A DNA stretch of 64,000 bases from an uncultured Bacteroidales bacterium (GTDB lineage: Bacteria; Bacteroidota; Bacteroidia; Bacteroidales; FEN-979), in assembly GCA_903959905.1 (NCBI GenBank), contig CAJBYO010000029.1, forward strand, positions 78,972 through 142,971. The letters run 5' to 3'. Shown in pieces: positions 1-64,000 of this stretch. How positions within the stretch are numbered: the stretch's first letter is position 1; each line of letters begins with the position of its first letter. The position numbers and the translations under genes were made by a program. The notes under the pieces were generated by a model. The model did not search any database. It was not told where the DNA came from and was given only the letters and a program-made list of their open reading frames with translations.

Positions 1-159
1 CTTACCGGAACGGTGGCATGGACAGGATCAATCAACTGCCATGCAGGATCGAACACGGTCACTGTGCCTTTATATTCTGTGAAGGCCGGAATGTACCTGT
101 TCATGATAAACATGCCTGACGGAACCCTGGTTGCTGCAAAAAAACTTCTCCGGTACTGA
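1..159 (+). CDS. 3' end of a T9SS type A sorting (C-terminal) domain protein, partial
   Basis: Own translation of frame 1: LTGTVAWTGSINCHAGSNTVTVPLYSVKAGMYLFMINMPDGTLVAAKKLLRY*, matching the ltG...GmY...K CTD pattern. Confidence 0.7.
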   Translation, partial: LTGTVAWTGSINCHAGSNTVTVPLYSVKAGMYLFMINMPDGTLVAAKKLLRY

Positions 160-201
160 GAAATAATTTTCTAAATTTACTGTTCCAACATCTGCCACCC
201 C

Positions 202-747
202 TTGTTTGACGAAGACAAAGATCTCATTGCGCGTTGCCTCAACAGGGAGGTTGCTGCAGAATACCAGATCTACCGTCGCTTTGCTGCAAAGATGTTTGGA
301 GTTTGTCTGCGTTATTGCGGAAATGATGCAGAGGCCGAAGAGGTTCTTCAAAGCGGATTTATCCGGTTGTTCGCCAATCTTCAACAGTTCAGGTTTGACG
401 GCACCCTTGACGGATGGGTTCTGCGCATCTTTATCACAACAGCCATCAATCACCGGCGCGATAACCTCAGGTACAGCCAGGTAGTTGAGTTGTCAGACGA
501 ATTAGAAGATTCCGGCGGAAATGATGCCCTGTCGCGACTGTCAGTTAAAGAGCTCCTTACCATGATTCAACAGTTGCCTGAAGGTTCCCGCACTGTTTTT
601 AATATGTATGTGATTGAAAATTATAAACATAACGAAATTGCAGCAATACTGGGGATATCCGAAGGAACCTCCAAATCACAGCTGAACCAGGCCAGGGCCA
701 CCATCAGGCAAATGTTAAAAAACACAGAAAAAAAACGATCTTTGTAA
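202..747 (+). CDS. ECF RNA polymerase sigma-70 factor
   Basis: Region 2 (AEEVLQSGFIRLF...GWVLRI) and region 4 (HNEIAAILGISEGTSKSQL) motifs. Confidence 0.92.
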   Translation: MFDEDKDLIARCLNREVAAEYQIYRRFAAKMFGVCLRYCGNDAEAEEVLQSGFIRLFANLQQFRFDGTLDGWVLRIFITTAINHRRDNLRYSQVVELSDELEDSGGNDALSRLSVKELLTMIQQLPEGSRTVFNMYVIENYKHNEIAAILGISEGTSKSQLNQARATIRQMLKNTEKKRSL

Positions 748-755
748 TACACACC

Positions 756-1346
756 ATGGAGCAAAAGGATCCCATAGAAGATAAGTTCAAATCTGCCTTT
801 TCAGGTTTTGAGCAGGAGCCTCCGGAAAGGGTTTGGAACAACGTTCGTGCCCAGTTGCACCCGGTGCCTGTTCCATTGTCTTTCTGGGGAAGGATGATGA
901 AGTTTTCAGGATTGCTTCACCTTCATCCCGCCCTGTTTTTCACCATCAGTGGCACCGCGTTTGTTTCCCTTTTAACGGTGGTCTATGTTTTTGCGTTCGG
1001 GCACCAGTCGATCCGCGGCCATGCCTATGCGGGGCTATCACGCATGAGCAGCGGCAATGTTGAGTTGTTTGTTGTTGCTGACAAGGCAATGCCCTGGGAT
1101 TCAGTTACTCATTACCGTTCGGCACTGATTGATCATTTCGGCCATTTTCAGTTTGCACGGGTCAGCCAGGGACGATATTTACTCCGTATCGCCCCGGAAG
1201 AGAACTCGGAAACAGCGAAAACCTATGCTCCCTGCTGGTACAAAGGGCATGAGCGGTCGGACTCGGCAGATGTTGTATTGGTAGAGAGGAAGGATGTGGT
1301 TGTGGATGTGAAGCTAATGAAAAATGGTGAAACGGTAAAACGGTAA
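756..1346 (+). CDS. Putative anti-sigma factor (N-terminal PPERVW motif, one TM helix, periplasmic Ig/CarboxypepD-like domain)
   Basis: Follows the ECF sigma; typical Bacteroidota anti-sigma N-terminus; single hydrophobic segment. Confidence 0.65.
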   Translation: MEQKDPIEDKFKSAFSGFEQEPPERVWNNVRAQLHPVPVPLSFWGRMMKFSGLLHLHPALFFTISGTAFVSLLTVVYVFAFGHQSIRGHAYAGLSRMSSGNVELFVVADKAMPWDSVTHYRSALIDHFGHFQFARVSQGRYLLRIAPEENSETAKTYAPCWYKGHERSDSADVVLVERKDVVVDVKLMKNGETVKR

Positions 1347-1392
1347 AACGGTAAAACGGTAAAATGGTAAAATGGTAAAATGGTAAAATGGT
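1321..1392 (+). repeat. 8-nt tandem array (RAAAYGGT)x9, overlapping the anti-sigma stop codon
   Basis: aaaatggt gaaacggt (aaaacggt)x3 (aaaatggt)x4. Confidence 0.95.
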
Positions 1393-1407
1393 GATAGTGG
1401 GGGTGGG

Positions 1408-1854
1408 TTAATTATCGCTGGCGAACCATTCGGCGTAGGAGTTGGCGGTTTCGCGCAGGCGCAGACTGTGAAGCTTGATCCCCGGTGGTAAAAGATCCCC
1501 GATGCGTTTTGCAAAATCAACAAGGAAATTCTCACTGGTCGGCTGGTATGGTAAAAAGAGAACGTTGGTAAAGGGTTCGCCAAGCCGCTGCAATTCCTGT
1601 GCAGGCATGTCTTCATTCAGAAGGAGTGCGTGATCAAAGGGGTCGACAATGTGTTTTTTAATGATCCTTTTCAGGTCGCCGAAATCCATCACCATTCCAA
1701 GTTTTACAGATGACCTGTCAGTAACAGGCGGGCCGATCACCGTGACGGAGAGCTCATACGAATGGCCGTGTACGTTTTTGCATGGCCCGTCATATCCCAT
1801 CAAAGCATGGGCTGCTTCAAACCTGAATTCTTTGGTTACCCTGATCTGGTTCAT
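1408..1854 (-). CDS. queD: 6-carboxy-5,6,7,8-tetrahydropterin synthase (QueD/PTPS family)
   Basis: FEAAH, C-x-x-x-HGHSY, DFGDLK, FDH and PTSEN motifs; start reset to MNQIRV downstream of a TATCTTTG promoter. Confidence 0.88.
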   Translation of the reverse strand: MNQIRVTKEFRFEAAHALMGYDGPCKNVHGHSYELSVTVIGPPVTDRSSVKLGMVMDFGDLKRIIKKHIVDPFDHALLLNEDMPAQELQRLGEPFTNVLFLPYQPTSENFLVDFAKRIGDLLPPGIKLHSLRLRETANSYAEWFASDN

Positions 1855-1906
1855 GTGATTGATTTGGCCGGCAAAGATAAGAAAATACCCCGTACAGAGA
1901 AGTTCA

Positions 1907-2467
1907 TTAAAGTATGGCAAGGTGCTCCAGTACCACCTTTACACCAATGGCGATAAGGACAATACCACCCCCAAATTCAGCCCAGCGGGCTGGAATAAAG
2001 GATGTTTTTTCCCCCAGTTTAGCTCCTGCAACCGAAACAAAAAAAGTTACCACAGATATGATGATGACCGCTTCGTAGATGTTGGCCCTGATAAACCCGA
2101 ATCCAAGCCCGGTAATCAATGCATCTATGCTTGTGGCAATAGAAAGGGTGAGCAACACTGAAATTTTCATGATATCAAGTGATCGCTTGTTGTCGCCGAT
2201 CAGGAACGACTGCCAAACCATCTTGATCCCGATGAATGCAAGGATGGCAAAGGCGATCCAGTGGTCAACCGGCTCAATGAACGATTGAAGGCTGTGACCG
2301 ACAAGCCACCCGATGAGTGGCATAAAGCCCTGGAAAAGGCCAAAGAGCAATGACATGCGCAAAATGTCTTTCCATGCAAGCCGGCGCGAAGTGCCAAAAG
2401 TCAGCGCTACTGCGAAACAGTCCATAGACAGCCCCAGCGAGATCAGGATAAGTTCAGTAAAATTCAA
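1907..2467 (-). CDS. mntP: Manganese efflux pump MntP
   Basis: LSMDCFAVA and ATSIDAL repeated motifs, DHWIAF. Confidence 0.9.
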   Translation of the reverse strand: MNFTELILISLGLSMDCFAVALTFGTSRRLAWKDILRMSLLFGLFQGFMPLIGWLVGHSLQSFIEPVDHWIAFAILAFIGIKMVWQSFLIGDNKRSLDIMKISVLLTLSIATSIDALITGLGFGFIRANIYEAVIIISVVTFFVSVAGAKLGEKTSFIPARWAEFGGGIVLIAIGVKVVLEHLAIL

Positions 2468-2925
2468 TGGTAGATGAAATTAACTATTTTTTCAAGCCAT
2501 TCCGCATCAGTCGTATCAAAGGATCCCAGTGATTCGCTGTCCACGTCAAGCACACCGGCAATCACTCCGTCATTGTTCAGCACCAGCACAACAATTTCCG
2601 ACTGTGACCTGGAGTCGCACGCAATGTGTCCGGGAAATTGATGCACATCCTGAACAACGACGGTCTTTCCCTGGTCAATTGCCGCCCAGCAAACGCCTGT
2701 ATGCTTCTGCAAAACCTGGCAGGCAAGCGGCCCCTGGTAATTTTTTACTGTGAGTTCACCTGCCCTGAGGAAATAAAAACCGGTCCAGAAAAAGTACTCC
2801 ATTTTGTGGTGCAGCACGGCGACAATGGTTGCCATCCGTGCGTCAGGATCGCCGGTTTTTTTCATCAGTTCTTCCAGCTGTGAATACAAACGGCTGTAGC
2901 GGGCTTGCTTCTTTGAATTCTCCAT
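2464..2925 (-). CDS. msrC: GAF-domain free methionine-(R)-sulfoxide reductase
   Basis: FFWTGFY, YQGPLAC, GVC, FPGHIACD, SEIV and VLDVDS motifs. Confidence 0.82.
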   Translation of the reverse strand: MENSKKQARYSRLYSQLEELMKKTGDPDARMATIVAVLHHKMEYFFWTGFYFLRAGELTVKNYQGPLACQVLQKHTGVCWAAIDQGKTVVVQDVHQFPGHIACDSRSQSEIVVLVLNNDGVIAGVLDVDSESLGSFDTTDAEWLEKIVNFIYH

Positions 2926-2933
2926 GGTTTTGG

Positions 2934-4307
2934 TCAGGCGAGATCGAGGGCAACGGTGAAATGTCGCATGATTGGGGCCTCCGTCTTTATCTTCAAGCCT
3001 TTACGAATGGAGTCACGGCGGTCATGAATGTTTTTCAGGGCAACAGCCACCACATCCATGTGATTGTTGGTATAGGTTCTGCGCGGAATGGCAAGCCGCA
3101 TGAGTTCGAGGGCCGGATACCTGTTTTCGCGGGTTACAGGATCTCTGTCGGCCAGCATAGCTCCGATCTCAACTCCGCGCACGCCGGCTTCAAGGTAAAG
3201 TTCCACAGCGAGCGTTTGGGCCTGGAATTCTTCTTTGGGTACATGTGGCAGGAAACGCTTGGCATCAACAAAAACTGCATGTCCGCCAATAGGCTGCTGT
3301 ACCGGAATCCCTAATTCCATCAGTTTGTTCCCCAGGTACTCTACCTGCCTGATCCGGGTTTCCAGGTAATCAAATTCTGTTCCCTCATACAGTCCGCGGG
3401 CAAGGGCATTCATGTCCCGGCCCGACATGCCCCCGTAAGTAATGTACCCTTCAAACATGATATTGAAGACACTGGCCTTGCAGTGCAGTTCTTTGCTGCG
3501 CATGGCGATGAAACCGCCCATGTTTACAATGGCATCTTTTTTGGCGCTCATGGTCATCACATCGGCACAGGCAAACATGTCGCGCACAATTTCCCGGATG
3601 GTCTTATCCTGGTATCCCTTTTCTCGCAACTTGATAAAGTATGCATTTTCGGCAAAACGGGCAGAGTCAAACACCACCTGTTTTCCGTATTTATCGGCCA
3701 GCTGGCGCACCATCCTGAGATTTTCAATGGAAACAGGCTGCCCGCCGGAAGAGTTACACGTTACAGTTACAATGATGAAAGGTATTCTGTCTCCCTCGGC
3801 TTTGAGGATGTTTTCGAGTTTTACCGGGTCAACATTGCCCTTGAAGGGGTGTGACAGCGTTGTGTCAAATGCTTCATCAATGGTGCAATCAACCGCCGTT
3901 GCTTTGCGGAATTCAATATGACCCTTTGTTGTATCAAAATGTGAGTTGCCCGGTACAATATCACCCTCTTTGATGAGGACGGAGAAAAGTACATTTTCTG
4001 CCGCACGGCCCTGGTGGGTCGGTAAAAAGTGTTCAAAGCCGAGTACCTCCTGAATTGCCTCCTTCATTTTGAAATAGGAGGAGGCGCCGGCGTAGCTCTC
4101 GTCGCCCAGCATAATTTCCGACCATTGCCTGTCGCTCATTGCACCGGTTCCCGAGTCGGTAAGAAGGTCAATGAAAACCATGTCACTTTTCAAGCCAAAC
4201 AGGTTATAATCAGCATCTTTAATCCACTTTTCACGTTCCTGGCGGGTGCTTTTGCGGATTGGCTCCACCATCTTGATTTTGTACGACTCGGCGAAGGGTA
4301 ACTCCAT
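2934..4307 (-). CDS. tnaA: Tryptophanase (PLP beta-eliminating lyase)
   Basis: DLLTDSGT, HQGRAAE, DSARFAEN, MSAKKD; C-terminal RHFT is the tryptophanase form rather than tyrosine phenol-lyase RFFT. Confidence 0.85.
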   Translation of the reverse strand: MELPFAESYKIKMVEPIRKSTRQEREKWIKDADYNLFGLKSDMVFIDLLTDSGTGAMSDRQWSEIMLGDESYAGASSYFKMKEAIQEVLGFEHFLPTHQGRAAENVLFSVLIKEGDIVPGNSHFDTTKGHIEFRKATAVDCTIDEAFDTTLSHPFKGNVDPVKLENILKAEGDRIPFIIVTVTCNSSGGQPVSIENLRMVRQLADKYGKQVVFDSARFAENAYFIKLREKGYQDKTIREIVRDMFACADVMTMSAKKDAIVNMGGFIAMRSKELHCKASVFNIMFEGYITYGGMSGRDMNALARGLYEGTEFDYLETRIRQVEYLGNKLMELGIPVQQPIGGHAVFVDAKRFLPHVPKEEFQAQTLAVELYLEAGVRGVEIGAMLADRDPVTRENRYPALELMRLAIPRRTYTNNHMDVVAVALKNIHDRRDSIRKGLKIKTEAPIMRHFTVALDLA

Positions 4308-4446
4308 GGGCTGAAGGTGTTATGGTTGTTGACAAAGATAGGATTATTTTTCAAACAATTTTTTTCGTAACTGCTTGTCTGTTTGCTAAAAATCGCGTAG
4401 GTTTGTTCCCAAAGAAAGTGTTGTGAATTTTGGAACAGACGGGCGG

Positions 4447-4534
4447 GCGGATAAGCGGACGGGTGGACATGCGGACAGGTGGACAAGCGGACAGGTGGAC
4501 ATGCGGACAGGTGAGCGGTTGAACAGGGTAGCGG
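4447..4534 (+). repeat. 8-nt tandem array (GCGGACAG/GTGGACAT-like), about 11 units
   Basis: gcggataa gcggacgg gtggacat gcggacag gtggacaa gcggacag gtggacat gcggacag gtgagcgg ttgaacag; reverse complement of the family at 55833-55936. Confidence 0.9.
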
Positions 4535-4582
4535 GGTTGCATTTTTTCGGACAGGTAATTTTTAACTTATAAATACTATTTT

Positions 4583-5509
4583 ATGACTACAACAACTGGT
4601 GAACAGGGAAGTTTTTGTTTGACGAAGCTTTCCGAGCTGAATGAACTGGCGAGAAAATCCACAAAGAAAAGGCTGGCGGTAGCGGTTGCACATGACGAGC
4701 ACTGTCTTGAAGCGATTTGTGCTGTTGACAGGATGGGATTGGTTGAAGCGATCCTCGTGGGCAATGAGAAGAAAATCCAGGAAATTGCTGCAAAGCTGAA
4801 GCTGGATGTGAGCAACATGAAGATCATCAATGAGGAGGTGGATGCCAACTCCGTGAAGATCGCAGTAAGCATGGTACGCAAAAAGGAGGCCGATATCCTG
4901 ATGAAGGGCAACGTGCCTACCGCTGTTTTCCTCCGTGGCGTGCTTGACAAAGAGAACGGCCTTCGCAAGGGTGAAGTGCTGTCGCATTTTGCCCTGTTTG
5001 AAGTTCCGACATACCATAAACTGCTTGGTCTCACGGATGCTGCCATGATTCCGGCACCCGATTTCAAAACCAAGGTTGCCATAACCACCAATGCTGTTGA
5101 GTTTATGAACAAACTTGGCTATGCGAAACCCAAAGTGGCGGTTCTTGCTGCTGTTGAGATGGTGAACGAGGCAATGCCAGCCACATTGGAGGCAGCCATG
5201 CTGTCGAAAATGGGTCAGCGCGGGCAGATTAAAAATTGCATCATCGACGGCCCGCTGGCCTATGACAATGCCGTGAGCGCCGCAAGTGCAAAACATAAGG
5301 GAATTGTAAGCGATGTGGCCGGCGATGCCGACCTGCTTATCGTTCCCGACATTGAAGCAGGCAACATCCTTTACAAAGCATTCGGATTTTCTGCCAATGC
5401 GAAACTTGCCGCAGTCGTTCTGGGCGCCGCCGCACCTATTGTGCTCACTTCGCGCTCTGATACCGAAGAGTCAAAGCAGGCCAGCATCGTGATGGCCGCT
5501 TCCATCTAG
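4583..5509 (+). CDS. ptb: Phosphate butyryltransferase
   Basis: ILMKG, DGPLAYDNA, PDIEAGN and LTSRSD motifs; co-oriented with buk. Confidence 0.9.
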   Translation: MTTTTGEQGSFCLTKLSELNELARKSTKKRLAVAVAHDEHCLEAICAVDRMGLVEAILVGNEKKIQEIAAKLKLDVSNMKIINEEVDANSVKIAVSMVRKKEADILMKGNVPTAVFLRGVLDKENGLRKGEVLSHFALFEVPTYHKLLGLTDAAMIPAPDFKTKVAITTNAVEFMNKLGYAKPKVAVLAAVEMVNEAMPATLEAAMLSKMGQRGQIKNCIIDGPLAYDNAVSAASAKHKGIVSDVAGDADLLIVPDIEAGNILYKAFGFSANAKLAAVVLGAAAPIVLTSRSDTEESKQASIVMAASI

Positions 5510-5532
5510 TTTTTATCAATCAAACTGCAATC

Positions 5533-7068
5533 ATGGCCAACAACCTGTTCCTGACAAAACCCCTGGGTGATCTGCTCCAGGAAGCGAAAGATAACAAAGC
5601 TGGACTGAAGAAAACCCTCACCGGTTTAAACCTCACCACGCTGGGTATCGGGGCGATCATCGGGGCGGGAATATTTGTCCTCACAGGTCAGGCTGCAGCC
5701 CAGTATGCCGGGCCGGCAATTGTGATCTCTTTCATCATTTCAGGGATCGCTTGCGCCTTTGCCGGCTTGTGTTACGCGGAATTCGCCTCCATGATTCCCA
5801 TTTCCGGCAGTGCCTATACCTATTCATACGCAACACTGGGTGAATTCCTGGCCTGGATCATTGGCTGGGACCTGATCCTTGAGTACCTTTTTGCTGCCTC
5901 AACAGTCTCAGTGGGATGGTCGGGTTATATGGTGAGCTTTTTAAAGGACTTTGGAATCTTTATCCCCACCGCACTCACTGCTGCAACCGGATCTGTACTT
6001 GTGGAAGTGCCCAAACTGGGATGGCAGCAACTTACAGACAACCTCAGCGCGGGCCTGCTTGCACAGGGGGTGAATGTTGACACCCTGCCGCACGTCACCG
6101 CCATCATCAATCTGCCTGCCATGTTTATCATTGCCGTGCTCACCCTGCTGCTCATTGTCGGCATCAGGGAATCGGCCAATTTTAACAACATCATGGTAAT
6201 CGTAAAAGTTGCCGTGATCATCATGTTCATTGCCATTGGCATTGTGTTTGTTAAGGCCGGGAACTGGCACCCGTTCATCCCGAAAAACACAGGGGAATGG
6301 GGGCATTTCGGATGGAGTGGCATATTGCGCGGAGCAGGGGTCATCTTCTTTGCTTACATTGGGTTTGATGCTGTATCTACTGCAGCACAGGAGGCAAAGA
6401 ACCCGCAACGGGACATGCCAGTCGGAATTCTGGGATCATTGACCATTTCAACTGTATTATATATCCTTGTAGCTATTGTATTGACCGGTATTGTAAGCTA
6501 TACTGCACTGAATGTTTCCGATCCCGTAGCTGTTGGCGTTAATGCGATGGGTGAAAGTATGTTCTGGCTCAGGCCGATCGTGAAAATTGCTGCCATTGCC
6601 GGATTAAGCTCTGTCATTCTGGTCATGCTGATGGGGCAGCCGCGTATATTTTATTCTATGTCGAAAGATGGGCTCCTGCCTCCGGTATTCTCAAAGGTGC
6701 ATTCCAAATATAAAACGCCATACATCAGCACCATTCTCACCGGGTGTGTGGCCATTGTGCTTGCCGGCGTGCTGCCGATCAGCATTCTGGGTGAACTTGT
6801 CTCCATTGGCACCTTGCTGGCATTTGCCATCGTGTGCATCAGCATTGTCGTTTTACGCAAAACCCGGCCCGACATTGAACGACCGTTCCGCACACCGTTT
6901 GTTCCTGCCATCCCTATTCTCGGGGCGTTGATCTGCCTGATCCAAATGGCGGCATTGCCGCTGGATACCTGGCTGCGACTGATCATCTGGATGGCCATTG
7001 GTGTTATCATCTACTTTTCCTACAGCTACCGTCACAGCAAACTCCGAAATCTAAACCCGACTAAATAA
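5533..7068 (+). CDS. APC-family amino acid permease
   Basis: GAIIGAGIF, CYAEFAS, GSAYTY, FFAYIGFDAV; many TM segments. Confidence 0.92.
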   Translation: MANNLFLTKPLGDLLQEAKDNKAGLKKTLTGLNLTTLGIGAIIGAGIFVLTGQAAAQYAGPAIVISFIISGIACAFAGLCYAEFASMIPISGSAYTYSYATLGEFLAWIIGWDLILEYLFAASTVSVGWSGYMVSFLKDFGIFIPTALTAATGSVLVEVPKLGWQQLTDNLSAGLLAQGVNVDTLPHVTAIINLPAMFIIAVLTLLLIVGIRESANFNNIMVIVKVAVIIMFIAIGIVFVKAGNWHPFIPKNTGEWGHFGWSGILRGAGVIFFAYIGFDAVSTAAQEAKNPQRDMPVGILGSLTISTVLYILVAIVLTGIVSYTALNVSDPVAVGVNAMGESMFWLRPIVKIAAIAGLSSVILVMLMGQPRIFYSMSKDGLLPPVFSKVHSKYKTPYISTILTGCVAIVLAGVLPISILGELVSIGTLLAFAIVCISIVVLRKTRPDIERPFRTPFVPAIPILGALICLIQMAALPLDTWLRLIIWMAIGVIIYFSYSYRHSKLRNLNPTK

Positions 7069-7082
7069 TAAGCAGTTTTCGC

Positions 7083-8159
7083 ATGAAAGACATCAGGGTT
7101 CTCGCCATCAATCCAGGCTCTACATCGACCAAGATAGCGGTGTATCAAAACAGTGAACCTGTATTTTTAAAGAATATCAAGCATACCACCGAAGAACTGG
7201 CCCCATTCGCAAAGATCACTGACCAGTTCCAGTTCCGCAAGGAGATCATCCTGCAACAACTAAAGGAGGCGGATACCAACATCCAGGAACTTCAGGCGGT
7301 GGTTGGCCGCGGAGGATTGCTTAAGCCCATTCCATCCGGCATTTATGAAGTCAATGATGCCATGATCGCCGACCTGAAAAGCAGTCCGTTCGGTGAGCAT
7401 GCCAGCAACCTGGGGGGACTCATTGCCCATGATCTCGTTGCTTCGCTGCCCAATGCGAAGGCATATATCGTTGACCCCATTGTGGTAGACGAGTTTGAAG
7501 ATATTGCCCGGATCTCCGGTCACCCGCTGATGGCACGTGTCTCCATTTTCCACGCCCTGAACCAGAAGGCGGTGGCACGTGAATATGCAAAGTCTATCCG
7601 GCGTAAATACGAAGATCTGAACCTGATCGTGGTACATCTCGGGGGTGGGATCACCATTGGAGCCCACCGCAAAGGCCGTGTGATTGACGTGAACCAGGGG
7701 CTCGACGGCGAAGGCCCCTTCAGCCCCGAACGCACCGGTACCCTTCCTGTTGGCGACCTTGTCAGGCTCTGCTTCAGCGGCAAATACTCCCTGAAGGAGG
7801 TGCAGAAAATGGTGAAAGGGGAGGGTGGACTGGTTGCTTACCTTGGCACCAACAATGCCTACGATGTTGAAAAGATGGTGGATGCCGGCGATGCCCATGC
7901 CGAACTGATCTACCACGCCATGGCCTACCAGGTGGCCAAGTATGTTGGTGAGATGTACACCGTGCTCAAATGCGAGGTGGACGCAATCCTCATCACCGGC
8001 GGTATTGCCTACGACAAGGGATTCGTGAACTGGATCCAGGAACGGGTATACAAACTGGCACCCATCCATATATTTCCCGGGGAGGACGAGATGAAAGCAC
8101 TCGCGATCAATGGACTTATGGTGGTGCGGGGTGAACTGGAAGTACGCGAATACCAGTAA
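7083..8159 (+). CDS. buk: Butyrate kinase
   Basis: INPGSTSTK, GRGG, HASNLG, FHALN, HLGGG, GPFSPER and PGEDEM motifs. Confidence 0.95.
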   Translation: MKDIRVLAINPGSTSTKIAVYQNSEPVFLKNIKHTTEELAPFAKITDQFQFRKEIILQQLKEADTNIQELQAVVGRGGLLKPIPSGIYEVNDAMIADLKSSPFGEHASNLGGLIAHDLVASLPNAKAYIVDPIVVDEFEDIARISGHPLMARVSIFHALNQKAVAREYAKSIRRKYEDLNLIVVHLGGGITIGAHRKGRVIDVNQGLDGEGPFSPERTGTLPVGDLVRLCFSGKYSLKEVQKMVKGEGGLVAYLGTNNAYDVEKMVDAGDAHAELIYHAMAYQVAKYVGEMYTVLKCEVDAILITGGIAYDKGFVNWIQERVYKLAPIHIFPGEDEMKALAINGLMVVRGELEVREYQ

Positions 8160-8206
8160 TTTGAGGTTACAAGGTCCTCCCGCTCCGCAGGTAAGCAATC
8201 TCTTTT

Positions 8207-8302
8207 AAAACAGCACGCAGAAACCGCAGATGATGCAGATATTCACGGATGTGAAAATGATCTGTGTTTATCCGTCGGATCAGTGTCATCTGTGTTCTGT
8301 TT
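8207..8302. repeat. ~95 bp hairpin element, family B (9-10 nt CRGAT-core units in inverted arms)
   Basis: Arms AAACAGCACGCAGAAACCGCAGATGATGCAGAT.. and ..ATCCGTCGGATCAGTGTCATCTGTGTTCTGTTT; second copy, inverted, at 41226-41318. Confidence 0.8.
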
Positions 8303-8572
8303 ATTTTCAGAATCAGTACGAACAAGATTCATGCGTAGTTAGTCAATCACGCTTGGTTTATATTGGTTTTAAACCCTGCCTGTCAACTCTATGGGTGTGA
8401 GTTTGCTCAATCGAATAATAATTTCAACATTTTTGATAATTACCGGATAATTAATCAAAATAAGATATATATTTGTGCTTATTTAGACTAAATATAATGA
8501 ATTTGTTATGAAACACTTTCTGGTAATATCATTTTTGACGAACACCAATTCACCTTAATAAAGCTCCACCGC

Positions 8573-8815
8573 ATGAAACAGTACATCATTCTTATCTGTG
8601 GACTTTTATTAATGAATCTTCTTCTTTCCACTGCGATGAAAGGACAGTCTGGTGTCGGGGAAATTCCTTATGGAAATTCCAAGGCGGCCGGAAGTTATAT
8701 TTCAGTGAACGGTGTGAAAATTTATTATGAGATATACGGCGAAGGTCCTGCCCTTGTTTTGATTCATGGCAATGGGGGGAATATTGCCTACATAAAACCC
8801 CATAAGGCGAAATAA
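8573..8815 (+). pseudogene. Truncated alpha/beta hydrolase (N-terminal fragment)
   Basis: Signal peptide plus VNGVKIYYEIYGEGPALVLIHGNGG, then a stop; no catalytic Ser region. Confidence 0.8.
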
Positions 8816-8873
8816 GCGTCAATAAAAACAACAAATACAGTAATCAATAACCATAATCACTAAAAGTTCCATT

Positions 8874-9260
8874 ATGACAAATATAGATATAGTAAAGCTG
8901 GCATACTCCAATTTTGCCACAGGCAATGTGCCTGGTGTTCTCGACTTATTTGATCCGGCAATTGAATGGCACGAATGCAAAGGAATGCCATTTGTGAATG
9001 GCGACGGTATTTACATAGGCCATGCAGCGGTGGTAACAAACGTTTTCATGAACCTGCCAGTGTATTTTGATGGATTCAATATTGCAGTATCTGAAATATT
9101 CGGAACTGACGATAAAGTTGTGATGGTTGGCTATTACCAGGGACTGAATAAAGCCACCGGCCATCAGTTTAAAGCGAATGCAACGCACGTTTGGACAGTT
9201 AACAACGGAAAGCTGGTCCATTTTTTCCAGGCGGTGGATACAGTTGCTATTATCAGGTAA
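8874..9260 (+). CDS. SnoaL/NTF2-like family protein
   Basis: Y..FATGNV..VL.LFDPAIEW, GHAAV and HVWTV..GK motifs. Confidence 0.85.
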   Translation: MTNIDIVKLAYSNFATGNVPGVLDLFDPAIEWHECKGMPFVNGDGIYIGHAAVVTNVFMNLPVYFDGFNIAVSEIFGTDDKVVMVGYYQGLNKATGHQFKANATHVWTVNNGKLVHFFQAVDTVAIIR

Positions 9261-9287
9261 ATGAGGACAATTTGAAGGTAAGTTAAA

Positions 9288-9740
9288 ATGGAAAATTCAA
9301 TTTTAAACAGAAAACAATCTGACAAATTGATATTTCTGGGTATTTTGTTGTTCTTCCTCGGCTTGATAATCGGTCTGTTGGCCCCTGTGTTTGCGAATCC
9401 AAGACTAGGCGTATCAAGCCATATCGAAGGTGTATTAAATGGAATTTTCTTAATTGTCCTGGGATTGATCTGGCATAAGGTAGAACTGTCTGATACATGG
9501 CTGAAGATTACTTTTTTGCTGGCGTTGTATGGGACTTTTGCAAATTGGTTCGGGATGCTTATAGCAGCAGTTTTTAATGCAGGAAAAATGTTGGGAATAG
9601 TTGCGAATGGAAAAGAAGGCCCCTGGATTGCAGAGGGGATTGTTGCTTTTTTACTTATCACCTTATCCATTGCAATGTTGATAATATGTATATCTGTATT
9701 AGTAGGGTTGAACAGACATTCAAAACTGGAAGACCGATAG
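9288..9740 (+). CDS. 4-TM membrane protein, possible styrene-oxide isomerase (StyC)-like
   Basis: NPRLGVSSHIEGVLNG His motif and four hydrophobic helices; family assignment from memory. Confidence 0.5.
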   Translation: MENSILNRKQSDKLIFLGILLFFLGLIIGLLAPVFANPRLGVSSHIEGVLNGIFLIVLGLIWHKVELSDTWLKITFLLALYGTFANWFGMLIAAVFNAGKMLGIVANGKEGPWIAEGIVAFLLITLSIAMLIICISVLVGLNRHSKLEDR

Positions 9741-9779
9741 AAAAAATAAATAAAAGAGGTTGTGACCTTTATACTTAAA

Positions 9780-10462
9780 ATGAAAAAATATATAATATTC
9801 TTTTTTACTTTGATGCCAATCAGAAGGATTCAGCCATAGCCTATTCAAAAAAAGCCATTGCCGCTGTTCAAAATTCTGCTTTTGCAACGATGGTTATCAA
9901 ACCCGCAAAACTGCTAACGGATATTTACAGGAATGTCAATGTTGACAGTGCTTTTAAATATTCGGAGATGTACCGAACTGCAAAAGACAGTTTATTCAGT
10001 ACCAAAGCAATTCAGCAAACCCAGCTGATGACATTTGAAGAAGAGGCCCGTAAGCAGGAATTAGGTGTTGTCACAGCAAAAGATGAAGATCAACGTAAAC
10101 AGAATATTCAATATGCTTTGCTGGCGCTTGGCATCATTACCTTCATCATACTTTTTTTAGTACTCAGCCGAAGCTTCATCGCCAATACAAAACTCATTGA
10201 GTTTTTTGGTGTGATCGCATTGCTGATTGTATTTGAATTCCTCAACTTATTGCTGCATCCTTTGCTGGAAAAAATAACGCACCACACCCCTGTGTTCATG
10301 TTGTTTGCACTGGTATGTATTGCGTCGTTACTGGTGCCTATGCATCATAGAATTGAGAAATGGGCAACCCGTAAACTGGTTGAAAAAAACAAGCAGGTGA
10401 GGCTGGCTGCCGCTAAGAAAACGATTGAAGAGTTGGAAAAGACAAATAACCAACCTGCTTAG
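9780..10462 (+). pseudogene. Internally deleted TPR-type membrane protein
   Basis: Signal-peptide start MKKYIIFFFTL at 9780 is out of frame with the TPR-like ..DANQKDSAIAYSKKAI.. that continues into ORF 9890-10462 (DSAFKY, 3 TM). Confidence 0.6.
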
Positions 10463-10536
10463 CGAATGGTGTTTCCCTGATTATGCGGTTGTTAAATGAC
10501 TGTATGTTATTGCTGAGGGATGTTCGTTAAAATTAT

Positions 10537-11178
10537 TTAATAGAGTATATGCGACCGCTTCAGGTTCCAGGTTTGATAGCCGTTGATGGTGTCGTTGATT
10601 TCTTGCTTGATCAAGCCAAAATTGTCGGCAAACCAGAGGTAGGTGTCATACGAAAACTCGTGCTGATACTGCAGGCTGGCAGTTATCTGCATTTTTGTGA
10701 TCTTGAAATATTTTGTGCCTGAGATGGTTATGCTGTCAAATTTATCAATGACTTTTGCTCCGTTAAAACTGTAATTCACCGGTTGGCCATAAAGGAAAAC
10801 AGGCTGTCCGAGCTGGCCATATTCGCCACCGCCGTTCAGTTTAATATGATTCCCCATGAAATAGTAATTAAAGGCAATATTGCCGGTCACATCAAGCAGG
10901 TTCATTTGATAAAATTCAATGCGTGATACTACCCCTCCCGGGCATCCGTGCGGACAAGGAATAGTATTAAAACCACGTGTGGTATCCGTTACAGTTACGC
11001 TGTCAACCTGGTTGTTCTGATTTTCGTAAATCCAGTATGAACCGGGTTTAAAAACATATTTTGTCGCCAGGGACGTACTGACATAGGTGGTATAATAGGA
11101 AATTTCCTGGTTGTCGTTTTTGCACCCGCTGACGATGATCAATGCCAGGATTGCTATTGAAACCGTGCGATTTTTCAT
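10537..11178 (-). CDS. Hypothetical lipoprotein
   Basis: Lipobox VSGC followed by KNDN; FKPGSYWIY and WFADNFGLIK motifs. Confidence 0.8.
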   Translation of the reverse strand: MKNRTVSIAILALIIVSGCKNDNQEISYYTTYVSTSLATKYVFKPGSYWIYENQNNQVDSVTVTDTTRGFNTIPCPHGCPGGVVSRIEFYQMNLLDVTGNIAFNYYFMGNHIKLNGGGEYGQLGQPVFLYGQPVNYSFNGAKVIDKFDSITISGTKYFKITKMQITASLQYQHEFSYDTYLWFADNFGLIKQEINDTINGYQTWNLKRSHILY

Positions 11179-11654
11179 TTTTGGTTTGGTTTATAACGGA
11201 AATATTCAAATCGTACCTTTTCCGAGTTGAATGACTTATGGATTGAATCATACTGATAATCAATATGACAGTCATGCTGGTGTTCACAGCCATTTGAAAA
11301 AGTGACGAATATAAATTCGGCTGTTGTTTTGTCAACCCAGCCAAACAGGTTGATGTAAACCAACGACTTGCGTGCTTTCTGAATTTTTAAGCCAGCCTCC
11401 GGTGAAACAAGCCTGATGTGCGTGTTCTCAATGGATTCCGGCAATTCAATATCCGGAAAATCATCAGGTTGCCCGTAAACATGTTTCCCGAAATACAAGG
11501 TGTCAAAACTGGTTTTGTGTTTATCGTTAACAGCCTTGATATACGATGCAATAGCTTGTGCATAAACTTGTTTCAGGTCTGTTTTTGTCGGAAAATCAGG
11601 GGATTGCCCGTAAACCAGCAGCGGAAGCATGAACAGTATGATGAATCGGTGCAT
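11175..11654 (-). CDS. Hypothetical secreted protein
   Basis: Signal peptide ending YG/Q; overlaps the next gene by 4 nt. Confidence 0.75.
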   Translation of the reverse strand: MHRFIILFMLPLLVYGQSPDFPTKTDLKQVYAQAIASYIKAVNDKHKTSFDTLYFGKHVYGQPDDFPDIELPESIENTHIRLVSPEAGLKIQKARKSLVYINLFGWVDKTTAEFIFVTFSNGCEHQHDCHIDYQYDSIHKSFNSEKVRFEYFRYKPNQK

Positions 11655-11695
11655 TTTTTCGCGTTTATCATTTAGTTTGATGTGCCTGAACTTTT

Positions 11696-12217
11696 TCAGA
11701 GCAAATGTAGTGCCGGATCATTTTCATCAATGCATCTGATGCAATTGAAGCAGGCGGCATCACTGGCCTGCACGTCGGTATATTCATCCTTTTTGAACAT
11801 GATGATAAACAGTCCATCCATGTTTCCGGCAGTCGACGATAACCTGTATTTGTATAATCCGTTTGCAAGGCCGGTCAGATCTTGTTGATATTGTGACGGG
11901 ATATAGGCAGGCCAGTTATTCAGATAGTGATCAAAATGAACGATTTGCTGACCTTCCCTGTTGAAAATTGTAAAGCTGAGACTATCTATGCTTTCATGGT
12001 CACCGTAACGCTTTATGCGAAACTGGTCGTTGATGCCATCATTATTTGGCGTAATGATATTTTCAAGTTCAATGGTGTCATTCCCAAGCACTTTGTAATG
12101 AGAATTATCACAAATCAGGCATAAATCATCACTTAATTTGTAGGGAACCTGTGTGCTTTTTTTAGAACATCCGGTTAGAAAAAGTGCAATGAGTAATAAA
12201 AACGCTATTTGTTTCAT
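11696..12217 (-). CDS. Lipoprotein with gliding-motility/CHU_C (T9SS type B CTD-like) domain
   Basis: LTGC lipobox; NIITPNNDGINDQFRI, FTIFNREG and GLYKY motifs. Confidence 0.75.
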   Translation of the reverse strand: MKQIAFLLLIALFLTGCSKKSTQVPYKLSDDLCLICDNSHYKVLGNDTIELENIITPNNDGINDQFRIKRYGDHESIDSLSFTIFNREGQQIVHFDHYLNNWPAYIPSQYQQDLTGLANGLYKYRLSSTAGNMDGLFIIMFKKDEYTDVQASDAACFNCIRCIDENDPALHLL

Positions 12218-12351
12218 AATAGCCTATTGGAATGTTGGTAAAAGATACCGTTGTAGTTTCCTGCAATCTTCTCTGAAAGATCTTCCGGACTGTTTTTTTC
12301 GCAAGCCGAAATGACCATGGAAATTGCGAATAACAGGATCATTTTTTTCAT
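12214..12351 (-). CDS. 45-aa lipoprotein or truncated remnant (not in the ORF track)
   Basis: Own translation MKKMILLFAISMVISACEKNSPEDLSEKIAGNYNGIFYQHSNRLL*; its stop overlaps the next ATG (ATGA). Confidence 0.65.
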   Translation of the reverse strand: MKKMILLFAISMVISACEKNSPEDLSEKIAGNYNGIFYQHSNRLL

Positions 12352-12363
12352 GCTTCAGGAGAA

Positions 12364-13047
12364 TTATTGTTTCCCATAGGTTGAATTGTATTGCCTGATG
12401 AGATCCCGCAGATGGTAAAAATCAGCCGGTTGATCGCGCAGTGCTTTAACGAACGCCGGATTGTCGCGGATGAGCGGAAAAAACACGTTCTGAAACTTCT
12501 TTTCTCCCGTGGGAACATCGATCAGTTTGCCATCGGGCAGCTTCCGGATAAAATAACGGATGTCATAATATTCCTCATCGGTTTTACGATCTCCGGTGGC
12601 CATGCTGCTGATCATTCCGGGGTTTACGATCTGGTCGGAAAGCCCTTTGTCAGAATAATTGTAAATATGCCCATACAGTGTGATGCGGCCATCTTCCAGG
12701 GTGGTAAGAAATACCTGCCGGTCATCAGGCGGGATGCTTTGAATGGTGTAGGATATACCATTCCTGTAAAATGATTTAATCTTGCCATCATCCGCCGTAA
12801 AATTCGGAATTGTCGGGAAATCACCGATTATTTTCAGTTTGACCTTTTGGTCTTCCCTGATGAAAAAAATCATGGAAGCACGCTCATGATAGATCAACCC
12901 GCGAACTGTGTCATTGGCAACTGTAACGAGGTACCCTTTCCTGTACTTCAGAATCTGGCCTTTCTGAACCGTAACCACTGAATCCTGGGAGAATGAAACA
13001 AGATTCGACAGCAACAGGAAGCAAAATACAATAGGAATACGATTCAT
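12364..13047 (-). CDS. Hypothetical secreted protein
   Basis: Signal peptide ending FS/Q; GYLVTVANDTVRG and LIRQYN motifs common in Bacteroidota hypotheticals. Confidence 0.75.
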   Translation of the reverse strand: MNRIPIVFCFLLLSNLVSFSQDSVVTVQKGQILKYRKGYLVTVANDTVRGLIYHERASMIFFIREDQKVKLKIIGDFPTIPNFTADDGKIKSFYRNGISYTIQSIPPDDRQVFLTTLEDGRITLYGHIYNYSDKGLSDQIVNPGMISSMATGDRKTDEEYYDIRYFIRKLPDGKLIDVPTGEKKFQNVFFPLIRDNPAFVKALRDQPADFYHLRDLIRQYNSTYGKQ

Positions 13048-13064
13048 GTTGGAAGAGGTGTGTT

Positions 13065-13541
13065 TCAGTGTTTTTTCATTTTCGGCACTGTGCCAAAGAT
13101 GACCGGCAGATTAAACGGAGAACTGACGGCAATTCCTCTCACCTTCGCGGGTCTCCATGTTGGCATTTTAGCTATGACTGCCAGGGCAACAGAGTCCAGT
13201 GTCGGGTTAAGCCCCCGTAAAATCCGCGGACATTTGATGTTTCCTTTTTCATCAACGATAAAGGTCGTAAAAACTTTCCCACTCACCGAATCGGCTGGCC
13301 AGTATGGGGGGAATTTCATATTCTCTTTGAAGAAAACAGTTCGTGCGTCCTCTCCCCCGGGAAACGAAGGCATCTCCTCAAATGACCACCGGCCAATCTC
13401 ATGCATCCCGGGGTCGGGATTAAACTGATGCCACAGAGAATCACATTGACCAGCGGCATTAACGGAGAGGATACAAAAAAAAAGGAGTATTAATCTGTAG
13501 ATCAGTTTCATTGGATTAGCGTGGCTTAACGATGGACACAT
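13065..13541 (-). CDS. TonB C-terminal domain protein
   Basis: EEMPSFPGG, GKVFTTFIVDEKG, ILRGL and MPTWRPA motifs; true start may be MKLIYR. Confidence 0.85.
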   Translation of the reverse strand: MCPSLSHANPMKLIYRLILLFFCILSVNAAGQCDSLWHQFNPDPGMHEIGRWSFEEMPSFPGGEDARTVFFKENMKFPPYWPADSVSGKVFTTFIVDEKGNIKCPRILRGLNPTLDSVALAVIAKMPTWRPAKVRGIAVSSPFNLPVIFGTVPKMKKH

Positions 13542-13573
13542 GCCGGTTCATAGTTTATATTTTACGCTGGAAT

Positions 13574-14194
13574 TCAAGTCTTTCTGCATGTAAATTCAGA
13601 CCATAATTTATCCAGGCTAAGCCAGACAGGATGGGATAGCGGTTTGGGGGATAATTCGTAGAAAATGAACGTCCTTTTCTCACCCAAACAGGATTTCACA
13701 TGAACCTTGCAGTTAAGAACGATCGGCTTTTGCTGCATGTAATCTGTCATGGTAATCGTCCCGAAATATGTTTTTATATCACCGGTATCTTTCCGGGCTT
13801 CCCTGAATGATGTCGCAACCGGGATGATTTTTTCAACGGGGATTTTACTCCCGTTAGCAGCAATTAATCCTGTATAATAGGCTTTCAAGTTGCTGTTTAG
13901 AATTTCGGAATCTACATTAACCTCTCCCTCCAGGTACCACAGAAATCCGTAGGTCCAATACTCATCGCTGGTTGCTTTTGACCAGCCTGGAGAGAAACGA
14001 ATATCTTCGATTCCCGTATATAGAATCTGAGGCGCAAAACTGATGGGAATCGAAAATCGCTCAATGGCCCAGCCTTCCGGCGTCGGGAGGGAATAGGGGG
14101 CCTCCCAGGTATGTCCATCAAATTCAGGTTGTATTTCTTGTCCATAGATTGCAACGGAATATCCAAGGAGTAAGAGGATCGCAAAAGTCTTCAC
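13574..14194 (-). CDS. Hypothetical secreted protein
   Basis: Signal peptide; FAPQILYTGIEDIRFSPGW and ELSPKP..HPVW segments. Confidence 0.75.
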   Translation of the reverse strand: MKTFAILLLLGYSVAIYGQEIQPEFDGHTWEAPYSLPTPEGWAIERFSIPISFAPQILYTGIEDIRFSPGWSKATSDEYWTYGFLWYLEGEVNVDSEILNSNLKAYYTGLIAANGSKIPVEKIIPVATSFREARKDTGDIKTYFGTITMTDYMQQKPIVLNCKVHVKSCLGEKRTFIFYELSPKPLSHPVWLSLDKLWSEFTCRKT

Positions 14195-14483
14195 GGTTTT
14201 AATATTTGGATTGCTGGAATTTAGGTCATCAAAAGTACGAATTCCGGCAATACTGCTTGCCGGATAGGTTTGTTACCGAAAGATAATTGTTGGTGAAATA
14301 TCTCAGTGGAAATGAGTAGAACAGATATTATGGTCTGAGAAATTATCTTAACTTTATTAACAAGTAGATTCTATCATTAAATCTGTTATATTTGAAAATC
14401 AAAAAGTCTGAAAAACAAAAAGAACTGACTTGTTTAACTGGACACAAATAAAAAGTCTCATGGATTAAATACGGGAACTAAAC

Positions 14484-17400
14484 ATGAGTGATTCTAAGGA
14501 TAAAAACGCATTTGGCAAATTGAAAAAAAGGGCAGAAATTCTGGTGAGAAGTAACCCTTCAAATTCAATTATTGCATCGTCCGACGTGGATAATGCCAAG
14601 GTTTTGCATGAGTTGGAAGTCTCCCGTACGGAACTGGAACTACAGAATGAAGAACTTCGTCAGGCACTAAAGGAGGCCCAGGTTGCCAATAACAGGTACG
14701 CTGAATTGTACGATCATTCTCCCATCGGATTTATAACACTGACCTCCGAAGGCAGGATACTGGATTTGAATTTGCCCGCAGCAAAGCTGTTTGGGAAGGA
14801 ACAAGCCAAATTACGGAACAGCCAGTTTGGTTTTTTTCTTGCAGAGGATCATAGAGAAAACTTTATTCACTTCCTTGAGCATATATTCAACAGTAATACC
14901 AGCCAAAACAGTGATTTCATGTTGTCTGTCAGCAAGGGCAGTTTTCCCAGGTTTATTAATCTGAGCGGTATCCGAAACGGAAATGCTGAACAGTGCAGGG
15001 TTGTAATGCATGATATAACCGATAGAAAGCAGGCGCATCAAAAGCTTGCAGACAGCGAACAACGGTTCCGCAGTTACTTTGAGCTGCCCTTCACCGGCCG
15101 GGCCATTACTTCCCCCGGCAAAGGCTGGATTGAGGTGAATCAGGCTCTTTGCGATATGCTTGGATATACTAAACCAGAGTTGATAAGGACAAATTGGGCT
15201 GATTTAACCCATCCTGATGATCTGGAAGCAGATCTTTTGCAATTCAACCGGGTTGTGTCAAACCAAATAGATGGATATTCGCTTTGCAAGCGCTTTATCC
15301 ATAAAGACGGTCATCCGGTTTATACCAATGTTGCCGTGCAATGCGTGAGGCATCCTGATCTGCAGGTTGACTATTGCGTTGCCATCATCCTTGATATCTC
15401 GGAACTTGAAAAGACAGAACAAACCCTGAACATGCAAAAAAAGCAATACCGGGACCTGTTTGAGAATTCTTTGCTGGGGATACTTGTTATTGACCGGGAA
15501 GGAACTTTTCGGATGGTCAATCCAACCGCAGCAAACAAGTTTGGAATGACACAAGATGAGGTAGCCGGAAAATCTATCCATGATCTAATCGGTCAGGAGA
15601 AAGCACAGGAATATATTGAGTTTAACCGCACCCTGATGGATTCCGGGGGGCAACGGGAATACGAGGATTCGTTCCTGATGAACGGTGTGGAAAGGACATT
15701 TCTCATATTTGACAAGGCCCTGGATAATGAGAATGGGAGTTGTGATACGATGCTGAGCACATCCATCGATATCACCGAGCGAAAAGTAATCCAGGAACAT
15801 CTGATAAAGAGCGAGAAAAATCTTTCTGAAACGGAACGCATCGGAAAAACAGGAAGCTGGGATTATGATGTTGCGACAGATACGGCGAACTGGTCGGAAA
15901 ATATGTTCCGGATCTTTGATGTTGATCCGGAGATGCCCAAAGAGTTGGTGTTTAAACATTTTGTTGAAAATTTAGTTCATCCGGATGACAGGGTGCATGT
16001 TCTGTCTGTTTTTGCAGATGCGATTAGCGGAAAACGGCCGTATGATCTTGAATACCGGGTAGTTAATAAGAATGGAATTGTCAGCATTATTCATGCGGTT
16101 GCAAATACAGTACGTGATGAAAAGGGCCATGCAACCCGCTTGATCGGGAAAGTTGAAGATATTACTGAGCCTAAACGACTCGAAAACGTTTATAATTTTC
16201 TTATAACAAAGGGCTATCCCGGCTCAGATGAGAATTTCTTTGAATCCCTGGCGAAATATCTTTCTGATATACTGGGTGCCGAATACATTTGCATTGATAA
16301 ACTTGAAGGTGAAGGGCTGACAGCGCAGACCGTTGCAGTGTATAACGAGGGGAAATTTGATGTTAATGTATCCTACACACTTAAACAAACCCCATGTGGG
16401 GAAGTGGTTGGAAAAACCATTTGTTCATTTCCTGAAAATGTGTGCCAGCTCTTTCCTTATGATGAAGCACTTCAGGAATTAAAAGCACAGAGTTATATTG
16501 GCACTACCTTGTGGAGTTTTGACGGGAGACCCATCGGACTGATCGCAGTTATCGGGCAAAAACCGATGAATAATGTCGTTTTTGCGGAAGAGGTATTGAA
16601 AATAGTCGCTATCCGGTCAGCCGGTGAATTAGAACGGATCCAGGTGGCAGATGAATTAAGGCTGGCCAAGGAAAAGGCCGAAGAAAATGAAGCCAGGTTG
16701 AAAATGGCCCAGGAAGTAAGCAAATCTGGTTCATGGGAATGGGATATTTTGAAAAACGCTTTTTACTGGTCGGATGAATTTCTGAAGCTGTTTGGATTGC
16801 CGGAAAATACGGTCGCAGGATTTGAAGCCTGGACAAAGGCACTGCATCCTGACGACGTTGAAATTGCATCAAGGAGGATTCAGGAGGCAATTGAAAACCG
16901 TACTCCCTTGTTGAACGACTACCGGATTATCCTTCCCGGTTATGAACACCGGTGGATAAGGTCAACCGGGCAAACTACATACGTAAACGACACTCCGGTA
17001 AGAATGATTGTAATGTGTATGGATATCACCAATCAGAAGATGGTAGAAACCGAAATCCGCAATCTTAATGAAAACCTTGAAATGCTTATTGCAGAGCGAA
17101 CACACAAGCTTGAAGAAATAAATAAGGAACTTACTTTTCATATTAATGAAGTTGAACAATTCACCTATATTGCCTCGCATGACCTCCAGGAACCTTTACG
17201 CACGCTGATCAATTATACCGACCTGCTTCACAAAGATTATGGTGGAAAACCGGACGAGGAATTGGAAAAATATCTGAACTTCATTTCAGGCTCGGCTTAC
17301 CGGATGAAATCGTTGGTAACAGGATTGCTTGAATACTCAATATTGGGTAAGGAGAGTGTGATGACACTGGTTGATTGCAATAAGATTGTTCACGAAGTCC

Positions 17401-17810
17401 TTCTTGACTTGTCAGACTCCATTGTTGTGGCAAAGCCGGACATCACGCTGGGTTCCTTGCCGGTTATCAATGGTTATGCAACCGAATTGAGACTTTTATT
17501 CCAGAATCTGATTGCCAACGCAATCAAATTCAGGAATAATGATGTCCTGCCCGAAATTGCAATCGCCTGTGAAAACCGGGAAAGAGAATGGCTGTTCAGT
17601 ATTTCGGATAATGGCATCGGAATCAAAGAGCAGGACAAGGAGAAGGTTTTTATCATCTTTAAACGGATGCAAAACCAAAAGAATTTCCCGGGAACCGGAA
17701 TAGGGCTCGCTCATTGCAAAAAGATCGTGGAATTACATAAGGGCAGGATTTGGGTGGACTCAATACCCGGGGCAGGCAGTACTTTCAGATTTACAATCCC
17801 CAAACGATAA
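14484..17810 (+). CDS. Multi-PAS/GAF sensor histidine kinase
   Basis: Several HPDD PAS motifs, a GAF segment, H-box ASHDLQEPLR, N/G boxes NLIANAIKF, DNGIG and GTGIGL. Confidence 0.95.
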   Translation: MSDSKDKNAFGKLKKRAEILVRSNPSNSIIASSDVDNAKVLHELEVSRTELELQNEELRQALKEAQVANNRYAELYDHSPIGFITLTSEGRILDLNLPAAKLFGKEQAKLRNSQFGFFLAEDHRENFIHFLEHIFNSNTSQNSDFMLSVSKGSFPRFINLSGIRNGNAEQCRVVMHDITDRKQAHQKLADSEQRFRSYFELPFTGRAITSPGKGWIEVNQALCDMLGYTKPELIRTNWADLTHPDDLEADLLQFNRVVSNQIDGYSLCKRFIHKDGHPVYTNVAVQCVRHPDLQVDYCVAIILDISELEKTEQTLNMQKKQYRDLFENSLLGILVIDREGTFRMVNPTAANKFGMTQDEVAGKSIHDLIGQEKAQEYIEFNRTLMDSGGQREYEDSFLMNGVERTFLIFDKALDNENGSCDTMLSTSIDITERKVIQEHLIKSEKNLSETERIGKTGSWDYDVATDTANWSENMFRIFDVDPEMPKELVFKHFVENLVHPDDRVHVLSVFADAISGKRPYDLEYRVVNKNGIVSIIHAVANTVRDEKGHATRLIGKVEDITEPKRLENVYNFLITKGYPGSDENFFESLAKYLSDILGAEYICIDKLEGEGLTAQTVAVYNEGKFDVNVSYTLKQTPCGEVVGKTICSFPENVCQLFPYDEALQELKAQSYIGTTLWSFDGRPIGLIAVIGQKPMNNVVFAEEVLKIVAIRSAGELERIQVADELRLAKEKAEENEARLKMAQEVSKSGSWEWDILKNAFYWSDEFLKLFGLPENTVAGFEAWTKALHPDDVEIASRRIQEAIENRTPLLNDYRIILPGYEHRWIRSTGQTTYVNDTPVRMIVMCMDITNQKMVETEIRNLNENLEMLIAERTHKLEEINKELTFHINEVEQFTYIASHDLQEPLRTLINYTDLLHKDYGGKPDEELEKYLNFISGSAYRMKSLVTGLLEYSILGKESVMTLVDCNKIVHEVLLDLSDSIVVAKPDITLGSLPVINGYATELRLLFQNLIANAIKFRNNDVLPEIAIACENREREWLFSISDNGIGIKEQDKEKVFIIFKRMQNQKNFPGTGIGLAHCKKIVELHKGRIWVDSIPGAGSTFRFTIPKR

Positions 17811-17815
17811 AAGGC

Positions 17816-18247
17816 ATGAAGAAAAAATTAAAATGTGTCCTGCTTGTCGATGACAATGAAGCCGACAATTTTTTTCATAAAAGAATTCTTAAAGAGTCAG
17901 GCATCACTGATCAGATAGAAATTGCCACAGACGGGGAGGAGGCGCTTGATTTCCTTATTACCAGGGGGAAAGACGGTGTGCCTCCGGGACAGAATTTGCT
18001 TCCGGAACTTATCTTTCTGGATATCAATATGCCGGTAATGGACGGATGGACATTTCTTGAGGAGTATGACAAACTTGGTGATTCACTGAAAAGTAAAATA
18101 ATCATTGTAATGTTAACCACGTCTGTAAACCCTGCTGATAAAAAACACCTGGAAAAGAGGCAGGGACGTGTTGATTTTCTTCAAAAACCTTTAACGCTGG
18201 CATTGATTGATGATGTCATGAGGAGGCACTTCCCGGAAAACCTGTAA
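17816..18247 (+). CDS. Single-domain response regulator (Rcp1-like)
   Basis: LLVDD, LIFLDINMP, MLTTS and QKP; start reset to ATG 17816. Confidence 0.92.
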   Translation: MKKKLKCVLLVDDNEADNFFHKRILKESGITDQIEIATDGEEALDFLITRGKDGVPPGQNLLPELIFLDINMPVMDGWTFLEEYDKLGDSLKSKIIIVMLTTSVNPADKKHLEKRQGRVDFLQKPLTLALIDDVMRRHFPENL

Positions 18248-18367
18248 CACGGCTTTCAATGTGCATGTGTCATCCGCCTGTTGCAGTCATGGTATCTATT
18301 GTTGACTTAGCAAGTAAACACTGAAAAGGGAAAAAGTTTCAGTAATATTACAGCAGCATATTAATTG

Positions 18368-18401
18368 AAAGAGGCTGTCTCAAATTTGAGACAGCCTCTT
18401 T
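18368..18401. terminator. 34-bp perfect palindrome downstream of the tRNA (probable bidirectional terminator or REP-like)
   Basis: AAAGAGGCTGTCTCAAA|TTTGAGACAGCCTCTTT. Confidence 0.75.
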
Positions 18402-18417
18402 TCTGTTAAATACCCGG

Positions 18418-18491
18418 TGGAGTATACCGGAGTCGAACCGGTGACCTCTGCATTGCGAACGCAGCGCTCTGGCCAGCTGAGCTAATACCCC
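18418..18491 (-). tRNA. tRNA-Ala(CGC), CCA not encoded
   Basis: GGGGTATTAGCTCAGCTGGCCAGAGCGCTGCGTT-CGC-AATGCAGAGGTCACCGGTTCGACTCCGGTATACTCCA; G3:U70 pair; TATCTTTG promoter at 18514-18521. Confidence 0.96.
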
Positions 18492-18527
18492 AAGGCATTG
18501 TGAATGGTTATTGCAAAGATATTTACA

Positions 18528-18658
18528 ATTTACGAATGTGGGATTTACGATTGCAGATTGAATTGAAAAAATTGACGATCTATGATTAGCCGTACTATCA
18601 ATCGTCAATCTGAAATCATTCAATTCAATCTGCAATCGTAAATCCCATCACCGTAAAT
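18528..18658. repeat. ~130 bp hairpin element, family C (heptamer-based)
   Basis: Perfect 29-bp inverted repeat 18539-18567/18619-18647 (TGGGATTTACGATTGCAGATTGAATTGAA); homologous copy at 62306-62437. Confidence 0.9.
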
Positions 18659-19641
18659 CACATCCCTTGCTTTACCTTGTTAATTTTCTTGTTAACGGGC
18701 TTCAGACTGTGCAGGTATTTGTATATCGCGGTCAGGTCGTTGGTGTCCATCCCGGCGTACATTGTCCAGGGCATGATAGACTGCATTTCGCCCTGTTTCA
18801 GCACAGGTGGCTGGAAAGTAGCAAGGTCATATGATTTGAAGCGGAAAATAAAGGCCTCTTTGTTCCATTTGCCGATGCCGGTTTCTTCGTCGGGGGTGAT
18901 GTTGGAGGATACCAGGAAGGTGCCGTTTGGCATCTGGAATTCACGACCGCCGGTAAAGGCCTGGGATTTCACGATCTGGCCGTGTTCGGCGGGGGTGTGG
19001 CATTCAACACAGCCGGAGGCACGCACCATGTATTCGCCATAAGCAAGGGTATCTGTGGCCGGCGGCCGTGCTGTTGGTGTTGCGCTTGCAGGTATCATGT
19101 GCAGGATGACGTTCATAGGGAAGGTCGGGTTTGACCTGGCAGGGGTGTTGGAAATCTCGGGCAAGCTTCGGATGTAAGCCATCACACTGTAAATATCCTC
19201 GTTGTCAAGGGTGCCGTAGGAAGGGTAGGGCATGATGGGGAAGAGGGGATGGCCGTCTTTGCTCACCCCGCTGGTGATGGCGCGATAAAGTTCGGCATCA
19301 GACCAGCCTTTCAGGTTGAACGGGGTGATGTTCGGCGAGCGGAAACTTCCCGGGAATCCCATCTTCTGGTCAAATACTTCGTCGCCTTTTCCTTCGGTTC
19401 CTGCGACCATGGGGCCGGAAAACCTGGTCCAGTCGCGGGTTGAATGGCAGTCCATGCACACCATCACATGGTTTGCGAGGTATTTACCACGTTCAATACG
19501 TAGAGGGGTTGATTCCACTTTGACATCCTTCACCGGAACGTCGGGGAGGAACCATACGATATATAAGATCACCCCGATGATGATCAGTACCAGGGCGCCA
19601 AAGAAGCCGCCGAGGATCATGGGCCATTTTTTCTTTTTCAT
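18658..19641 (-). CDS. Membrane-anchored diheme cytochrome c
   Basis: CMDCH and CVECH, NITP motifs, MPY/MPW, N-terminal TM helix. Confidence 0.9.
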   Translation of the reverse strand: MKKKKWPMILGGFFGALVLIIIGVILYIVWFLPDVPVKDVKVESTPLRIERGKYLANHVMVCMDCHSTRDWTRFSGPMVAGTEGKGDEVFDQKMGFPGSFRSPNITPFNLKGWSDAELYRAITSGVSKDGHPLFPIMPYPSYGTLDNEDIYSVMAYIRSLPEISNTPARSNPTFPMNVILHMIPASATPTARPPATDTLAYGEYMVRASGCVECHTPAEHGQIVKSQAFTGGREFQMPNGTFLVSSNITPDEETGIGKWNKEAFIFRFKSYDLATFQPPVLKQGEMQSIMPWTMYAGMDTNDLTAIYKYLHSLKPVNKKINKVKQGM

Positions 19642-19688
19642 GTGCTATGCAGGATTATGTGGTTCGTTTTTCAAAAGTAGTTGATTTT

Positions 19689-21107
19689 TTATGCCTTGTC
19701 AAGAAAACGGCGCTTAATATAACTCCACCCGTTTTGCACCTGTTCCGCGGAAGTGTGGGTTTGCCCGGCCACAAACCGGATGACGAAACGGCCGTTGAGT
19801 TTTGTGTGGGATAAAAAGATCTCACCTGAATGGTTGATCTCCGCAAGGACCTTTTCATTGTAAAGAGATATGGCATCCTCTTCCTTCAGCCCTTCCGGAC
19901 GAAATCTGAAACAGACAAGGTTGAAGGGAACCGGGGCCATCAGTTCCACCCCGGATGTGCGCAGTATCTCATGTTTAAGCCACCGGCCGAACTCGATATG
20001 GGCGCTTATTTTCTTCTGTATCCCGCTGATGCCGTATGTCCTGATCACGAACCAGAGTTTCAGTGCCCTGAACCTGCGGCCCAGCGGAACACCCCAGTCG
20101 CGGTAATTGTTGACGATTTTATCCACCTCTGTCTTCAGATATTCCGGCATGATACTGAAGGTGTTCTGGAGGGCTTGTTTGTCGCGGATGAAATAGGCGG
20201 AGCAGTCAAAATTGGTGAACATCCACTTGTGCGGGTTTACGACAAATGAGTCACACCGGCCGATTCCGGGGACAAGCATGCGTATCTCCGGCAGAATGAG
20301 TGCGGTTCCGGAATAGGAGGCATCCACATGGTGCCATATTTGGTACTTCGCACAAATTTCCCCTATCTCTCCAACCGGGTCAATGGCGGTGGAACTGGTG
20401 GTGCCAAAGGTGGAAACGACCGCCAGCGGGATGAATCCTGCGGCGATGTCATTTCTGATGGATTCTTCAAGTTTGTCGGGTCGCATGGCAAAGACTTCAT
20501 CCACCTCAATTTTGATGAGGTTCTCTATGCCGATCCCTGCGATCTTTACATCTTTGTCAACCGAGGAATGAGCCTGCGTGGAGGTATACACACGGAATTT
20601 CTCTTCCGGGGAAAAACCCCTGCGGTTGATGGCAAATCCTGATCTTTTTTCCCTTGCCGTGAGCAGGGCAACCAGTGTTGCCGATGAACTGCTGTCCTGG
20701 ATCACACCGGTAAATTCTTTTGGAAGGCCAAGCATGTCGCGCAGCCATTCCATCACCCTTTCCTCCAGTTCTTCCGCGGCGGGGGAGGTGATCCATGTCA
20801 TGCATTGAGCACCCATCGTCGCGGTGAGCATTTCGGCGAGGATCGAGGGTTCGCTGTTGTTGGCCGGGAAATAGGCGAAGAAGCCCGGGTGCTGCCAGTG
20901 GGTCATCCCGGGGATGATGATATCTTTAAAATCAGCGAAGATGGAGGGAAATGCTTCCCCTTCAACAGGTGCTGAACCCGGGAGCTGCTTTTTAATGTCG
21001 CCCGGCTTTACATCAGGCGTTACAGGAAGCTTCCCGAGGTTTCCGAGGTAATCAGCCATCCAGTCAACCAGTAAGTGCGCATTTGTTCTGAATTCGTCTG
21101 AAGTCAT
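19689..21107 (-). CDS. Aromatic-L-amino-acid decarboxylase family (group II PLP decarboxylase)
   Basis: PGMTHWQHP.FFAYFP, HVDASY.G, NPHKW and LGRRFRALKLW motifs. Confidence 0.88.
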   Translation of the reverse strand: MTSDEFRTNAHLLVDWMADYLGNLGKLPVTPDVKPGDIKKQLPGSAPVEGEAFPSIFADFKDIIIPGMTHWQHPGFFAYFPANNSEPSILAEMLTATMGAQCMTWITSPAAEELEERVMEWLRDMLGLPKEFTGVIQDSSSSATLVALLTAREKRSGFAINRRGFSPEEKFRVYTSTQAHSSVDKDVKIAGIGIENLIKIEVDEVFAMRPDKLEESIRNDIAAGFIPLAVVSTFGTTSSTAIDPVGEIGEICAKYQIWHHVDASYSGTALILPEIRMLVPGIGRCDSFVVNPHKWMFTNFDCSAYFIRDKQALQNTFSIMPEYLKTEVDKIVNNYRDWGVPLGRRFRALKLWFVIRTYGISGIQKKISAHIEFGRWLKHEILRTSGVELMAPVPFNLVCFRFRPEGLKEEDAISLYNEKVLAEINHSGEIFLSHTKLNGRFVIRFVAGQTHTSAEQVQNGWSYIKRRFLDKA

Positions 21108-21209
21108 ATTCTGCAATTTTGTAAAGACAAATGTAAAGTAAAAAGGTAAACCCCTTTTCGCCTCTTCGCTACTTCACTATTTCGCTATTTTTGCATTAAA
21201 CTTCCCCCC

Positions 21210-24200
21210 GTGCCAAAACTACCTTCCATTACGATCACCAATGCCTCTGAGCACAATCTCCGCTCGGTAAGTGTTGAATTTCCCCGGAATCAATTTATTG
21301 TCGTAACCGGTGTGTCCGGCTCAGGGAAGTCGTCGCTGATCTATGATGTATTGTACCGGGAAGCAGAAAGCCGCTACCTTGGTTCTTTTTCATCTTTTGC
21401 CAGGCAATTTATGGGAAAGCTGAAAAAGCCTGATGTGGAGCGGATCGAAGGGCTCTCACCTGCTATTGCGCTGGATCAGCGGGCTCTCATCTCTAATCCG
21501 CGCTCAACGGCCGGCACCATTACCGGGATATATGATGCCCTCAGGCTGTTGTACGCCAGGGTTGGAAAGTTTGCAGCAGGGGATGAACAGAGCCCCATAA
21601 ACCGTAGTTTGTTTTCTTTCAACTCCCCGGAAGGAGCCTGTCCGGCCTGCAAAGGCCTTGGTGTTGAAGATTTCCTGGACCCGGAACTGCTGATTGCCGA
21701 CGGAAACAGGACTTTGCGCGAGGGTGCACTGGTCATCACGGCTCCCAACGGCTATATCATCTATTCGCAGGTCACCCTGGATGTGCTTGACCAGGTTTGC
21801 CGGGCAGAAGGGTTTCATATTGACATCCCGTGGAAGGATCTGACGCCCGAACAGAAACACATTGTCCTCTATGGAAGCGATAAAATTGAGATCCCGTTTG
21901 GCAAGCACCCGCTTGAATCGCGCATGAAATGGAGCGGAATCACCGCAAAGCCGCGTGAACTGGGATACTACAAAGGAATTCTACCTGTGATGGAGGCGAT
22001 CCTGCAGCGTGACCGGAATAAAAATATCCTGCGGTTCGTGCGATCAGGTAAATGCAAGGCATGTGAAGGCAGGCGGCTGAATGACAGAGCCCTATCTGTT
22101 CCCATTGGCGGGTACAACATAGCCGATCTGTCAGCACTCCAGGTGAGTGAGTTACTCCCTGTCCTGCGTTCCATCAGCTTTACCGATGCGGAACAGCAGG
22201 TTGCAATACCCCTGATCAGGCAGATTTCAAAGCTGATTGACTTCATGGTGCGGCTGGGGTTGGGGCATATTTCCACCAACCGCGAATCAACCACCCTTTC
22301 CGGCGGCGAATCACAACGCATGCGGCTTGCCACCCAGGCCGGTATCGGGTTGAGCGGGATGATCTGCATCTTTGATGAGCCTTCCATCGGGCTGCATCCG
22401 CACCAGGTCGGGCAGCTCATCGGTATCCTGAAAGAGATCCGCGACAAAGGCAATACGGTCATCGTGGTGGAACATGACGAAACCTTCCTCCACCATGCCG
22501 ACTGGCTGATCGACATTGGCCCGGGGCCCGGCGTTCACGGCGGTGAAGTGTTGTTCAACGGACCACTGAAATCGGCCATAGACCTGCCGGAAGGGGAGGT
22601 CCTCAAAAGCCGGACCCTTTCATTTCTGCACGGACTGGAACGTATACCCATCCCGGCACAGAGAAGGCCCGGAGCAGGAATGCTCACCATTGAAAAAGCA
22701 TCCGCCAACAATCTCCGTCAAATAGATGTAGGTTTCAAGCTGGAGGCACTGAATGTCGTGACAGGTGTTTCCGGGGCAGGCAAATCAACACTGACCAACC
22801 AAATCCTTGGCGCGTTTTTAAGAAACAAACTGCAAGGGACCAATGAGCCCGTGGGCAAACACGGCATCATTCGGGGGTGGGATGCCATCGGAAAGGTGAT
22901 CACCATTGACCAGTCGCCCATCGGGCGGACGCCGCGAAGCAACCCGGCAACCTATACCGGGCTATTTGATCCTATCCGTGATCTCTTTGCGAAACTGCCC
23001 GATGCCGTAATTCAAGGTTATGACAAAAGCCGATTTTCCTTCAATACAGCCGGAGGCCGTTGTGAAACCTGCGAGGGTGCCGGTTATCAGCAGGTGGGCA
23101 TGCACTTTATGGGAAATGTGGAGGTGCTTTGCGATGTTTGCGAAGGACGCCGGTTTGATGAAAAAACCCTGGAAGTCAGGTTCAGGGACAAAAATATTTC
23201 TGAGGTACTGGAAATGACGGTTTCAGAAGCGCTCGTTTTTTTTACCGGTGAGCCAAAGGTCCTCCGTTATCTTGAAACCCTTGACAGCCTTGGACTTGGA
23301 TATCTCACACTGGGACAGCGGTCATCCACCCTGAGCGGGGGAGAGGCGCAGCGCATCAAACTGGCCACAGAACTGGCGCGCCCTGCATCTGCACATACCC
23401 TGTATATCATGGACGAGCCAACCACCGGGCTGCACATGGCCGATGCCGGCATGCTGCTTGATGCGCTTGGGCGACTGATCGCGGGTGGCCATACCGTGAT
23501 CCTCACGGAACATCATCCTGCATTTATAGCTGCTGCTGATCATATCATTGACCTTGGTCCCGGCGGCGGGAGTGATGGGGGACGGTTGATTTTTTCGGGG
23601 ACACCGGAGGAGATGGTTGGGTGTGAAGGTTCGTTGACGGCATTGGCGTTGGAGGAATATCGAATATTGAATATTGATCAACGAATTTTGAAGTTTTTCC
23701 CTTCGGGAAATACGAACACTATAAAGGAGGATGTTTCTATCTCTCCTTTCAATATTCAAAATTCGTTAATCAATATTCAATATTCCCTTTTTATTTCCCT
23801 GAAAGGCCTCAGCACCCACAACCTGCAAAACATAGATGTTAAAATCCCCCACAACAAAATAACCGTGATAACGGGTGTTTCCGGCAGCGGCAAATCCTCA
23901 CTCGCATTTGATACGATCTTTGCCGAAGGCCAGAACCGTTTCCTGGAGAGTTTTTCTCCCTACGTCAGGTCGCGCATCGGCTTAAAGGAACAGGCTGATT
24001 TTGAAGAAATTACCGGACTCACGCCATCCTTTGCCGTTGACCAGTCAGCCACCGGCCACAACCCAAGGTCTACCGTCGGCACCATGACCGGCATCTACGA
24101 CCACTACCGCCTCCTCTTCTCCCGCATCGGCCGTCACGCGTCACCCGTCACGCGTCACCTGTCATGCGTCACCCGTCACGCGTCACCCGTCACGTCCAGT

Positions 24201-26186
24201 CTCTTCTCCTTCAACCACCAGCACGGCGCCTGCCCCTCCTGCGACGGCCTGGGAAACCAGACCATCTGTAATCCCGCTAAACTCATCACCCATCCCAACA
24301 AGTCATTGTTTGAGGGGGCCATGGACGGTACAAAGACCGGGAAATTCTACGGGGATCCTTATGGACAGTATGTGGCGACACTCAGGGCTGCCGGTCATCA
24401 GCATGGTTTTGACTTCAACCTGCCATGGAATGAACTCACACAGGAGGCGAGGTTGTTTGCCCTGCATGGCAGTGGTGAGCAGGTATATGATGTAACGTGG
24501 CAGTACAAACGCGACGAACGCACCGGGGAACACCATTTTTCCGGACCCTGGAAAGGGTTTGCCAGCCTGGTGATGGAAGAGTACGGCCGCAAGCATGCCG
24601 ACCAGCGAGGCGACCGGATGATGGAACTGCTTGAAACCGTTGCCTGTGATGCATGCCATGGTTCCAGGTTGAAACAGGAAGCGCTGACATACCTGGTGAT
24701 GGGTAAAAATATCGCTGAAGTTTCGTCCCTATCCGTTTCTGCTGCTTTGGATTTTTTCCATTCAGTCCAAAGCGAAGCTGCCACGGCCCTCACGATGGAA
24801 ATCATGCGAAAGCTGGAGTTTTTATCCGGGCTTGGCCTTTCATACCTGACCGTCAACCGTGTTTCATCCACGCTGTCGGGCGGTGAATCGCAGCGCATCC
24901 GGCTGGCCGGGCAACTTGGATCAGGGCTTACCGGTATCACCTATGTGCTGGATGAGCCTACGATTGGCCTCCACCCGAATGATACGGGCAAACTGATGAA
25001 GCTGATCAGGTCGCTGCAGGAGGCAGGTAATACCGTAATCATTGTTGAGCATGACCGCGAGGTGATCCTGGCGGCTGATCATGTGATCGACATCGGCCCC
25101 GGGGCGGGAAAAGAGGGAGGCCGGGTGCTCGCTTCAGGCACACCTTCCGAAATCATGGGAAATACATCGTCAATAACCGGGCCTTATCTTGCCGAAAATG
25201 CCATTTTAATACCAGGGAGAAATGCTGCTGAAACCAATGACAGGAGGGTCAACCGAACACTTTTGCCCGGACTGTCGCTGACGAATGTTCACGCCAACAA
25301 CCTGAAGGGTTTTGACCTGGAGATACCGACAGGGGGGATCATTGCCATTACCGGGGTATCAGGATGCGGGAAATCCACCCTGATGTTTGATGTGATCCTG
25401 TCGTCGTGGGATAATAAAAAGGCCACCGGCTGCGGATCAATTCAAGGGTTTGAACGGTTTCAGCGCATTGTCAGTGTTCACCAGCGTACCGGCTTTAACT
25501 CTTCCCTGGCAACACCCGCCACCTTCACTGGAATATTTGACCAGGTCAGGGAAATTTTTGCATCGCTGCCACAGGCAAGGCAATCAGGGTTCGGGAAGGA
25601 TATGTTTTCCTACCTCAATAAATCGGGGCGTTGCCCGCATTGCGAAGGCACCGGACAGATCAGGATATCCATGGACTTTCTTTCTGACGTCAGGATGAGG
25701 TGTGAACATTGCCAGGGTAATCGGTACCGGCAGGATGTACTATCATGCCTGTACCAGGAGAAAAGTATTGCCGGCGTTTTAGAGATGACAGTATCAGAGG
25801 CAAGACTGTTTTTCAGCAACAACCCGAAGCTATCCGGCCAGTTGCAGATGCTTGAGAAAACCGGACTGGGTTATCTCTGTTTAGGACAGCCGCTTGACAC
25901 CCTGTCCGGTGGCGAATCGCAGCGGCTGGTACTTGCGGCTGAACTGATGAAACCCGGCCGGGGATCAACACTCTATTTGTTTGAGGAGCCGTCAACCGGC
26001 TTGCATTTCAGGGATATTGAATTTTTGCTGACCCTGTTCCATTACCTTGCTGACCAGGGTAACACCCTGCTCATTATTGAGCATGATCCAATGATCATTG
26101 AGCATGCAGACCATGTTATTGAACTTGGCCCTGAGGGGGGTGATCGGGGAGGCTTCCTGGTGTCGTCTTCACCTGTGGGCAAATAA
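21210..26186 (+). CDS. uvrA: Tandem-fused (double) UvrA-like ABC ATPase
   Basis: Four Walker A motifs (GVSGSGKS, GVSGAGKS, GVSGSGKS, GVSGCGKS), four LSGGE signatures, CxxC zinc modules; two repeat insertions. Confidence 0.85.
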   Translation: MPKLPSITITNASEHNLRSVSVEFPRNQFIVVTGVSGSGKSSLIYDVLYREAESRYLGSFSSFARQFMGKLKKPDVERIEGLSPAIALDQRALISNPRSTAGTITGIYDALRLLYARVGKFAAGDEQSPINRSLFSFNSPEGACPACKGLGVEDFLDPELLIADGNRTLREGALVITAPNGYIIYSQVTLDVLDQVCRAEGFHIDIPWKDLTPEQKHIVLYGSDKIEIPFGKHPLESRMKWSGITAKPRELGYYKGILPVMEAILQRDRNKNILRFVRSGKCKACEGRRLNDRALSVPIGGYNIADLSALQVSELLPVLRSISFTDAEQQVAIPLIRQISKLIDFMVRLGLGHISTNRESTTLSGGESQRMRLATQAGIGLSGMICIFDEPSIGLHPHQVGQLIGILKEIRDKGNTVIVVEHDETFLHHADWLIDIGPGPGVHGGEVLFNGPLKSAIDLPEGEVLKSRTLSFLHGLERIPIPAQRRPGAGMLTIEKASANNLRQIDVGFKLEALNVVTGVSGAGKSTLTNQILGAFLRNKLQGTNEPVGKHGIIRGWDAIGKVITIDQSPIGRTPRSNPATYTGLFDPIRDLFAKLPDAVIQGYDKSRFSFNTAGGRCETCEGAGYQQVGMHFMGNVEVLCDVCEGRRFDEKTLEVRFRDKNISEVLEMTVSEALVFFTGEPKVLRYLETLDSLGLGYLTLGQRSSTLSGGEAQRIKLATELARPASAHTLYIMDEPTTGLHMADAGMLLDALGRLIAGGHTVILTEHHPAFIAAADHIIDLGPGGGSDGGRLIFSGTPEEMVGCEGSLTALALEEYRILNIDQRILKFFPSGNTNTIKEDVSISPFNIQNSLINIQYSLFISLKGLSTHNLQNIDVKIPHNKITVITGVSGSGKSSLAFDTIFAEGQNRFLESFSPYVRSRIGLKEQADFEEITGLTPSFAVDQSATGHNPRSTVGTMTGIYDHYRLLFSRIGRHASPVTRHLSCVTRHASPVTSSLFSFNHQHGACPSCDGLGNQTICNPAKLITHPNKSLFEGAMDGTKTGKFYGDPYGQYVATLRAAGHQHGFDFNLPWNELTQEARLFALHGSGEQVYDVTWQYKRDERTGEHHFSGPWKGFASLVMEEYGRKHADQRGDRMMELLETVACDACHGSRLKQEALTYLVMGKNIAEVSSLSVSAALDFFHSVQSEAATALTMEIMRKLEFLSGLGLSYLTVNRVSSTLSGGESQRIRLAGQLGSGLTGITYVLDEPTIGLHPNDTGKLMKLIRSLQEAGNTVIIVEHDREVILAADHVIDIGPGAGKEGGRVLASGTPSEIMGNTSSITGPYLAENAILIPGRNAAETNDRRVNRTLLPGLSLTNVHANNLKGFDLEIPTGGIIAITGVSGCGKSTLMFDVILSSWDNKKATGCGSIQGFERFQRIVSVHQRTGFNSSLATPATFTGIFDQVREIFASLPQARQSGFGKDMFSYLNKSGRCPHCEGTGQIRISMDFLSDVRMRCEHCQGNRYRQDVLSCLYQEKSIAGVLEMTVSEARLFFSNNPKLSGQLQMLEKTGLGYLCLGQPLDTLSGGESQRLVLAAELMKPGRGSTLYLFEEPSTGLHFRDIEFLLTLFHYLADQGNTLLIIEHDPMIIEHADHVIELGPEGGDRGGFLVSSSPVGK
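23655..23786. repeat. Hairpin element, family D (GAATATT-based), in frame in the uvrA inter-half linker
   Basis: 31-bp inverted arms 23662-23692/23755-23785 with 1 mismatch; solo arm at 29007-29044. Confidence 0.92.
24131..24193 (+). repeat. (SCGTCAC)x9 heptamer array in frame inside uvrA
   Basis: 9 x 7 = 63 nt, read as RHASPVTRHLSCVTRHASPVT; reverse complement of the intergenic GTGACGG arrays. Confidence 0.95.
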
Positions 26187-26210
26187 AAACCGCCCCGGTT
26201 TCGGGGCGGT
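26185..26210 (-). terminator. Intrinsic terminator oriented for minus-strand transcription
   Basis: ACCGCCCCG-AAAC-CGGGGCGGT followed by TTTTATTT on the minus strand. Confidence 0.85.
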
Positions 26211-26358
26211 GTCGCTTTTTGCGATTTAAATCATCCAACAATCTTCAAGATTCTGGATCAGCCTTTGGCTTGAATTACATGTTTCTTTTTAGGTGAAACA
26301 TGCCATAAATGAAACTTGAGTTTTTCTTTCTTTTGGTTTTTTACGTGTTTAAAATTAC
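26185..26358 (-). ncRNA. Candidate structured small RNA (~175 nt)
   Basis: Own promoter (CTTG-N19-TATCTTTG, 26394-26364), five small hairpins, a terminator, only tiny ATG ORFs (5-8 codons). Confidence 0.45.
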
Positions 26359-26429
26359 AAGAACAAAGATAACTCAAATAAGGCGGATGTCAAGCGATTT
26401 AACATATATTAACTTTCGTTAACATTAGG

Positions 26430-27515
26430 TTATTTTCCCTGGTAAGCGGGGAAATCGGTGTATCCCTTTTCATCAGGGGTGTAGAAGGTGTTGAAGTCCC
26501 AGTTTGTGTCAATTGGCCAGTCATTCAGCATGCGTTCCACGAGGTCGGGGTTGTTGATAAAGGGTTTCCCGAAAGCGATCAGGTCGGCAAGGCCGTTCTG
26601 CAGGTCACGTTCGGCTGTCTCCTTTGAATAACCGCCTGCAAGGATCAGGGTGTGATGGAGCTTTTCGCGGATGGTCTGCTTGATGGCAAGCGGCACTTCC
26701 GGGGCACCCATGGCACTGTGGTCAACAAGGTGAATATAAAGAACACCGAGTTTGTCAAGCTGCGTGGCCAGGTAGGCGTAGGTGTCATTGATTTCAGGGT
26801 AGGGGACCATTCCTCCGTTCACGCCATAGGGAGATAAACGAATGGCTACTTTGTCCATGCCGATCGCTTTGCCCACTGATTCAACAACCTCGAGAACAAA
26901 CCGGCAGCGGTTTTCAATGCTTCCGCCGTATTCATCGGTGCGCTGGTTGCTTGAAGGGGAGAGGAACTGCTCAAGGAGATATCCGTTTGCCCCGTGAAGT
27001 TCAACACCGTCAAATCCAGCTGTGACTGCGTTGATCGCGGATTTCATGAACTCTTTTTTCGTGTTTACAAGGTCTTCGGTGGTCATGGCACGTGGAACCG
27101 AGTGGTCCTGCATGCCTTTGGTGTCGGTGTACATCTGCCCTGAAGCTACAATGGCCGACGGGGCGAGAACCTCTGCACCCGCTGGCAGGTTATCCACGTG
27201 GGTCATCCTTCCGGTGTGCATGAACTGAACAAAGATCTTTCCACCTTTGCTGTGAACTGCGTCGGTGGTTTTCTTCCAGCCAGCTACCTGTGCTTCGCTG
27301 AAAATTCCCGGGATGCGGGCATAGCCGAGGCCGTTTGCCGGGGGTGATGTGCCTTCGGTAATGATCAGGCCGGCACTTGCCCGTTGTTCGTAATATTTGG
27401 CAATCAAGTCATTGGGTGTATTGTCGAGGGCCCGGCAGCGGGTCATCGGGGCCATCACGACCCTGTTTTTTAATTCAATATTTCCGAGGGTATATGGACT
27501 GAATAGTTTGTGCAT
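26430..27515 (-). CDS. Old Yellow Enzyme / alkene reductase (NemA-like)
   Basis: NRVVMAPMTR, ELHGANGYL, RTDEYGGS.ENR and NPDLV motifs; start reset to MHKLF. Confidence 0.92.
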   Translation of the reverse strand: MHKLFSPYTLGNIELKNRVVMAPMTRCRALDNTPNDLIAKYYEQRASAGLIITEGTSPPANGLGYARIPGIFSEAQVAGWKKTTDAVHSKGGKIFVQFMHTGRMTHVDNLPAGAEVLAPSAIVASGQMYTDTKGMQDHSVPRAMTTEDLVNTKKEFMKSAINAVTAGFDGVELHGANGYLLEQFLSPSSNQRTDEYGGSIENRCRFVLEVVESVGKAIGMDKVAIRLSPYGVNGGMVPYPEINDTYAYLATQLDKLGVLYIHLVDHSAMGAPEVPLAIKQTIREKLHHTLILAGGYSKETAERDLQNGLADLIAFGKPFINNPDLVERMLNDWPIDTNWDFNTFYTPDEKGYTDFPAYQGK

Positions 27516-27564
27516 TTTCGTATTAATTTTAGTTTTGTAATATTTTTGCAAAAGTATGGTTTTT

Positions 27565-27583
27565 ATTTAGAATTAGTATAAAT
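27565..27583. promoter_or_regulatory. Putative Fur/PerR-family palindromic operator between divergent promoters
   Basis: ATTTAGAATTAGTATAAAT, an imperfect palindrome overlapping TAAATTTG (scoA) and next to TACTTTTG (OYE, minus strand). Confidence 0.5.
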
Positions 27584-27604
27584 TTGTACGAGATTCTTTT
27601 AGCA

Positions 27605-28297
27605 ATGAACAAAGTAGTGAATAACGCCCTGGAGGCAATCAGCGGAATTGAAAGCAACATGACCATCATGCTGGGTGGCTTCGGCCTGTGCGGAATCCCT
27701 GAAAACTGTATTGCAGCCCTTGCTGCAAGTGATGTAACCGGCCTTACCTGTATTTCAAACAATGCCGGGGTTGACGGATTTGGTCTTGGCATGCTCCTGC
27801 GCCGCCATCAGATCAGGAAAATGATGTCGTCCTACGTAGGTGAGAACAAGGAATTTGAGCGGCAACTGCTCAGCGGTGAACTGGAAGTGGATCTTATCCC
27901 CCAGGGCACATTGGCTGAACGTATCCGCGCAGGCGGGGCAGGGATTCCTGCATTTTTTGTGCCGGCTGGGTATGGTACGGAGGTGGCCGACGGAAAGCCC
28001 GTAAGGGAGTTTGACGGCAAGATGTACCTGGAAGAGCACTGGCTCAGGGCTGATTTTTCCATTGTGAAGGCCTGGAAAGGTGATACGCATGGCAACCTCA
28101 TCTACCGGAATACCGCCAATAATTTCAACCAGGTGATGGCTACAGCCGGCCGGATCACCATTGCAGAGGTAGAAGAACTTGTCCCCGCCGGAACACTTGA
28201 CCCGAACCAGGTCCACACGCCTGGCGTGTTTGTGCAGCGGATATTCCAGGGAACCGGATATGAGAAGCGGATTGAGTTTGTAACTGTCCGAGGGTAA
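27605..28297 (+). CDS. scoA: 3-oxoacid CoA-transferase subunit A
   Basis: GGFGLCGIPE, ISNNAG, SSYVGEN and PQGTLAER motifs. Confidence 0.92.
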   Translation: MNKVVNNALEAISGIESNMTIMLGGFGLCGIPENCIAALAASDVTGLTCISNNAGVDGFGLGMLLRRHQIRKMMSSYVGENKEFERQLLSGELEVDLIPQGTLAERIRAGGAGIPAFFVPAGYGTEVADGKPVREFDGKMYLEEHWLRADFSIVKAWKGDTHGNLIYRNTANNFNQVMATAGRITIAEVEELVPAGTLDPNQVHTPGVFVQRIFQGTGYEKRIEFVTVRG

Positions 28298-28335
28298 CTT
28301 GTAATTTGTAACTTGTAATTTGTAACTTGTAATTG
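28294..28335 (+). repeat. (GTAAYTT)x6 heptamer array
   Basis: gtaactt gtaattt gtaactt gtaattt gtaactt gtaattg. Confidence 0.9.
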
Positions 28336-28343
28336 GTTTAACT

Positions 28344-29000
28344 ATGGCGCTTGATAAAAATGGAATTGCAAAACGGATTGCGCAGGAGTTGCACGACGGT
28401 TATTACGTGAACCTGGGCATCGGGATACCTACCCTGGTGGCCAATTACATCCCTGAAGGAATGCAGATTGTGCTGCAGTCGGAGAATGGCTTGCTGGGCA
28501 TCGGGCCTTTCCCGGCCAGCGAGGATGTCGACCCAGACCTGATCAATGCAGGCAAGCAGACTATTACGACGGTTCCTGGTGCGGCATTTTTTGATTCATC
28601 TGCCAGTTTTGCCATGATCCGCGGCGGGCATATCGACCTCACGGTGCTGGGAGCCTTTGAAGTATCCGATACCGGCGATATTTCTTCCTGGAAGATCCCG
28701 GGAAAGCTTGTCAAAGGCATGGGAGGCGCCATGGACCTCGTTGCTTCCGCGAAAAACATCATTGTGGCCATGATGCACACCAACCCGCAGGGAGAGTCGA
28801 AACTGCTGAAAAAATGCACCCTGCCCCTTACAGGGGTAGGCGTTGTAAAACGAATTGTGTCTGACCTTGCCGTTATTGACGTTACCCCGGATGGGTTCAA
28901 ACTGATTGAAAGGGCACCGGGCGTATCTGTTCAGGATATCATCAATGCCACAGAAGGGAAGCTGATTGTAGAGGGAGAAATTCCGGAAATTAGTGTATGA
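28344..29000 (+). CDS. scoB: 3-oxoacid CoA-transferase subunit B
   Basis: VNLGIGIPT, catalytic [12 protein letters not shown]. Confidence 0.93.
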
Positions 29001-29006
29001 TTTTTT

Positions 29007-29044
29007 GAATATTGAATATTGAACATTGATCAACGAATTTTGAA
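29007..29044 (+). repeat. Solo arm of the family D element
   Basis: GAATATTGAATATTGAACATTGATCAACGAATTTTGAA, 36/38 identical to 23655-23692. Confidence 0.9.
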
Positions 29045-29088
29045 ATCGAGCGGCTTAGCATTATACAGAAGAACAATACCTTATTTTA

Positions 29089-30246
29089 ATGTCACATTAT
29101 TTCACACTCGGCCGGATTCCCCGCAAGCGGCATGTCGTATTCCGCAAGCCTGACGGAGGCCTATATGCGGAACAACTGGTTTCAACGGAAGGGTTTTCAG
29201 ATGCCTATTCCCTTGTTTACCATTGCCATCCGCCTACCATGGTCACAAAAATAGACGCTGCTTATTCAGTGGCCCCGAAAGTAGCCGACCCGAACAACAT
29301 GCAGCACCGCCTTTTCCGCGGTTTTGACGTTGCCCCGGCAGATGATTACCTTGAAAGCCGCATCCCCGTGCTGGTCAACAGCGACTGCCATATCAGCCTG
29401 GCTGCACCCCGAAAGTCAATGACAGATTACTGGTTCAAGAACTCGGGTGCCGATGAGATGATCTTCATCCACCGGGGAGAAGGAACACTACGGACCATGT
29501 ATGGCAATATTCCGTTTTCGTACGGCGACCAGCTCGTTGTTCCCCGCGGCGTTATTTACCAGGTTGAGTTCAATTCAACCGACAACAGGCTTTTTATCGT
29601 TGAATCCTTTGCCCCGCTCAGATTTCCAAAGCGTTATATGAACAAATTCGGACAACTGCTCGAGCATGCGCCATTCTGCGAGCGTGACATCCGCAAGCCC
29701 TCGGAGTTGGAGACCCATGACGAAAAAGGAGATTTCCTGGTTAAAATCAAGCGGGATGACATGATCTGGCCATACCATTTTGCAACGCACCCTTTTGACC
29801 TGGCCGGCTGGGATGGGTATCATTACCCGTATGCCCTCTCTGTCCATGATTTTGAACCGATTACGGGCCGGCTTCATATGCCGCCGCCAATACATCAGAC
29901 CTTTGAAACACCGGCCTTTGTCATGTGTGCTTTTGTCCCGCGATTGTATGATTATCATCCCGATTCCATCCCGACCCCTTACAACCACAGCAATGTTGAC
30001 TCTGATGAAGTGCTTTATTATGTCGACGGCGACTTCATGAGCAGGAACAATATCAAACCGGGCAATATCACCCTTCATCCCATCGGGATTGTGCACGGTC
30101 CCCATCCGGGTGCGGTTGAACGCAGCCTTGGAGCAAAGGAGACCAAAGAACTCGCCCTGATGGTGGATACTTTCAGGCCGTTGAAGATCACGGAACAGGC
30201 GTTTGGGATTGAGGAGCCGGAGTATTACAGGTCGTGGCTGGGGTAG
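29089..30246 (+). CDS. hmgA: Homogentisate 1,2-dioxygenase
   Basis: HPFD..GWDG, H.PPP.HQTF, PYNHSNVDSDE and HGPHPG motifs; operon context. Confidence 0.92.
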   Translation: MSHYFTLGRIPRKRHVVFRKPDGGLYAEQLVSTEGFSDAYSLVYHCHPPTMVTKIDAAYSVAPKVADPNNMQHRLFRGFDVAPADDYLESRIPVLVNSDCHISLAAPRKSMTDYWFKNSGADEMIFIHRGEGTLRTMYGNIPFSYGDQLVVPRGVIYQVEFNSTDNRLFIVESFAPLRFPKRYMNKFGQLLEHAPFCERDIRKPSELETHDEKGDFLVKIKRDDMIWPYHFATHPFDLAGWDGYHYPYALSVHDFEPITGRLHMPPPIHQTFETPAFVMCAFVPRLYDYHPDSIPTPYNHSNVDSDEVLYYVDGDFMSRNNIKPGNITLHPIGIVHGPHPGAVERSLGAKETKELALMVDTFRPLKITEQAFGIEEPEYYRSWLG

Positions 30247-30247
30247 A

Positions 30248-30337
30248 GGAATGCTGGGAATGCAGACAATGCAAAGAATGCAAACAATGCAGAAAATGCA
30301 AGCAATGTAAGCAATGCAGGGAATGCAAACAATTAAG
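30248..30337 (+). repeat. 9-nt tandem array (NNAATGCAR), about 10 units
   Basis: ggaatgctg ggaatgcag acaatgcaa agaatgcaa acaatgcag aaaatgcaa gcaatgtaa gcaatgcag ggaatgcaa. Confidence 0.9.
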
Positions 30338-30385
30338 GGTATGAATTTTAAGGTGTTTAATTGACAAATTTTCAAATTACAGAGT

Positions 30386-31486
30386 ATGACTTCGCAGGAT
30401 GATTTTTTACCGATCAATGGAACAGATTACGTTGAGTTTTATGTGGGCAATGCCAGGCAGGCTGCCCATTATTATCAAACCGCTTTCGGGTTTCAGCCAC
30501 TGGCCTATGCCGGGCTTGAAACCGGTCTGAAGGACCGCACATCGTATGTGCTTCGCCAGGACAAGATCACGTTTGTGCTCACTACATCGCTAATACCTGA
30601 TTCACCCATCGCAGCGCATTGCAAACTACACGGTGACGGCGTTAAAGTAGTTGCCCTGTGGGTTGATGACGCCCGCAGATCCTTTGAGGAGACGACAAAG
30701 CGCGGCGCAAAGGCATATCTTCAGCCCATTACGGAAACAGATGACAATGGTTCAGTGGTATTGTCGGGGATACATACTTACGGAGAAACCGTTCATATAT
30801 TTGTTGAGCGCAAAAACTATAAAGGTATTTTCCTTCCCGGCTTTATAAAATGGGAGCCATTTTATCGTCCGGAAAATGTCGGTTTGCATTATGTTGACCA
30901 CATGGTTGGCAATGTTGACTGGGGCGAGATGAACCAGTGGGCAACCTTTTATCATGATGTGATGGGGTTCAACCAGCTGATATCCTTTGATGACAAAGAC
31001 ATTTCAACCGAATACACCGCGCTGATGAGCAAGGTGATGGCCAGCAGCAACCTTTACATCAAGTTTCCGCTCAATGAGCCGGCCCACGGGAAAAAGAAGT
31101 CGCAGATTGAAGAGTATATTGATTTCTACAAGGGAGGCGGGGTGCAGCATGTCGCCCTGGCAACCCACAACATCCTTGAAACCGTTTCTGCCCTGAAAAG
31201 CCGCGGTGTTGAATTTCTAACCGTCCCGGACGCCTATTATGATTCCCTGCTCCAGCGTGTCGGCAATATTGATGAACTGATTGAACCACTTCGTGAACTG
31301 GGCATATTGGTTGATCGTGATGAGGATGGGTACCTGCTCCAGATCTTCACCAAACCGGTTGAGGATCGTCCGACGGTATTTTATGAGATCATCCAGCGAA
31401 AAGGGGCGAAATCGTTCGGCAAGGGAAACTTTAAGGCGTTGTTTGAATCGATTGAGTTGGAGCAGGGGAGAAGGGGAACCCTGTAG
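30386..31486 (+). CDS. hppD: 4-hydroxyphenylpyruvate dioxygenase
   Basis: HGDGV, DHMVGNV, GVQHVA, LLQIFT and EIIQR.G..SFG.GNF motifs. Confidence 0.95.
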   Translation: MTSQDDFLPINGTDYVEFYVGNARQAAHYYQTAFGFQPLAYAGLETGLKDRTSYVLRQDKITFVLTTSLIPDSPIAAHCKLHGDGVKVVALWVDDARRSFEETTKRGAKAYLQPITETDDNGSVVLSGIHTYGETVHIFVERKNYKGIFLPGFIKWEPFYRPENVGLHYVDHMVGNVDWGEMNQWATFYHDVMGFNQLISFDDKDISTEYTALMSKVMASSNLYIKFPLNEPAHGKKKSQIEEYIDFYKGGGVQHVALATHNILETVSALKSRGVEFLTVPDAYYDSLLQRVGNIDELIEPLRELGILVDRDEDGYLLQIFTKPVEDRPTVFYEIIQRKGAKSFGKGNFKALFESIELEQGRRGTL

Positions 31487-31520
31487 AATGACGAGTGACG
31501 AATTACGAATTACGAATTGG
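31486..31520 (+). repeat. Short heptamer array (GAATKAC-like) x5
   Basis: gaatgac gagtgac gaattac gaattac gaattgg. Confidence 0.75.
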
Positions 31521-31551
31521 GTGCTAATATGGCTTTTGGTAAGTAAAATAA

Positions 31552-32829
31552 ATGATGAAAAAGGTGATTGGGGCAGATAGGGGTTCGTGGATCAGGGTTG
31601 AGCGGGAGAGTGATTTTCCGGTTCAGAATGTTCCTTTTGGGATTTTCTCATCGGAGGGTAGGAGTGCGAGGGCTGCAACAAGGATCGGGGATACGGTTAT
31701 TGACCTGCATGCGCTGGCGATGGCCGGTCTGCTTGACGGGTTGGGGATTAATCCATCTGTTTTTTCACATGATACACTGAATCCACTGATCGGGCTTGGT
31801 AAAGCTTTGTGCCGCGAACTGCGCTGCCGCATTGCTGAAATCTTTGATCAGGATAACCCTGTGCTGCGTGACCTGCCCGGTAAACATGCCGGAATTCTGT
31901 TCCCCGTGAGGGAGGTTAAGATGCTGATGCCGGTACAGGTGGGCGACTACACCGATTTCTATTCAAGCATCGAGCATGCAACCAATGTGGGTATCATGTT
32001 CCGTGATCCTGCCAATGCCCTGCTGCCCAACTGGAAGCACCTCCCGGTAGGTTACCATGGTCGCAGTTCGTCCATTGTGGTATCGGGAACTGACATTCAC
32101 CGGCCAAAGGGACAAACAAAGGCCGATACGGCTGAATTTCCTGAGTTTGGCCCGTCGCGCCAGGTTGATTTTGAACTGGAAATGGCATTTATCACCTGCA
32201 GGAAGACCGACCTCGGGCAATCTGTTTCAACCGCAGAGGCAGAGGATCATATCTTTGGCATGGTGATATTCAATGACCTGTCAGCCCGCGACATTCAGAA
32301 GTGGGAGTATGTACCGCTGGGACCGTTCCTAGCCAAGAATTTCGGATCGGTGATCTCCCCGTGGATTGTCACACTGGATGCCCTTGAACCCTTTCGGATG
32401 CCTGGACCACCCCAGGATCCGCCGGTGCTTCCTTACCTTCAGTTTGAAGGGGATCATAATTTTGATATCCGGCTTGATGTGTTTATCCAGCCAGATGGAC
32501 AGCCCGAACAGCGCGTTTGCCATTCCAATTACAAATACATGTACTGGAACCTTGTCCAGCAACTTGCCCATCAGACTGTGAACGGATGCAACATCAATCC
32601 GGGCGATATGTACGGCTCGGGTACCATCAGCGGACCGACACCTGATTCATTTGGTTCCATGCTGGAGATCGCCTGGAAAGGAACCAGACCGGTGAAAATG
32701 GCGGATGGCACCGAACGGAAATTTATCAATGACAATGACAGTATTATCATGCGGGGTTATTGTATCAAAGAGGGGTTGAGGATCGGCTTCGGGGAGGTGA
32801 GGACGAGGATTTTGAAGGAAAGGGAGTGA
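31552..32829 (+). CDS. fahA: Fumarylacetoacetase
   Basis: FPVQNVPFG, DYTDFYSS.EHATNVG, YHGRSSS, DFELE and GSGTISG motifs. Confidence 0.95.
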   Translation: MMKKVIGADRGSWIRVERESDFPVQNVPFGIFSSEGRSARAATRIGDTVIDLHALAMAGLLDGLGINPSVFSHDTLNPLIGLGKALCRELRCRIAEIFDQDNPVLRDLPGKHAGILFPVREVKMLMPVQVGDYTDFYSSIEHATNVGIMFRDPANALLPNWKHLPVGYHGRSSSIVVSGTDIHRPKGQTKADTAEFPEFGPSRQVDFELEMAFITCRKTDLGQSVSTAEAEDHIFGMVIFNDLSARDIQKWEYVPLGPFLAKNFGSVISPWIVTLDALEPFRMPGPPQDPPVLPYLQFEGDHNFDIRLDVFIQPDGQPEQRVCHSNYKYMYWNLVQQLAHQTVNGCNINPGDMYGSGTISGPTPDSFGSMLEIAWKGTRPVKMADGTERKFINDNDSIIMRGYCIKEGLRIGFGEVRTRILKERE

Positions 32830-32833
32830 GTGC

Positions 32834-32868
32834 TAATGACAATTGACAAATGACAAATGACCAATTGA
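32834..32868 (+). repeat. Short heptamer array (AAATGAC-like) x5
   Basis: taatgac aattgac aaatgac aaatgac caattga. Confidence 0.75.
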
Positions 32869-32876
32869 AGTCGGTG

Positions 32877-33518
32877 ATGAAAATTGATGATCTTGAATAT
32901 CTGCATTTTGATCCGAAGGATACATCGGTTCCCAGGTTTCATCATCTGATGCTGGGAGCGATTGCGCCGAGGCCGATAGCGCTGGCCAGTACCATTGACG
33001 CAGAGGGCAGGCCTAATCTTTCGCCGTTCAGCTTCTTCAATGCGTTTGGCGCCAATCCGCCGGTCATCGTTTTTTCCCCTTCACGCCGCGGGAAAGACAA
33101 CACGACCAAGCATACGTATGATAATATCAAGGAGGTCCCTGAAGTTGTTATCAACGCTGTGACCTATGAAATGGTTAAGAAAGTCAGCGATTCCAGTGCC
33201 GATTTCCCGAAAGGCGTGAATGAGTTTGACATGGTTGGGTTTACCATGGTTCCATCCGACCTGGTGAAGCCTTTCCGGGTGAAGGAATCGCCCGTTCAGT
33301 TCGAGTGCAAAGTGCTCCAGGTTATCGAGACAGGCTATGGGCACGGTGCAGGAAACCTGGTGATATGTGAGATCCTGAGGATCCACATTAACCCGGAAGT
33401 CATGGATGAAAACGGAAAAATAGATCAACAAAAAATAGACCTCGTGGGGCGGCTTGGCGGAGAGTATTATGTGCGGGCCTCCGGGCCAGCGCTTTTTGAG
33501 CTAGCCAAGCCGGTGTAG
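32877..33518 (+). CDS. Flavin reductase-like (DIM6/NTAB family) protein
   Basis: APRPIA, NLSPFSFFN, PFRVKESPVQFEC and VGRLGG..Y motifs; start reset past the repeat. Confidence 0.88.
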   Translation: MKIDDLEYLHFDPKDTSVPRFHHLMLGAIAPRPIALASTIDAEGRPNLSPFSFFNAFGANPPVIVFSPSRRGKDNTTKHTYDNIKEVPEVVINAVTYEMVKKVSDSSADFPKGVNEFDMVGFTMVPSDLVKPFRVKESPVQFECKVLQVIETGYGHGAGNLVICEILRIHINPEVMDENGKIDQQKIDLVGRLGGEYYVRASGPALFELAKPV

Positions 33519-33622
33519 GGACACACCATGGTGTGTCCCTGCCATGGTGTATCCCTGCCAGGGTGCATCTGGATTGCCTAGTCCCGGTATGACAGTAAAG
33601 ACGCACCGCGGTGCGTCTCCAC
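33515..33622. repeat. Pair of GTAG-type REP-like palindromes
   Basis: GTAGGGACACACCATGGTGTGTCCCTGC (33515-33542) and GTAAAGACGCACCGCGGTGCGTCTCCAC (33595-33622). Confidence 0.8.
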
Positions 33623-33637
33623 AGCAAAGAAAATAAC

Positions 33638-35368
33638 ATGGAAGCAAACCCTATCCTCAATAACCTCCCCAGGCATCTGATGAGCCTGGTCATAGATCAG
33701 CAGTACAACGACTACACCGCGCAGGATCATGCGTTGTGGCGGTATGTGATGCGCCAGAATGTGCGTTACCTGGGAAAGGTTGCCCATAAGGCGTATCTTG
33801 AAGGGCTGCGAAAAACAGGTATCAGCATAGAATCCATCCCCAACATGGACGGGATGAACCGTATCCTGCAGGAGATCGGTTGGGCAGCTGTTGCCGTTGA
33901 TGGTTTTGTGCCCCCTTCGGCCTTTATGGCTTTCCAGGCTTACAATGTTCTTGTGATCGCTGCAGATATAAGGCCCATTGACCAGATTGGTTACACCCCG
34001 GCCCCTGATATCATCCATGAAGCGGCGGGGCATGCACCCATCATCGCCGACCCTGAATATGCTGCATTTCTCCGGCGTTTCGGAGAAATCGGGGCAAAGG
34101 CCTTCCTTTCACCCCAGGATTATGCCTTGTATGAAGCGATACGCCATCTTTCCATCATCAAGGCCGACCCATACTCTGCCATTGATGTCATCGGGGAGGC
34201 AGAGAAGCAACTGGCAGAGATTTCCCGCAACATGGGAGATCCGTCGGAGCTGGCACTTATCCGTAACCTGCACTGGTGGACAGTTGAGTATGGGCTGATC
34301 GGCGACCTGGATGACCCGAAGATCTACGGGGCGGGACTGCTTTCATCCATTGCTGAAAGTTACCTTTGCCTTCAGCCGGCAGTAAAGAAGATTCCGCTAT
34401 CCATTGATGCGGCAAATTACAATTATGATATTACTGAGCCACAACCACAGTTGTTTGTGGCAGCCGATTTTGAGTCGCTCAACCGGGTATTGGATGAATT
34501 TGCCGAAACACTGGCTGTCAACCGGGGTGGATCATACGGACTGAAACAGGCATTGCGCTCAGGAAATACAGCCACTGCTGTTTACAGTTCAGGTTTGCAG
34601 GTTTCCGGCACATTTACACAGGTGCTTGAAAGAAACGGCGAGCCGGTTTACCTGAAAACCACAGGACCATCAAACCTGTGTTTTGAAAACAAAGAGTTGC
34701 CCGGGCACGACATTCAGTATCATGGCCATGGTTTCGGGTCACCGGTTGGCCGGGTCAGGAACCTTTCTGTCTCCCTTGAAGACTTCTCGGAAGAGGAACT
34801 GGATCAGATCGGGCTGACGGAGGGTGAGCCTGTAAACCTTGAATTTGAATCCGGTGTAACGGTGGCAGGAACGGTGATCAGCAAGACCATCTGCGACGGG
34901 CACCTTGTTATTATAAGCCTTTCGGACTGCACCGTAAGTTATGAAGGTAATACACTATTTGAGCCTGCATGGGGAACGTTCGACATGGCTGTCGGGAAAA
35001 AGATCAACTCTGTTTTTTCCGGCCCTGCCGATCCAGGTGCCTTTGGTTTAACTTACCCCGCACCTTTAGAGAAAACCCACAAGATTCTTCATGATGAGAA
35101 AGCCATGAAGTTACATGCGCTGTATCAGCAGGTGCGCGACATCCGTGAGCAAAACTGTTCGTTTGCACTACTTCCGTCGCTATGGCAGGAACTGCACCGC
35201 GATCACCCTGAGGACTGGCTTTGCGCACTTGAAGTGCTGGAATTGCTGAAAGCAAAAAAGATAGAAGATGATTTTACAGGGGAAGTCACAGCGTTGCTTG
35301 AATCCATGAAGTCAAAAGGTGCCGTGATGTCGAAACTGATTGACGACGGCTTTGCCATGCTCACTTAG
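33638..35368 (+). CDS. phhA: Aromatic amino acid (phenylalanine-4-) hydroxylase, long form
   Basis: YTPAPDIIHEAAGH, WWTVEYGL and YGAGLLSS iron/pterin motifs plus a ~280-aa C-terminal extension. Confidence 0.88.
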   Translation: MEANPILNNLPRHLMSLVIDQQYNDYTAQDHALWRYVMRQNVRYLGKVAHKAYLEGLRKTGISIESIPNMDGMNRILQEIGWAAVAVDGFVPPSAFMAFQAYNVLVIAADIRPIDQIGYTPAPDIIHEAAGHAPIIADPEYAAFLRRFGEIGAKAFLSPQDYALYEAIRHLSIIKADPYSAIDVIGEAEKQLAEISRNMGDPSELALIRNLHWWTVEYGLIGDLDDPKIYGAGLLSSIAESYLCLQPAVKKIPLSIDAANYNYDITEPQPQLFVAADFESLNRVLDEFAETLAVNRGGSYGLKQALRSGNTATAVYSSGLQVSGTFTQVLERNGEPVYLKTTGPSNLCFENKELPGHDIQYHGHGFGSPVGRVRNLSVSLEDFSEEELDQIGLTEGEPVNLEFESGVTVAGTVISKTICDGHLVIISLSDCTVSYEGNTLFEPAWGTFDMAVGKKINSVFSGPADPGAFGLTYPAPLEKTHKILHDEKAMKLHALYQQVRDIREQNCSFALLPSLWQELHRDHPEDWLCALEVLELLKAKKIEDDFTGEVTALLESMKSKGAVMSKLIDDGFAMLT

Positions 35369-35990
35369 ACCTCTTGTTGAATTTTACGATTCCCCTGATC
35401 AGGATGGTCATGGTGACCAGTGTGATCCCCAGTACTATATACTCAATGTTATCAATGGAAGCAGGAATCTTTTTGCCAACAAAGTAGCCAAGCGGAATCA
35501 GCGTTCCCGACCAGAGAAAGGCCCCGGCAATATTGTACATGTTGAATTTCCAGATGTTGATCCCGATGGTGCCGGCGAGAATGGGTACAAAGGTGCGAAT
35601 AACCGGTAAAAACCTTCCGCCGATCAGCGCGATGCCTCCGTATTTTTCATAGTATTCCCGTGAAGTTTCAAAGTGCCGCTGCTTGAAGAAGAACGTGTCT
35701 TTTTTTAGGAGCAGCCTTTTTCCAAAGATCTTGCCGGTGTAATAGCCGGTTATATTTCCTGCAATGGCGGCCAGGGCTACGGCAGGGACAAGCAGCCATA
35801 TGTTAACAGCAAGGTCGGTGCCGCAAAGAAGCCCTGCTGTAAACAGCAGTGCATCTCCGGGGAAGATGAAACCGATGATCAGCCCTGTTTCGGCAAAAAT
35901 CACAATTAACAGGAGTACCAGTCCGCCGTAATGGATGAGCTTCTCTGAATTGAGCAGGATTTCAAAAAATTCCCTGAGATTTTCCATCAA
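35361..35990 (-). CDS. DedA/VTT family membrane protein
   Basis: FAETGL..GF.FPGDALLF and GRFLPVIRTFVP motifs. Confidence 0.92.
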   Translation of the reverse strand: MMENLREFFEILLNSEKLIHYGGLVLLLIVIFAETGLIIGFIFPGDALLFTAGLLCGTDLAVNIWLLVPAVALAAIAGNITGYYTGKIFGKRLLLKKDTFFFKQRHFETSREYYEKYGGIALIGGRFLPVIRTFVPILAGTIGINIWKFNMYNIAGAFLWSGTLIPLGYFVGKKIPASIDNIEYIVLGITLVTMTILIRGIVKFNKRSK

Positions 35991-35997
35991 AATGAGC

Positions 35998-36219
35998 TCA
36001 CGGTTTGGTGATCTCTGTGAAAATCTTCATGATCTCTGACTTGTACCTTTCCGGAGCTTCCACATATCCCCAGCCAAATTCCATCTCCATGATTCCACCG
36101 AGAGCGGTGTCATCCGAAGTAACTATTCCGTGGGGGATTTTACGGTCGGTGAGCACTTCTTCAAGCATGCCTGCTTCAAACTCATTGTTTAAAACAAGGA
36201 TTTTTTCGTACGATTCCAT
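35998..36219 (-). CDS. Small DUF2007-like protein (73 aa)
   Basis: MESYEKILVLNNEFEAGMLEEVL...IPH; the upstream extension in the ORF track is translated repeat. Confidence 0.7.
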   Translation of the reverse strand: MESYEKILVLNNEFEAGMLEEVLTDRKIPHGIVTSDDTALGGIMEMEFGWGYVEAPERYKSEIMKIFTEITKP

Positions 36220-36285
36220 AGCAGGTATTTTTTCACTAAGATACGATAATTTTGGTGGAAAGCGGAGGTGTAGGAGGAAATTATC

Positions 36286-36466
36286 GTGATGGGTGACGGG
36301 TGACGGGTGACGGGTGACGGGTGACGGGTGACGCGTGACAGGTGACGGGTGACGGGTGACAGGTGACGGGTGACAGGTGACGCGTGACAGGTGACAGGTG
36401 ACGGGTGACAGGTGACGGGTGACGGGTGACGGGTGCGCGTGATAAATTACAAGTGACAAGTGACAG
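36286..36466 (+). repeat. (GTGACRS)x21 heptamer array plus degenerate tail
   Basis: gtgacgg/gtgacag/gtgacgc units over 36286-36432. Confidence 0.97.
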
Positions 36467-36467
36467 A

Positions 36468-37073
36468 TTAGGATTTCACAGTTTTCTGGAAGGGGTTCAT
36501 GATGGAAAAGATGGATTTGTTTTTCCTGTCAAAGTACCCGCCGCTGACCACTTTTACCTCGTCAATCGTGTAAAAGGCAGTAGGGTTGTGCTGTTTTATG
36601 ATCCCGATAACATAGGGTGCCTCCTTCCGGCGGATGGTTGTAAACAGCATTTTTGTGGGCCCCTGCATGCCGTCAACCGGCACCACTGTTACCCCGAAAT
36701 TCTCGGCACGAAGGTGCTTGATGAGTTCGGTGGTGTCCAATCTGGGTATGACGCGGATCACGACGGTGCCGATGGAGAGTTTCTCCTCAAGCAGTATCCC
36801 GAAATAATTTCCAGCAGCATATCCCCCGGCAAATGCCACATAGCAGTAAATATTGTCAAGGTGTTTCATGATCTGCCCGATAGCCACCAACCATATGAAG
36901 GATTCAAAAAAGGCAAAAAACGGGGCCAGCCGCTTAAGGCCTTTTGCAGCGAATATCAGCCGAAGCGTACCGATTGACTGGTCAATGATGCGAAAGAAGA
37001 AAATTAACAACGGAAGGACAATGTACATGAAAGTATCATTGTCGAAGAAGCGGGAGAAATAGTCGAGGTTCAT
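36468..37073 (-). CDS. UPF0316/DUF2179-family membrane protein
   Basis: RIIDQSIGTLR, FFESFIW, FAGGYAAGNYFG, FGVT and PTAFY motifs. Confidence 0.85.
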   Translation of the reverse strand: MNLDYFSRFFDNDTFMYIVLPLLIFFFRIIDQSIGTLRLIFAAKGLKRLAPFFAFFESFIWLVAIGQIMKHLDNIYCYVAFAGGYAAGNYFGILLEEKLSIGTVVIRVIPRLDTTELIKHLRAENFGVTVVPVDGMQGPTKMLFTTIRRKEAPYVIGIIKQHNPTAFYTIDEVKVVSGGYFDRKNKSIFSIMNPFQKTVKS

Positions 37074-37079
37074 GAGAAT

Positions 37080-37159
37080 GATGTGGTGATGGGCTGATGG
37101 GCTAATGGGATGATGTGGTGATATGATGATTTGCTGATTTGCTGATGTGGTGATGTGCA
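37080..37159 (+). repeat. 8-nt tandem array (GATNNGNT-like) x10
   Basis: gatgtggt gatgggct gatgggct aatgggat gatgtggt gatatgat gatttgct gatttgct gatgtggt gatgtgca. Confidence 0.85.
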
Positions 37160-37272
37160 AATGATGATGGATTTATCAACGGCTGTATAGAACCTGGCGT
37201 GGGCTTAAGCAGCGCTGACTTTGCACTTTACACTTTGCCATTTTGCCATTTGCACTTCCTGTCACACTCGCA

Positions 37273-37539
37273 TCAGGAACGATGACCGGAATTGGAGCGG
37301 GGCGTGACCATAGAACGGGTTAACCTGGCCAGTCCCGACCACGCTGCATAAACAAGGGTAAAGATCACCGTGCCGGTAATAAGTCCCGGATGGGTGGCAA
37401 ATCCCCTGGCTGCCATGTCGGAAAGCAGGTTGAACATGCCGGTAAACGCGTGGAGGATAGGGGTGAAAATTTGAGGAAAGGCGCTTAGAATGACCTGGAA
37501 AATGTCAAAAGATGCAAGGATGTGGTTAAGGGTTTCCAT
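37273..37539 (-). CDS. Small hypothetical membrane protein (88 aa)
   Basis: METLNHILASF...; hydrophobic segments. Confidence 0.5.
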   Translation of the reverse strand: METLNHILASFDIFQVILSAFPQIFTPILHAFTGMFNLLSDMAARGFATHPGLITGTVIFTLVYAAWSGLARLTRSMVTPRSNSGHRS

Positions 37540-37731
37540 GGGTTGAATATTTAAGCCAAAATTAACTGCGAAAGGGGGGCTTGGGAATATAATATCGTTG
37601 AATCCATGAAAAAGGGGGGGTGAATGGCGGTGGAAAGATGGTGGATGCCATACTGACAATTCCTTAAGATCTGAACAGGTGAATGAAGGAATACAATTAT
37701 CTTTGCTGTGCAATGAATTGAACATACATCT

Positions 37732-39171
37732 ATGTCACGAATCACCGGTTTTATTTTATTTGCCTTATTCTTTTCAGCTGTTTCAGACTCGACTGTTTCC
37801 GGTCAAAAAACTGCGACTCTCCCACGTCCTAAAAATATAATCATTATGATTGGCGACGGGGTTGGCTACAATCACTACGCCGCCGCCAACTATTACCTTG
37901 GAACGGCCTCGCAGGTTCAGGAACGGTTTCCTGTAAGGCTTGCCATGGCCCACTCTCCGGCCAAAGCGGGTGAATATACAGCCGGGAACCCGGCTTCAAA
38001 CTATTATGTGCCGGGATATAATCCTGCAAAGGCATGGACCGATACAGCTTACCTGAAGCATAACTTCTCTGAGTCAGCCGCTGCTGCCACTGCCATGGCC
38101 ACCGGTGTAAAAACCTACAACGGATCAATTGGCATGTCTGTTGACCACGACAGCCTTGTAAACCTGGTACAATGGGCAAAGGCTGCTGGTAAATCTGCTG
38201 GTGTTGTAACAACAGTTGAATTTGCACATGCCACCCCGGCCGGTTTCGTGGCACATAACCTGTGGCGCGGCAACTACGCCCGGATTGCCGCTGAAATGCT
38301 CATCGACAGCCGCTGCGATGTGATCATGGGATGCGGCAACCCGATGTATGATAATAACGGTAACCCGGTGACAGGGAAATGGAACAATACAAAATATGTT
38401 GTTGACAGTGGCTTCTGGAGCCAATTTGTTGCTGGAAGCGGCAGCCGGGTGAGTTTTGAATTGAACGGAAAAATCAAGAAAGTACAGGATGTTGACGGGG
38501 ACAGGAAACCTGATTCGTGGACTGTTATTCATTCTGTTGATGATTTCAGGGCTCTGCAGTCGGGTAAAACCCCGAAAAGGGTACTTGGCTGTCCGGAAGT
38601 ATTTGAAACGCTGCAGCAGGAACGAACCGGTCAGCAGGGAGAGACCATGGATTCCGAACCGTATACAACACCGTTCAATAAGTCAGTACCCACCCTGCCA
38701 GAGATGATCGGAGGCGCACTGAACGTGCTTGACAACAATCCGAAGGGTTTCTTTGTGATGATTGAAGGCGGGGCGCCCGACTGGGCATCGCATTCAAACC
38801 AGAAAGGCCGGCTTATTGAAGAGTTGACCGGTTTTTTCGATGGTGTAAACACGGTGATTGACTGGGTAGATAAAAACAGCAGCTGGGACGAAACCCTGCT
38901 GGTTGTTACCGGTGACCATGAAACTGGTTTTCTGTGGGGATCACAACCGTTTATCCCGATAACTGACAACGGAAAAGGAAAACTCCCGGGGATGGTCTTT
39001 TTCACCAAAGAACATTCAAACTCGCTTGTGCCGTTTTTTGCCAGGGGAGCAGGAAGCGAGCTCTTTAATAATGATGCGGATGAGCATGACAGTATCCGGG
39101 GCCCGTTTATTCAGAACACGGAAATCGCCCAGCTTATCCACTTCCTGTGGCCGAATAAAACAAAACACTGA
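37732..39171 (+). CDS. Alkaline phosphatase
   Basis: NIIIMIGDG, ESAAAATA (catalytic Ser), HATPA, MIEGG.PDWASH and VTGDHETG motifs. Confidence 0.92.
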   Translation: MSRITGFILFALFFSAVSDSTVSGQKTATLPRPKNIIIMIGDGVGYNHYAAANYYLGTASQVQERFPVRLAMAHSPAKAGEYTAGNPASNYYVPGYNPAKAWTDTAYLKHNFSESAAAATAMATGVKTYNGSIGMSVDHDSLVNLVQWAKAAGKSAGVVTTVEFAHATPAGFVAHNLWRGNYARIAAEMLIDSRCDVIMGCGNPMYDNNGNPVTGKWNNTKYVVDSGFWSQFVAGSGSRVSFELNGKIKKVQDVDGDRKPDSWTVIHSVDDFRALQSGKTPKRVLGCPEVFETLQQERTGQQGETMDSEPYTTPFNKSVPTLPEMIGGALNVLDNNPKGFFVMIEGGAPDWASHSNQKGRLIEELTGFFDGVNTVIDWVDKNSSWDETLLVVTGDHETGFLWGSQPFIPITDNGKGKLPGMVFFTKEHSNSLVPFFARGAGSELFNNDADEHDSIRGPFIQNTEIAQLIHFLWPNKTKH

Positions 39172-39247
39172 CAACAGAAAGATTACCCGGTCAATGCTGA
39201 GTGAACTTCCTCATTATTCCATTCCGGTCAGCAAGTGGTTAAGACGG

Positions 39248-40684
39248 TTATTGAGTGACCGTGGCCCTTTTCACACCCTGGTAATTGATCCTGCCTGATG
39301 CGCCCAGGAACCTGATCAGCGCTTCTGCGGTGGTGACGGTAGCTGTTATTCCGGGGTCTTTGTGGTCAAATTTGTAGGTGCTTGCCATGTAGCTGTTCAT
39401 GGCAACAGCGTATTCCATCCCGGGGAGGAGTGGTTTGCCTTTTCTGTCGAACATGTCCACCCGTTTACATTTTTTTGTGCCGTCGTCGGTGAGTTTGTAA
39501 GTCATGCCTGATACCTGCAGGTCAATCTGCTTTTCATGCTGATAACCGTAGCAAATGAGGGAGCTGATCTCCTCTGTAGTCATCGAAAGGATGACCACCT
39601 GGTTGTTGAAGGGGTCGAGTTTGTAAACATCCTTCAGGGTAATGGGGCCTTCGGCCAGTGAAGGAACACGAATACCACCCCGGTTCTGGAAGGCAAAGTC
39701 GATCCCAAGCTGGCTCGTGATGGCATCGGCCATCAGGCTGCCAAGTTCGTCTTCACCCTCTATTGGTTTTTCAGCATTCCCAACCACTTTGCTGAATTCC
39801 TGGTTGTTGTTATAGATGTCAATCAGTGCCCTGATACTCTGCTTTTCATTTTTCAGCGTTCCAAGCGGGATCACCTCATCGTTGCGGCTCAGAATTTTGC
39901 CCTCCTTCAGTAAAAGGGTCGTTTTGCCAACATATTTCATGTGTGCTCCGGCCTGCACAATCATCACCCCATTTTCAAATTTCGGTTGTTCAAGCAGGGT
40001 GTGGGAGTGGCCCCCGATGATCACATCAAACTCAGGCATGGAGTCGGCAAGCCTGATATCATCATTCACACCAAGATGAGAGAGTGCGATGAATATCGTG
40101 TTTTCCTTTTTCAGCCATTTGTAATCCTTTGCCCTGGTGAGACCCGAGGTAAATGAAACGTCTTTCAGGTTCGACGGGTGTGTGCTTGGTAACCCGTTGT
40201 CGTCAAGCTGAATGAGCCCCAGCAAGGCAATTGTCACAGCGTCGCCCGCTTTCAAAACAGTATATGGTTTGAGCTGGCCGACTTTGGCGGCGCTTCCATC
40301 CGCATTGGCGCATAGGAAAGGAAACGTTGCCTGAAGCATACGCTTATTGAGAAGGGTTTGTCCCATATCAAATTCATGGTTCCCAAGGGCGCTCGCCTCA
40401 AAACCGCAATTGTTCATCAGGTCAATCATCGGATAACCTTTATCAGGAACCATGTCCACAACGGGGTTGCCTGTAAAGTTATCTCCGGCAGAAACAAGGA
40501 ACACAAACGGATGGTAATTCTTCAGACTGTCAGCCAGGTATGCAAGTCTGGCCATGTTGTCGATCTTGGAATGCATGTCGTTGGTGTGGAGGAGGATGAT
40601 CTCAGTTTGTTTTGACTGGGGGAAGGCAAAAACGGACGATAAAATGAGCATCGCTGCCAGGAGAAAACGGTGTGCCTTGTTCAT
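39248..40684 (-). CDS. Bifunctional metallophosphatase/5'-nucleotidase
   Basis: HTNDMH, AGD, GNHEFD, LSHLG, GGHSH and N.GGIR motifs. Confidence 0.92.
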   Translation of the reverse strand: MNKAHRFLLAAMLILSSVFAFPQSKQTEIILLHTNDMHSKIDNMARLAYLADSLKNYHPFVFLVSAGDNFTGNPVVDMVPDKGYPMIDLMNNCGFEASALGNHEFDMGQTLLNKRMLQATFPFLCANADGSAAKVGQLKPYTVLKAGDAVTIALLGLIQLDDNGLPSTHPSNLKDVSFTSGLTRAKDYKWLKKENTIFIALSHLGVNDDIRLADSMPEFDVIIGGHSHTLLEQPKFENGVMIVQAGAHMKYVGKTTLLLKEGKILSRNDEVIPLGTLKNEKQSIRALIDIYNNNQEFSKVVGNAEKPIEGEDELGSLMADAITSQLGIDFAFQNRGGIRVPSLAEGPITLKDVYKLDPFNNQVVILSMTTEEISSLICYGYQHEKQIDLQVSGMTYKLTDDGTKKCKRVDMFDRKGKPLLPGMEYAVAMNSYMASTYKFDHKDPGITATVTTAEALIRFLGASGRINYQGVKRATVTQ

Positions 40685-40733
40685 GCAATTTTTTTTGTAA
40701 AAGTACAAAACACCGGTGAATTAAAGAACTGAA

Positions 40734-40764
40734 ACAGCCGCTATGAATAATCAATAGCGGCTGT
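40734..40764 (-). terminator. Hairpin, probable terminator
   Basis: ACAGCCGCTAT-N9-ATAGCGGCTGT. Confidence 0.55.
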
Positions 40765-41225
40765 CAGCAATGCAACATTTAACCAAAAAAAACTATCTTT
40801 CGCACACGAAGGTGCCATCCTCTTTGAGCCTTACGTCTTTTTTCAGGCGGTTGAGGGTGATATAAACGATATGATGGATGCTGTTATCAGTTTCATGGTA
40901 GTTTGTAATTAGTTTTACCTGTTTCTTCGCATTTTGGCTGTGTGTCCTACTTGATGAAAAACGGAGGAAGGAAGTACAGGCGTGCTATATGAACAATTTT
41001 GTTATTTGACATTTTGTCTCACCGGGTATACAACGATAAAAAGTGTTTGCAAAGTGGTGATTTCGGTAATTAGACTCCAAAATAATCTTCAGGTTGCCTG
41101 TAGAACGATTTTTTTTGCATAAAATCAATTAGACGGGATCGTGGGCGGAAATTTACACAATCAGGCGCCTCACCATGTTTGATCGCAACGATTTTCGTTG
41201 TAATTCTGATTCTGATAACCAATAT

Positions 41226-41318
41226 AATGGAACGCAGATGACGCTGATTGGACGGATAAACACTGTTTTTTTTAATCAGTGAAAATCTGTCGCATCAGTG
41301 CCATCAGTGTTCTGTTTT
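41226..41318. repeat. Hairpin element, family B, second copy
   Basis: GAACGCAGATGACGCTGATTGGACGGATAAACAC resembles the reverse complement of 8260-8302 (GAACACAGATGACACTGATCCGACGGATAAACAC). Confidence 0.85.
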
Positions 41319-41442
41319 GAAGCTGAAGCATCCAAATCTTTACACGTTACTGTGGTATGCATCTGACCAATCAAATCGCTGTTGAATAACAGAGAATCAC
41401 CGGAAATCTGCCCACCTCGTGAAAATGCATTATTTTTGCCTC

Positions 41443-41856
41443 ATGATGACACTTCCTGATGGACGGGATTTTTCCGGTGAATTCAATTACAGTGCTTCGC
41501 GCAGCAGCGGTCCCGGGGGCCAGCATGTGAACAAGGTGAGCACGCGGATGGAACTGCGGTTCCATGTTGGTTCATCCGCTTTACTTACAGATGACGAAAA
41601 ACTGTTAATTGCGGAAAAACTTGCCAACAGGATCAATGCCGCCGGGGAACTGGTGCTGGTTTGCCAGACGGAACGGTCGCAGGTTCAGAACAGGGAGAAG
41701 GTTACGGAGAAGTTCTATGATCTGCTGGTCCGTGCACTGACACCCCGGAAGAAACGCACGCCCACCCGGCCTTCCAGGGCATCAAAAGAGGAGCGGCTTG
41801 AGTTGAAACGCCAGCAATCGGAGAAAAAAGAGAGACGGAGAACACTGAAATCATGA
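41443..41856 (+). CDS. arfB: Alternative ribosome rescue factor B
   Basis: SRSSGPGGQHVNK, ERSQ..NR and a basic C-terminal tail. Confidence 0.93.
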   Translation: MMTLPDGRDFSGEFNYSASRSSGPGGQHVNKVSTRMELRFHVGSSALLTDDEKLLIAEKLANRINAAGELVLVCQTERSQVQNREKVTEKFYDLLVRALTPRKKRTPTRPSRASKEERLELKRQQSEKKERRRTLKS

Positions 41857-43316
41857 AATTATTCAGCCGGAATACTGTTTTACTTGCAATCGCCCTGATC
41901 AGCCTGGTGATGCACTTCCCCCATTTCTCCAAAGACCTGGTGAGCATTCATGTTTGGAGGCAGACAGAAACACAGTCGACCATTGTTAATTTTTACGAAG
42001 AGGATATGAATATCCTCAACCCGACGCGGAATGAGCGCGGGAGCGGCGACGGGATATTCCGGATGGAGTTCCCGCTGATGCAATGGATGGTGGCGGCGAC
42101 TTACACAGTATTTGGCAACCACCTGGTCATCACCAGGATATTCATGTTTGTAATCGGGCTTTTTTCGATCGCCGGCATGTACCTGCTGCTTCGTGCCTTA
42201 TCGGCGAATGAAACGATGGCCCTTGCAGGTGCCTGGGCGTTCAATTTCTCTCCAAGCTTTTACTATTACACCATCAACCCGCTCCCGGATAACCTTGCGC
42301 TATGCTGTTCCATCTGGGGGCTGGCCATGTTCTTCACGTTTATCGGAAATAAAAAGACCCTGACTTTGCTGATGGGCGGGCTGTTTCTGAGTATTGGTGC
42401 CCTTTGCAAACTGCCGTTCATTTTATACTTTATTGCTCCCATGTCGTGGTTCGTGCTCCGGTTGTATAAGGACGGTGTCAAATGGGATTATGTGAATAAA
42501 TTGATGATGGTTTCCTTATACCTGCTGCCTCCGCTGGCCTGGTACCTGTCGGTGGTGCCGCAATGGGACGTGAGGGGAATTGTAAACGGGATGTTCAAAA
42601 ACGACTTGCCGGTGGCTACCGTGCTGGGTTATCTCCGCTTCAACCTCATCTCCACACTGCCTGAACTGCTTCTTAATTACGGGTCGCTGTTGTTCTTCCT
42701 TGCCGGGTTTTATTTCATGGTTAAAAACAAAGCAATCAGCAAGCCCGCTTTTCCTGTCCTTGCCCTCCTGGGACTGACTGTTATTGCCTATTTTCTTTTT
42801 GAATTGAACATGATAGGCAATGTTCATGATTACTACCTCTTTCCTTTCATGCCGCTGCTGTTTATCCTGGTTGGATATGGAGCTGCAAACCTGCTTGGCC
42901 AACAGCAAAAGGGCATCAGGTATGTTGCCATTGCCTTGCTGATGATACTCCCTGTAACGGCTTACATCAGGATGGTGGTGCGGTGGAATGTGGATGAACC
43001 GGGGTTCAACAAAGATCTTCTGACCTATAAGCAGGACTTGCGGGCCGCCGTACCAAAGAGTGATCTGTGTATTGTGGGGAATGATGATTCTCACCATATT
43101 TTCTTTTATTATGTTGACAAGAAAGGGTGGGGATTTGCCCATGATGACCTTACAGCCGCGAATCTGTCGGGGATGATTGATGGAGGGGCGCGATATCTTT
43201 ATTCCGACTCCAGGATTATTGACGGTGATACGGCTGTTTCAAAGTATTTTAACCGTATGATCCTGGAAAGAGGGTCGGTTCGAGTTTTCAGTTTGAAAAA
43301 GGAGACTGTAAAATGA
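41853..43316 (+). CDS. ArnT/PMT-like (GT-C) membrane glycosyltransferase
   Basis: HVWRQ, MEFPL and HDYY motifs; many TM helices. Confidence 0.75.
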   Translation: MKLFSRNTVLLAIALISLVMHFPHFSKDLVSIHVWRQTETQSTIVNFYEEDMNILNPTRNERGSGDGIFRMEFPLMQWMVAATYTVFGNHLVITRIFMFVIGLFSIAGMYLLLRALSANETMALAGAWAFNFSPSFYYYTINPLPDNLALCCSIWGLAMFFTFIGNKKTLTLLMGGLFLSIGALCKLPFILYFIAPMSWFVLRLYKDGVKWDYVNKLMMVSLYLLPPLAWYLSVVPQWDVRGIVNGMFKNDLPVATVLGYLRFNLISTLPELLLNYGSLLFFLAGFYFMVKNKAISKPAFPVLALLGLTVIAYFLFELNMIGNVHDYYLFPFMPLLFILVGYGAANLLGQQQKGIRYVAIALLMILPVTAYIRMVVRWNVDEPGFNKDLLTYKQDLRAAVPKSDLCIVGNDDSHHIFFYYVDKKGWGFAHDDLTAANLSGMIDGGARYLYSDSRIIDGDTAVSKYFNRMILERGSVRVFSLKKETVK

Positions 43317-44134
43317 ATGTTCCGTTTGAAATAATGTATATATCCAGGGAAGTGGTTGACCAGATCCTGATGAATCCCACCTCACCACACAGGCACGACC
43401 ATGAAGAGCTGATCATTGTAACACACGGGCATCCCACGCACTTTGTTGATTTTAGTTCGGAATTGCTTGAGCCGCCTGTGATTATATATGTGGCACATGG
43501 CAAGGTGCACAGTTTTGTTCCGGATGAGGAGACCAAGGGTTGGGTCATCCGGTATACGAGCAATTTCATTCCGCAAAGCGCCTTCAATTTTTACTCCACC
43601 TTCATTGATGATGTGAACTACCGGATTGACACTGATTTCTGCGGTTCTACGATGCATAACCTGTGTGAGATCATGTTGCGGGAAAGCCAGGTTGACCCTC
43701 CTGACTACAAGATGATCAGCCACCTGCTGAATGCCATGCTTACCAAGCTTGAATCTGCAACCAGGAAGCAGTTCCTGGGTGATAATATGGCTGGCAATGC
43801 ACAGTTGATCACCTTCAACAACTTTCTGCAGATCCTGGAATATAATTTCAAGAGGCCTGTCGGGGTTGACTTTTATGCTGACAAGCTCAATATGTCGTCG
43901 AGAAACCTGAACCTGATCAGCCAGTCAGTTTTTGGCAAAAGCATTACGGAGATCATTGAAACGAGAAAGCTGATTGAAGCCAGGCATCTCCTGCTAAATT
44001 CGGATAAAACTGTTTCAGAGATCGGGTTTGAGCTCGGATACAATGAGAAGTCCTACTTTTCCCGCGTCTTTCATAAAAAAACAGGCACCACACCCACGGC
44101 ATTCCGCCAGCAGTTCCCTGCACTCATTTCCTGA
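43313..44134 (+). CDS. AraC-family transcriptional regulator
   Basis: PHRHD cupin; C-terminal SEIGFELGYNEKSYFSRVF.K.TG.TP. Confidence 0.93.
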   Translation: MNVPFEIMYISREVVDQILMNPTSPHRHDHEELIIVTHGHPTHFVDFSSELLEPPVIIYVAHGKVHSFVPDEETKGWVIRYTSNFIPQSAFNFYSTFIDDVNYRIDTDFCGSTMHNLCEIMLRESQVDPPDYKMISHLLNAMLTKLESATRKQFLGDNMAGNAQLITFNNFLQILEYNFKRPVGVDFYADKLNMSSRNLNLISQSVFGKSITEIIETRKLIEARHLLLNSDKTVSEIGFELGYNEKSYFSRVFHKKTGTTPTAFRQQFPALIS

Positions 44135-44207
44135 TTGTACCACCACTCTTCCTGAAAGTGTAACCCCCGGCGGCAAAATGGGTGGTAATTTTGCGGCATT
44201 GAAATTA

Positions 44208-44248
44208 CCTCATCCCCCTGACCCCTTCTCCCCGGGGAGAAGGGGGAA
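44208..44248 (+). repeat. C/G-rich REP-like hairpin, copy 1
   Basis: CCTCATCCCCCTGACCCCTTCTCCCCGGGGAGAAGGGGGAA. Confidence 0.8.
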
Positions 44249-44339
44249 CAGACTCCCCCTGAGACAAGGAGGTATTTAACATGAAAACTATAGCTAAGTA
44301 ATTATTAAACAAACAATCAAATTAAAATCTGAATTAATT

Positions 44340-44927
44340 ATGAAAACAAAAATCATTGCCTTATTATTTTTAGCGCAGGTAGCAGCAGTATCTGCTTTTT
44401 CACAGACATTTACCGTTGATGCATCAAAATCAACCCTGAACTGGAAAGCGGAAAAGATCACCGGTTTTCACGAAGGAACCATCAGCATCAAGTCAGGTTC
44501 TCTGAAAGTTGACAAGGACAAAGTAACAGCCGGAACATTTGCAATCAACATGACCACCATCGTGAACACAGACATGACAGATGCAGAATACAACAAGAAA
44601 CTGGTTGGTCACCTGAGTTCACCTGATTTTTTTGACGTGGCCAAATTTCCTGAGGCTGTTTTCACACTGGCCAAGCCGATAGACCTGACCAAGGCTGTAA
44701 CGGAAGTAAGTGGCAAACTTACCATCAAAGGAATTTCAAAACCACTGACATTCAAGGCTGTCATTAACAAGGATGGCAATTCCTATGTCTTCAACGCCAA
44801 CAGCATCGTGGTTGACCGCACGGCATACAGCATCAAATACGGTTCAGGATCATTCTTCAGCGACCTTGGCGACAAAGTGATCTACGATGAGTTTACACTC
44901 AAACTGAAACTGGTTGTTACCCAGTAA
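44340..44927 (+). CDS. YceI-family protein
   Basis: S.LNW...K..G.H.G, LVGHL.S.DFFDV.KFP.A and GKLTIKG motifs. Confidence 0.92.
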   Translation: MKTKIIALLFLAQVAAVSAFSQTFTVDASKSTLNWKAEKITGFHEGTISIKSGSLKVDKDKVTAGTFAINMTTIVNTDMTDAEYNKKLVGHLSSPDFFDVAKFPEAVFTLAKPIDLTKAVTEVSGKLTIKGISKPLTFKAVINKDGNSYVFNANSIVVDRTAYSIKYGSGSFFSDLGDKVIYDEFTLKLKLVVTQ

Positions 44928-44933
44928 TCAAAC

Positions 44934-45818
44934 ATGAACAGAATGCAATTTCTAAAATCACTAGCGATACTACCCCTTACTACATCAGCCATGAGAATTA
45001 GTGAGTTAAGTAAGTTAACCTCAACGACAGAGGGTACCGGACAGATGCCGGTACTCTTTGTCGGTCATGGCAACCCGATGAACGCCATCGAAAACAATGA
45101 ATTTACAGGAGGATGGCGTAAGTCAGCAGAAAGCATGGAAAAGCCGTCAGCCATTCTGTGTATCTCGGCGCACTGGGAGACCAATGGTACCTTCGTTACC
45201 TCCATGGCCAAACCAAAAACCATCCATGACTTTGGTGGTTTTCCCCAGAAACTTTATGAATTTCAATATCCTGCGCCCGGAAACCCTGAACTGGCGGAGG
45301 AGGCAAAGTCGCTTGTGCCCGACGGGCGGGTTTCCCTTGATGATAAATGGGGCCTCGACCATGGAACCTGGAGCGTGCTCTGCCAGATGTACCCGGATGC
45401 CTCAATACCTGTGATACAATTAAGCCTTGATTATAACATGCCCGCCCAGGGCCATTACGACCTTGCAAAGGAGTTGACTTCTTTGCGCAAAAAAGGGGTG
45501 CTGATCATTGGCAGCGGCAACCTGGTGCATAACCTCCGCGAAGTTGACTGGAGCGGGAAGCATGAAAGTAAGGGGTTTGACTGGGCTATTGAGGCAAATG
45601 ACAAAATAAAATCGCTGATCATGGCCAATGACCATCAGCAACTCATCAATTACAAGAAATCAGGCACTGCGATGGGTATGGCTGTTCCCACCCCGGAACA
45701 TTACCTGCCACTGCTTTATGTGCTCGGATTGAAGCATGAAAGCGAAAAGGTGACATTTTTCAATGACAAGTCATTCATGGGGTCGCTTTCAATGACCTCG
45801 GTGTTGGTGGCGGGGTGA
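44934..45818 (+). CDS. ygiD: 4,5-DOPA extradiol dioxygenase-like (LigB family)
   Basis: FVGHGNPMNA, ISAHW, HDFGGFP, GLDHGTW, GSGNLVHNL and PTPEHYLP motifs. Confidence 0.9.
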   Translation: MNRMQFLKSLAILPLTTSAMRISELSKLTSTTEGTGQMPVLFVGHGNPMNAIENNEFTGGWRKSAESMEKPSAILCISAHWETNGTFVTSMAKPKTIHDFGGFPQKLYEFQYPAPGNPELAEEAKSLVPDGRVSLDDKWGLDHGTWSVLCQMYPDASIPVIQLSLDYNMPAQGHYDLAKELTSLRKKGVLIIGSGNLVHNLREVDWSGKHESKGFDWAIEANDKIKSLIMANDHQQLINYKKSGTAMGMAVPTPEHYLPLLYVLGLKHESEKVTFFNDKSFMGSLSMTSVLVAG

Positions 45819-45820
45819 GA

Positions 45821-45859
45821 CCCCATCTCCCGGCCCCTTCCCCAAAAAGGGAAGGGGAG
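45821..45859 (+). repeat. C/G-rich REP-like hairpin, copy 2
   Basis: CCCCATCTCCCGGCCCCTTCCCCAAAAAGGGAAGGGGAG. Confidence 0.8.
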
Positions 45860-45906
45860 GATAGGCGATCAATTTTGAAGTGGAAATTTTTATTGGATTC
45901 TCGCTT

Positions 45907-47550
45907 TTATCCTTTTATCGTCCGCTCCAGTTCCTTCAGGTTCTCCAGCTTTTTCTTCTGCAGGAAACTGTGAATGTCCCCCAGATGTTCCTTTACCCGT
46001 TTGTTCCCGAATTCAAAGACTTTGTTCACCAGTCCGTCGAGGAAATCACGGTCGTGCGATACCAGGATCAGGGTGCCGTCGTAATCCTGGAGGGCGCTTT
46101 TCAGGATGTCCTTTGTTTTGAGGTCGAGATGGTTGGTGGGCTCATCAAGGATCAGCAGGTTTACCGGGTCGAGGAGCAGTTTGATCATGGCCAGCCGGGT
46201 GCGTTCACCGCCCGAAAGGGTTTTCACTTTGTTGGATGACAGCTCTCCTCCGAACATGAAGGCACCGAGGATGTCCCTGATTTTGGCACGGATGTCGCCT
46301 TTTGCTGCGTCATCAATGGTTTGGAATACGGTAATTTCCTCGTCAAGTAACGATGCCTGGTTCTGGGCAAAGTAGCCGATCATGATGTTGTGGCCGAGGG
46401 TAAGCGTTCCCTGGTATCCTTTTTCGCCCATGATGGCCCTCACCAGCGTTGATTTGCCCGCGCCGTTTTTTCCCACAAATGCTACACGTTCGCCTCTTTC
46501 AATGCTGAGTGAAATATCGGAGAAGATGTTGTTTCCGTCGTAGCTTTTAGAAAGTTCACTAAGGATAAGCGGATAGCTCCCCGAGCGTGGCGATGGTGGA
46601 AATTTAAGCCGGAGGGCAGAGGTGTCCTCTTCGTCAATCTCAACCAATTCAAGCTTTTCCAGCATTTTTACCCGGGATTGAACCTGCAGTGTTTTACTGT
46701 ATGTTCCTTTGAAGCGTTCAATAAACTCCTGGTTTTCGGCGATCATCTTCTGCTGGTCGTCAAACTTTTTCTGCTGCTGCTGGCGGCGTTCAAGCCGCAG
46801 TTGCTGGTAGGTGGTATAATTCACCTTGTAGTCATAAATCCGGCCCATGGTCACCTCGATGGTGCGGGTGGTGATGTTGTCAACAAATGCCCTGTCGTGC
46901 GAGATCACGATCACGGCTTTGGCGCTGCTGATGAGAAACTCCTCCAGCCATTGCACCGATTCAATATCCATGTGGTTTGTTGGCTCATCAAGCAGGATGA
47001 GGTCGGGTTTCTGCAGCAGGATTTTGGCCAGTTCAATGCGCATGCGCCAGCCTCCGCTGAATTCGCCGGTGGGGCGGTTGAAATCGCTTCTTACAAATCC
47101 CAATCCGATCAGGATCTTTTCAATCTCTGCGTCGTAGTTGATGTCTTCAATGGAATAGAATTTCTCGCTCAGCAGGGATACTTCTTCAATGATCTTGTAG
47201 TAGTCGTCAGATTCATAATCGGTCCGCGTGGTGAGTTCATTGTTCAGCTCCTCAATCCTGTTTTTCATGTCATACACGGATGCAAATGCCTGTGATGCCT
47301 CTTCAAACACCGTGCGGCTGTCATTGGTCATCAGGTGCTGCGGCAGGTAGGCGATCACCGTGCCCTTGGGCGATGATACGCGCCCGCTTGTGGGTGGCCT
47401 TTCGCCTGCCAGGATCTTGAGGAGCGTTGATTTTCCTGCGCCGTTTTTGCCCATCAAGGCGATGCGGTCTTTTTCGTTAATGACAAACGAAACATTTTTA
47501 AAGAGTGTTGTTCCTCCGAATTCAACGGTAAGGCCGTCGGCTGCGATCAT
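45907..47550 (-). CDS. ABC-F family ATPase
   Basis: Two NBDs ([25 protein letters not shown]), no TM segments. Confidence 0.93.
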   Translation of the reverse strand: MIAADGLTVEFGGTTLFKNVSFVINEKDRIALMGKNGAGKSTLLKILAGERPPTSGRVSSPKGTVIAYLPQHLMTNDSRTVFEEASQAFASVYDMKNRIEELNNELTTRTDYESDDYYKIIEEVSLLSEKFYSIEDINYDAEIEKILIGLGFVRSDFNRPTGEFSGGWRMRIELAKILLQKPDLILLDEPTNHMDIESVQWLEEFLISSAKAVIVISHDRAFVDNITTRTIEVTMGRIYDYKVNYTTYQQLRLERRQQQQKKFDDQQKMIAENQEFIERFKGTYSKTLQVQSRVKMLEKLELVEIDEEDTSALRLKFPPSPRSGSYPLILSELSKSYDGNNIFSDISLSIERGERVAFVGKNGAGKSTLVRAIMGEKGYQGTLTLGHNIMIGYFAQNQASLLDEEITVFQTIDDAAKGDIRAKIRDILGAFMFGGELSSNKVKTLSGGERTRLAMIKLLLDPVNLLILDEPTNHLDLKTKDILKSALQDYDGTLILVSHDRDFLDGLVNKVFEFGNKRVKEHLGDIHSFLQKKKLENLKELERTIKG

Positions 47551-47574
47551 AGGGGCGGGGGAGATTAGAGGTTA

Positions 47575-47616
47575 GCGTGACGCGTGACGCGTGACACGTG
47601 ACGGGTAACGAGTCAC
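47575..47616 (+). repeat. (RCGTGAC) heptamer array, about 6 units
   Basis: gcgtgac gcgtgac gcgtgac acgtgac gggtaac gagtcac. Confidence 0.85.
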
Positions 47617-47641
47617 TCGTCGATTGTGTTTGATGATTTGA

Positions 47642-49252
<1,611 letters not shown>

Positions 49253-49346
49253 TTAATTTTATGTTTGTTATGTTTAATGGAAGATTGCCAGGAAAAAGTG
49301 TGCAAAGGTACAATAATTTTGCATACGAACCTCCTTTTCTCCCTAA

Positions 49347-49374
49347 AGTCATGCGCCACACGTCACGCGTCACG
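49347..49374 (-). repeat. Short GTGAC-family heptamer array (C-rich orientation)
   Basis: agtcatg cgccaca cgtcacg cgtcacg. Confidence 0.65.
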
Positions 49375-49391
49375 TTTTTCTCCAAACCTTT

Positions 49392-50003
49392 TTGTACGTT
49401 TGCACCATCAGAAAAGAACACTGCCTGGAACCTTCACCACAAATACAAAACCCCGTACGGATTGAGACACGGACTGATTTTGAGGTCGTCTTCAAGACCC
49501 ATTACAGCCCGTTGTGCTCCTATGCCAATGGTTTTCTGAAGGATGTTGATGCATCAGAGGAGGTGGTGCAGGAGGTGATGGTCAGGGTGTGGACAAACCG
49601 GGCGTCGCTGGCCATTGAATCATCCCTCAGGAGTTATCTTTTCAGGGCAGTGAGGAATGGGTGTATGAATGTGAAGAAGCACATGAAAGTCCGTGATGAG
49701 TATAAGGCATACATGGAACACGACAGCCTGGGAAACCACCATTCCCGCGAGGAGGAGATGATCATCTCTGAACTGGAGCAGAAAATAAGGGAAGCGATTG
49801 ACCATTTGCCTATGGAACGGCGCAAAGTGTTCATTCTGAGTCGTTATGAAGGGTTGACCTATGGCCAGATAGCAGAGAAACTGGATATTTCGGTAAAGAC
49901 CGTGGAGAACCAGATGGGCAAGGCGCTGAAAATGCTTCGCGAGGAGTTGCGGGATTATCTGCCCTGGATTGTTCTGTTCTTTGGGGAGATATTCAGGAAC
50001 TGA
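49392..50003 (+). CDS. ECF sigma-70 factor (Bacteroides expansion family); start uncertain
   Basis: SEEVVQEV..RVW, SYLFRAVRN and YGQIAEKLDISVKTVENQMGKALK motifs. Confidence 0.9.
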   Translation: MYVCTIRKEHCLEPSPQIQNPVRIETRTDFEVVFKTHYSPLCSYANGFLKDVDASEEVVQEVMVRVWTNRASLAIESSLRSYLFRAVRNGCMNVKKHMKVRDEYKAYMEHDSLGNHHSREEEMIISELEQKIREAIDHLPMERRKVFILSRYEGLTYGQIAEKLDISVKTVENQMGKALKMLREELRDYLPWIVLFFGEIFRN

Positions 50004-50092
50004 TCAAACAGGTTTAAAATTAGAAATTCAACCAATTGAGAAATTTAAACAGGCTCTGAATTTTTGATAATTTAAATAAATATTTTTTGACA

Positions 50093-50121
50093 ATAGGGGT
50101 ATCGATCCCCACAGTTGTCAT
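50093..50121 (+). promoter_or_regulatory. Putative ECF-sigma promoter, copy 1
   Basis: ATAGGGGTATC-N10-GTTGTCAT, with identical boxes and spacing at 53581-53609. Confidence 0.7.
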
Positions 50122-50135
50122 GACAGTAATGAAAT

Positions 50136-51158
50136 ATGAATAAAAACCGGCAGGATATCGACGAACTTTTACTGCTTCAGTATCTCCAGGGAAATTTGGA
50201 CAACGAACAAAGGTCCGAGGTTGAAGCGTGGCTGGAAGCAGACGGCGGGAACAGGAAGCACCTGGACTCGCTGGAGTCGCTGTGGCTTGAAACCGGGCGG
50301 ATTTCGCCGGCTCCGGTGGCTGTTGATGTGTCGGCTGCATGGGGCAGAATTTCAGAGAGGATTGCAAAGGAGGAGGGTCACACTGCCGGTAAACGGGTTC
50401 GCATGCCTTACTACCGGTTCCTTATGGGGGCCGCCGCCACGATTCTGGTACTGGCAGGCCTGTACGGCTTTTACAGACTGGTGATCAGCCCAGTAAAGCA
50501 GGTGCAAATGTTCAGCGGTGCCACGGTGAAACGCGATACGCTGCCGGATGGCTCGGAGGTTACCCTGAACAGTCATTCAACACTGGTATATTCCTCAAAC
50601 TATCAAAAGGGCAGGAGAGATGTAAAACTGACCGGGGAGGCCTATTTTGAAGTAACAAAGGATGCCGCCCACCCGTTTGTGGTTGATGCCGGGCCAGCCA
50701 GTGTAAAGGTACTTGGCACTTCATTCAGGGTTAAAACTGATGGAGGCAAAGGGATTGAAGTGACCGTTGCTGAAGGACAAGTCATGCTGTTTACAGTTGA
50801 TAAAAATACCGGTGATACTGCATCTGTGAAACTGAATGCAGGGGAGGCCGGCTATTTGCGGCCCGGAAGCAATCAGCCCGTACTTGATTCAACAGCAGTG
50901 GCGGATGGCCTGTTTTGGGCGAACCATGCACTTGACTTCAGGAGTATGGCACTTTCAGAAGTATTCACAATACTTAAAAAACACTATCAGGTCAACATTA
51001 CTGTCAGCGATCCCGCGATGAATGGATGCAGGCTCACGGCATCGTTCCAGGATGAACCCGCCGACCGGATCCTCCAGGTGATTGCAGGATCGTTCGGCTG
51101 GGAACTGCAGGTAAGCGGAAATGAATTTCATTTAACCGGGCATGGTTGCAGCAACTAG
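50136..51158 (+). CDS. FecR-family anti-sigma factor
   Basis: LPDGSEVTLN, L.GEAYFEV..D..HPF.V, VLGTSF and V.EG.V motifs. Confidence 0.93.
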   Translation: MNKNRQDIDELLLLQYLQGNLDNEQRSEVEAWLEADGGNRKHLDSLESLWLETGRISPAPVAVDVSAAWGRISERIAKEEGHTAGKRVRMPYYRFLMGAAATILVLAGLYGFYRLVISPVKQVQMFSGATVKRDTLPDGSEVTLNSHSTLVYSSNYQKGRRDVKLTGEAYFEVTKDAAHPFVVDAGPASVKVLGTSFRVKTDGGKGIEVTVAEGQVMLFTVDKNTGDTASVKLNAGEAGYLRPGSNQPVLDSTAVADGLFWANHALDFRSMALSEVFTILKKHYQVNITVSDPAMNGCRLTASFQDEPADRILQVIAGSFGWELQVSGNEFHLTGHGCSN

Positions 51159-52983
51159 GATTCTCAGGCATTTTTTCCTGCTGGCAGCCCTCATGCTTCC
51201 GGTCACTCATGCACTGTCACAGTCAAAATTCCTGGCCAGGAAAATTTCCCTTGATATCCCTTCATGCAGCCTCGAAGTGGCGCTTATTGAGATCGGGAAA
51301 GCGGCCAATTTCCGTTTTTCCTATGATGCCGGGATCTTACCGGGAAAGAGGCTTGTTCGGGTAAACGCCAGGAACATACCTGTTAACACCTTGCTCAGGG
51401 ATGTGCTGGGTAAGGATGTCGCTCCGAAAGAAATAGGTAACCATGTGATCCTTGTCAGGAACAATGCAGATACACGGGAGAAACAAGCCTTCCGGGAAAT
51501 TGTTGTCGCAGGATACATCCTTTCTTCCATCGATCGCAAACCCATTGTCAGCGCCACCGTCTATGAAATTGAGCAGAAAAAATCGGCAGTGACCAACGGA
51601 AAAGGGTATTATAAACTTGTCATCCCTTCCGGCAGGAAGGTAAGGGGCCTGGCCTTTTGCAAATCGGGGTATGCCGATACTGTAATTTTCATCAGGCAGT
51701 CTGCAGAGCAAAGGGTAGATGTGATCCTCAAGCCAGATCGCGACAGCCTCTCCAGGTTGAGCGCATTGCCGGGGGCGGTCGTTGCCAACCGCACCGACAG
51801 CATGAAGCTGGTAAACTGGCTTGTACCCGTTGAAGCGATGGTCAATTCTCAGAATCTTGAAGTTCGCACCGCAAGAACGTTCCAGGCATCTGTCATTCCT
51901 TACATTGGCACAAACTGGAAAGTTACCGGATCCATCACCAACAGGTTCTCCCTGAATCTCTTTGCCGGCTACACAGGCGGATTACAAGGTGTTGAAATTG
52001 GCGGTTTGCTGAATATCACCCGGAACACCATCAGCGGGTTGCAGATAGGTGGCCTTGGAAATATCATCGGGGGAAACGGGAAGGGCTGGCAGATCGGCGG
52101 ACTATTCAACTTTGACATGGGAAAATTTGCCGGGGTGCAGGCCGGCGGGCTGTTCAACTACAACCCCGATACCATCACGGGAGTTCAGCTGGGCGGGTTG
52201 ACCAACATCGTTACCGGTAAAGTGAGCGGGGTTCAGCTGGCTGGACTCACGAACATCGTTACCCACGACTGTGATGCCGTGCAGATCAGCGGCCTGTTTA
52301 ACCTGACCTTGAAGGATGTCAGGAAGGCTCAGGTATGCGGGCTTGTGAATTATGGGAACAATGTGGACGGGGTGCAGATTGCCGGGTTATTGAATATCGC
52401 CCGCAGGCATAGCAGCGGCCTGCAGCTGGCCGGGTTTGTGAATTATGCCACCATCCTTCACGGGTTGCAACTTGGGGTTGTCAATGTATCAAACACAGTA
52501 GAACGTGGCGTACCGATCGGACTGTTCAGTTATGTACAACATGGATATCACCTTTTTGAGGTGTCGGGGAATGAGATTTTCTACGGAAACCTGGCGTTTA
52601 AATCGGGAACGAGGACATTTTACAATTTCATACAGTCGGGGATAGGCAGCGACTACAAACTGCACGGATCCTATGGAATCGGGACGATCTTTACCCTGAC
52701 AAAAAAGCTGTCACTGAGCATTGACCTTTCAGCAGGGTTTGTATATCATCCGGTTGATACGGTGTATCATGGTTTGCTGTTAAAATGCGCCCCGGCGCTG
52801 GAGTACAGGTTTGCGAAGCATTTCGCGCTGTTTGCGGGACCGGCGTATAACTTTTTTCTCTTCTCGAAGGGGGCGGCGAGTGCAACGGAGCGGGGGCTTT
52901 CGTCGTATGATTTTTATTTTGAATCCACGCAGAATGCGTCGATGCAGATGTGGTTGGGGGGAGTGGCGGGGGTGAGGTTTTAA
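51142..52983 (+). CDS. STN + CarboxypepD_reg + Gly-rich (G.Q.GGL.N) repeat outer-membrane protein
   Basis: N-terminal STN-like domain (FRFSYD), carboxypeptidase-regulatory-like domain, about 12 15-aa repeats, C-terminal GVRF. Confidence 0.8.
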   Translation: MVAATRILRHFFLLAALMLPVTHALSQSKFLARKISLDIPSCSLEVALIEIGKAANFRFSYDAGILPGKRLVRVNARNIPVNTLLRDVLGKDVAPKEIGNHVILVRNNADTREKQAFREIVVAGYILSSIDRKPIVSATVYEIEQKKSAVTNGKGYYKLVIPSGRKVRGLAFCKSGYADTVIFIRQSAEQRVDVILKPDRDSLSRLSALPGAVVANRTDSMKLVNWLVPVEAMVNSQNLEVRTARTFQASVIPYIGTNWKVTGSITNRFSLNLFAGYTGGLQGVEIGGLLNITRNTISGLQIGGLGNIIGGNGKGWQIGGLFNFDMGKFAGVQAGGLFNYNPDTITGVQLGGLTNIVTGKVSGVQLAGLTNIVTHDCDAVQISGLFNLTLKDVRKAQVCGLVNYGNNVDGVQIAGLLNIARRHSSGLQLAGFVNYATILHGLQLGVVNVSNTVERGVPIGLFSYVQHGYHLFEVSGNEIFYGNLAFKSGTRTFYNFIQSGIGSDYKLHGSYGIGTIFTLTKKLSLSIDLSAGFVYHPVDTVYHGLLLKCAPALEYRFAKHFALFAGPAYNFFLFSKGAASATERGLSSYDFYFESTQNASMQMWLGGVAGVRF

Positions 52984-53012
52984 GTGTATCTCACGCAGAT
53001 GGCGCAGGAAAT

Positions 53013-53511
53013 TTCTCGCAGATTTTCGCGGATTACAGCGCAGATTTGGGCAGATTATAAATGATTATAGTTTGTTGGCGATGCGTTTGATGGCTGTTTG
53101 GTCTAACGACAGTGAGTTAAAATTGATCAGTAGGCCTAGCTTTTTGTCAAGAAGCTTCAGATAGGTGAGCAGTTGCTTGTGATGGATGTCCAACAGTGAC
53201 TCAACTGATTTAACTTCTACAATTACAAGGTCATTGACCAAAATATCAAGACGAAAGCCGAAATCAAACACGATATTCTCGTATTTCATAGGAATACCCA
53301 CCTGATTGCGTATCTGTAATCCTGAACTCACAAGTTCATACGACAAAGCGGCCTCATAAACCGATTCAAGCAACCCCGGCCCCAGGGCAGTGTGCACTTT
53401 AAAAGCACATCCCCTAATCACATAAGAAATATCATTCTCTCTCATAATCTACTTTTTATCATTTTTTAATCTGCCCCAATCTGCGCTTTAATCCGCGCAA
53501 ATCTGCGAGAA
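53013..53511. mobile_element. Filled family A element: 45-bp inverted arms enclosing the GxxExxY gene
   Basis: Arms 53013-53057 and 53467-53511 are 42/45 identical as inverted repeats; empty copies at 54832-54970 and 58325-58465. Confidence 0.7.
53065..53445 (-). CDS. GxxExxY protein (PD-(D/E)XK nuclease-like)
   Basis: LGPGLLESVY, RLDILV..LVIVEVKS, H.KQLLTYLK and GLLINF motifs. Confidence 0.93.
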   Translation of the reverse strand: MRENDISYVIRGCAFKVHTALGPGLLESVYEAALSYELVSSGLQIRNQVGIPMKYENIVFDFGFRLDILVNDLVIVEVKSVESLLDIHHKQLLTYLKLLDKKLGLLINFNSLSLDQTAIKRIANKL

Positions 53512-53580
53512 CATTTATACGCTTAATCACCTTTCCCCCCAAAAGGTAATACCCCCAACCAAAAATATTTTTCCCACCCG

Positions 53581-53609
53581 ATAGGGGTATCCCACCAAAT
53601 GGTTGTCAT
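53581..53609 (+). promoter_or_regulatory. Putative ECF-sigma promoter, copy 2
   Basis: ATAGGGGTATC-N10-GTTGTCAT, 25 nt upstream of ATG 53634. Confidence 0.7.
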
Positions 53610-53633
53610 CAGATAAACCAAACACAAGAAATA

Positions 53634-54815
53634 ATGAAACAGAAGTTCAAAATGATCATCATGCTTGCCTGGCTCTCAGCGATTGTATTGCCGGGAATGA
53701 CCCATGCCCAGGATTCAACGGAAATGAAAACCCGGACATTTCAGCTGGGGTTTGTTACCCCGGTCAGCTCCAACGGACTGAATTCATGGAATGTCGTAAA
53801 TAAATTCTCCATCAGCATGCTGGCCGGCTATTCGGGAGGTGTTGACGGGGTTGAATTCTCAGGACTCGGCAGCGTGTTAAATGGCAGCATGAACGGGGCC
53901 CAGTTTGCCGGACTCGGGAATGTCGTCTTCAGTGATGCCAAGGGCGTGCAGTTTGCAGGGCTCATGAATGTTGTGAAGGGGAATGTCACTGCCGCACAGT
54001 TTGCCGGATTGACCAATGTGAACACAGGCCGGGTAATCGGCTGTGAAATTTCCGGGTTGGCCAATGTCAACACCGATACCATGAGAGGGGCGCAACTTGC
54101 AGGAATGGTAAATTTCACCCGCGGGATGAAGGTCACCCAGGTGAGCGGGTTCGCGAATATTGTCACCGGAAACAACAAGGGTTTTCAGCTCGCCGGTTTT
54201 GTAAATGTATCAACCGGTCGGCAGGATGGATGCCAGGTGGCAGGTTTTGTCAATTATGCCGGAAAACTAAATGGCTTGCAGCTCGGGGTTTTCAACGTGA
54301 CCGACTCCCTGGAAAAAGGCATCCCGATCGGGTTTCTGAGCTTTGTGAAAAACGGTTATACCGCTTTTGAAGTGGGGGCTACGGAAACCCTGTATGGTGT
54401 AATGAGCTTTAAAACAGGGACAAAGCAGTTTTATAATATTCTCTCAGTGGGAGGGGGTTCCCGAAATGGGTATTCGCTCTTTGCCTGGGGATACGGGCTT
54501 GGTGCGTTTGTCCCGATCGGCAGCAAGGCAGGAATTTCCATCGACGGCATTTGTTACCAGGTAAATGAAGGGGAATGGTTCACCGACCGGATGAACCTGC
54601 TGAACAAACTCAATTTTACCGGTTCCTGGAAACTGGCGAACCACCTGGCTGTATTCGCAGGACTGTCGTGGAATGTAACCGTATCTGATATCACCGATGT
54701 ATATGGCGATAAGGTTGTGCCGAACATCGCACCCTGGTCGGTATTTGATGAAACCTATGACGGACATTTGAATGTGAAGATGTACCCGGGGTTTTCGGCG
54801 GGGATCAGGTTATAA
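53634..54815 (+). CDS. Gly-rich repeat surface protein, paralog of the C-terminal part of 51142-52983
   Basis: Shared RTFQ..NKFS..AGY.GG..GVE, G.Q.AG..N repeats, GIPIG..S and FK.GT..FYN motifs. Confidence 0.8.
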   Translation: MKQKFKMIIMLAWLSAIVLPGMTHAQDSTEMKTRTFQLGFVTPVSSNGLNSWNVVNKFSISMLAGYSGGVDGVEFSGLGSVLNGSMNGAQFAGLGNVVFSDAKGVQFAGLMNVVKGNVTAAQFAGLTNVNTGRVIGCEISGLANVNTDTMRGAQLAGMVNFTRGMKVTQVSGFANIVTGNNKGFQLAGFVNVSTGRQDGCQVAGFVNYAGKLNGLQLGVFNVTDSLEKGIPIGFLSFVKNGYTAFEVGATETLYGVMSFKTGTKQFYNILSVGGGSRNGYSLFAWGYGLGAFVPIGSKAGISIDGICYQVNEGEWFTDRMNLLNKLNFTGSWKLANHLAVFAGLSWNVTVSDITDVYGDKVVPNIAPWSVFDETYDGHLNVKMYPGFSAGIRL

Positions 54816-54831
54816 ATTCCCATCGGGTTGT

Positions 54832-54970
54832 TTCTCGCAGATTTTCGCGGATTACTGCGCAGATTTTAGCAGAAAAATGTTGTTCACTGCCGATGTTACA
54901 ACCTGGCAAATAATTATAAAAAAAATAATCTGCTTTAATCTGCGTCTTAATCTGCGAAAATCTGCGAGAA
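54832..54970. mobile_element. Empty (MITE-like) family A element
   Basis: TTCTCGCAGATTTTCGCGGATTACTGCGCAGATTTTAGCAGA..~50 nt..TAATCTGCTTTAATCTGCGTCTTAATCTGCGAAAATCTGCGAGAA. Confidence 0.75.
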
Positions 54971-55018
54971 AAAATAACCCTAACTATTCAACCCAAACCT
55001 AATCTTAAATCATCAACC

Positions 55019-55738
55019 ATGAAATCAAAAATTGTTATTATTATCCTGGTGGTCATTTCTGCCATCACAATATTCACTTCCTGCGAAAAAATAAAAGGCA
55101 AAGGAGAAGTTGTCACGGTGACCCGCACAACCGCGAATTATAATTCCATTGACCTTGCTATGTCGGCAACGGTTTATTTCACCCAGGGAACTGACTACAC
55201 ACTACAGCTCAGCGGCCAGGAGAATGTGCTGACCCAGGTTGTCACCGAAGTTGATGGCAATCAGCTGGTCATCCGGGTAAAGGGCGGCGTGATCCTTGGG
55301 AGTCATGAGCCCATAAAGGTCTATGTTTCTGCACCCTCCGTTTCAAAGCTTGCCGTGAGTGGGTCGGGCGACATTTTTATTGACAATGTGCTCACTGCGG
55401 AAAAACTTTCTCTCGACGTCAGCGGGAGCGGAAGCATCAACCTGGGCACTGTTGACCTCGGGCACCTTGTTTCGCACATCAGCGGATCGGGATCCATCCG
55501 GGCTGTTTCCGGCACAGCAACACGGGAAGACCTTAACATCAGCGGCAGCGGAACCGTTGACATTCGCAATGTCGAAGCAGCGACTGTTTATTCAACTACC
55601 AGCGGGTCGGGAGAGACTTATATCCATGCCACCACGCTGCTGGATGTGACCATTTCGGGGAGCGGGAATGTATGGTATTATGGAACGCCGGGGATTAATA
55701 CGCATATATCGGGGTCGGGGAACGTGAAGAGAATGTAA
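55019..55738 (+). CDS. Head GIN-domain (DUF2807) lipoprotein
   Basis: FTSC lipobox, IKGKG, repeated SGSG, Y.GTP. Confidence 0.88.
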   Translation: MKSKIVIIILVVISAITIFTSCEKIKGKGEVVTVTRTTANYNSIDLAMSATVYFTQGTDYTLQLSGQENVLTQVVTEVDGNQLVIRVKGGVILGSHEPIKVYVSAPSVSKLAVSGSGDIFIDNVLTAEKLSLDVSGSGSINLGTVDLGHLVSHISGSGSIRAVSGTATREDLNISGSGTVDIRNVEAATVYSTTSGSGETYIHATTLLDVTISGSGNVWYYGTPGINTHISGSGNVKRM

Positions 55739-55739
55739 A

Positions 55740-55823
55740 GTGACGGGTGACGGGTGACGGGTGACGCGTGACAGGTGACAGGTGACAGGTGACAGGTGAC
55801 AAGTGTCAAGTACCAGATGACGG
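55740..55823 (+). repeat. (GTGACRS) heptamer array, 9 units plus 3 degenerate
   Basis: Begins just after the TAA stop. Confidence 0.95.
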
Positions 55824-55832
55824 AAACCGATT

Positions 55833-55936
55833 CTGTCCGCCAGTCCGCCAGTCCGCCAGTCCGCTTGTCCGCTTGTCCGCTTGTCCGCCTGTTCACCTGC
55901 TCACCTGCTCACCCGCTCACCTGTTCACCCGCTCAC
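55833..55936 (-). repeat. 8-nt array (NNGTCCGC / CNGYTCAC) x13
   Basis: Reverse complement of the family at 4447-4534. Confidence 0.92.
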
Positions 55937-55964
55937 CAAGTTCTAACCCAAACAAACAAAATTC

Positions 55965-58307
55965 ATGCAAAAACTCAAATTGATCATACCACTTATCATT
56001 GTTTCAATATCAATCCAGGCACAAACACCGCTGCAGACAATTCGCGGAAGGGTGATTGATGCCGATTCAAAAACCGGGCTCCCCGGTGCGAATGTGGTTC
56101 TGCTTGATGTTGAGCCGATGACCGGCGCAAACACGGATGCAGATGGAAATTTTGTTTTAGCGAAAGTGCCGGTCGGGCGCCGGAGCCTGCACATCAGTTA
56201 TATGGGATACAAAACGGTGATCCGGCCGGAGATCATGGTAAGTTCGGGCAAGGAGGCATTTATCAACGTTGAACTTTCGGAAGATGCGGTTGCAGCAAAG
56301 GAGGTGGAGATCAAGGCAACTGTTGATAAAGACAAGCCTATTAATTCGATGGCCATGATCAGCGCGAGGTCATTCTCGGTGGAGGAGAGCAGGCGGTATG
56401 CAGGTTCTGCGGATGATCCCATGCGGGCAGTGTCAAACTTCGCAGGAGTGGCAGCGAGTCCCGACGTAAACTCCAATGAGATCGTGATCAGGGGCAATTC
56501 TCCCAAGGGATTGCTCTGGCGCGTTGACGGGGTTGACATTCCGAATCCCAACCATTACGCCTATGTTGGCACTTCAGGCGGGGGACTTACCATGTTCAGC
56601 AGCCAGGTGCTTGGCAACTCCGATTTCTATACTTCGGCATTTCCCGCTGAATACGGCAATGCGCTGTCGGGAGTTTTTGACATGCGTTTCCGGAACGGGA
56701 ACAATGCAAAGCATGAATTCGCGCTTCAGGTTGGCATACAGGGACTGGATCTTTCGGCGGAGGGGCCTCTTTCGTCAAAGAAACAGGGGTCCTACCTTTT
56801 CAACTACCGCTATTCCATCCTGGCCTTCCTGCAATATATTGATCCGGGGATGAAAAACAAGGTGCCATCTTACCAGGACCTCTCATTTAAAATAAACCTG
56901 CCCGCAGGGAAGGCCGGAACCTTTGCCCTGATCGGCATCGGCGGGATCTCCAGGTCGAAGTTTCAGCCCGAACTTGATTCATCGGCATGGAAAACCCTTG
57001 AAGACCGAACGAAGTCGCTGCTTAACAACAACATGGGAGCCCTGGCCATCACACACCAGGTGGCACTTTCACGTAAGAGTTACCTGCGCTCCTATGTTTC
57101 AGGCACCTATAACTCGATCGCATTTGAAAGCAGTTACGTGTTGCCTTCCTATACCCTTCAGCCGCAGCAAAACGTGCAGCAGGACAACTACCGTTTCTCG
57201 GCGAGTACAATGCTCAATACCCGGACGGGGCAACGACATACCAACCGGACGGGGTTAACCTATACGCGGCTTTTTTATAACAGCAACCTGCAGGCGCTGA
57301 ATCCGTTTACCGGGGTGTACGGACCGATTTACAAGGGGAAAGGCAATACGGACCTCATCCAGGCATTCAGTGAGTCAAAAGTTGAATTATCGCGGAAGGT
57401 GACGCTGAATGCCGGGCTGCATTTTCAGTATTTTATGCTGAACCGCCATTACGCAGCAGAACCACGTATCGGAATGCGCTGGCAGGTGTCGGCAAAACAT
57501 GCGCTGAGCCTGGGATACGGCAAACATTCACAGGTTGAGGATGTGGGATTGTATCTCACGGATGTAGTGGTCACGCCAGAGATGAATGTGCAGCCAAACC
57601 GGAAACTTGATTTCAGCCGTTCACATCACCTGGTATTGGGCTATGACTGGCTGATCAAAAGCGACCTGCGCTTCAGGGCAGAAGCCTATTACCAGTACTT
57701 GTATGATATCCCTGTGATGCCGGAAAACTACTATTCACTCATCAACAGCAGCGGCGGGTTTTACAATGATACCCTCGTAAACGGTGGCACCGGGCACAAT
57801 GCCGGCATTGACCTGACCTTTGAGAAATTTCTTTCTCACCAGTATTATTTCCTGGTTACTGTATCATTGTTTGATTCACGGTACACGGGAGGCGACGGGA
57901 TTGAACGCAACACGCGCTTCAACACCAATTATGTGGCAAATGTTCTTGCCGGGAAGGAGTGGACCATCCGGAAGAAGAACATCCTCGGCGTAAATTTCAA
58001 AGGTTCAGTTACCGGGGGTGAATGGTATGTGCCTGTTGACCTCGCAAGTTCCATTCAGCAGCACAGGGAAGTGCTGGATGACAAACAGGCCTACAGGCAG
58101 CAGCTGCCTTCCTTCTTTTACCTTGACCTGACACTGACATACCGTACAAACCACAGAAAATTCTCGGGTGTCTGGGCTATCCAGGTGAAGAACCTGCTTA
58201 ACCAGAAGCCTGTGAACGGTTATGTGTACAATGATTTTAACCAGTCGGTGGAGGAGGTGAAGTCGATGGGGATACTGCCGTTTATCAGTTACAAGATTGA
58301 ATTCTAA
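55965..58307 (+). CDS. TonB-dependent receptor with N-terminal CarboxypepD_reg domain
   Basis: RYAGS.DDP.R, NEIVIRGNSP, NPNH and FPAEYGNALSGVFD plug motifs; C-terminal YKIEF. Confidence 0.92.
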   Translation: MQKLKLIIPLIIVSISIQAQTPLQTIRGRVIDADSKTGLPGANVVLLDVEPMTGANTDADGNFVLAKVPVGRRSLHISYMGYKTVIRPEIMVSSGKEAFINVELSEDAVAAKEVEIKATVDKDKPINSMAMISARSFSVEESRRYAGSADDPMRAVSNFAGVAASPDVNSNEIVIRGNSPKGLLWRVDGVDIPNPNHYAYVGTSGGGLTMFSSQVLGNSDFYTSAFPAEYGNALSGVFDMRFRNGNNAKHEFALQVGIQGLDLSAEGPLSSKKQGSYLFNYRYSILAFLQYIDPGMKNKVPSYQDLSFKINLPAGKAGTFALIGIGGISRSKFQPELDSSAWKTLEDRTKSLLNNNMGALAITHQVALSRKSYLRSYVSGTYNSIAFESSYVLPSYTLQPQQNVQQDNYRFSASTMLNTRTGQRHTNRTGLTYTRLFYNSNLQALNPFTGVYGPIYKGKGNTDLIQAFSESKVELSRKVTLNAGLHFQYFMLNRHYAAEPRIGMRWQVSAKHALSLGYGKHSQVEDVGLYLTDVVVTPEMNVQPNRKLDFSRSHHLVLGYDWLIKSDLRFRAEAYYQYLYDIPVMPENYYSLINSSGGFYNDTLVNGGTGHNAGIDLTFEKFLSHQYYFLVTVSLFDSRYTGGDGIERNTRFNTNYVANVLAGKEWTIRKKNILGVNFKGSVTGGEWYVPVDLASSIQQHREVLDDKQAYRQQLPSFFYLDLTLTYRTNHRKFSGVWAIQVKNLLNQKPVNGYVYNDFNQSVEEVKSMGILPFISYKIEF

Positions 58308-58324
58308 TATTTCACGCAGAGTAT

Positions 58325-58465
58325 TTCTCGCAGATTTTCGCAGATTACAGCGCAGATTTTAGCAGATTATTTTTTGAATTTATTAACGCTGGGCAAACAG
58401 TTTGGAACTTCAAATAAATTTAATCTGCCTTAATCTGCGCTGTAATCTGCGAAAATCTGCGAGAA
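58325..58465. mobile_element. Empty (MITE-like) family A element
   Basis: Arms 58325-58369 and 58421-58465 are 42/45 identical as inverted repeats, with a 51-nt spacer. Confidence 0.78.
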
Positions 58466-58472
58466 CTTTTTT

Positions 58473-59492
58473 TTAATCTTTACAACACCTCACCGAGAAA
58501 CCATTCGTTTTAAAGTTGAAATTCCTTGTTATCTCTGCATTGTTTGCATCCAGCACAAAGTTCCATGCATTAACCGACGCTGTATCCGAAGAAGACCACA
58601 TGTAGGCTACGTTTCCGATGGAATAATAGGTGCCGTAATTGATCCGGTAACCTCCCGGGATGGCGTTGAACCCGCTGGTGTTTGTTGCATCTGTATTTGG
58701 TGCATACCAGAGCCCGGTTCCGCCTTCGATGGTGCCTGTTGCCTTCAGTTTGCCACCAGCCGTTGAGTTGCCCCCAAGGAATGCCCCAAGGGTAGCCCAT
58801 TCTCCATCGGACGGTATATGCCAGCCGGTTGGACAAAGGCCCCGGCTGTCGTTCAAAGCATGCCAGTTATACAGTCCACCGTAAGTTGAAATGTTTGCAT
58901 CAAGGTTGTCGTAGGAACAGTAAGCCCCGGTTGCGAGGGTTTTCCATGCGTTATCACCAGTTACCTTGGCGATGGCATCGCCATTGCGGTAATGTGTCAC
59001 CCTGAGATTTGAACCAAGCCATTTCTGGGTTCCGATTGAAACGACAGTATAAATGTTATCGTCAACATCTTTCACCGTGACCGGGATGATCTTTCCGGTC
59101 CTGAATGAAATTAAATTCCCGTATGCTGTGCCGGCACTGTTTACCGCATAGGCTTTGACATAATATACGGTGTCGGCAAGCAGATTCGTCATGGTGCCGG
59201 TAAATGAACCCGTTCCTGTTCCGGCAGCTGTTTTCATATCTGCGGTTGTAGGTTTGTCATACAGGCTCCAGCAGATGCCTCTCCCGGTTACGGCTGCCCC
59301 TCCGTCGGAGGAGATTGTGCCGCCACTCTCCGCGCTGTTTGTGGTAATGGAGGCAGCAGGACTGGTGGAGAGAACTGACAGGGTTGGTGCCGGAACCGGT
59401 GCAGGTTCTTCCTTTTTTGAGCATCCGCCTGCGATGATGATGGCCAGGATTCCGGAAAAAAGGAACATCCGGGTGATGAAAAAGATTTTCAT
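58473..59492 (-). CDS. FN3 + FISUMP (Fibrobacter succinogenes major paralogous) domain lipoprotein
   Basis: AGGC lipobox; YYVKAYAVN..GT.YG, IGTQ.W..NL, YG.LYNW, CPTGWHIPS..EW and GFSVRC motifs. Confidence 0.9.
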   Translation of the reverse strand: MKIFFITRMFLFSGILAIIIAGGCSKKEEPAPVPAPTLSVLSTSPAASITTNSAESGGTISSDGGAAVTGRGICWSLYDKPTTADMKTAAGTGTGSFTGTMTNLLADTVYYVKAYAVNSAGTAYGNLISFRTGKIIPVTVKDVDDNIYTVVSIGTQKWLGSNLRVTHYRNGDAIAKVTGDNAWKTLATGAYCSYDNLDANISTYGGLYNWHALNDSRGLCPTGWHIPSDGEWATLGAFLGGNSTAGGKLKATGTIEGGTGLWYAPNTDATNTSGFNAIPGGYRINYGTYYSIGNVAYMWSSSDTASVNAWNFVLDANNAEITRNFNFKTNGFSVRCCKD

Positions 59493-59838
59493 AAATATTT
59501 TATTGGTTATCAGTGCCTTTTATGATATTACCCGGGATTGCTCCGGGCAATAATTGGGTTGTGATGGTAAAAATACGACATTTTTTTGCTATATTCGCCA
59601 TGTATTTGTTACGCTTTCATTTGTTGATTGCCTTTGAAATCCGCTTCAGGCCTTATGAAAACAGTACCCCACATCCATCCCCTGATGAAAAGTTACAGAC
59701 GCCTGTACAGTTGTCTGATGTTCTACAATTAAGCTTTTCATGACGTGGTTCCGGCAATTATTCTACACTGCCGGTGAAACCTTTTGCCCGGATCATTTCT
59801 CTTTCTTTCCAGGTTTTGTATCTTTCAAGGATTCAATC

Positions 59839-62301
59839 ATGTTTGAAAAAATTATCATACATACAAGTTCGCCCGAGCGGCCCGCTTCAGTCGGAACTGC
59901 TGCCGGTCAGAGGGATAATCAGGATTCAGGCCCGGGGATGAATGACCGGATCAGGAAACTCCGGAAAATCTCAACAGAGGCGGTTCCTTCGCTTTCAATT
60001 GAACGCGCACTGCATGAAACTGTCTTTTACCGGGAGCATTACGGCACCTGTTCCATCCCTGTTCTGCGTGCCCTGACTTTCCTGGATCACTGCCGGAAAA
60101 AGACCATCTACCTTGGTGAAGGGGAACTGATCGTTGGTGAACGCGGACCGGCACCCAAGGTGGTTCCCACCTTCCCGGAACTGACCTGTCACAGTGTTGA
60201 GGATTTTCATGTGCTCAACAGCCGCGACATGCAGCGTTATACCATCAGCCAGGAAGATATTGACCAGTATGAAAGGGAGGTTATCCCTTACTGGAAGGGA
60301 AAAACCCAGCGGGAGCGTATATTCGGCCATGTTCCCCCGGAATGGAAAGCGGCCTATGAGGCAGGCCTATTTACCGAGTTCATGGAGCAGCGGGCCCCCG
60401 GTCATACAGCACTCGACGGTAAGATTTACCGGAAGGGCATGCTTGATTTTAAAAAGGAGATTGCAGGGAAAATAGCCGCATTGGATTTTCTGAATGATCC
60501 GGAAGCGACAGATAAGTCGGAACAGTGGAAAGCCATGGATATTGCCTGCGATGCGGTGATCCTGTTTGCCGAACGGCATGCCGCACTGGCAGATGAACTT
60601 GCCCTTGTTGAACGTGACCCGTTGCGTGCTGCCGAACTGAAGGAGATTGCAAGTGTGTGCAGGCACGTTCCGGCCCATGCACCGCGGAATTTCCGGGAAG
60701 CGATCCAGATGTACTGGTTTGTACACCTGGGGACCATCACAGAACTTAACGGCTGGGATGCCATGAACCCGGGCCATTTTGACCAGCACCTCACCCCGTT
60801 TTATGAGCGGGAAGTTGCCGCCGGAACACTCACAAGGGATAAGGCAAAAGAACTGATTTCCTGTTTTTGGATCAAAGTTAACAATCATCCTGCCCCGCCA
60901 AAGGTGGGTGTTACCGCCCGGGAGAGTGGTACGTACAATGATTTTACCAATATCAACATCGGCGGGCTAAAGGGCGACGGCAGCGACGGTACCAGCGAGA
61001 TTTCCTATATCATGCTGGAAGTGATCGAGGAACTGCATATTCTCCAGCCCGGGAATTCCGTGCATATCAGCGCGAAAACGCCTGATAAGTTTCTTCACGC
61101 GGCAACACGTGTAATCAGGCAGGGTCATGGATACCCTTCGGTGTTCAATCCCGATGTTTATATACTGGAACTGCTTCGCCAGGGAAAATCGCTGCAGGAT
61201 GCACGCGAAGGCGGCTGCAGTGGCTGTATTGAGGTAGGTGCCTTTGGAAAGGAGGCTTTCCTGCTTACCGGGTATCTCAATGTACCAAAGATCCTGGAAA
61301 TCACCCTTAACAATGGTGTTGACCCGGTAACCGGTAAATGTGTCGGATTGAAAACAGGCGATCCCAGGTCTTTTGACAGTTTTGAAAAGTTGTATGAGGC
61401 ATTTATTCAGCAACTCAATTTTGTAGTTGATATAAAAATGCGGGTAAGCAACTACATTGACCGGATGTTTGCCAAATATGCCCCTGCCCCCTTTCTTTCT
61501 GTGGTCATTGATGATTGCATCGTGAACGGGAAAGACTATTACGACGGTGGGCCGCGGTACAACACCAGTTACATCCAGTGCTGCGGCCTCAGTACGGTTA
61601 CCGACAGCCTCTCTGCGATCAGAAAGCATGTATTTGAAGACAAAGCTTTCAGCATGGACAGGCTGCTGAATGCTGTGCTCAATAACTTTGAGGGGGAAAC
61701 CGTTATGCGGCAGCGCATCATGAACCGTACTCCTTTTTTCGGGAATGATGATGATTATGCCGATGAAATTGCTGTAAAGGTTTACAACGACCTTGTTGCT
61801 GCCATCGACGGCAAGCCCAACATCAAACCCGGCGGCAAATACCACCTGAACATGCTGTCAACCACATGCCATGTCTATTTTGGCAAGGTGATGGGTGCCA
61901 CCCCGAACGGCAGGCTGGCCGGAAAATCAATCTCCGACGGCACCTCACCATCCCATGGGGCGGATACCTGCGGGCCTTCGGCCGTGGTCAAATCGCTGGC
62001 AAAGCTTGACCATGTAAAATCAGGTGGCACACTCTTAAATCAACGTTTCCTGCCAAGTCTGCTTAAAAAGGAGGAGGATATTAAAAAACTCGGGCAGCTG
62101 ATCAGGAGCTATTTTACATTGGGAGGCCACCATATTCAGTTCAATATTGTGGATACCGCCACATTGCTGGCGGCACAGGCATGTCCCGAAGATTACCGCG
62201 ACCTGCTTGTACGCATGGCCGGATACAGCGATTATTTCAACGACATGAACGCAGATTTACAACAGGAAGTAATAGAAAGGACTGAAAATGATATGCTATA
62301 A
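59839..62301 (+). CDS. hypD: Glycyl radical enzyme, trans-4-hydroxy-L-proline dehydratase (start 59839 or 59938)
   Basis: EQRAPGHT, WDAMNPG, ESGTYNDF, SGCIE, LTGY, STTCH and VRMAGYS, matching the HypD active-site set as recalled. Confidence 0.8.
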   Translation: MFEKIIIHTSSPERPASVGTAAGQRDNQDSGPGMNDRIRKLRKISTEAVPSLSIERALHETVFYREHYGTCSIPVLRALTFLDHCRKKTIYLGEGELIVGERGPAPKVVPTFPELTCHSVEDFHVLNSRDMQRYTISQEDIDQYEREVIPYWKGKTQRERIFGHVPPEWKAAYEAGLFTEFMEQRAPGHTALDGKIYRKGMLDFKKEIAGKIAALDFLNDPEATDKSEQWKAMDIACDAVILFAERHAALADELALVERDPLRAAELKEIASVCRHVPAHAPRNFREAIQMYWFVHLGTITELNGWDAMNPGHFDQHLTPFYEREVAAGTLTRDKAKELISCFWIKVNNHPAPPKVGVTARESGTYNDFTNINIGGLKGDGSDGTSEISYIMLEVIEELHILQPGNSVHISAKTPDKFLHAATRVIRQGHGYPSVFNPDVYILELLRQGKSLQDAREGGCSGCIEVGAFGKEAFLLTGYLNVPKILEITLNNGVDPVTGKCVGLKTGDPRSFDSFEKLYEAFIQQLNFVVDIKMRVSNYIDRMFAKYAPAPFLSVVIDDCIVNGKDYYDGGPRYNTSYIQCCGLSTVTDSLSAIRKHVFEDKAFSMDRLLNAVLNNFEGETVMRQRIMNRTPFFGNDDDYADEIAVKVYNDLVAAIDGKPNIKPGGKYHLNMLSTTCHVYFGKVMGATPNGRLAGKSISDGTSPSHGADTCGPSAVVKSLAKLDHVKSGGTLLNQRFLPSLLKKEEDIKKLGQLIRSYFTLGGHHIQFNIVDTATLLAAQACPEDYRDLLVRMAGYSDYFNDMNADLQQEVIERTENDML

Positions 62302-62305
62302 GGAT

Positions 62306-62437
62306 AATTTCAGATTGGACGATTTTAGAATGACGATTGAATTGAACAATTGACGATGTACGATTGGTAGCGCTGCTAATCGTAAATCGTCAATTTTTTC
62401 AATTCAATCTGAAATCGTTAATCCCATAATCGTAAAT
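62306..62437. repeat. Hairpin element, family C, second copy
   Basis: GCTAATCGTAAATCGTCAATTTTTTCAATTCAATCTGAAATCGTTAATCCCA resembles the reverse complement of 18539-18590. Confidence 0.88.
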
Positions 62438-62440
62438 AAA

Positions 62441-63349
62441 TTGACATCCGGTCTTATTTTTGATATCAAACGTTACGCCATCAACGACGGTCCCGGCATT
62501 CGGGTGGTTGTCTTTTTTAAAGGTTGTAACCTGCATTGCGCCTGGTGCCACAACCCTGAGGGGATGGCAGCAGTACCTGAGAAAATGTTCACTCCTTCAA
62601 AGTGCATCAGCTGCGGAACATGTGTCAGTGCATGTCCTGAGGAGGCCATTACGCTCACCGCCCATGGCATTGTCACCAATACCGACCTGTGTAGGAGTTG
62701 CGGTATTTGCGCCGAAGTTTGTCCCACCATGGCCATAGAGATGTCTGGCAGGGAAATGACGGTTCCTGAAATCATGGATGTTATTGAAAAGGAGCGGATA
62801 TTTTTTGAGCAGTCGGGTGGCGGGGTAACATTTTCCGGCGGGGAGCCGATGATACAGTCGAAGGTGTTGATAGAATTGCTTGATGAATGTGGCAAGCGCG
62901 GCATCCACCGGGCGGTTGACACCGCCGGGCATGTTAACACGGATGTTCTGCTGGAGGTTGCGCAAAGAACCGACCTGTTCCTGTATGACCTTAAGGTGAT
63001 GGACCCGGAATTACATGCAAAATGGACAGGATTAACCAACGATAAAATCCTCACGAACCTCAGGGCCGTAGCCAGAACCGGAGTGCCGGTCATTATCCGT
63101 ATCCCGCTGGTGGGCGGGGTGAATGACCATGAAGACAACATCAGGCAGACTGCCGAATTCCTGTATTCTATTCCGATGAAAGGAGCAGAGGTGCACCTGT
63201 TGCCTTATCATGCCATCGCCCGGCACAAATATGAGAAATTAAGCCGGCCTGAAGAATTTGAGTTGATGGAAGAGCCTGGCCCGGGGCGTCTTGAAGAAGT
63301 TGTTGCATTGTTCAGGGGGTATGGGATGAAGGTGCAGGTGGGAGGATAG
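62441..63349 (+). CDS. Glycyl-radical enzyme activating protein (radical SAM + ferredoxin insert)
   Basis: DGPGIR..F.KGCNLHCAWCHNPE, two CxxCxxCxxxC motifs, GVTFSGGEP. Confidence 0.95.
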   Translation: MTSGLIFDIKRYAINDGPGIRVVVFFKGCNLHCAWCHNPEGMAAVPEKMFTPSKCISCGTCVSACPEEAITLTAHGIVTNTDLCRSCGICAEVCPTMAIEMSGREMTVPEIMDVIEKERIFFEQSGGGVTFSGGEPMIQSKVLIELLDECGKRGIHRAVDTAGHVNTDVLLEVAQRTDLFLYDLKVMDPELHAKWTGLTNDKILTNLRAVARTGVPVIIRIPLVGGVNDHEDNIRQTAEFLYSIPMKGAEVHLLPYHAIARHKYEKLSRPEEFELMEEPGPGRLEEVVALFRGYGMKVQVGG

Positions 63350-63381
63350 GAGGAGATGGTGAAATGGTGAGATGGGGGAAG

Positions 63382-64000
63382 TTATTTTCCGGGAAGGGTG
63401 AAGATGAATCGGCTGCCTTTGCCTGGTTCGCTTTCCACGCGGATGGTTCCTTCGTGTTTTTCAATGAATTCGTTACAAAGGATGAGCCCTAGTCCTGAGC
63501 CGCGTTCCTTTTCTGTTCCCTTTCGGGTATACTTGTTGTCAAGCTGGAAGATCTTGCTGATGTTTTCCTTTGCAATGCCGATCCCGGTGTCGCTGACAAA
63601 GACCTCAATGAAACCGGCCGTCTGATGAATCCCCGCAGTCACTGTGCCCTGCTGTTCTGTGAATTTGATGGCGTTGGTAAGCAGATTGCGCAGGACGGTA
63701 TCAATCATACGAACATCACCGAATACAGTGATGGGTTCTTCCATGTTGCAGGAGAGGGTGATGTTTTTTTTCTCCGCCTGGCTTTTAACCAGGTCAAGGT
63801 TCTCCCTGATCCTTTCGGCAAGGTTAAAATGAACCGGTTCAAAATCCAGGGCACCGGTCTGCGACCTTGCCCAGATCAGCAGGTTTTGCAGCAGATCAAA
63901 GGTGTGCCTGGCTGTTTCACGGATGTCGGTTACAGTTTTACGAATCTTGTCGGGCTCTTTCACATTTTCATTCCCCAGTGCCATTTCCGACAGGCCAAGG
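63382..64000 (-). CDS. Sensor histidine kinase, C-terminal part (runs off the window)
   Basis: LLQNLLIWAR, NLLTNAIKF, DTGIG and GSGLGL motifs. Confidence 0.92.
   Translation of the reverse strand, partial: LGLSEMALGNENVKEPDKIRKTVTDIRETARHTFDLLQNLLIWARSQTGALDFEPVHFNLAERIRENLDLVKSQAEKKNITLSCNMEEPITVFGDVRMIDTVLRNLLTNAIKFTEQQGTVTAGIHQTAGFIEVFVSDTGIGIAKENISKIFQLDNKYTRKGTEKERGSGLGLILCNEFIEKHEGTIRVESEPGKGSRFIFTLPGK

Follow-up and report, generated by a model that had tools for sequence, protein, structure and literature searches.

A 132-bp palindrome, whose arms are chains of degenerate heptamers that recur across the genome, sits in the linker that joins the halves of a fused double UvrA; the gene lies in a 64,000-nucleotide stretch of DNA from an uncultured Bacteroidales bacterium (the window). 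In our view the palindrome is probably a foldback of dispersed heptamer arrays that has long occupied a permissive tether. There it undergoes translation, stays free of stops and is homogenised along with the repeat family to which it belongs, whose copies are spread through the genome.

The palindrome and its host gene

The features to which we refer, in window coordinates, are as follows.

21210..26186, + strand: gene for the fused double UvrA, 1658 aa (open reading frame, translation, Pfam)
23655..23692, + strand: 5' arm, heptamer chain GAATATC GAATATT GAATATT GATCAAC GAATTTT GAA, encoding EYRILNIDQRIL (sequence, inverted-repeat search, TRF)
23693..23754, + strand: 62-nt loop with two inner hairpins, encoding KFFPSGNTNTIKEDVSISPF (inverted-repeat search, RNA fold)
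23693–23713, + strand: inner hairpin 1, TTTCCC-ttc-GGGAAA
23723–23749, + strand: inner hairpin 2, AAAGGAG...CTCCTTT
23755..23785, + strand: 3' arm, matching the reverse complement of the 5' arm at all but 1 position, encoding NIQNSLINIQYS (inverted-repeat search, TRF)
24131..24194, + strand: second in-frame heptamer array of the UvrA gene, 9 x CGTCACG, peptide RHASPVTRHLSCVTRHASPVT (TRF, homologue comparison)
29007..29044, + strand: solo arm copy in the 88-nt spacer of two co-directional genes (sequence search)

Each half of the 1658-aa protein is a UvrA-like double ABC ATPase by translation and Pfam, and ABC_tran and UvrA_DNA-bind are each found as two stretches in the protein. The protein's precomputed Pfam list lacks the UvrB-interaction domain (PF17760), which longer homologues have; the layout, with two ABC modules and a DNA-binding domain per half and no UvrB-interaction domain, is class II-like. 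Fused double UvrAs are widespread in Bacteroidota. Among the homologues, 119 of the 120 listed measured at least 1580 aa (about 1580–2130 aa), the exception being P0035 with 1249 aa. Homologues from SAR324, Rhodothermaceae and Armatimonadia (46–52% identity) are also fused, and their linkers could not be aligned with that of the window. The palindrome lies within the open reading frame, in frame, after the first half's C-terminal end and before the N-terminal THNL motif of the second, as originally predicted. A separate start for the second half was considered and rejected: the loop does contain AGGAGG-ATG, but in another frame, and the second half does not open with ATG, GTG or TTG. An AlphaFold2 model of a 267-aa fragment, built from 11 sequences, was poor overall (mean pLDDT 42.9), and the low confidence of the linker (pLDDT 24–36) is hence uninformative. 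The CGTCACG array, which is direct and forms no hairpin, sits between YRLLFSRIG and SSLFSFNH of the second half; orthologues have other heptamer arrays at this site and distant homologues only ~8 aa. Going by the layout of E. coli UvrA, the array may mark the place from which the UvrB-binding domain was lost.

The arms of the palindrome proper (23662–23692 and 23755–23785) are 31 nt long, 97% complementary (1 mismatch) and separated by 62 nt, and TRF described them as period-7 arrays at 23655–23677 and 23748–23785. The segment 23640–23800 was predicted to fold as RNA with -57 kcal/mol (z = -7.7; equalled by 0 of 200 shuffles), forming the outer stem and both inner hairpins; the branched fold predicted earlier for these arms is thus confirmed. 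No Rfam 15 family matched the palindrome at gathering score, the best being a plant miRNA-precursor model with 31.5 bits against 119. At 23661 the 5' arm reads C in place of the T of other family copies, which removes an in-frame TGA. An assembly artefact was excluded by an independent assembly (a run of another study) containing identical pieces over 23250–23679 and 23705–23872, and by the same layout in orthologues of other metagenome-assembled genomes. Contigs of four DNA runs stop at the arms; they confirm the flanking pieces and the loop plus 3' arm, none spanning the whole.

Orthologous linkers and the heptamer repertoire

We compared the linkers of 22 distinct close orthologous UvrA loci. 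The linker was stop-free in the reading frame at all 22, and in the other two frames at 2 and 0 loci, respectively. Its inverted-repeat score exceeded the maximum of 100 dinucleotide shuffles in 15/22 loci, tied with it in 3 and revealed nothing in 4. Linker length ranged from 87 to 240 nt but was exactly 135 nt in 10 loci, and 11 linkers of 135–141 nt aligned without gaps, with invariant GA and TC columns recurring at period 7. Among orthologues with GAATATY-type arms, 20–28 of 28 arm nucleotides were identical, against 31–48% of fourfold-degenerate sites in the flanks. These comparisons demonstrated that selection holds the linker reading frame free of stops, and that the arm is conserved far beyond the fourfold-degenerate sites of its flanks. 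Because the arms stay alike despite such diverged flanks, neutral filler is an insufficient description; ongoing homogenisation or selection at the nucleotide level is needed too. The hairpin itself is dispensable: the arms of one locus (L006) are non-complementary and four loci (L010, L033, L034, L036) lack a hairpin, with the frame intact in all five. The original prediction had offered a tolerated insertion as one reading; the strong inverted repeats in 15 orthologous linkers and the 11 gapless alignments contradict a recent event. It had also named, as evidence against its view, homologues from repeat-free genomes whose linkers can be aligned and agree in length and sequence; such linkers were found, but the genomes that supplied them are rich in the same repeats.

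As had been proposed, the arm belongs to a dispersed repeat and does not derive from protein sequence. With up to 3 mismatches allowed, the 31-mer matched the window 3 times, and none of 100 shuffles gave a match; it had 25 copies in the whole genome at up to 4 mismatches, and its 17-nt core occurred in 10–15 copies in each of the five genomes tested (controls 0). The solo copy at 29007–29044 is intergenic, as noted before, between open reading frames 28344–29000 and 29089–30246, and matches the UvrA arm at 36 of 38 positions (94.7%; 1 mismatch over the 31-nt core). When the orthologous spacers of five relatives were located by tblastn, two contained a GAATATY array (one, in L054, with the composite arm), two contained other arrays and one relative had no spacer. 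The genes for PurL, Lnt and a MeaB-like GTPase also carry the arm in frame; at the PurL site one relative has the same arm and two more have other arrays. A second foldback of the arm lies at C47:109481–109565, making 2 foldbacks among the 25 arm copies; their loops are unrelated, and the full 132-bp unit is not repeated.

The genome holds 445 non-redundant period-7 arrays. Among its arrays of period 7, 8, 10 or 11, 39/586 lie inside open frames (100 or more codons to either side) and 547/586 are not in long open frames; the UvrA array is part of a genome-wide habit of in-frame arrays. An inverted partner within 400 nt was found for 63/648 arrays, compared with 5 in the control. In this downstream-partner scan, which itself missed the UvrA foldback, only 1 of the 63 foldbacks fell in any open frame, with flanks of just 83 and 61 codons, so the UvrA foldback is unusual even for its host genome.

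The arm heptamers of the linker differ by genome (GAATATY, GAATRTC, CGAATGA, CCAATKA and ACGATTT). Four patterns were counted, with forward and reverse matches summed, in the genomes that carry the window, L002, L012, L013 and L014, in that order.

GAATATTGAATATT: 21, 16, 8, 0, 1
CGAATGACGAATGA: 46, 5, 6, 63, 72
ACGATTTACGATTT: 9, 0, 245, 91, 18
CCAATGRCCAATKR: 1, 1, 7, 25, 223

Reversed-pattern controls gave 0–1. In most of the five genomes tested the heptamer of the linker was the most frequent of the four; in L013 CGAATGA reached 63 against 91 for the most abundant pattern, and in the window's genome CGAATGA (46) exceeded GAATATT (21). These counts demonstrated a tendency, not a rule, for the arm sequence to follow the heptamer repertoire of its own genome. 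Replacement can be seen among close relatives. The flanks of L013, L039 and L037 are 91–93% identical in nucleotides to one another and 76–79% to L014; L037 has CCAATKA arms, like L014, and L013 and L039 have CGAATGA arms. In this switch between CCAATKA and CGAATGA the same base differs in 3–4 units of both arms. The number of independent vocabulary switches is uncertain, because a tree of the flanking 210 aa resolved one clade only.

We propose that the tether of ~45 residues between the UvrA modules is a permissive site, in which a foldback of dispersed degenerate heptamer arrays would have resided since before these Bacteroidales genera split. The element would be transcribed and translated as part of UvrA. 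Its arms could be kept alike, with each other and with the ~25 other copies, by gene conversion or template switching; homogenisation of the arms by conversion is what we infer from the comparison. On this view the hairpin would simply follow from the foldback layout, as a by-product, and would not be a device that serves UvrA. As a separate observation against the by-product view, the persistence of the hairpin through at least four vocabulary states, the 135-nt length in 10/22 loci and the recurring inner hairpin also fit a selected structure.

Alternative explanations

The hairpin or the arm might itself be selected as an mRNA or DNA signal, with the same motif serving in intergenic spacers. 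It could impose a translational pause between the halves, or be the site for a heptamer-repeat factor (one protein per heptamer, in a cold-shock/S1-type proposal). Binding factors have already been proposed for TAACTGA heptamers (MacGregor, 2015; PMC4679880). The excess of arm identity over fourfold-degenerate flank sites and the retention of the hairpin through several vocabularies in 15/22 loci are both consistent with a signal, as are changes on both sides in 10 of 25 predicted pairs, the recurrent 135-nt length and the first inner hairpin, which recurs in orthologues as TTTTC-nnnn-GAAAA (the remainder of the loop is identical at 13–31 of 45 positions). The dispersal of the 17-nt core through five related genomes is a further point in its favour. 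Solo arms mostly point to the downstream gene (~9–10 versus 3–5), which is a hint only, because the ORF calls were crude and the numbers small. However, the hairpin is missing or mismatched in 4–7 of the 22 orthologues, the gene being intact, and the linker pattern is not seen in distant fused UvrAs. Protected mRNA pairing would give G.U mismatches, whereas arm mismatches on the sense strand were 11 G.U and 40 A.C, with no bias toward mRNA pairing. Moreover, no Rfam family reached threshold, and array foldbacks are frequent in spacers whatever the neighbouring genes. We regard a selected signal as rather unlikely.

A bolder proposition is that the arrays are rewritten in place genome-wide, reading frames included, by a system acting in trans. 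This could be a writer or converter with sequence specificity, or a factor that binds the arrays and co-evolves with them, in which case the arrays would not be passive slippage products. We hold this to be a rather slim possibility.

Alternatively, the linker peptide might be what matters, for instance by associating with itself or by spanning a fixed length as a tether, with the repeats serving as raw material only. Although the sequence turns over, 10 of 22 loci have a linker of exactly 135 nt; this and the open frame in every locus would suit such a role, but lengths from 87 to 240 nt do not, and the peptides are wholly different between vocabularies (e.g., EYRILN, ELPMAN and EYLFTI). It is the arm nucleotides that are preserved, at 20–28/28, far above the fourfold-degenerate flank sites. 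A role for the peptide thus seems improbable.

A mobile palindromic element of the RPE, MITE or REPIN type recently inserted in UvrA, which comes nearest to the insertion reading of the original prediction, has the palindromic layout, the dispersed arm and the second foldback on C47 in its favour. We now find it very hard to credit: the site is occupied in orthologues with only 31–48% identity at fourfold sites; the arm alone is repeated, with the two foldbacks among 25 copies enclosing unrelated loops; none of the four Y1-transposase genes is near an arm; and no target-site duplication is definable, because the orthologous sites are all occupied and there is no empty site. Finally, the proposals that the element fused two adjacent UvrA genes, or that its removal from the RNA yields two proteins or a shorter one, had its position exactly at the junction of the halves to recommend them, but they can practically be dismissed, since all but one of the homologues listed are fused, including distant ones with unalignable linkers, the second half has no start codon at its head, and the linker is stop-free at 22/22 loci, which favours read-through translation and therefore indicates that it is not cut out before translation, as there would otherwise be no such selection.

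Significance and comparison with known systems

In-frame palindromic repeats are, to our knowledge, textbook material for Rickettsia only, and we know of no explanation of how heptamer repeat families in bacteria arise and are maintained. The UvrA linker offers a fixed orthologous coding reference, at which the position of the array and the foldback are retained from genus to genus even as the unit sequence gives way to another in line with the genome repertoire. The constancy of the arms relative to fourfold sites makes concerted evolution of repeats, or selection on them, directly measurable. With its fixed position, conserved 135 nt and joint switching of the arms, the linker would therefore be a natural reporter of the rewriting process; if a rewriting system did exist, its rate, tract length and strand rules could be read from it. 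The locus also cautions annotators that unusual low-complexity peptides of Bacteroidales linkers are repeat-encoded. In the literature searched we found no description of vocabulary turnover at a fixed orthologous coding site.

The host protein resembles class II UvrA paralogues, which have been reported from Bacteroidetes (PMC9328131), in its UvrA-like halves and in the absence of PF17760 from its Pfam list; it differs in being two such modules fused head to tail, an architecture of which no discussion was found in the accessible part of that paper.

Rickettsia palindromic elements (RPEs) are palindromic repeats found in frame (Ogata et al., 2000, 2002, as covered in the MITE review PMC10969869), and the layout here is similar: a palindrome of ~130–150 bp from a dispersed family, in frame in a housekeeping gene at a permissive site, and translated. 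At 132 bp with 31-nt arms the window's palindrome is within the RPE size range of about 100–150 bp, and it is inserted in frame in a protein gene; the analogy drawn in the original prediction therefore survives as in-frame tolerance, in UvrA and, for the arm, in PurL, Lnt and the MeaB-like GTPase. In contrast to a multi-copy RPE with a conserved peptide, the arm alone recurs (25 copies, at most 4 mismatches). The repeated unit is the 31–38-nt arm, around a unique loop, and each arm strings together 7-nt units that also make up tandem arrays by the hundred. Across genera the site is occupied orthologously, with the arm sequence replaced in concert, and the host is a free-living freshwater Bacteroidales and not a Rickettsia. 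With MITEs the palindrome shares inverted arms, but there is no recurring full-length unit and no definable duplication.

REPINs, doublets of REP sequences that depend on RAYT transposases for their mobility (Bertels and Rainey, 2011; PMC3116915), are likewise inverted pairs of short repeats with a spacer, form hairpins of ~100–130 nt and are accompanied by single copies. Here doublets are rare (2/25 arm copies) and the arm itself is no short palindrome. A REPIN/RAYT system was rejected: none of the four PF01797 (Y1 transposase) genes has an arm or a GAATATT array within 2 kb.

In repeat structure there is a likeness to long simple sequence repeats with units of 5–11 nt (Mrazek et al., 2007, via PMC4679880) and heptamer direct repeats (MacGregor, 2015; PMC4679880), which are tandem 7-nt units at many loci, mostly intergenic and sometimes at permissive ORF sites, where orientation decides on stops. 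The linker shows the same tandem 7-nt iteration (TRF period 7; invariant columns in 11 orthologues), and its unit recurs at many mostly intergenic loci (GAATATTGAATATT, 21 genome matches). What sets the UvrA element apart from these repeats is that two degenerate arrays stand in inverted orientation to each other within an ORF of 5 kb, and that the dispersed block is an ordered chain of different units, 31–38 nt long.

The palindrome between the UvrA halves

The palindrome at 23655-23786 has 31-nt arms (23662-23692 and 23755-23785; 97% complementary, 62 nt apart), both of them period-7 arrays by TRF, and lies in frame within the ORF 21210-26186, confirming the original prediction. The product (1658 aa) has two UvrA-like modules, and the palindrome segment occupies the gap from the end of half 1 (...ALALEEY) to the start of half 2 (ISLKGLSTHNL). 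The 31-mer arm matched the window three times at ≤3 mismatches, versus 0 in 100 shuffles; a solo arm at 29007-29044 is intergenic and 36/38 identical, as claimed. The predicted RNA fold of 23640-23800 (-57 kcal/mol, z = -7.7), equalled by none of 200 shuffles, consists of an outer stem and two inner hairpins, in agreement with the branched structure proposed earlier.

The palindrome had also been suggested as the event that fused two genes. Among the 120 homologues listed for a search with residues 640-1000, 119 were at least 1580 aa long (about 1580-2130 aa; the exception, P0035, has 1249 aa). They were mostly from Bacteroidota, with SAR324, Rhodothermaceae and Armatimonadia entries also present (46-52% identity). 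Linkers of the distant fused UvrAs did not align with the window linker. We conclude from these lengths and alignments that the UvrA fusion predates the palindrome, which therefore did not fuse two genes.

Linker DNA was taken from 14 genome loci and 13 metagenome loci; with the duplicates L030, L031, L035, L038 and L041, and L042, which lacks the anchors, left out, 22 distinct linkers including that of the window were compared. In-frame stops were absent from all 22, versus two and none stop-free in the other two frames, which does not bear out the suggested excision at the RNA level. The inverted-repeat score exceeded the maximum of 100 dinucleotide shuffles in 15/22 linkers, tied with it in L008, L010 and L014, and was nil in L006, L033, L034 and L036; with the same site holding a hairpin in orthologues, the idea of an insertion likewise fell. 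Ten linkers are exactly 135 nt long and that of the window 141 nt; these 11 align ungapped, with GA and TC columns invariant every 7 nt. RNAalifold predicted 25 base pairs, of which 10 show changes in both partners, together with a small inner hairpin, TTTTC-nnnn-GAAAA. At the level of sequence, these comparisons demonstrate that the linker palindrome is old. The maintained frame, together with a C at 23661 in place of the family's T, which would create an in-frame TGA, likewise demonstrates a segment that is evidently translated.

Arm composition and genomic repertoire

The heptamer from which the arms are built differs among orthologous loci (L-numbers).

Arm types at the UvrA linker
GAATATY: window, L001-L005, L007, L008, L032
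GAATRTC: L009, L011
ACGATTT: L012, L040
CGAATGA: L013, L039
CCAATKA: L014, L037

14-mers were counted in five genomes, with reversed-pattern controls giving 0-1.

Counts of 14-mers (window / L002 / L012 / L013 / L014 genomes)
GAATATTGAATATT: 21 / 16 / 8 / 0 / 1
CGAATGACGAATGA: 46 / 5 / 6 / 63 / 72
ACGATTTACGATTT: 9 / 0 / 245 / 91 / 18
CCAATGRCCAATKR: 1 / 1 / 7 / 25 / 223

Of the four heptamers counted, that of the linker ranked first in the L002, L012 and L014 genomes, but was outnumbered in those of L013 (ACGATTT 91 > CGAATGA 63) and the window (CGAATGA 46 > GAATATT 21). The composite core AATATTGAWCAAYGAAT was dispersed in all five GAATATY-type genomes tested (15, 13, 10, 14 and 10 copies; controls 0). 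By these counts and alignments, the two arms demonstrably vary together, and in step with the repertoire of their genome.

The flanks of L013, L039 and L037 share 91-93% nucleotide identity and are 76-79% identical to L014. Despite these close flanks, L037 has CCAATKA arms, like L014, whereas L013 and L039 have CGAATGA, one base being changed in 3-4 units of both arms simultaneously. The similarity of L037 to the more distant L014 extends over the whole linker, including the loop between the arms, and points either to a recent rewriting of the linker in the L013/L039 lineage or to its exchange between lineages.

Comparison of GAATATY-type orthologues gave 31-48% identity at the fourfold-degenerate sites of 200 flanking codons and 13-31/45 in the loop, versus 20-28/28 in the arms (28/28 between the 3' arms of the window and L005). 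Neutral filler would not be expected to keep arms so similar; the contrast with the fourfold sites indicates that the arms are continually homogenised with the dispersed family, or that their nucleotide sequence is selected.

Arms and arrays elsewhere in the genome

The window's genome (G000; 4.93 Mb, 104 contigs, denoted by C-numbers, 47% G+C) holds 25 copies of the 31-nt arm core at ≤4 mismatches (29 overlapping matches at ≤5), an ordered heptamer chain GAATATT GAATATT GATCAAC GAATTTT GAAnTTT GAAG. Foldbacks (inverted pairs) of the arm occur in two places only, the UvrA linker and the intergenic C47:109481-109565, with unrelated loops. What had been described as a dispersed element is thus dispersed as an arm, but not as a whole palindrome. 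At C88:4825-4949, two arm copies lie in direct orientation, 94 nt apart, in a larger tandem duplication, with a third at C88:4454.

Three further genes, named by reading their translations, contain this GAATATT-type arm as translated, in-frame sequence.

Genes with an in-frame arm
C33:89802-93617, minus strand, PurL, peptide KLQTSKFLDQYSIF
C15:18786-20771, minus strand, Lnt (apolipoprotein N-acyltransferase), peptide KLQNSKFVVQYSIF
C100:3903-5027, plus strand, MeaB/ArgK-like GTPase, peptide LNIEYRSTNFE

The PurL site carries the same arm in one relative, other arrays in two and a non-repeat insert in one; the N-terminal region of PurL has additional heptamer-encoded stretches. In the spacer orthologous to the solo-arm site, 2/5 relatives have a GAATATY array (L054 with the composite arm) and two have other arrays; the spacer is missing from the fifth. 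A second array lies in frame in half 2 of UvrA, between YRLLFSRIG and SSLFSFNH (24131-24194, 9 x CGTCACG); many different heptamer arrays, including EYRILNNEYR-type, occupy this site in orthologues, and ~8 residues in distant homologues. In one Logan contig of run X1, two more units (14 bases) at 24130 would disrupt the reading frame; the array is either polymorphic in length or misassembled there.

Of 2348 non-redundant TRF arrays (score ≥30), 445 have period 7, 405 period 8 and 368 period 9. Among 586 arrays of period 7, 8, 10 or 11, 39 sit within open frames that extend ≥100 codons to either side (for example C100:37029-37138, C45:29381-29518, C19:70747-70849 and C33:45186-45314); peptides of the long ones include SPVTRHA-type (GTGACGG, ≤20 units) and RTGGQAD-type (8-mers, ≤16 units). 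An inverted partner lay ≤400 nt away for 63/648 arrays of period 6-11, versus 5 in the control, in a scan that covered downstream partners of arrays scoring ≥40 and missed the UvrA foldback itself. Only one of these 63 foldbacks is in any open frame, flanked by just 83 and 61 codons, and the scan found no further foldback within a long ORF. About 25 of the 63 use a 10-nt unit (ATTTTCGCAG / CGCAGATTTT; for example C13:20224-20268, C15:45649-45693 and C29:203517-203565), a separate, abundant hairpin family; others are built of CACAGAGG-type units.

Upkeep of the arms and known repeat systems

Template switching is an established route for the correction of quasi-palindromes. Such switching, or gene conversion, probably maintains the likeness of the arms, acting both inside the foldback and between it and other copies, and the hairpin would be a by-product of this foldback architecture in a permissive tether. 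A selected nucleic-acid function of the hairpin or arms, favoured by arm conservation, constant linker length and the recurring inner hairpin, seems unlikely. The hairpin appears dispensable, because 4-7 of the 22 genes remain intact although their arms are mismatched or lost. Sense-strand mismatches between the arms (40 A.C vs 11 G.U, in part owing to the stop-avoiding C that they share) run opposite to the bias expected under protection of mRNA pairing, and distant fused UvrAs lack this linker pattern; both support dispensability.

We regard the UvrA-linker feature as real; the locus is of value as a fixed point against which the upkeep of uniformity in these repeat families can be measured. 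A REPIN/RAYT reading was tested and rejected, and an Rfam search gave no match. Our search of openly readable papers found no prior description of in-frame heptamer-array foldbacks and no earlier account of heptamer turnover at orthologous sites. The proposed analogy to Rickettsia palindromic elements, as outlined in PMC10969869, holds in that a palindrome belonging to a dispersed family is read in frame as protein, but the UvrA-linker element is not repeated as a whole unit and is not one of them. Its arrays belong with the heptamer kind of long simple sequence repeat (Mrazek 2007, as summarised in PMC4679880; MacGregor 2015), for which that work already describes heptamers at the ORF periphery and orientation-dependent stops.

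Follow-up and report, generated by a model that had tools for sequence, protein, structure and literature searches.

A GxxExxY nuclease gene between inverted repeat arrays, and its gene-less copies, in an uncultured Bacteroidales bacterium: a possible REPIN/RAYT-like system

Results

The locus and the gene-bearing element

The stretch of DNA analysed here, which we call the window, comprises 64,000 nucleotides of the genome of an uncultured Bacteroidales bacterium (assembly GCA_903959905.1, here G000; contig CAJBYO010000029.1). In it a small GxxExxY gene lies between two inverted arms and is antisense to the plus-strand open reading frames (ORFs) 51142-52983, 53634-54815, 55019-55738 and 55965-58307. 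The features are listed below.

52991..53012, plus strand: further end units, degenerate, on the outer side of the left arm, TCACGCAGA..GCGCAGGAAAT, from reading of the sequence
53013..53057, plus strand: left arm, starting TTCTCGCAGATTTTCGC, with four inward-reading units (CGCAGAT, CGCGGAT, CGCAGAT, GGCAGAT)
53065..53445, minus strand: gene for a GxxExxY PD-(D/E)XK nuclease of 126 aa with intact catalytic residues (PF13366 and TIGR04256)
53467..53511, minus strand: right arm, an inverted version of the left-arm array
54832..54970, no strand assigned: gene-less doublet, copy 2, with arms at about 54832-54873 and 54926-54970 and an unrelated loop
58325..58465, no strand assigned: gene-less doublet, copy 3, with arms at 58325-58369 and 58421-58465

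The arms of the gene-bearing copy are 45 nt long with a complementarity of 0.93 (42/45), as the initial annotation had described, and a wider arm pair of 60 nt (53002-53061 and 53463-53522) is 85% complementary. The whole gene-bearing unit, 53013-53511, measures 499 bp. The short GCAGATT-type units that the arms were said to be built of were found again as CGCAGAT/CGCGGAT at a spacing of 10-12 nt, each arm being an array of three to five short direct units and not a short palindrome. The TCACGCAGA prefix reported for copies 1 and 3 is present on both and is a degenerate extra end unit; partial TTCTCGCAGA and TTCACGCAGA units similar to 52991-53012 lie outside many copies genome-wide. The elements do begin shortly past stop codons, at distances of 16-29 nt (the stops end at 52983, 54815 and 58307). 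When folded as RNA, the whole gene-bearing element reaches -173 kcal/mol (z -7.5), and none of the shuffled sequences folded equally well. Searching 52800-58700 against Rfam gave no family at its gathering score; the best match, mir-399 (33.9 bits; gathering score 57), was rejected as the likeness of a generic hairpin.

The gene-bearing element contains no DDE, HUH, serine or tyrosine recombinase and no partner gene besides GxxExxY. The earlier statement that DDE, HUH and tyrosine enzymes are missing from the element thus holds, and an IS200-like Y1 transposase (Y1_Tnp) with its own short palindromes is found only elsewhere in the genome, at G000:C55:416-868.

The GxxExxY protein

The ORF at 53065-53445 matches PF13366 (E=1.9e-38, 131.9 bits, cut-off 22) and TIGR04256 'GxxExxY protein' (E=1.9e-40, 137.9 bits, cut-off 35), and the residues of the GxxExxY motif and of D...ExK (G24, E27, Y30, D67, E77 and K79) are invariant across 39 aligned homologues. 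These matches agree with the original assignment to a PD-(D/E)XK family of unknown function, which is how the function of PF13366/TIGR04256 is listed in the available text of PMC3424549. A weak likeness to Cas4 (Pfam Cas_Cas4, E=0.0017, below the cut-off; PADLOC Cas4, E=7e-6) is confined to the nuclease core, about residues 35-106, and beyond it no defence-system model matched the element. A sequence and profile search of solved structures gave nothing usable (best E=0.41), and a search of the ESM Atlas returned PF13366 clusters only.

The G000 assembly has five PF13366 matches in all. Three full-length GxxExxY paralogues occur in this genome, each with different arms, and the two paralogues in the alignment are 37-46% identical to the window's protein. 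Of 121 genomes sampled from the window's phylum, 69 have a member of the family (PF13366/TIGR04256), which also turned up in named records of at least eight further phyla.

Gene-less copies in the genome

Both arms recur downstream in register, at 54832-54970 and 58325-58465, as the initial annotation had noticed. Copy 2 starts 16 nt past the stop of ORF 53634-54815 and folds at -66.4 kcal/mol (z -12.2), and copy 3, flanked by two convergent ORFs (55965-58307, plus; 58473-59492, minus), folds at -80.0 kcal/mol (z -14.1); no shuffle of either was as good. In the relative G015 an arm of this family follows the gene orthologous to the one before copy 2.

The proposal that gene-bearing and gene-less copies form one dispersed family was supported by the genome-wide tally, which gave 36 pairs of arms and 7 arms on their own, with a gene in a single pair (53013-53511). 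The near-constant length of 139-141 bp attributed to the elements applies inside the window but not genome-wide, where arm pairs measure 83-182 nt and the gene-bearing copy 499 nt. The arms stay near one consensus while the loops are unrelated: all loops differ except for two local duplications, so nothing shows that whole doublets were copied recently. No loop resembles the interior of the filled copy, and no GxxExxY remnant was recognisable in 141 hairpin loops. The doublets are extragenic, with two possible exceptions within an ORF according to crude gene calls. At the ends of the 36 copies no direct repeat or target-site duplication was visible, and no mobility event was seen.

It is the arm sequence, and not the hairpin pairing, that is conserved. 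The two arms of an element have a similarity of 38.7/45, as against 38.35/45 for the arms of other elements (808 of 5000 permutations gave a value as high); compensatory pairing was rejected on the grounds that an element's own arms are no more alike than those of different elements. The doublets lie in 24 tandem, 8 divergent and 4 convergent contexts. The background has a similar split of 694, 312 and 168, and the doublets are therefore not tied to gene 3' ends. A terminator role was rejected on the same comparison.

In total 217 arrays were found in this 4.9-Mb genome. Two further array families, CACTAAG/CACGGAG and CGCAGAG, have about 12 doublets each, and no cognate gene for either was found in the assembly, which consists of 104 contigs and in which two gene fragments sit at contig ends. 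Genes of the four-helix-bundle (S23p) family also lie in the same kind of arms in G000, made of different units; since these non-nuclease genes share the architecture, the architecture alone needs no nuclease. Small selfish-looking genes in similar hairpin arrays lie beside toxin-antitoxin pairs at G000:C56:13.5-17.3 kb. An rRNA match was found neither in 20 GxxExxY loci nor in 20 four-helix-bundle loci, the sole match being one tRNA; the G000 assembly has no 23S (LSU) rRNA gene.

Orthologous loci and related genomes

The comparison of orthologous loci that had been suggested at the outset places the gene in a shared intergenic space. After the same upstream gene, G012 has an intact GxxExxY gene (50% identical), G015 a 92-aa frame with 3 stops, and G003 a 25-aa remnant inside the same arms; the gene is absent at the orthologous site in G013, and in two other cases the contig ends there. 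In a second orthologous trio, located after a comM-like gene, the codon-position identities are 0.80-0.87, 0.93-0.95 and 0.54-0.63, and the three species have one and the same 20-nt arm end. By these sequence comparisons the GxxExxY gene is vertically inherited and under purifying selection. The gene had been described as interrupting a gene cluster in antisense; its antisense orientation stands, but a recent interrupting insertion does not, the gene being an old, vertically inherited resident.

Terminal 20-mers of the arm (at most 2 mismatches) number 106 in G000, 64% of them exact, and 23 in G003 (22% exact), 13 in G004 (23%), 35 in G015 (20%) and 18 in G006 (39%), a comparison of one genome with four in which the search pattern was taken from the one. 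An intact GxxExxY gene inside GCAGATT arms was not found in G003, G004 or G015. Relatives without an intact cognate gene still keep arms, fewer and more degenerate ones, and at G003:C189 the same arms surround a different, non-coding cargo of 430 nt.

The gene-less doublets could be followed at 16 informative loci. At six of the doublet sites of G000, other species carry the same family (7 of the 16 loci), at five loci the same intergenic site carries a different unit family in another species, and at three there is no element, in one case where two operon genes abut. In four public DNA runs the contigs break at the arms, with joints that reflect the repeats, and none joins across the gene; short contigs of a second study cover the gene start and the right arm, which are unchanged. 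A look for public RNA runs containing the stretch gave none.

A heptamer in the arms of GxxExxY genes across phyla

CGCAGAT, the core of the arms, is one form of the heptamer CRCNRAK. Around 39 GxxExxY genes (flanks of 150 nt) this word occurs inward at 17.3 per kb and outward at 5.7, compared with 1.6-2.1 per kb around 30 four-helix-bundle genes and a background of 1.7. The word was first defined by eye, on loci that include those of the inverted-repeat comparison that follows. The flank-to-flank inverted-repeat score was at least 30 at 22 of 29 loci of the window's phylum and at 0 of 58 offset controls. In an out-of-sample set for which the motif was fixed beforehand (76 usable loci from at least eight other phyla), at least three inward matches were present at 63 loci, against 14 of 145 offset controls, and the inverted-repeat score reached 30 or more at 56, against 0 of 145. 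With 22/29 and 56/76 loci at this score, it is not the case that GxxExxY homologues generally lack such arms, an outcome which the initial annotation had named as counting against its reading.

Triple arrays reach a median of 17.5 per genome where the gene is present (68 genomes) and of 2 where it is not (52 genomes), and at least ten arrays are present in 40/68 and 3/52, respectively. The Spearman correlation is 0.65. This comparison carries no correction for relatedness, and each count comes partly from the genes' own flanks. A reversed-pattern control was near 0 in every genome but one (29 forward in G149), and five further named genomes from four phyla have 28-166 arrays each, with controls of 0-2.

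The arm unit type follows the GxxExxY phylogeny. On the protein tree there are 41 changes of unit label, while shuffled labels give a mean of 61.3 and a minimum of 53, so that the suggested covariation of arm sequence and protein is found; the nearest proteins, one of them from a Rhodohalobacter halophilus record, share the TTCTCGCAGATTTTCGC arm end.

Discussion

We tentatively propose that 53013-53511 may be the gene-bearing copy in a REPIN/RAYT-like system, and that its cognate enzyme, encoded by a single-copy gene, would be a PD-(D/E)XK nuclease and not an HUH transposase. The protein would recognise the array sequence, chiefly the outer TTCTCGCAGATTTTCGC, and cutting followed by repair or copying from other copies could keep the arm population uniform, with the protein perhaps adding copies occasionally. 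The loops would be free to drift, the gene-less copies would depend on the one gene in trans, and decay of the gene would be expected to let the arm population shrink and degenerate.

In the available text of 10.1101/2021.07.10.451892, the REPIN/RAYT system consists of a single-copy gene flanked by its own inverted repeat and of dozens of extragenic doublets, each about 100 nt long, whose spacer is less conserved than the repeats. Different species have the gene in a shared intergenic space, its inheritance is mostly vertical, several families can occur per genome, and after gene loss the repeat population shrinks and drifts from the master sequence. By analogy, the pattern described here resembles these known REP/RAYT repeat systems of Pseudomonas, Enterobacteria and Neisseria in its single-copy gene within its own inverted repeat, its dispersed extragenic doublets, its shared intergenic site, and the presence in one genome of several families, each with its own gene. 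The decay of repeats on gene loss may have a counterpart in the 13-35 arm termini (20-39% exact) of the relatives against 106 (64% exact) here, one genome being compared with four by a pattern from the one. The enzyme is different, PF13366 PD-(D/E)XK here and HUH/Y1 transposase there. In addition, the arms here are arrays of three to five direct units whereas a REP is a short imperfect palindrome, the spacers are wholly unrelated so that whole-doublet copying is not visible, and G000 has an ordinary Y1 transposase with its own palindromes besides.

The initial annotation had suggested an autonomous/non-autonomous pair analogous to RAYT/REP or IS/MITE. The first half of this analogy fits in several properties (single-copy gene in its own inverted repeat, extragenic doublets of about 100 nt, poorly conserved spacers). 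MITEs and their parent insertion sequences similarly have short, non-coding, dispersed intergenic copies with conserved inverted ends and a rarer coding copy, but here neither a DDE, serine or tyrosine enzyme nor a target-site duplication is seen, and what lies inside the short copies bears no relation to the coding copy, which is itself fixed at an orthologous site. In eukaryotes, foldback (FB) transposons have long inverted arms of short tandem sub-repeats and variable loops and are mostly non-coding. The resemblance to them is of form only, given the different scale and no known relation. By sequence the nearest family beyond PF13366 is that of the Cas4/RecB-like PD-(D/E)XK nucleases, from which the protein described here differs in being much smaller (126 aa) and not in a cas locus. 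In Cas4, the trimming of single-stranded ends goes together with recognition of a short DNA word, the PAM.

An unlikely alternative explanation is a host regulatory system in which the arrays are operator-like sites and GxxExxY is a DNA- or RNA-binding or processing factor at gene ends (as a roadblock, a terminator aid or in mRNA end processing), with the arrays at its own gene serving autoregulation and all copies kept by host selection instead of copying. Such a system would fit a vertically inherited gene under purifying selection, the conservation of arm sequence in place of pairing, the closeness of the elements to stop codons, and the six doublet sites with the same family in other species; the five loci with a different unit family look as if the site needs some such element. 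However, the doublet contexts are near background, so there is no tie to gene 3' ends, and near-identity over 20-45 nt at 36 sites points to common descent or conversion and not to independent selection. Decaying arms are moreover kept in relatives without the gene, and three of the 16 sites, one of them between abutting operon genes, do without the element.

It is less likely still that the elements are passengers at the RNA level, in the manner of the 23S rRNA intervening sequences (IVS) with an S23p ORF known from Leptospira and Coxiella. The arms would then form a long double-stranded stem cut by RNase III, a selfish ORF would be tolerated in transcription units, and the gene-less hairpins would be what remains after loss of the ORF. 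The architecture equals that of the Coxiella IVS as given in the available text of PMC4990558 (an element of about 430 nt with an ORF inside a 28-bp terminal stem, excised by RNase III), both kinds of element having a length of about 430-500 nt and terminal inverted repeats that form a stem around a small ORF, and the tendency of the ORF to decay within retained arms described there is seen here in G003. The stems are very stable, and the S23p-family genes of G000 have the same kind of arms, but the pairing is without compensatory maintenance, 0 of 141 loops have a GxxExxY remnant and none is like the filled copy's interior, and none of the 20 GxxExxY and 20 four-helix-bundle loci is in an rRNA gene. 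The phylum-spanning, family-specific CRCNRAK word is also left unexplained by the need for a stem alone. Unlike an IVS, the element lies between protein genes and not in helix 25 or 45 of 23S rRNA, its ORF encodes GxxExxY and not a four-helix-bundle protein, its arms are unit arrays with a family-specific word, and it has many gene-less copies.

The original idea that the nuclease cuts or homes at empty hairpins, into which its gene is then copied, is very improbable, as is its extension to a transposase that moves the whole element. Homing would be expected to produce several filled copies with one ORF; in fact only 1 of 36 cognate sites is filled and no loop is like the interior of that copy, even though the catalytic residues are intact, the arms look like multi-binding-site transposon ends, and the arms at G003:C189 hold a different cargo. 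The three full-length paralogues, each in different arms, also set the system apart from a homing endonuclease gene. Three to four species have the gene at an orthologous site, no target-site duplication was visible, and no empty allele appeared in the contigs of the four public runs, which break at the arms. We give least credence to a toxin or defence module, with the nuclease as toxin or immune effector and the arrays as an RNA or DNA antidote or decoy, since the weak Cas4 likeness, the hairpin-array genes beside toxin-antitoxin pairs and the four-helix-bundle relatives reported inside cas loci in the available text of PMC3936711 are set against an element with no partner gene and no other defence-model match, and against dozens of dispersed arrays that would be unexpected for a cis-encoded antidote.

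Returning to the REPIN/RAYT-like reading, we would extend it beyond this genome with somewhat more reserve. GxxExxY (PF13366) could represent a second class of repeat-associated nuclease, independent of HUH and spread over many phyla of bacteria and possibly certain archaea. Every such gene would lie between its own CRCNRAK-type inverted arrays and sustain gene-less doublets throughout the genome. Four-helix-bundle (S23p/Avd-like, PF05635) genes might do so in parallel with other words, both together making up much structured intergenic repeat DNA, with rRNA intervening sequences as the special case of an insertion in rRNA. We found no description in the literature of GxxExxY genes between repeat arrays; supplementary tables may hold some.

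If the proposal is correct, the CRCNRAK arrays would be a specific, testable DNA partner that makes the widespread PF13366/TIGR04256 family tractable, and a small sequence-reading nuclease would become available for study. A second, independent instance of the REPIN/RAYT way of life would help to separate its general traits from the peculiarities of HUH enzymes, and a large share of the intergenic hairpin repeats of this genome would be explained. Such repeats break assemblies and confuse annotation.

A minor observation concerns the strand on which the doublets fold. For 18 of 23 tandem contexts the antisense RNA gives the better fold of the two strands (Wilcoxon p about 0.02).

The GxxExxY element and its arms

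The GxxExxY gene of the window and the repeats around it are best read, tentatively, as a REPIN/RAYT-like system, in which a nuclease gene is kept vertically and dispersed gene-less repeats depend on it. The window holds the following members.

53065-53445, minus strand: GxxExxY ORF of 126 aa (PF13366, E=1.9e-38; TIGR04256, E=1.9e-40)
53013-53057 and 53467-53511: arms of the gene-bearing element, complementary at 42/45 positions
54832-54970 and 58325-58465: gene-less copies with the same two arms, enclosing short unrelated loops

As the initial annotation described, the gene lies between inverted arms and runs against a series of ORFs on the plus strand. Each window copy starts just past a stop codon, 16-29 nt downstream. 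The arms are made up of CGCAGAT/CGCGGAT units in runs, at a spacing of 10-12 nt. The host cluster (50136-58307) opens with a FecR-type anti-sigma gene, after which come surface and TonB-receptor-like genes with CarboxypepD_reg, Plug, DUF2807 and LA_2272-like repeat domains; two of its genes, 53634-54815 and 55019-55738, are absent between the flanking genes in the same-genus relatives G003, G012 and G013.

The window corresponds to G000:C29:78972-142971. A search of its genome (G000; 4.9 Mb, 104 contigs) with one arm returned 36 pairs and 7 lone arms. The length of 139-141 nt noted in the initial annotation holds for the gene-less copies of the window but not genome-wide, where pairs span 83-182 nt. 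Its proposal that the nuclease homes into empty hairpins was not borne out: the first window copy is the only one of the 36 pairs to hold a gene, and no loop among the doublets (gene-less pairs) resembles its interior. These loops are unrelated in both length and sequence. A loop is common to two members in only two cases, both the product of local duplication over distances of 0.7 and 2.3 kb. No recognisable GxxExxY remnant was found in 141 hairpin loops of G000. The two arms of an element match each other at 38.7/45 positions, against 38.35/45 between elements (808 of 5000 permutations reach the observed value); an element's own arms are thus no more alike than foreign ones, which argues that arm sequence is kept, and not pairing as such. 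Conservation is strictest in the outer TTCTCGCAGATTTTCGC.

Inheritance of the gene and of the gene-less copies

Six same-genus relatives retain the upstream gene, with proteins 58-70% identical. In G012 it is followed directly by an intact GxxExxY gene (50% identical) with diverged GCAGA-type arms, in G015 by a 92-aa frame with three stops, and in G003 by a 25-aa remnant with arms of the same family around it. At this position no GxxExxY gene was found in G013, only two tandem heptamer runs, and the contigs of G006 and G014 end within tandem units. The GxxExxY gene of the window is an old resident of its site, inherited vertically, and in relatives the gene decays within retained arms.

A second GxxExxY family follows a comM-like gene in three species, with proteins 80-83% identical. 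Its identities at the three codon positions (0.80-0.87, 0.93-0.95 and 0.54-0.63) indicate purifying selection, and its 20-nt arm end is identical in 3/3 species while third codon positions agree at only 54-63%; gene and arm ends are both under constraint. In the GxxExxY family of G000:C45:57065-57490 (locus L002, with orthologues L058 and L059) the arm units extend into the start of the longest ORF, where CACGAAGG and CACAAAGG units encode the residues MHEGAQRE; the opposite arm directly follows the stop codon, so that the gene is enclosed without a spacer.

The gene-less copies were compared at 20 GCAGATT-arm sites from three relatives, 16 of which could be placed in G000 by flanking genes (L075, L081, L082 and L089 lacked synteny and were left out). 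The same family occupies the same site in 7/16 cases, representing six G000 sites. Five of the G000 sites carry a hairpin from another unit family, among them window 62292-62441, where a hairpin of ..ATTGGACGATTTTAGAATGACGATTGAATTG.. units follows a pyruvate-formate-lyase-like gene and the orthologous site of G004 carries a GCAGATT-family hairpin. The element is displaced by one gene in one case and absent from G000 in three, once between two abutting operon genes. Orthologous copies retain their outer ~20 nt, differ in their inner units and have unalignable loops, and several gene-less copies in relatives are half hairpins. One relative has GCAGATT-family arms around ~430 nt with no GxxExxY gene (G003:C189:27879-28393); this interior contains further nested palindromes of small size, along with a tandem GCTGGAGGCAATTCA run.

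Terminal 20-mer of the arm, pattern taken from G000, at most two mismatches allowed
Genome; matches; exact
G000; 106; 64%
G003; 23; 22%
G004; 13; 23%
G015; 35; 20%
G006; 18; 39%
G012; 0 (arms diverged)

Searches of G003, G004 and G015 yielded no intact GxxExxY gene enclosed by GCAGATT arms. A population pattern of this kind has been described for REPINs after loss of the RAYT (10.1101/2021.07.10.451892); in the present case the comparison is of a single genome, G000, with four relatives, and the search pattern comes from G000 itself.

A family-wide word and its possible dependence on the gene

The arms of GxxExxY genes have in common a core, CRCNRAK, oriented inward on either side of the gene. 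Around 39 GxxExxY genes the flank density of the word is 17.3/kb inward and 5.7 outward, compared with 1.6-2.1 around 30 four-helix-bundle (PF05635) genes and a background of 1.7; at least three inward words were present at 35/39 GxxExxY loci and at 1/30 four-helix-bundle loci. Flank-to-flank inverted-repeat scores of at least 30 were reached at 22/29 loci of the window's phylum and at 0/58 offset controls. Because inspection by eye of these initial loci had suggested the word, a fresh set of 80 loci from named genomes was picked by protein similarity alone, of which 76 were usable. It includes Cyanobacteriota, Acidobacteriota, Planctomycetota, Chloroflexota, Pseudomonadota, Verrucomicrobiota, Myxococcota, Ignavibacteriota and one Methanosarcinales record. 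At least three inward words were found at 63/76 of these loci (71/76 in either orientation) versus 14/145 offset controls, and scores of at least 30 at 56/76 versus 0/145. Arms are therefore general among GxxExxY homologues, and the word is specific to this family across phyla.

Arrays and gene also occur together. Among 120 genomes of the window's phylum, the median number of triple CRCNRAK arrays was 17.5 in the 68 with PF13366 and 2 in the 52 where it was not found; at least ten such arrays were present in 40/68 and 3/52, respectively. Array number follows gene copy number (Spearman 0.65); kinship is ignored throughout this comparison, and the genes' own flanks add to the counts. A reversed-pattern control gave counts near zero with one exception, G149 (29 forward). 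Gene-less arrays dominate some genomes (379 arrays to 2 genes in G073; 311 to 4 matches in G000). Five further genomes, including Chloroflexia, Deltaproteobacteria and Planctomycetia records, had 28-166 arrays and control counts of 0-2.

Arm sequence co-varies with GxxExxY phylogeny, a point that the initial annotation had proposed to test: unit type changes 41 times on the protein tree (shuffle mean 61.3, minimum 53) and the last base of the unit 4 times (shuffle mean 12.5), although linked inheritance alone would also produce such a match. The proteins nearest to that of the window (56-71% identical; Ignavibacteriota and Bacteroidota records) have ..GAT units, and the arm end of the 61% identical Rhodohalobacter halophilus protein is TTCTCGCAGATTTTCGC, as in the window.

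The protein and the nature of the element

Residues G24, E27, Y30, D67, E77 and K79 are invariant across 39 homologues, so the window's protein likely has an active PD-(D/E)XK site. No solved structure matched it by sequence. The only other family it resembled was Cas4, by a PADLOC match (E=7e-6) and a sub-threshold Pfam match (E=0.0017). Cas4 is a PAM-reading enzyme. That the element is a toxin or defence module is very improbable. The PD-(D/E)XK survey lists the function of PF13366 as unknown (PMC3424549). Searches of the main texts of papers turned up no description of a GxxExxY gene flanked by repeat arrays.

In the REPIN/RAYT-like reading the protein would read the arrays and cut, and the ensuing repair or copying would keep the arms uniform and add copies. 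The likeness lies in a cognate repeat that is inverted on both sides of a single gene. Membership of the RAYT family itself is ruled out because its defining HUH/Y1 enzyme and palindromic REP are lacking. For the form of this element, eukaryotic foldback elements offer a comparison.

That the arrays are instead regulatory sites of the host we regard as unlikely. The elements lie very close to stop codons, though their contexts (24 tandem, 8 divergent, 4 convergent) resemble the background (694, 312 and 168), so that gene 3′ ends are not their only setting.

Less likely again is an RNA-level passenger akin to an intervening sequence. RNA fold energies are -66.4 and -80 kcal/mol for the two gene-less window elements (z -12 and -14) and -173 kcal/mol for the entire gene-bearing element (z -7.5), with no shuffle as low in any case. 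As a separate observation, in 18/23 tandem-context doublets of G000 RNA from the strand antisense to the flanking genes is more stably folded than sense RNA (mean advantage 2.6 kcal/mol, Wilcoxon p ~0.02), which points to a preferred doublet orientation relative to transcription. The Coxiella IVS, as PMC4990558 describes it, has a stem-plus-ORF anatomy and is excised by RNase III. The window element is alike in shape, but by location it is not an rRNA intervening sequence.

Other array and hairpin families

G000 has five matches to PF13366, of which three are full-length; the remaining two are fragments located at the ends of contigs, and one of them contains a stop codon. A further eight matches are to PF05635, the four-helix-bundle '23S rRNA intervening sequence protein' (S23p family). 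Nearly all of the genes in both groups are bounded by inverted arms of short tandem units, each with its own different unit. Four-helix-bundle genes, present in 92/121 genomes of the window's phylum, show the same architecture (loci L094-L123 and the G000 loci L006-L013), with scores of at least 30 at 18/30 loci versus 0/59 controls; the units, of xxAAGT, GAGT or TAGT type, are distinct from CRCNRAK. Such genes have been noted within cas loci (PMC3936711).

A general scan of G000 gave more than 10 hairpin families with short-unit arms. GxxExxY-type arrays number 217, with 61 in inward-facing pairs (~30 CGCAGAT, 12 CACTAAG/CACGGAG, ~12 CGCAGAG and ~6 CACAGAG). Further features of this kind in the window are:

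18539-18647 and 23662-23785: short-unit hairpins, units TGGGATTTACGATTGCAGATTGAATTGAA; GAATATTGAATATTGATCAACGAATTTTGAA, arms of 29-31 nt, 97-100% complementary
55739-55940: intergenic unit runs between ORFs 55019-55738 and 55965-58307

The latter run from GTGACGG/GTGACAG heptamers through GTCCGCC-type octamers to CTCACC-type units, the unit types that form the arms of the four-helix-bundle genes at G000:C77:56775-57074 and G000:C29:232204-232515. Summed contig depth in metagenome runs was 4158 in this bin, against ~24, and such units are therefore common in that community.

At G000:C56:13500-17300, three toxin-antitoxin-type pairs (ParE with a small partner, HigB with an HTH, and a HigB-like protein with an HTH) and a four-helix-bundle gene are each set apart by ACGAATATGCGAAT-type hairpins, an arrangement that recalls an integron cassette array. 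An IS200-like Y1 transposase (G000:C55:416-868; PF01797, E=2.9e-25) has CAGCCCTGAAAGGGCG palindromes on its flanks and looks like an ordinary RAYT/REP pair within the same genome; its palindrome also occurs near the orthologous locus in G015.
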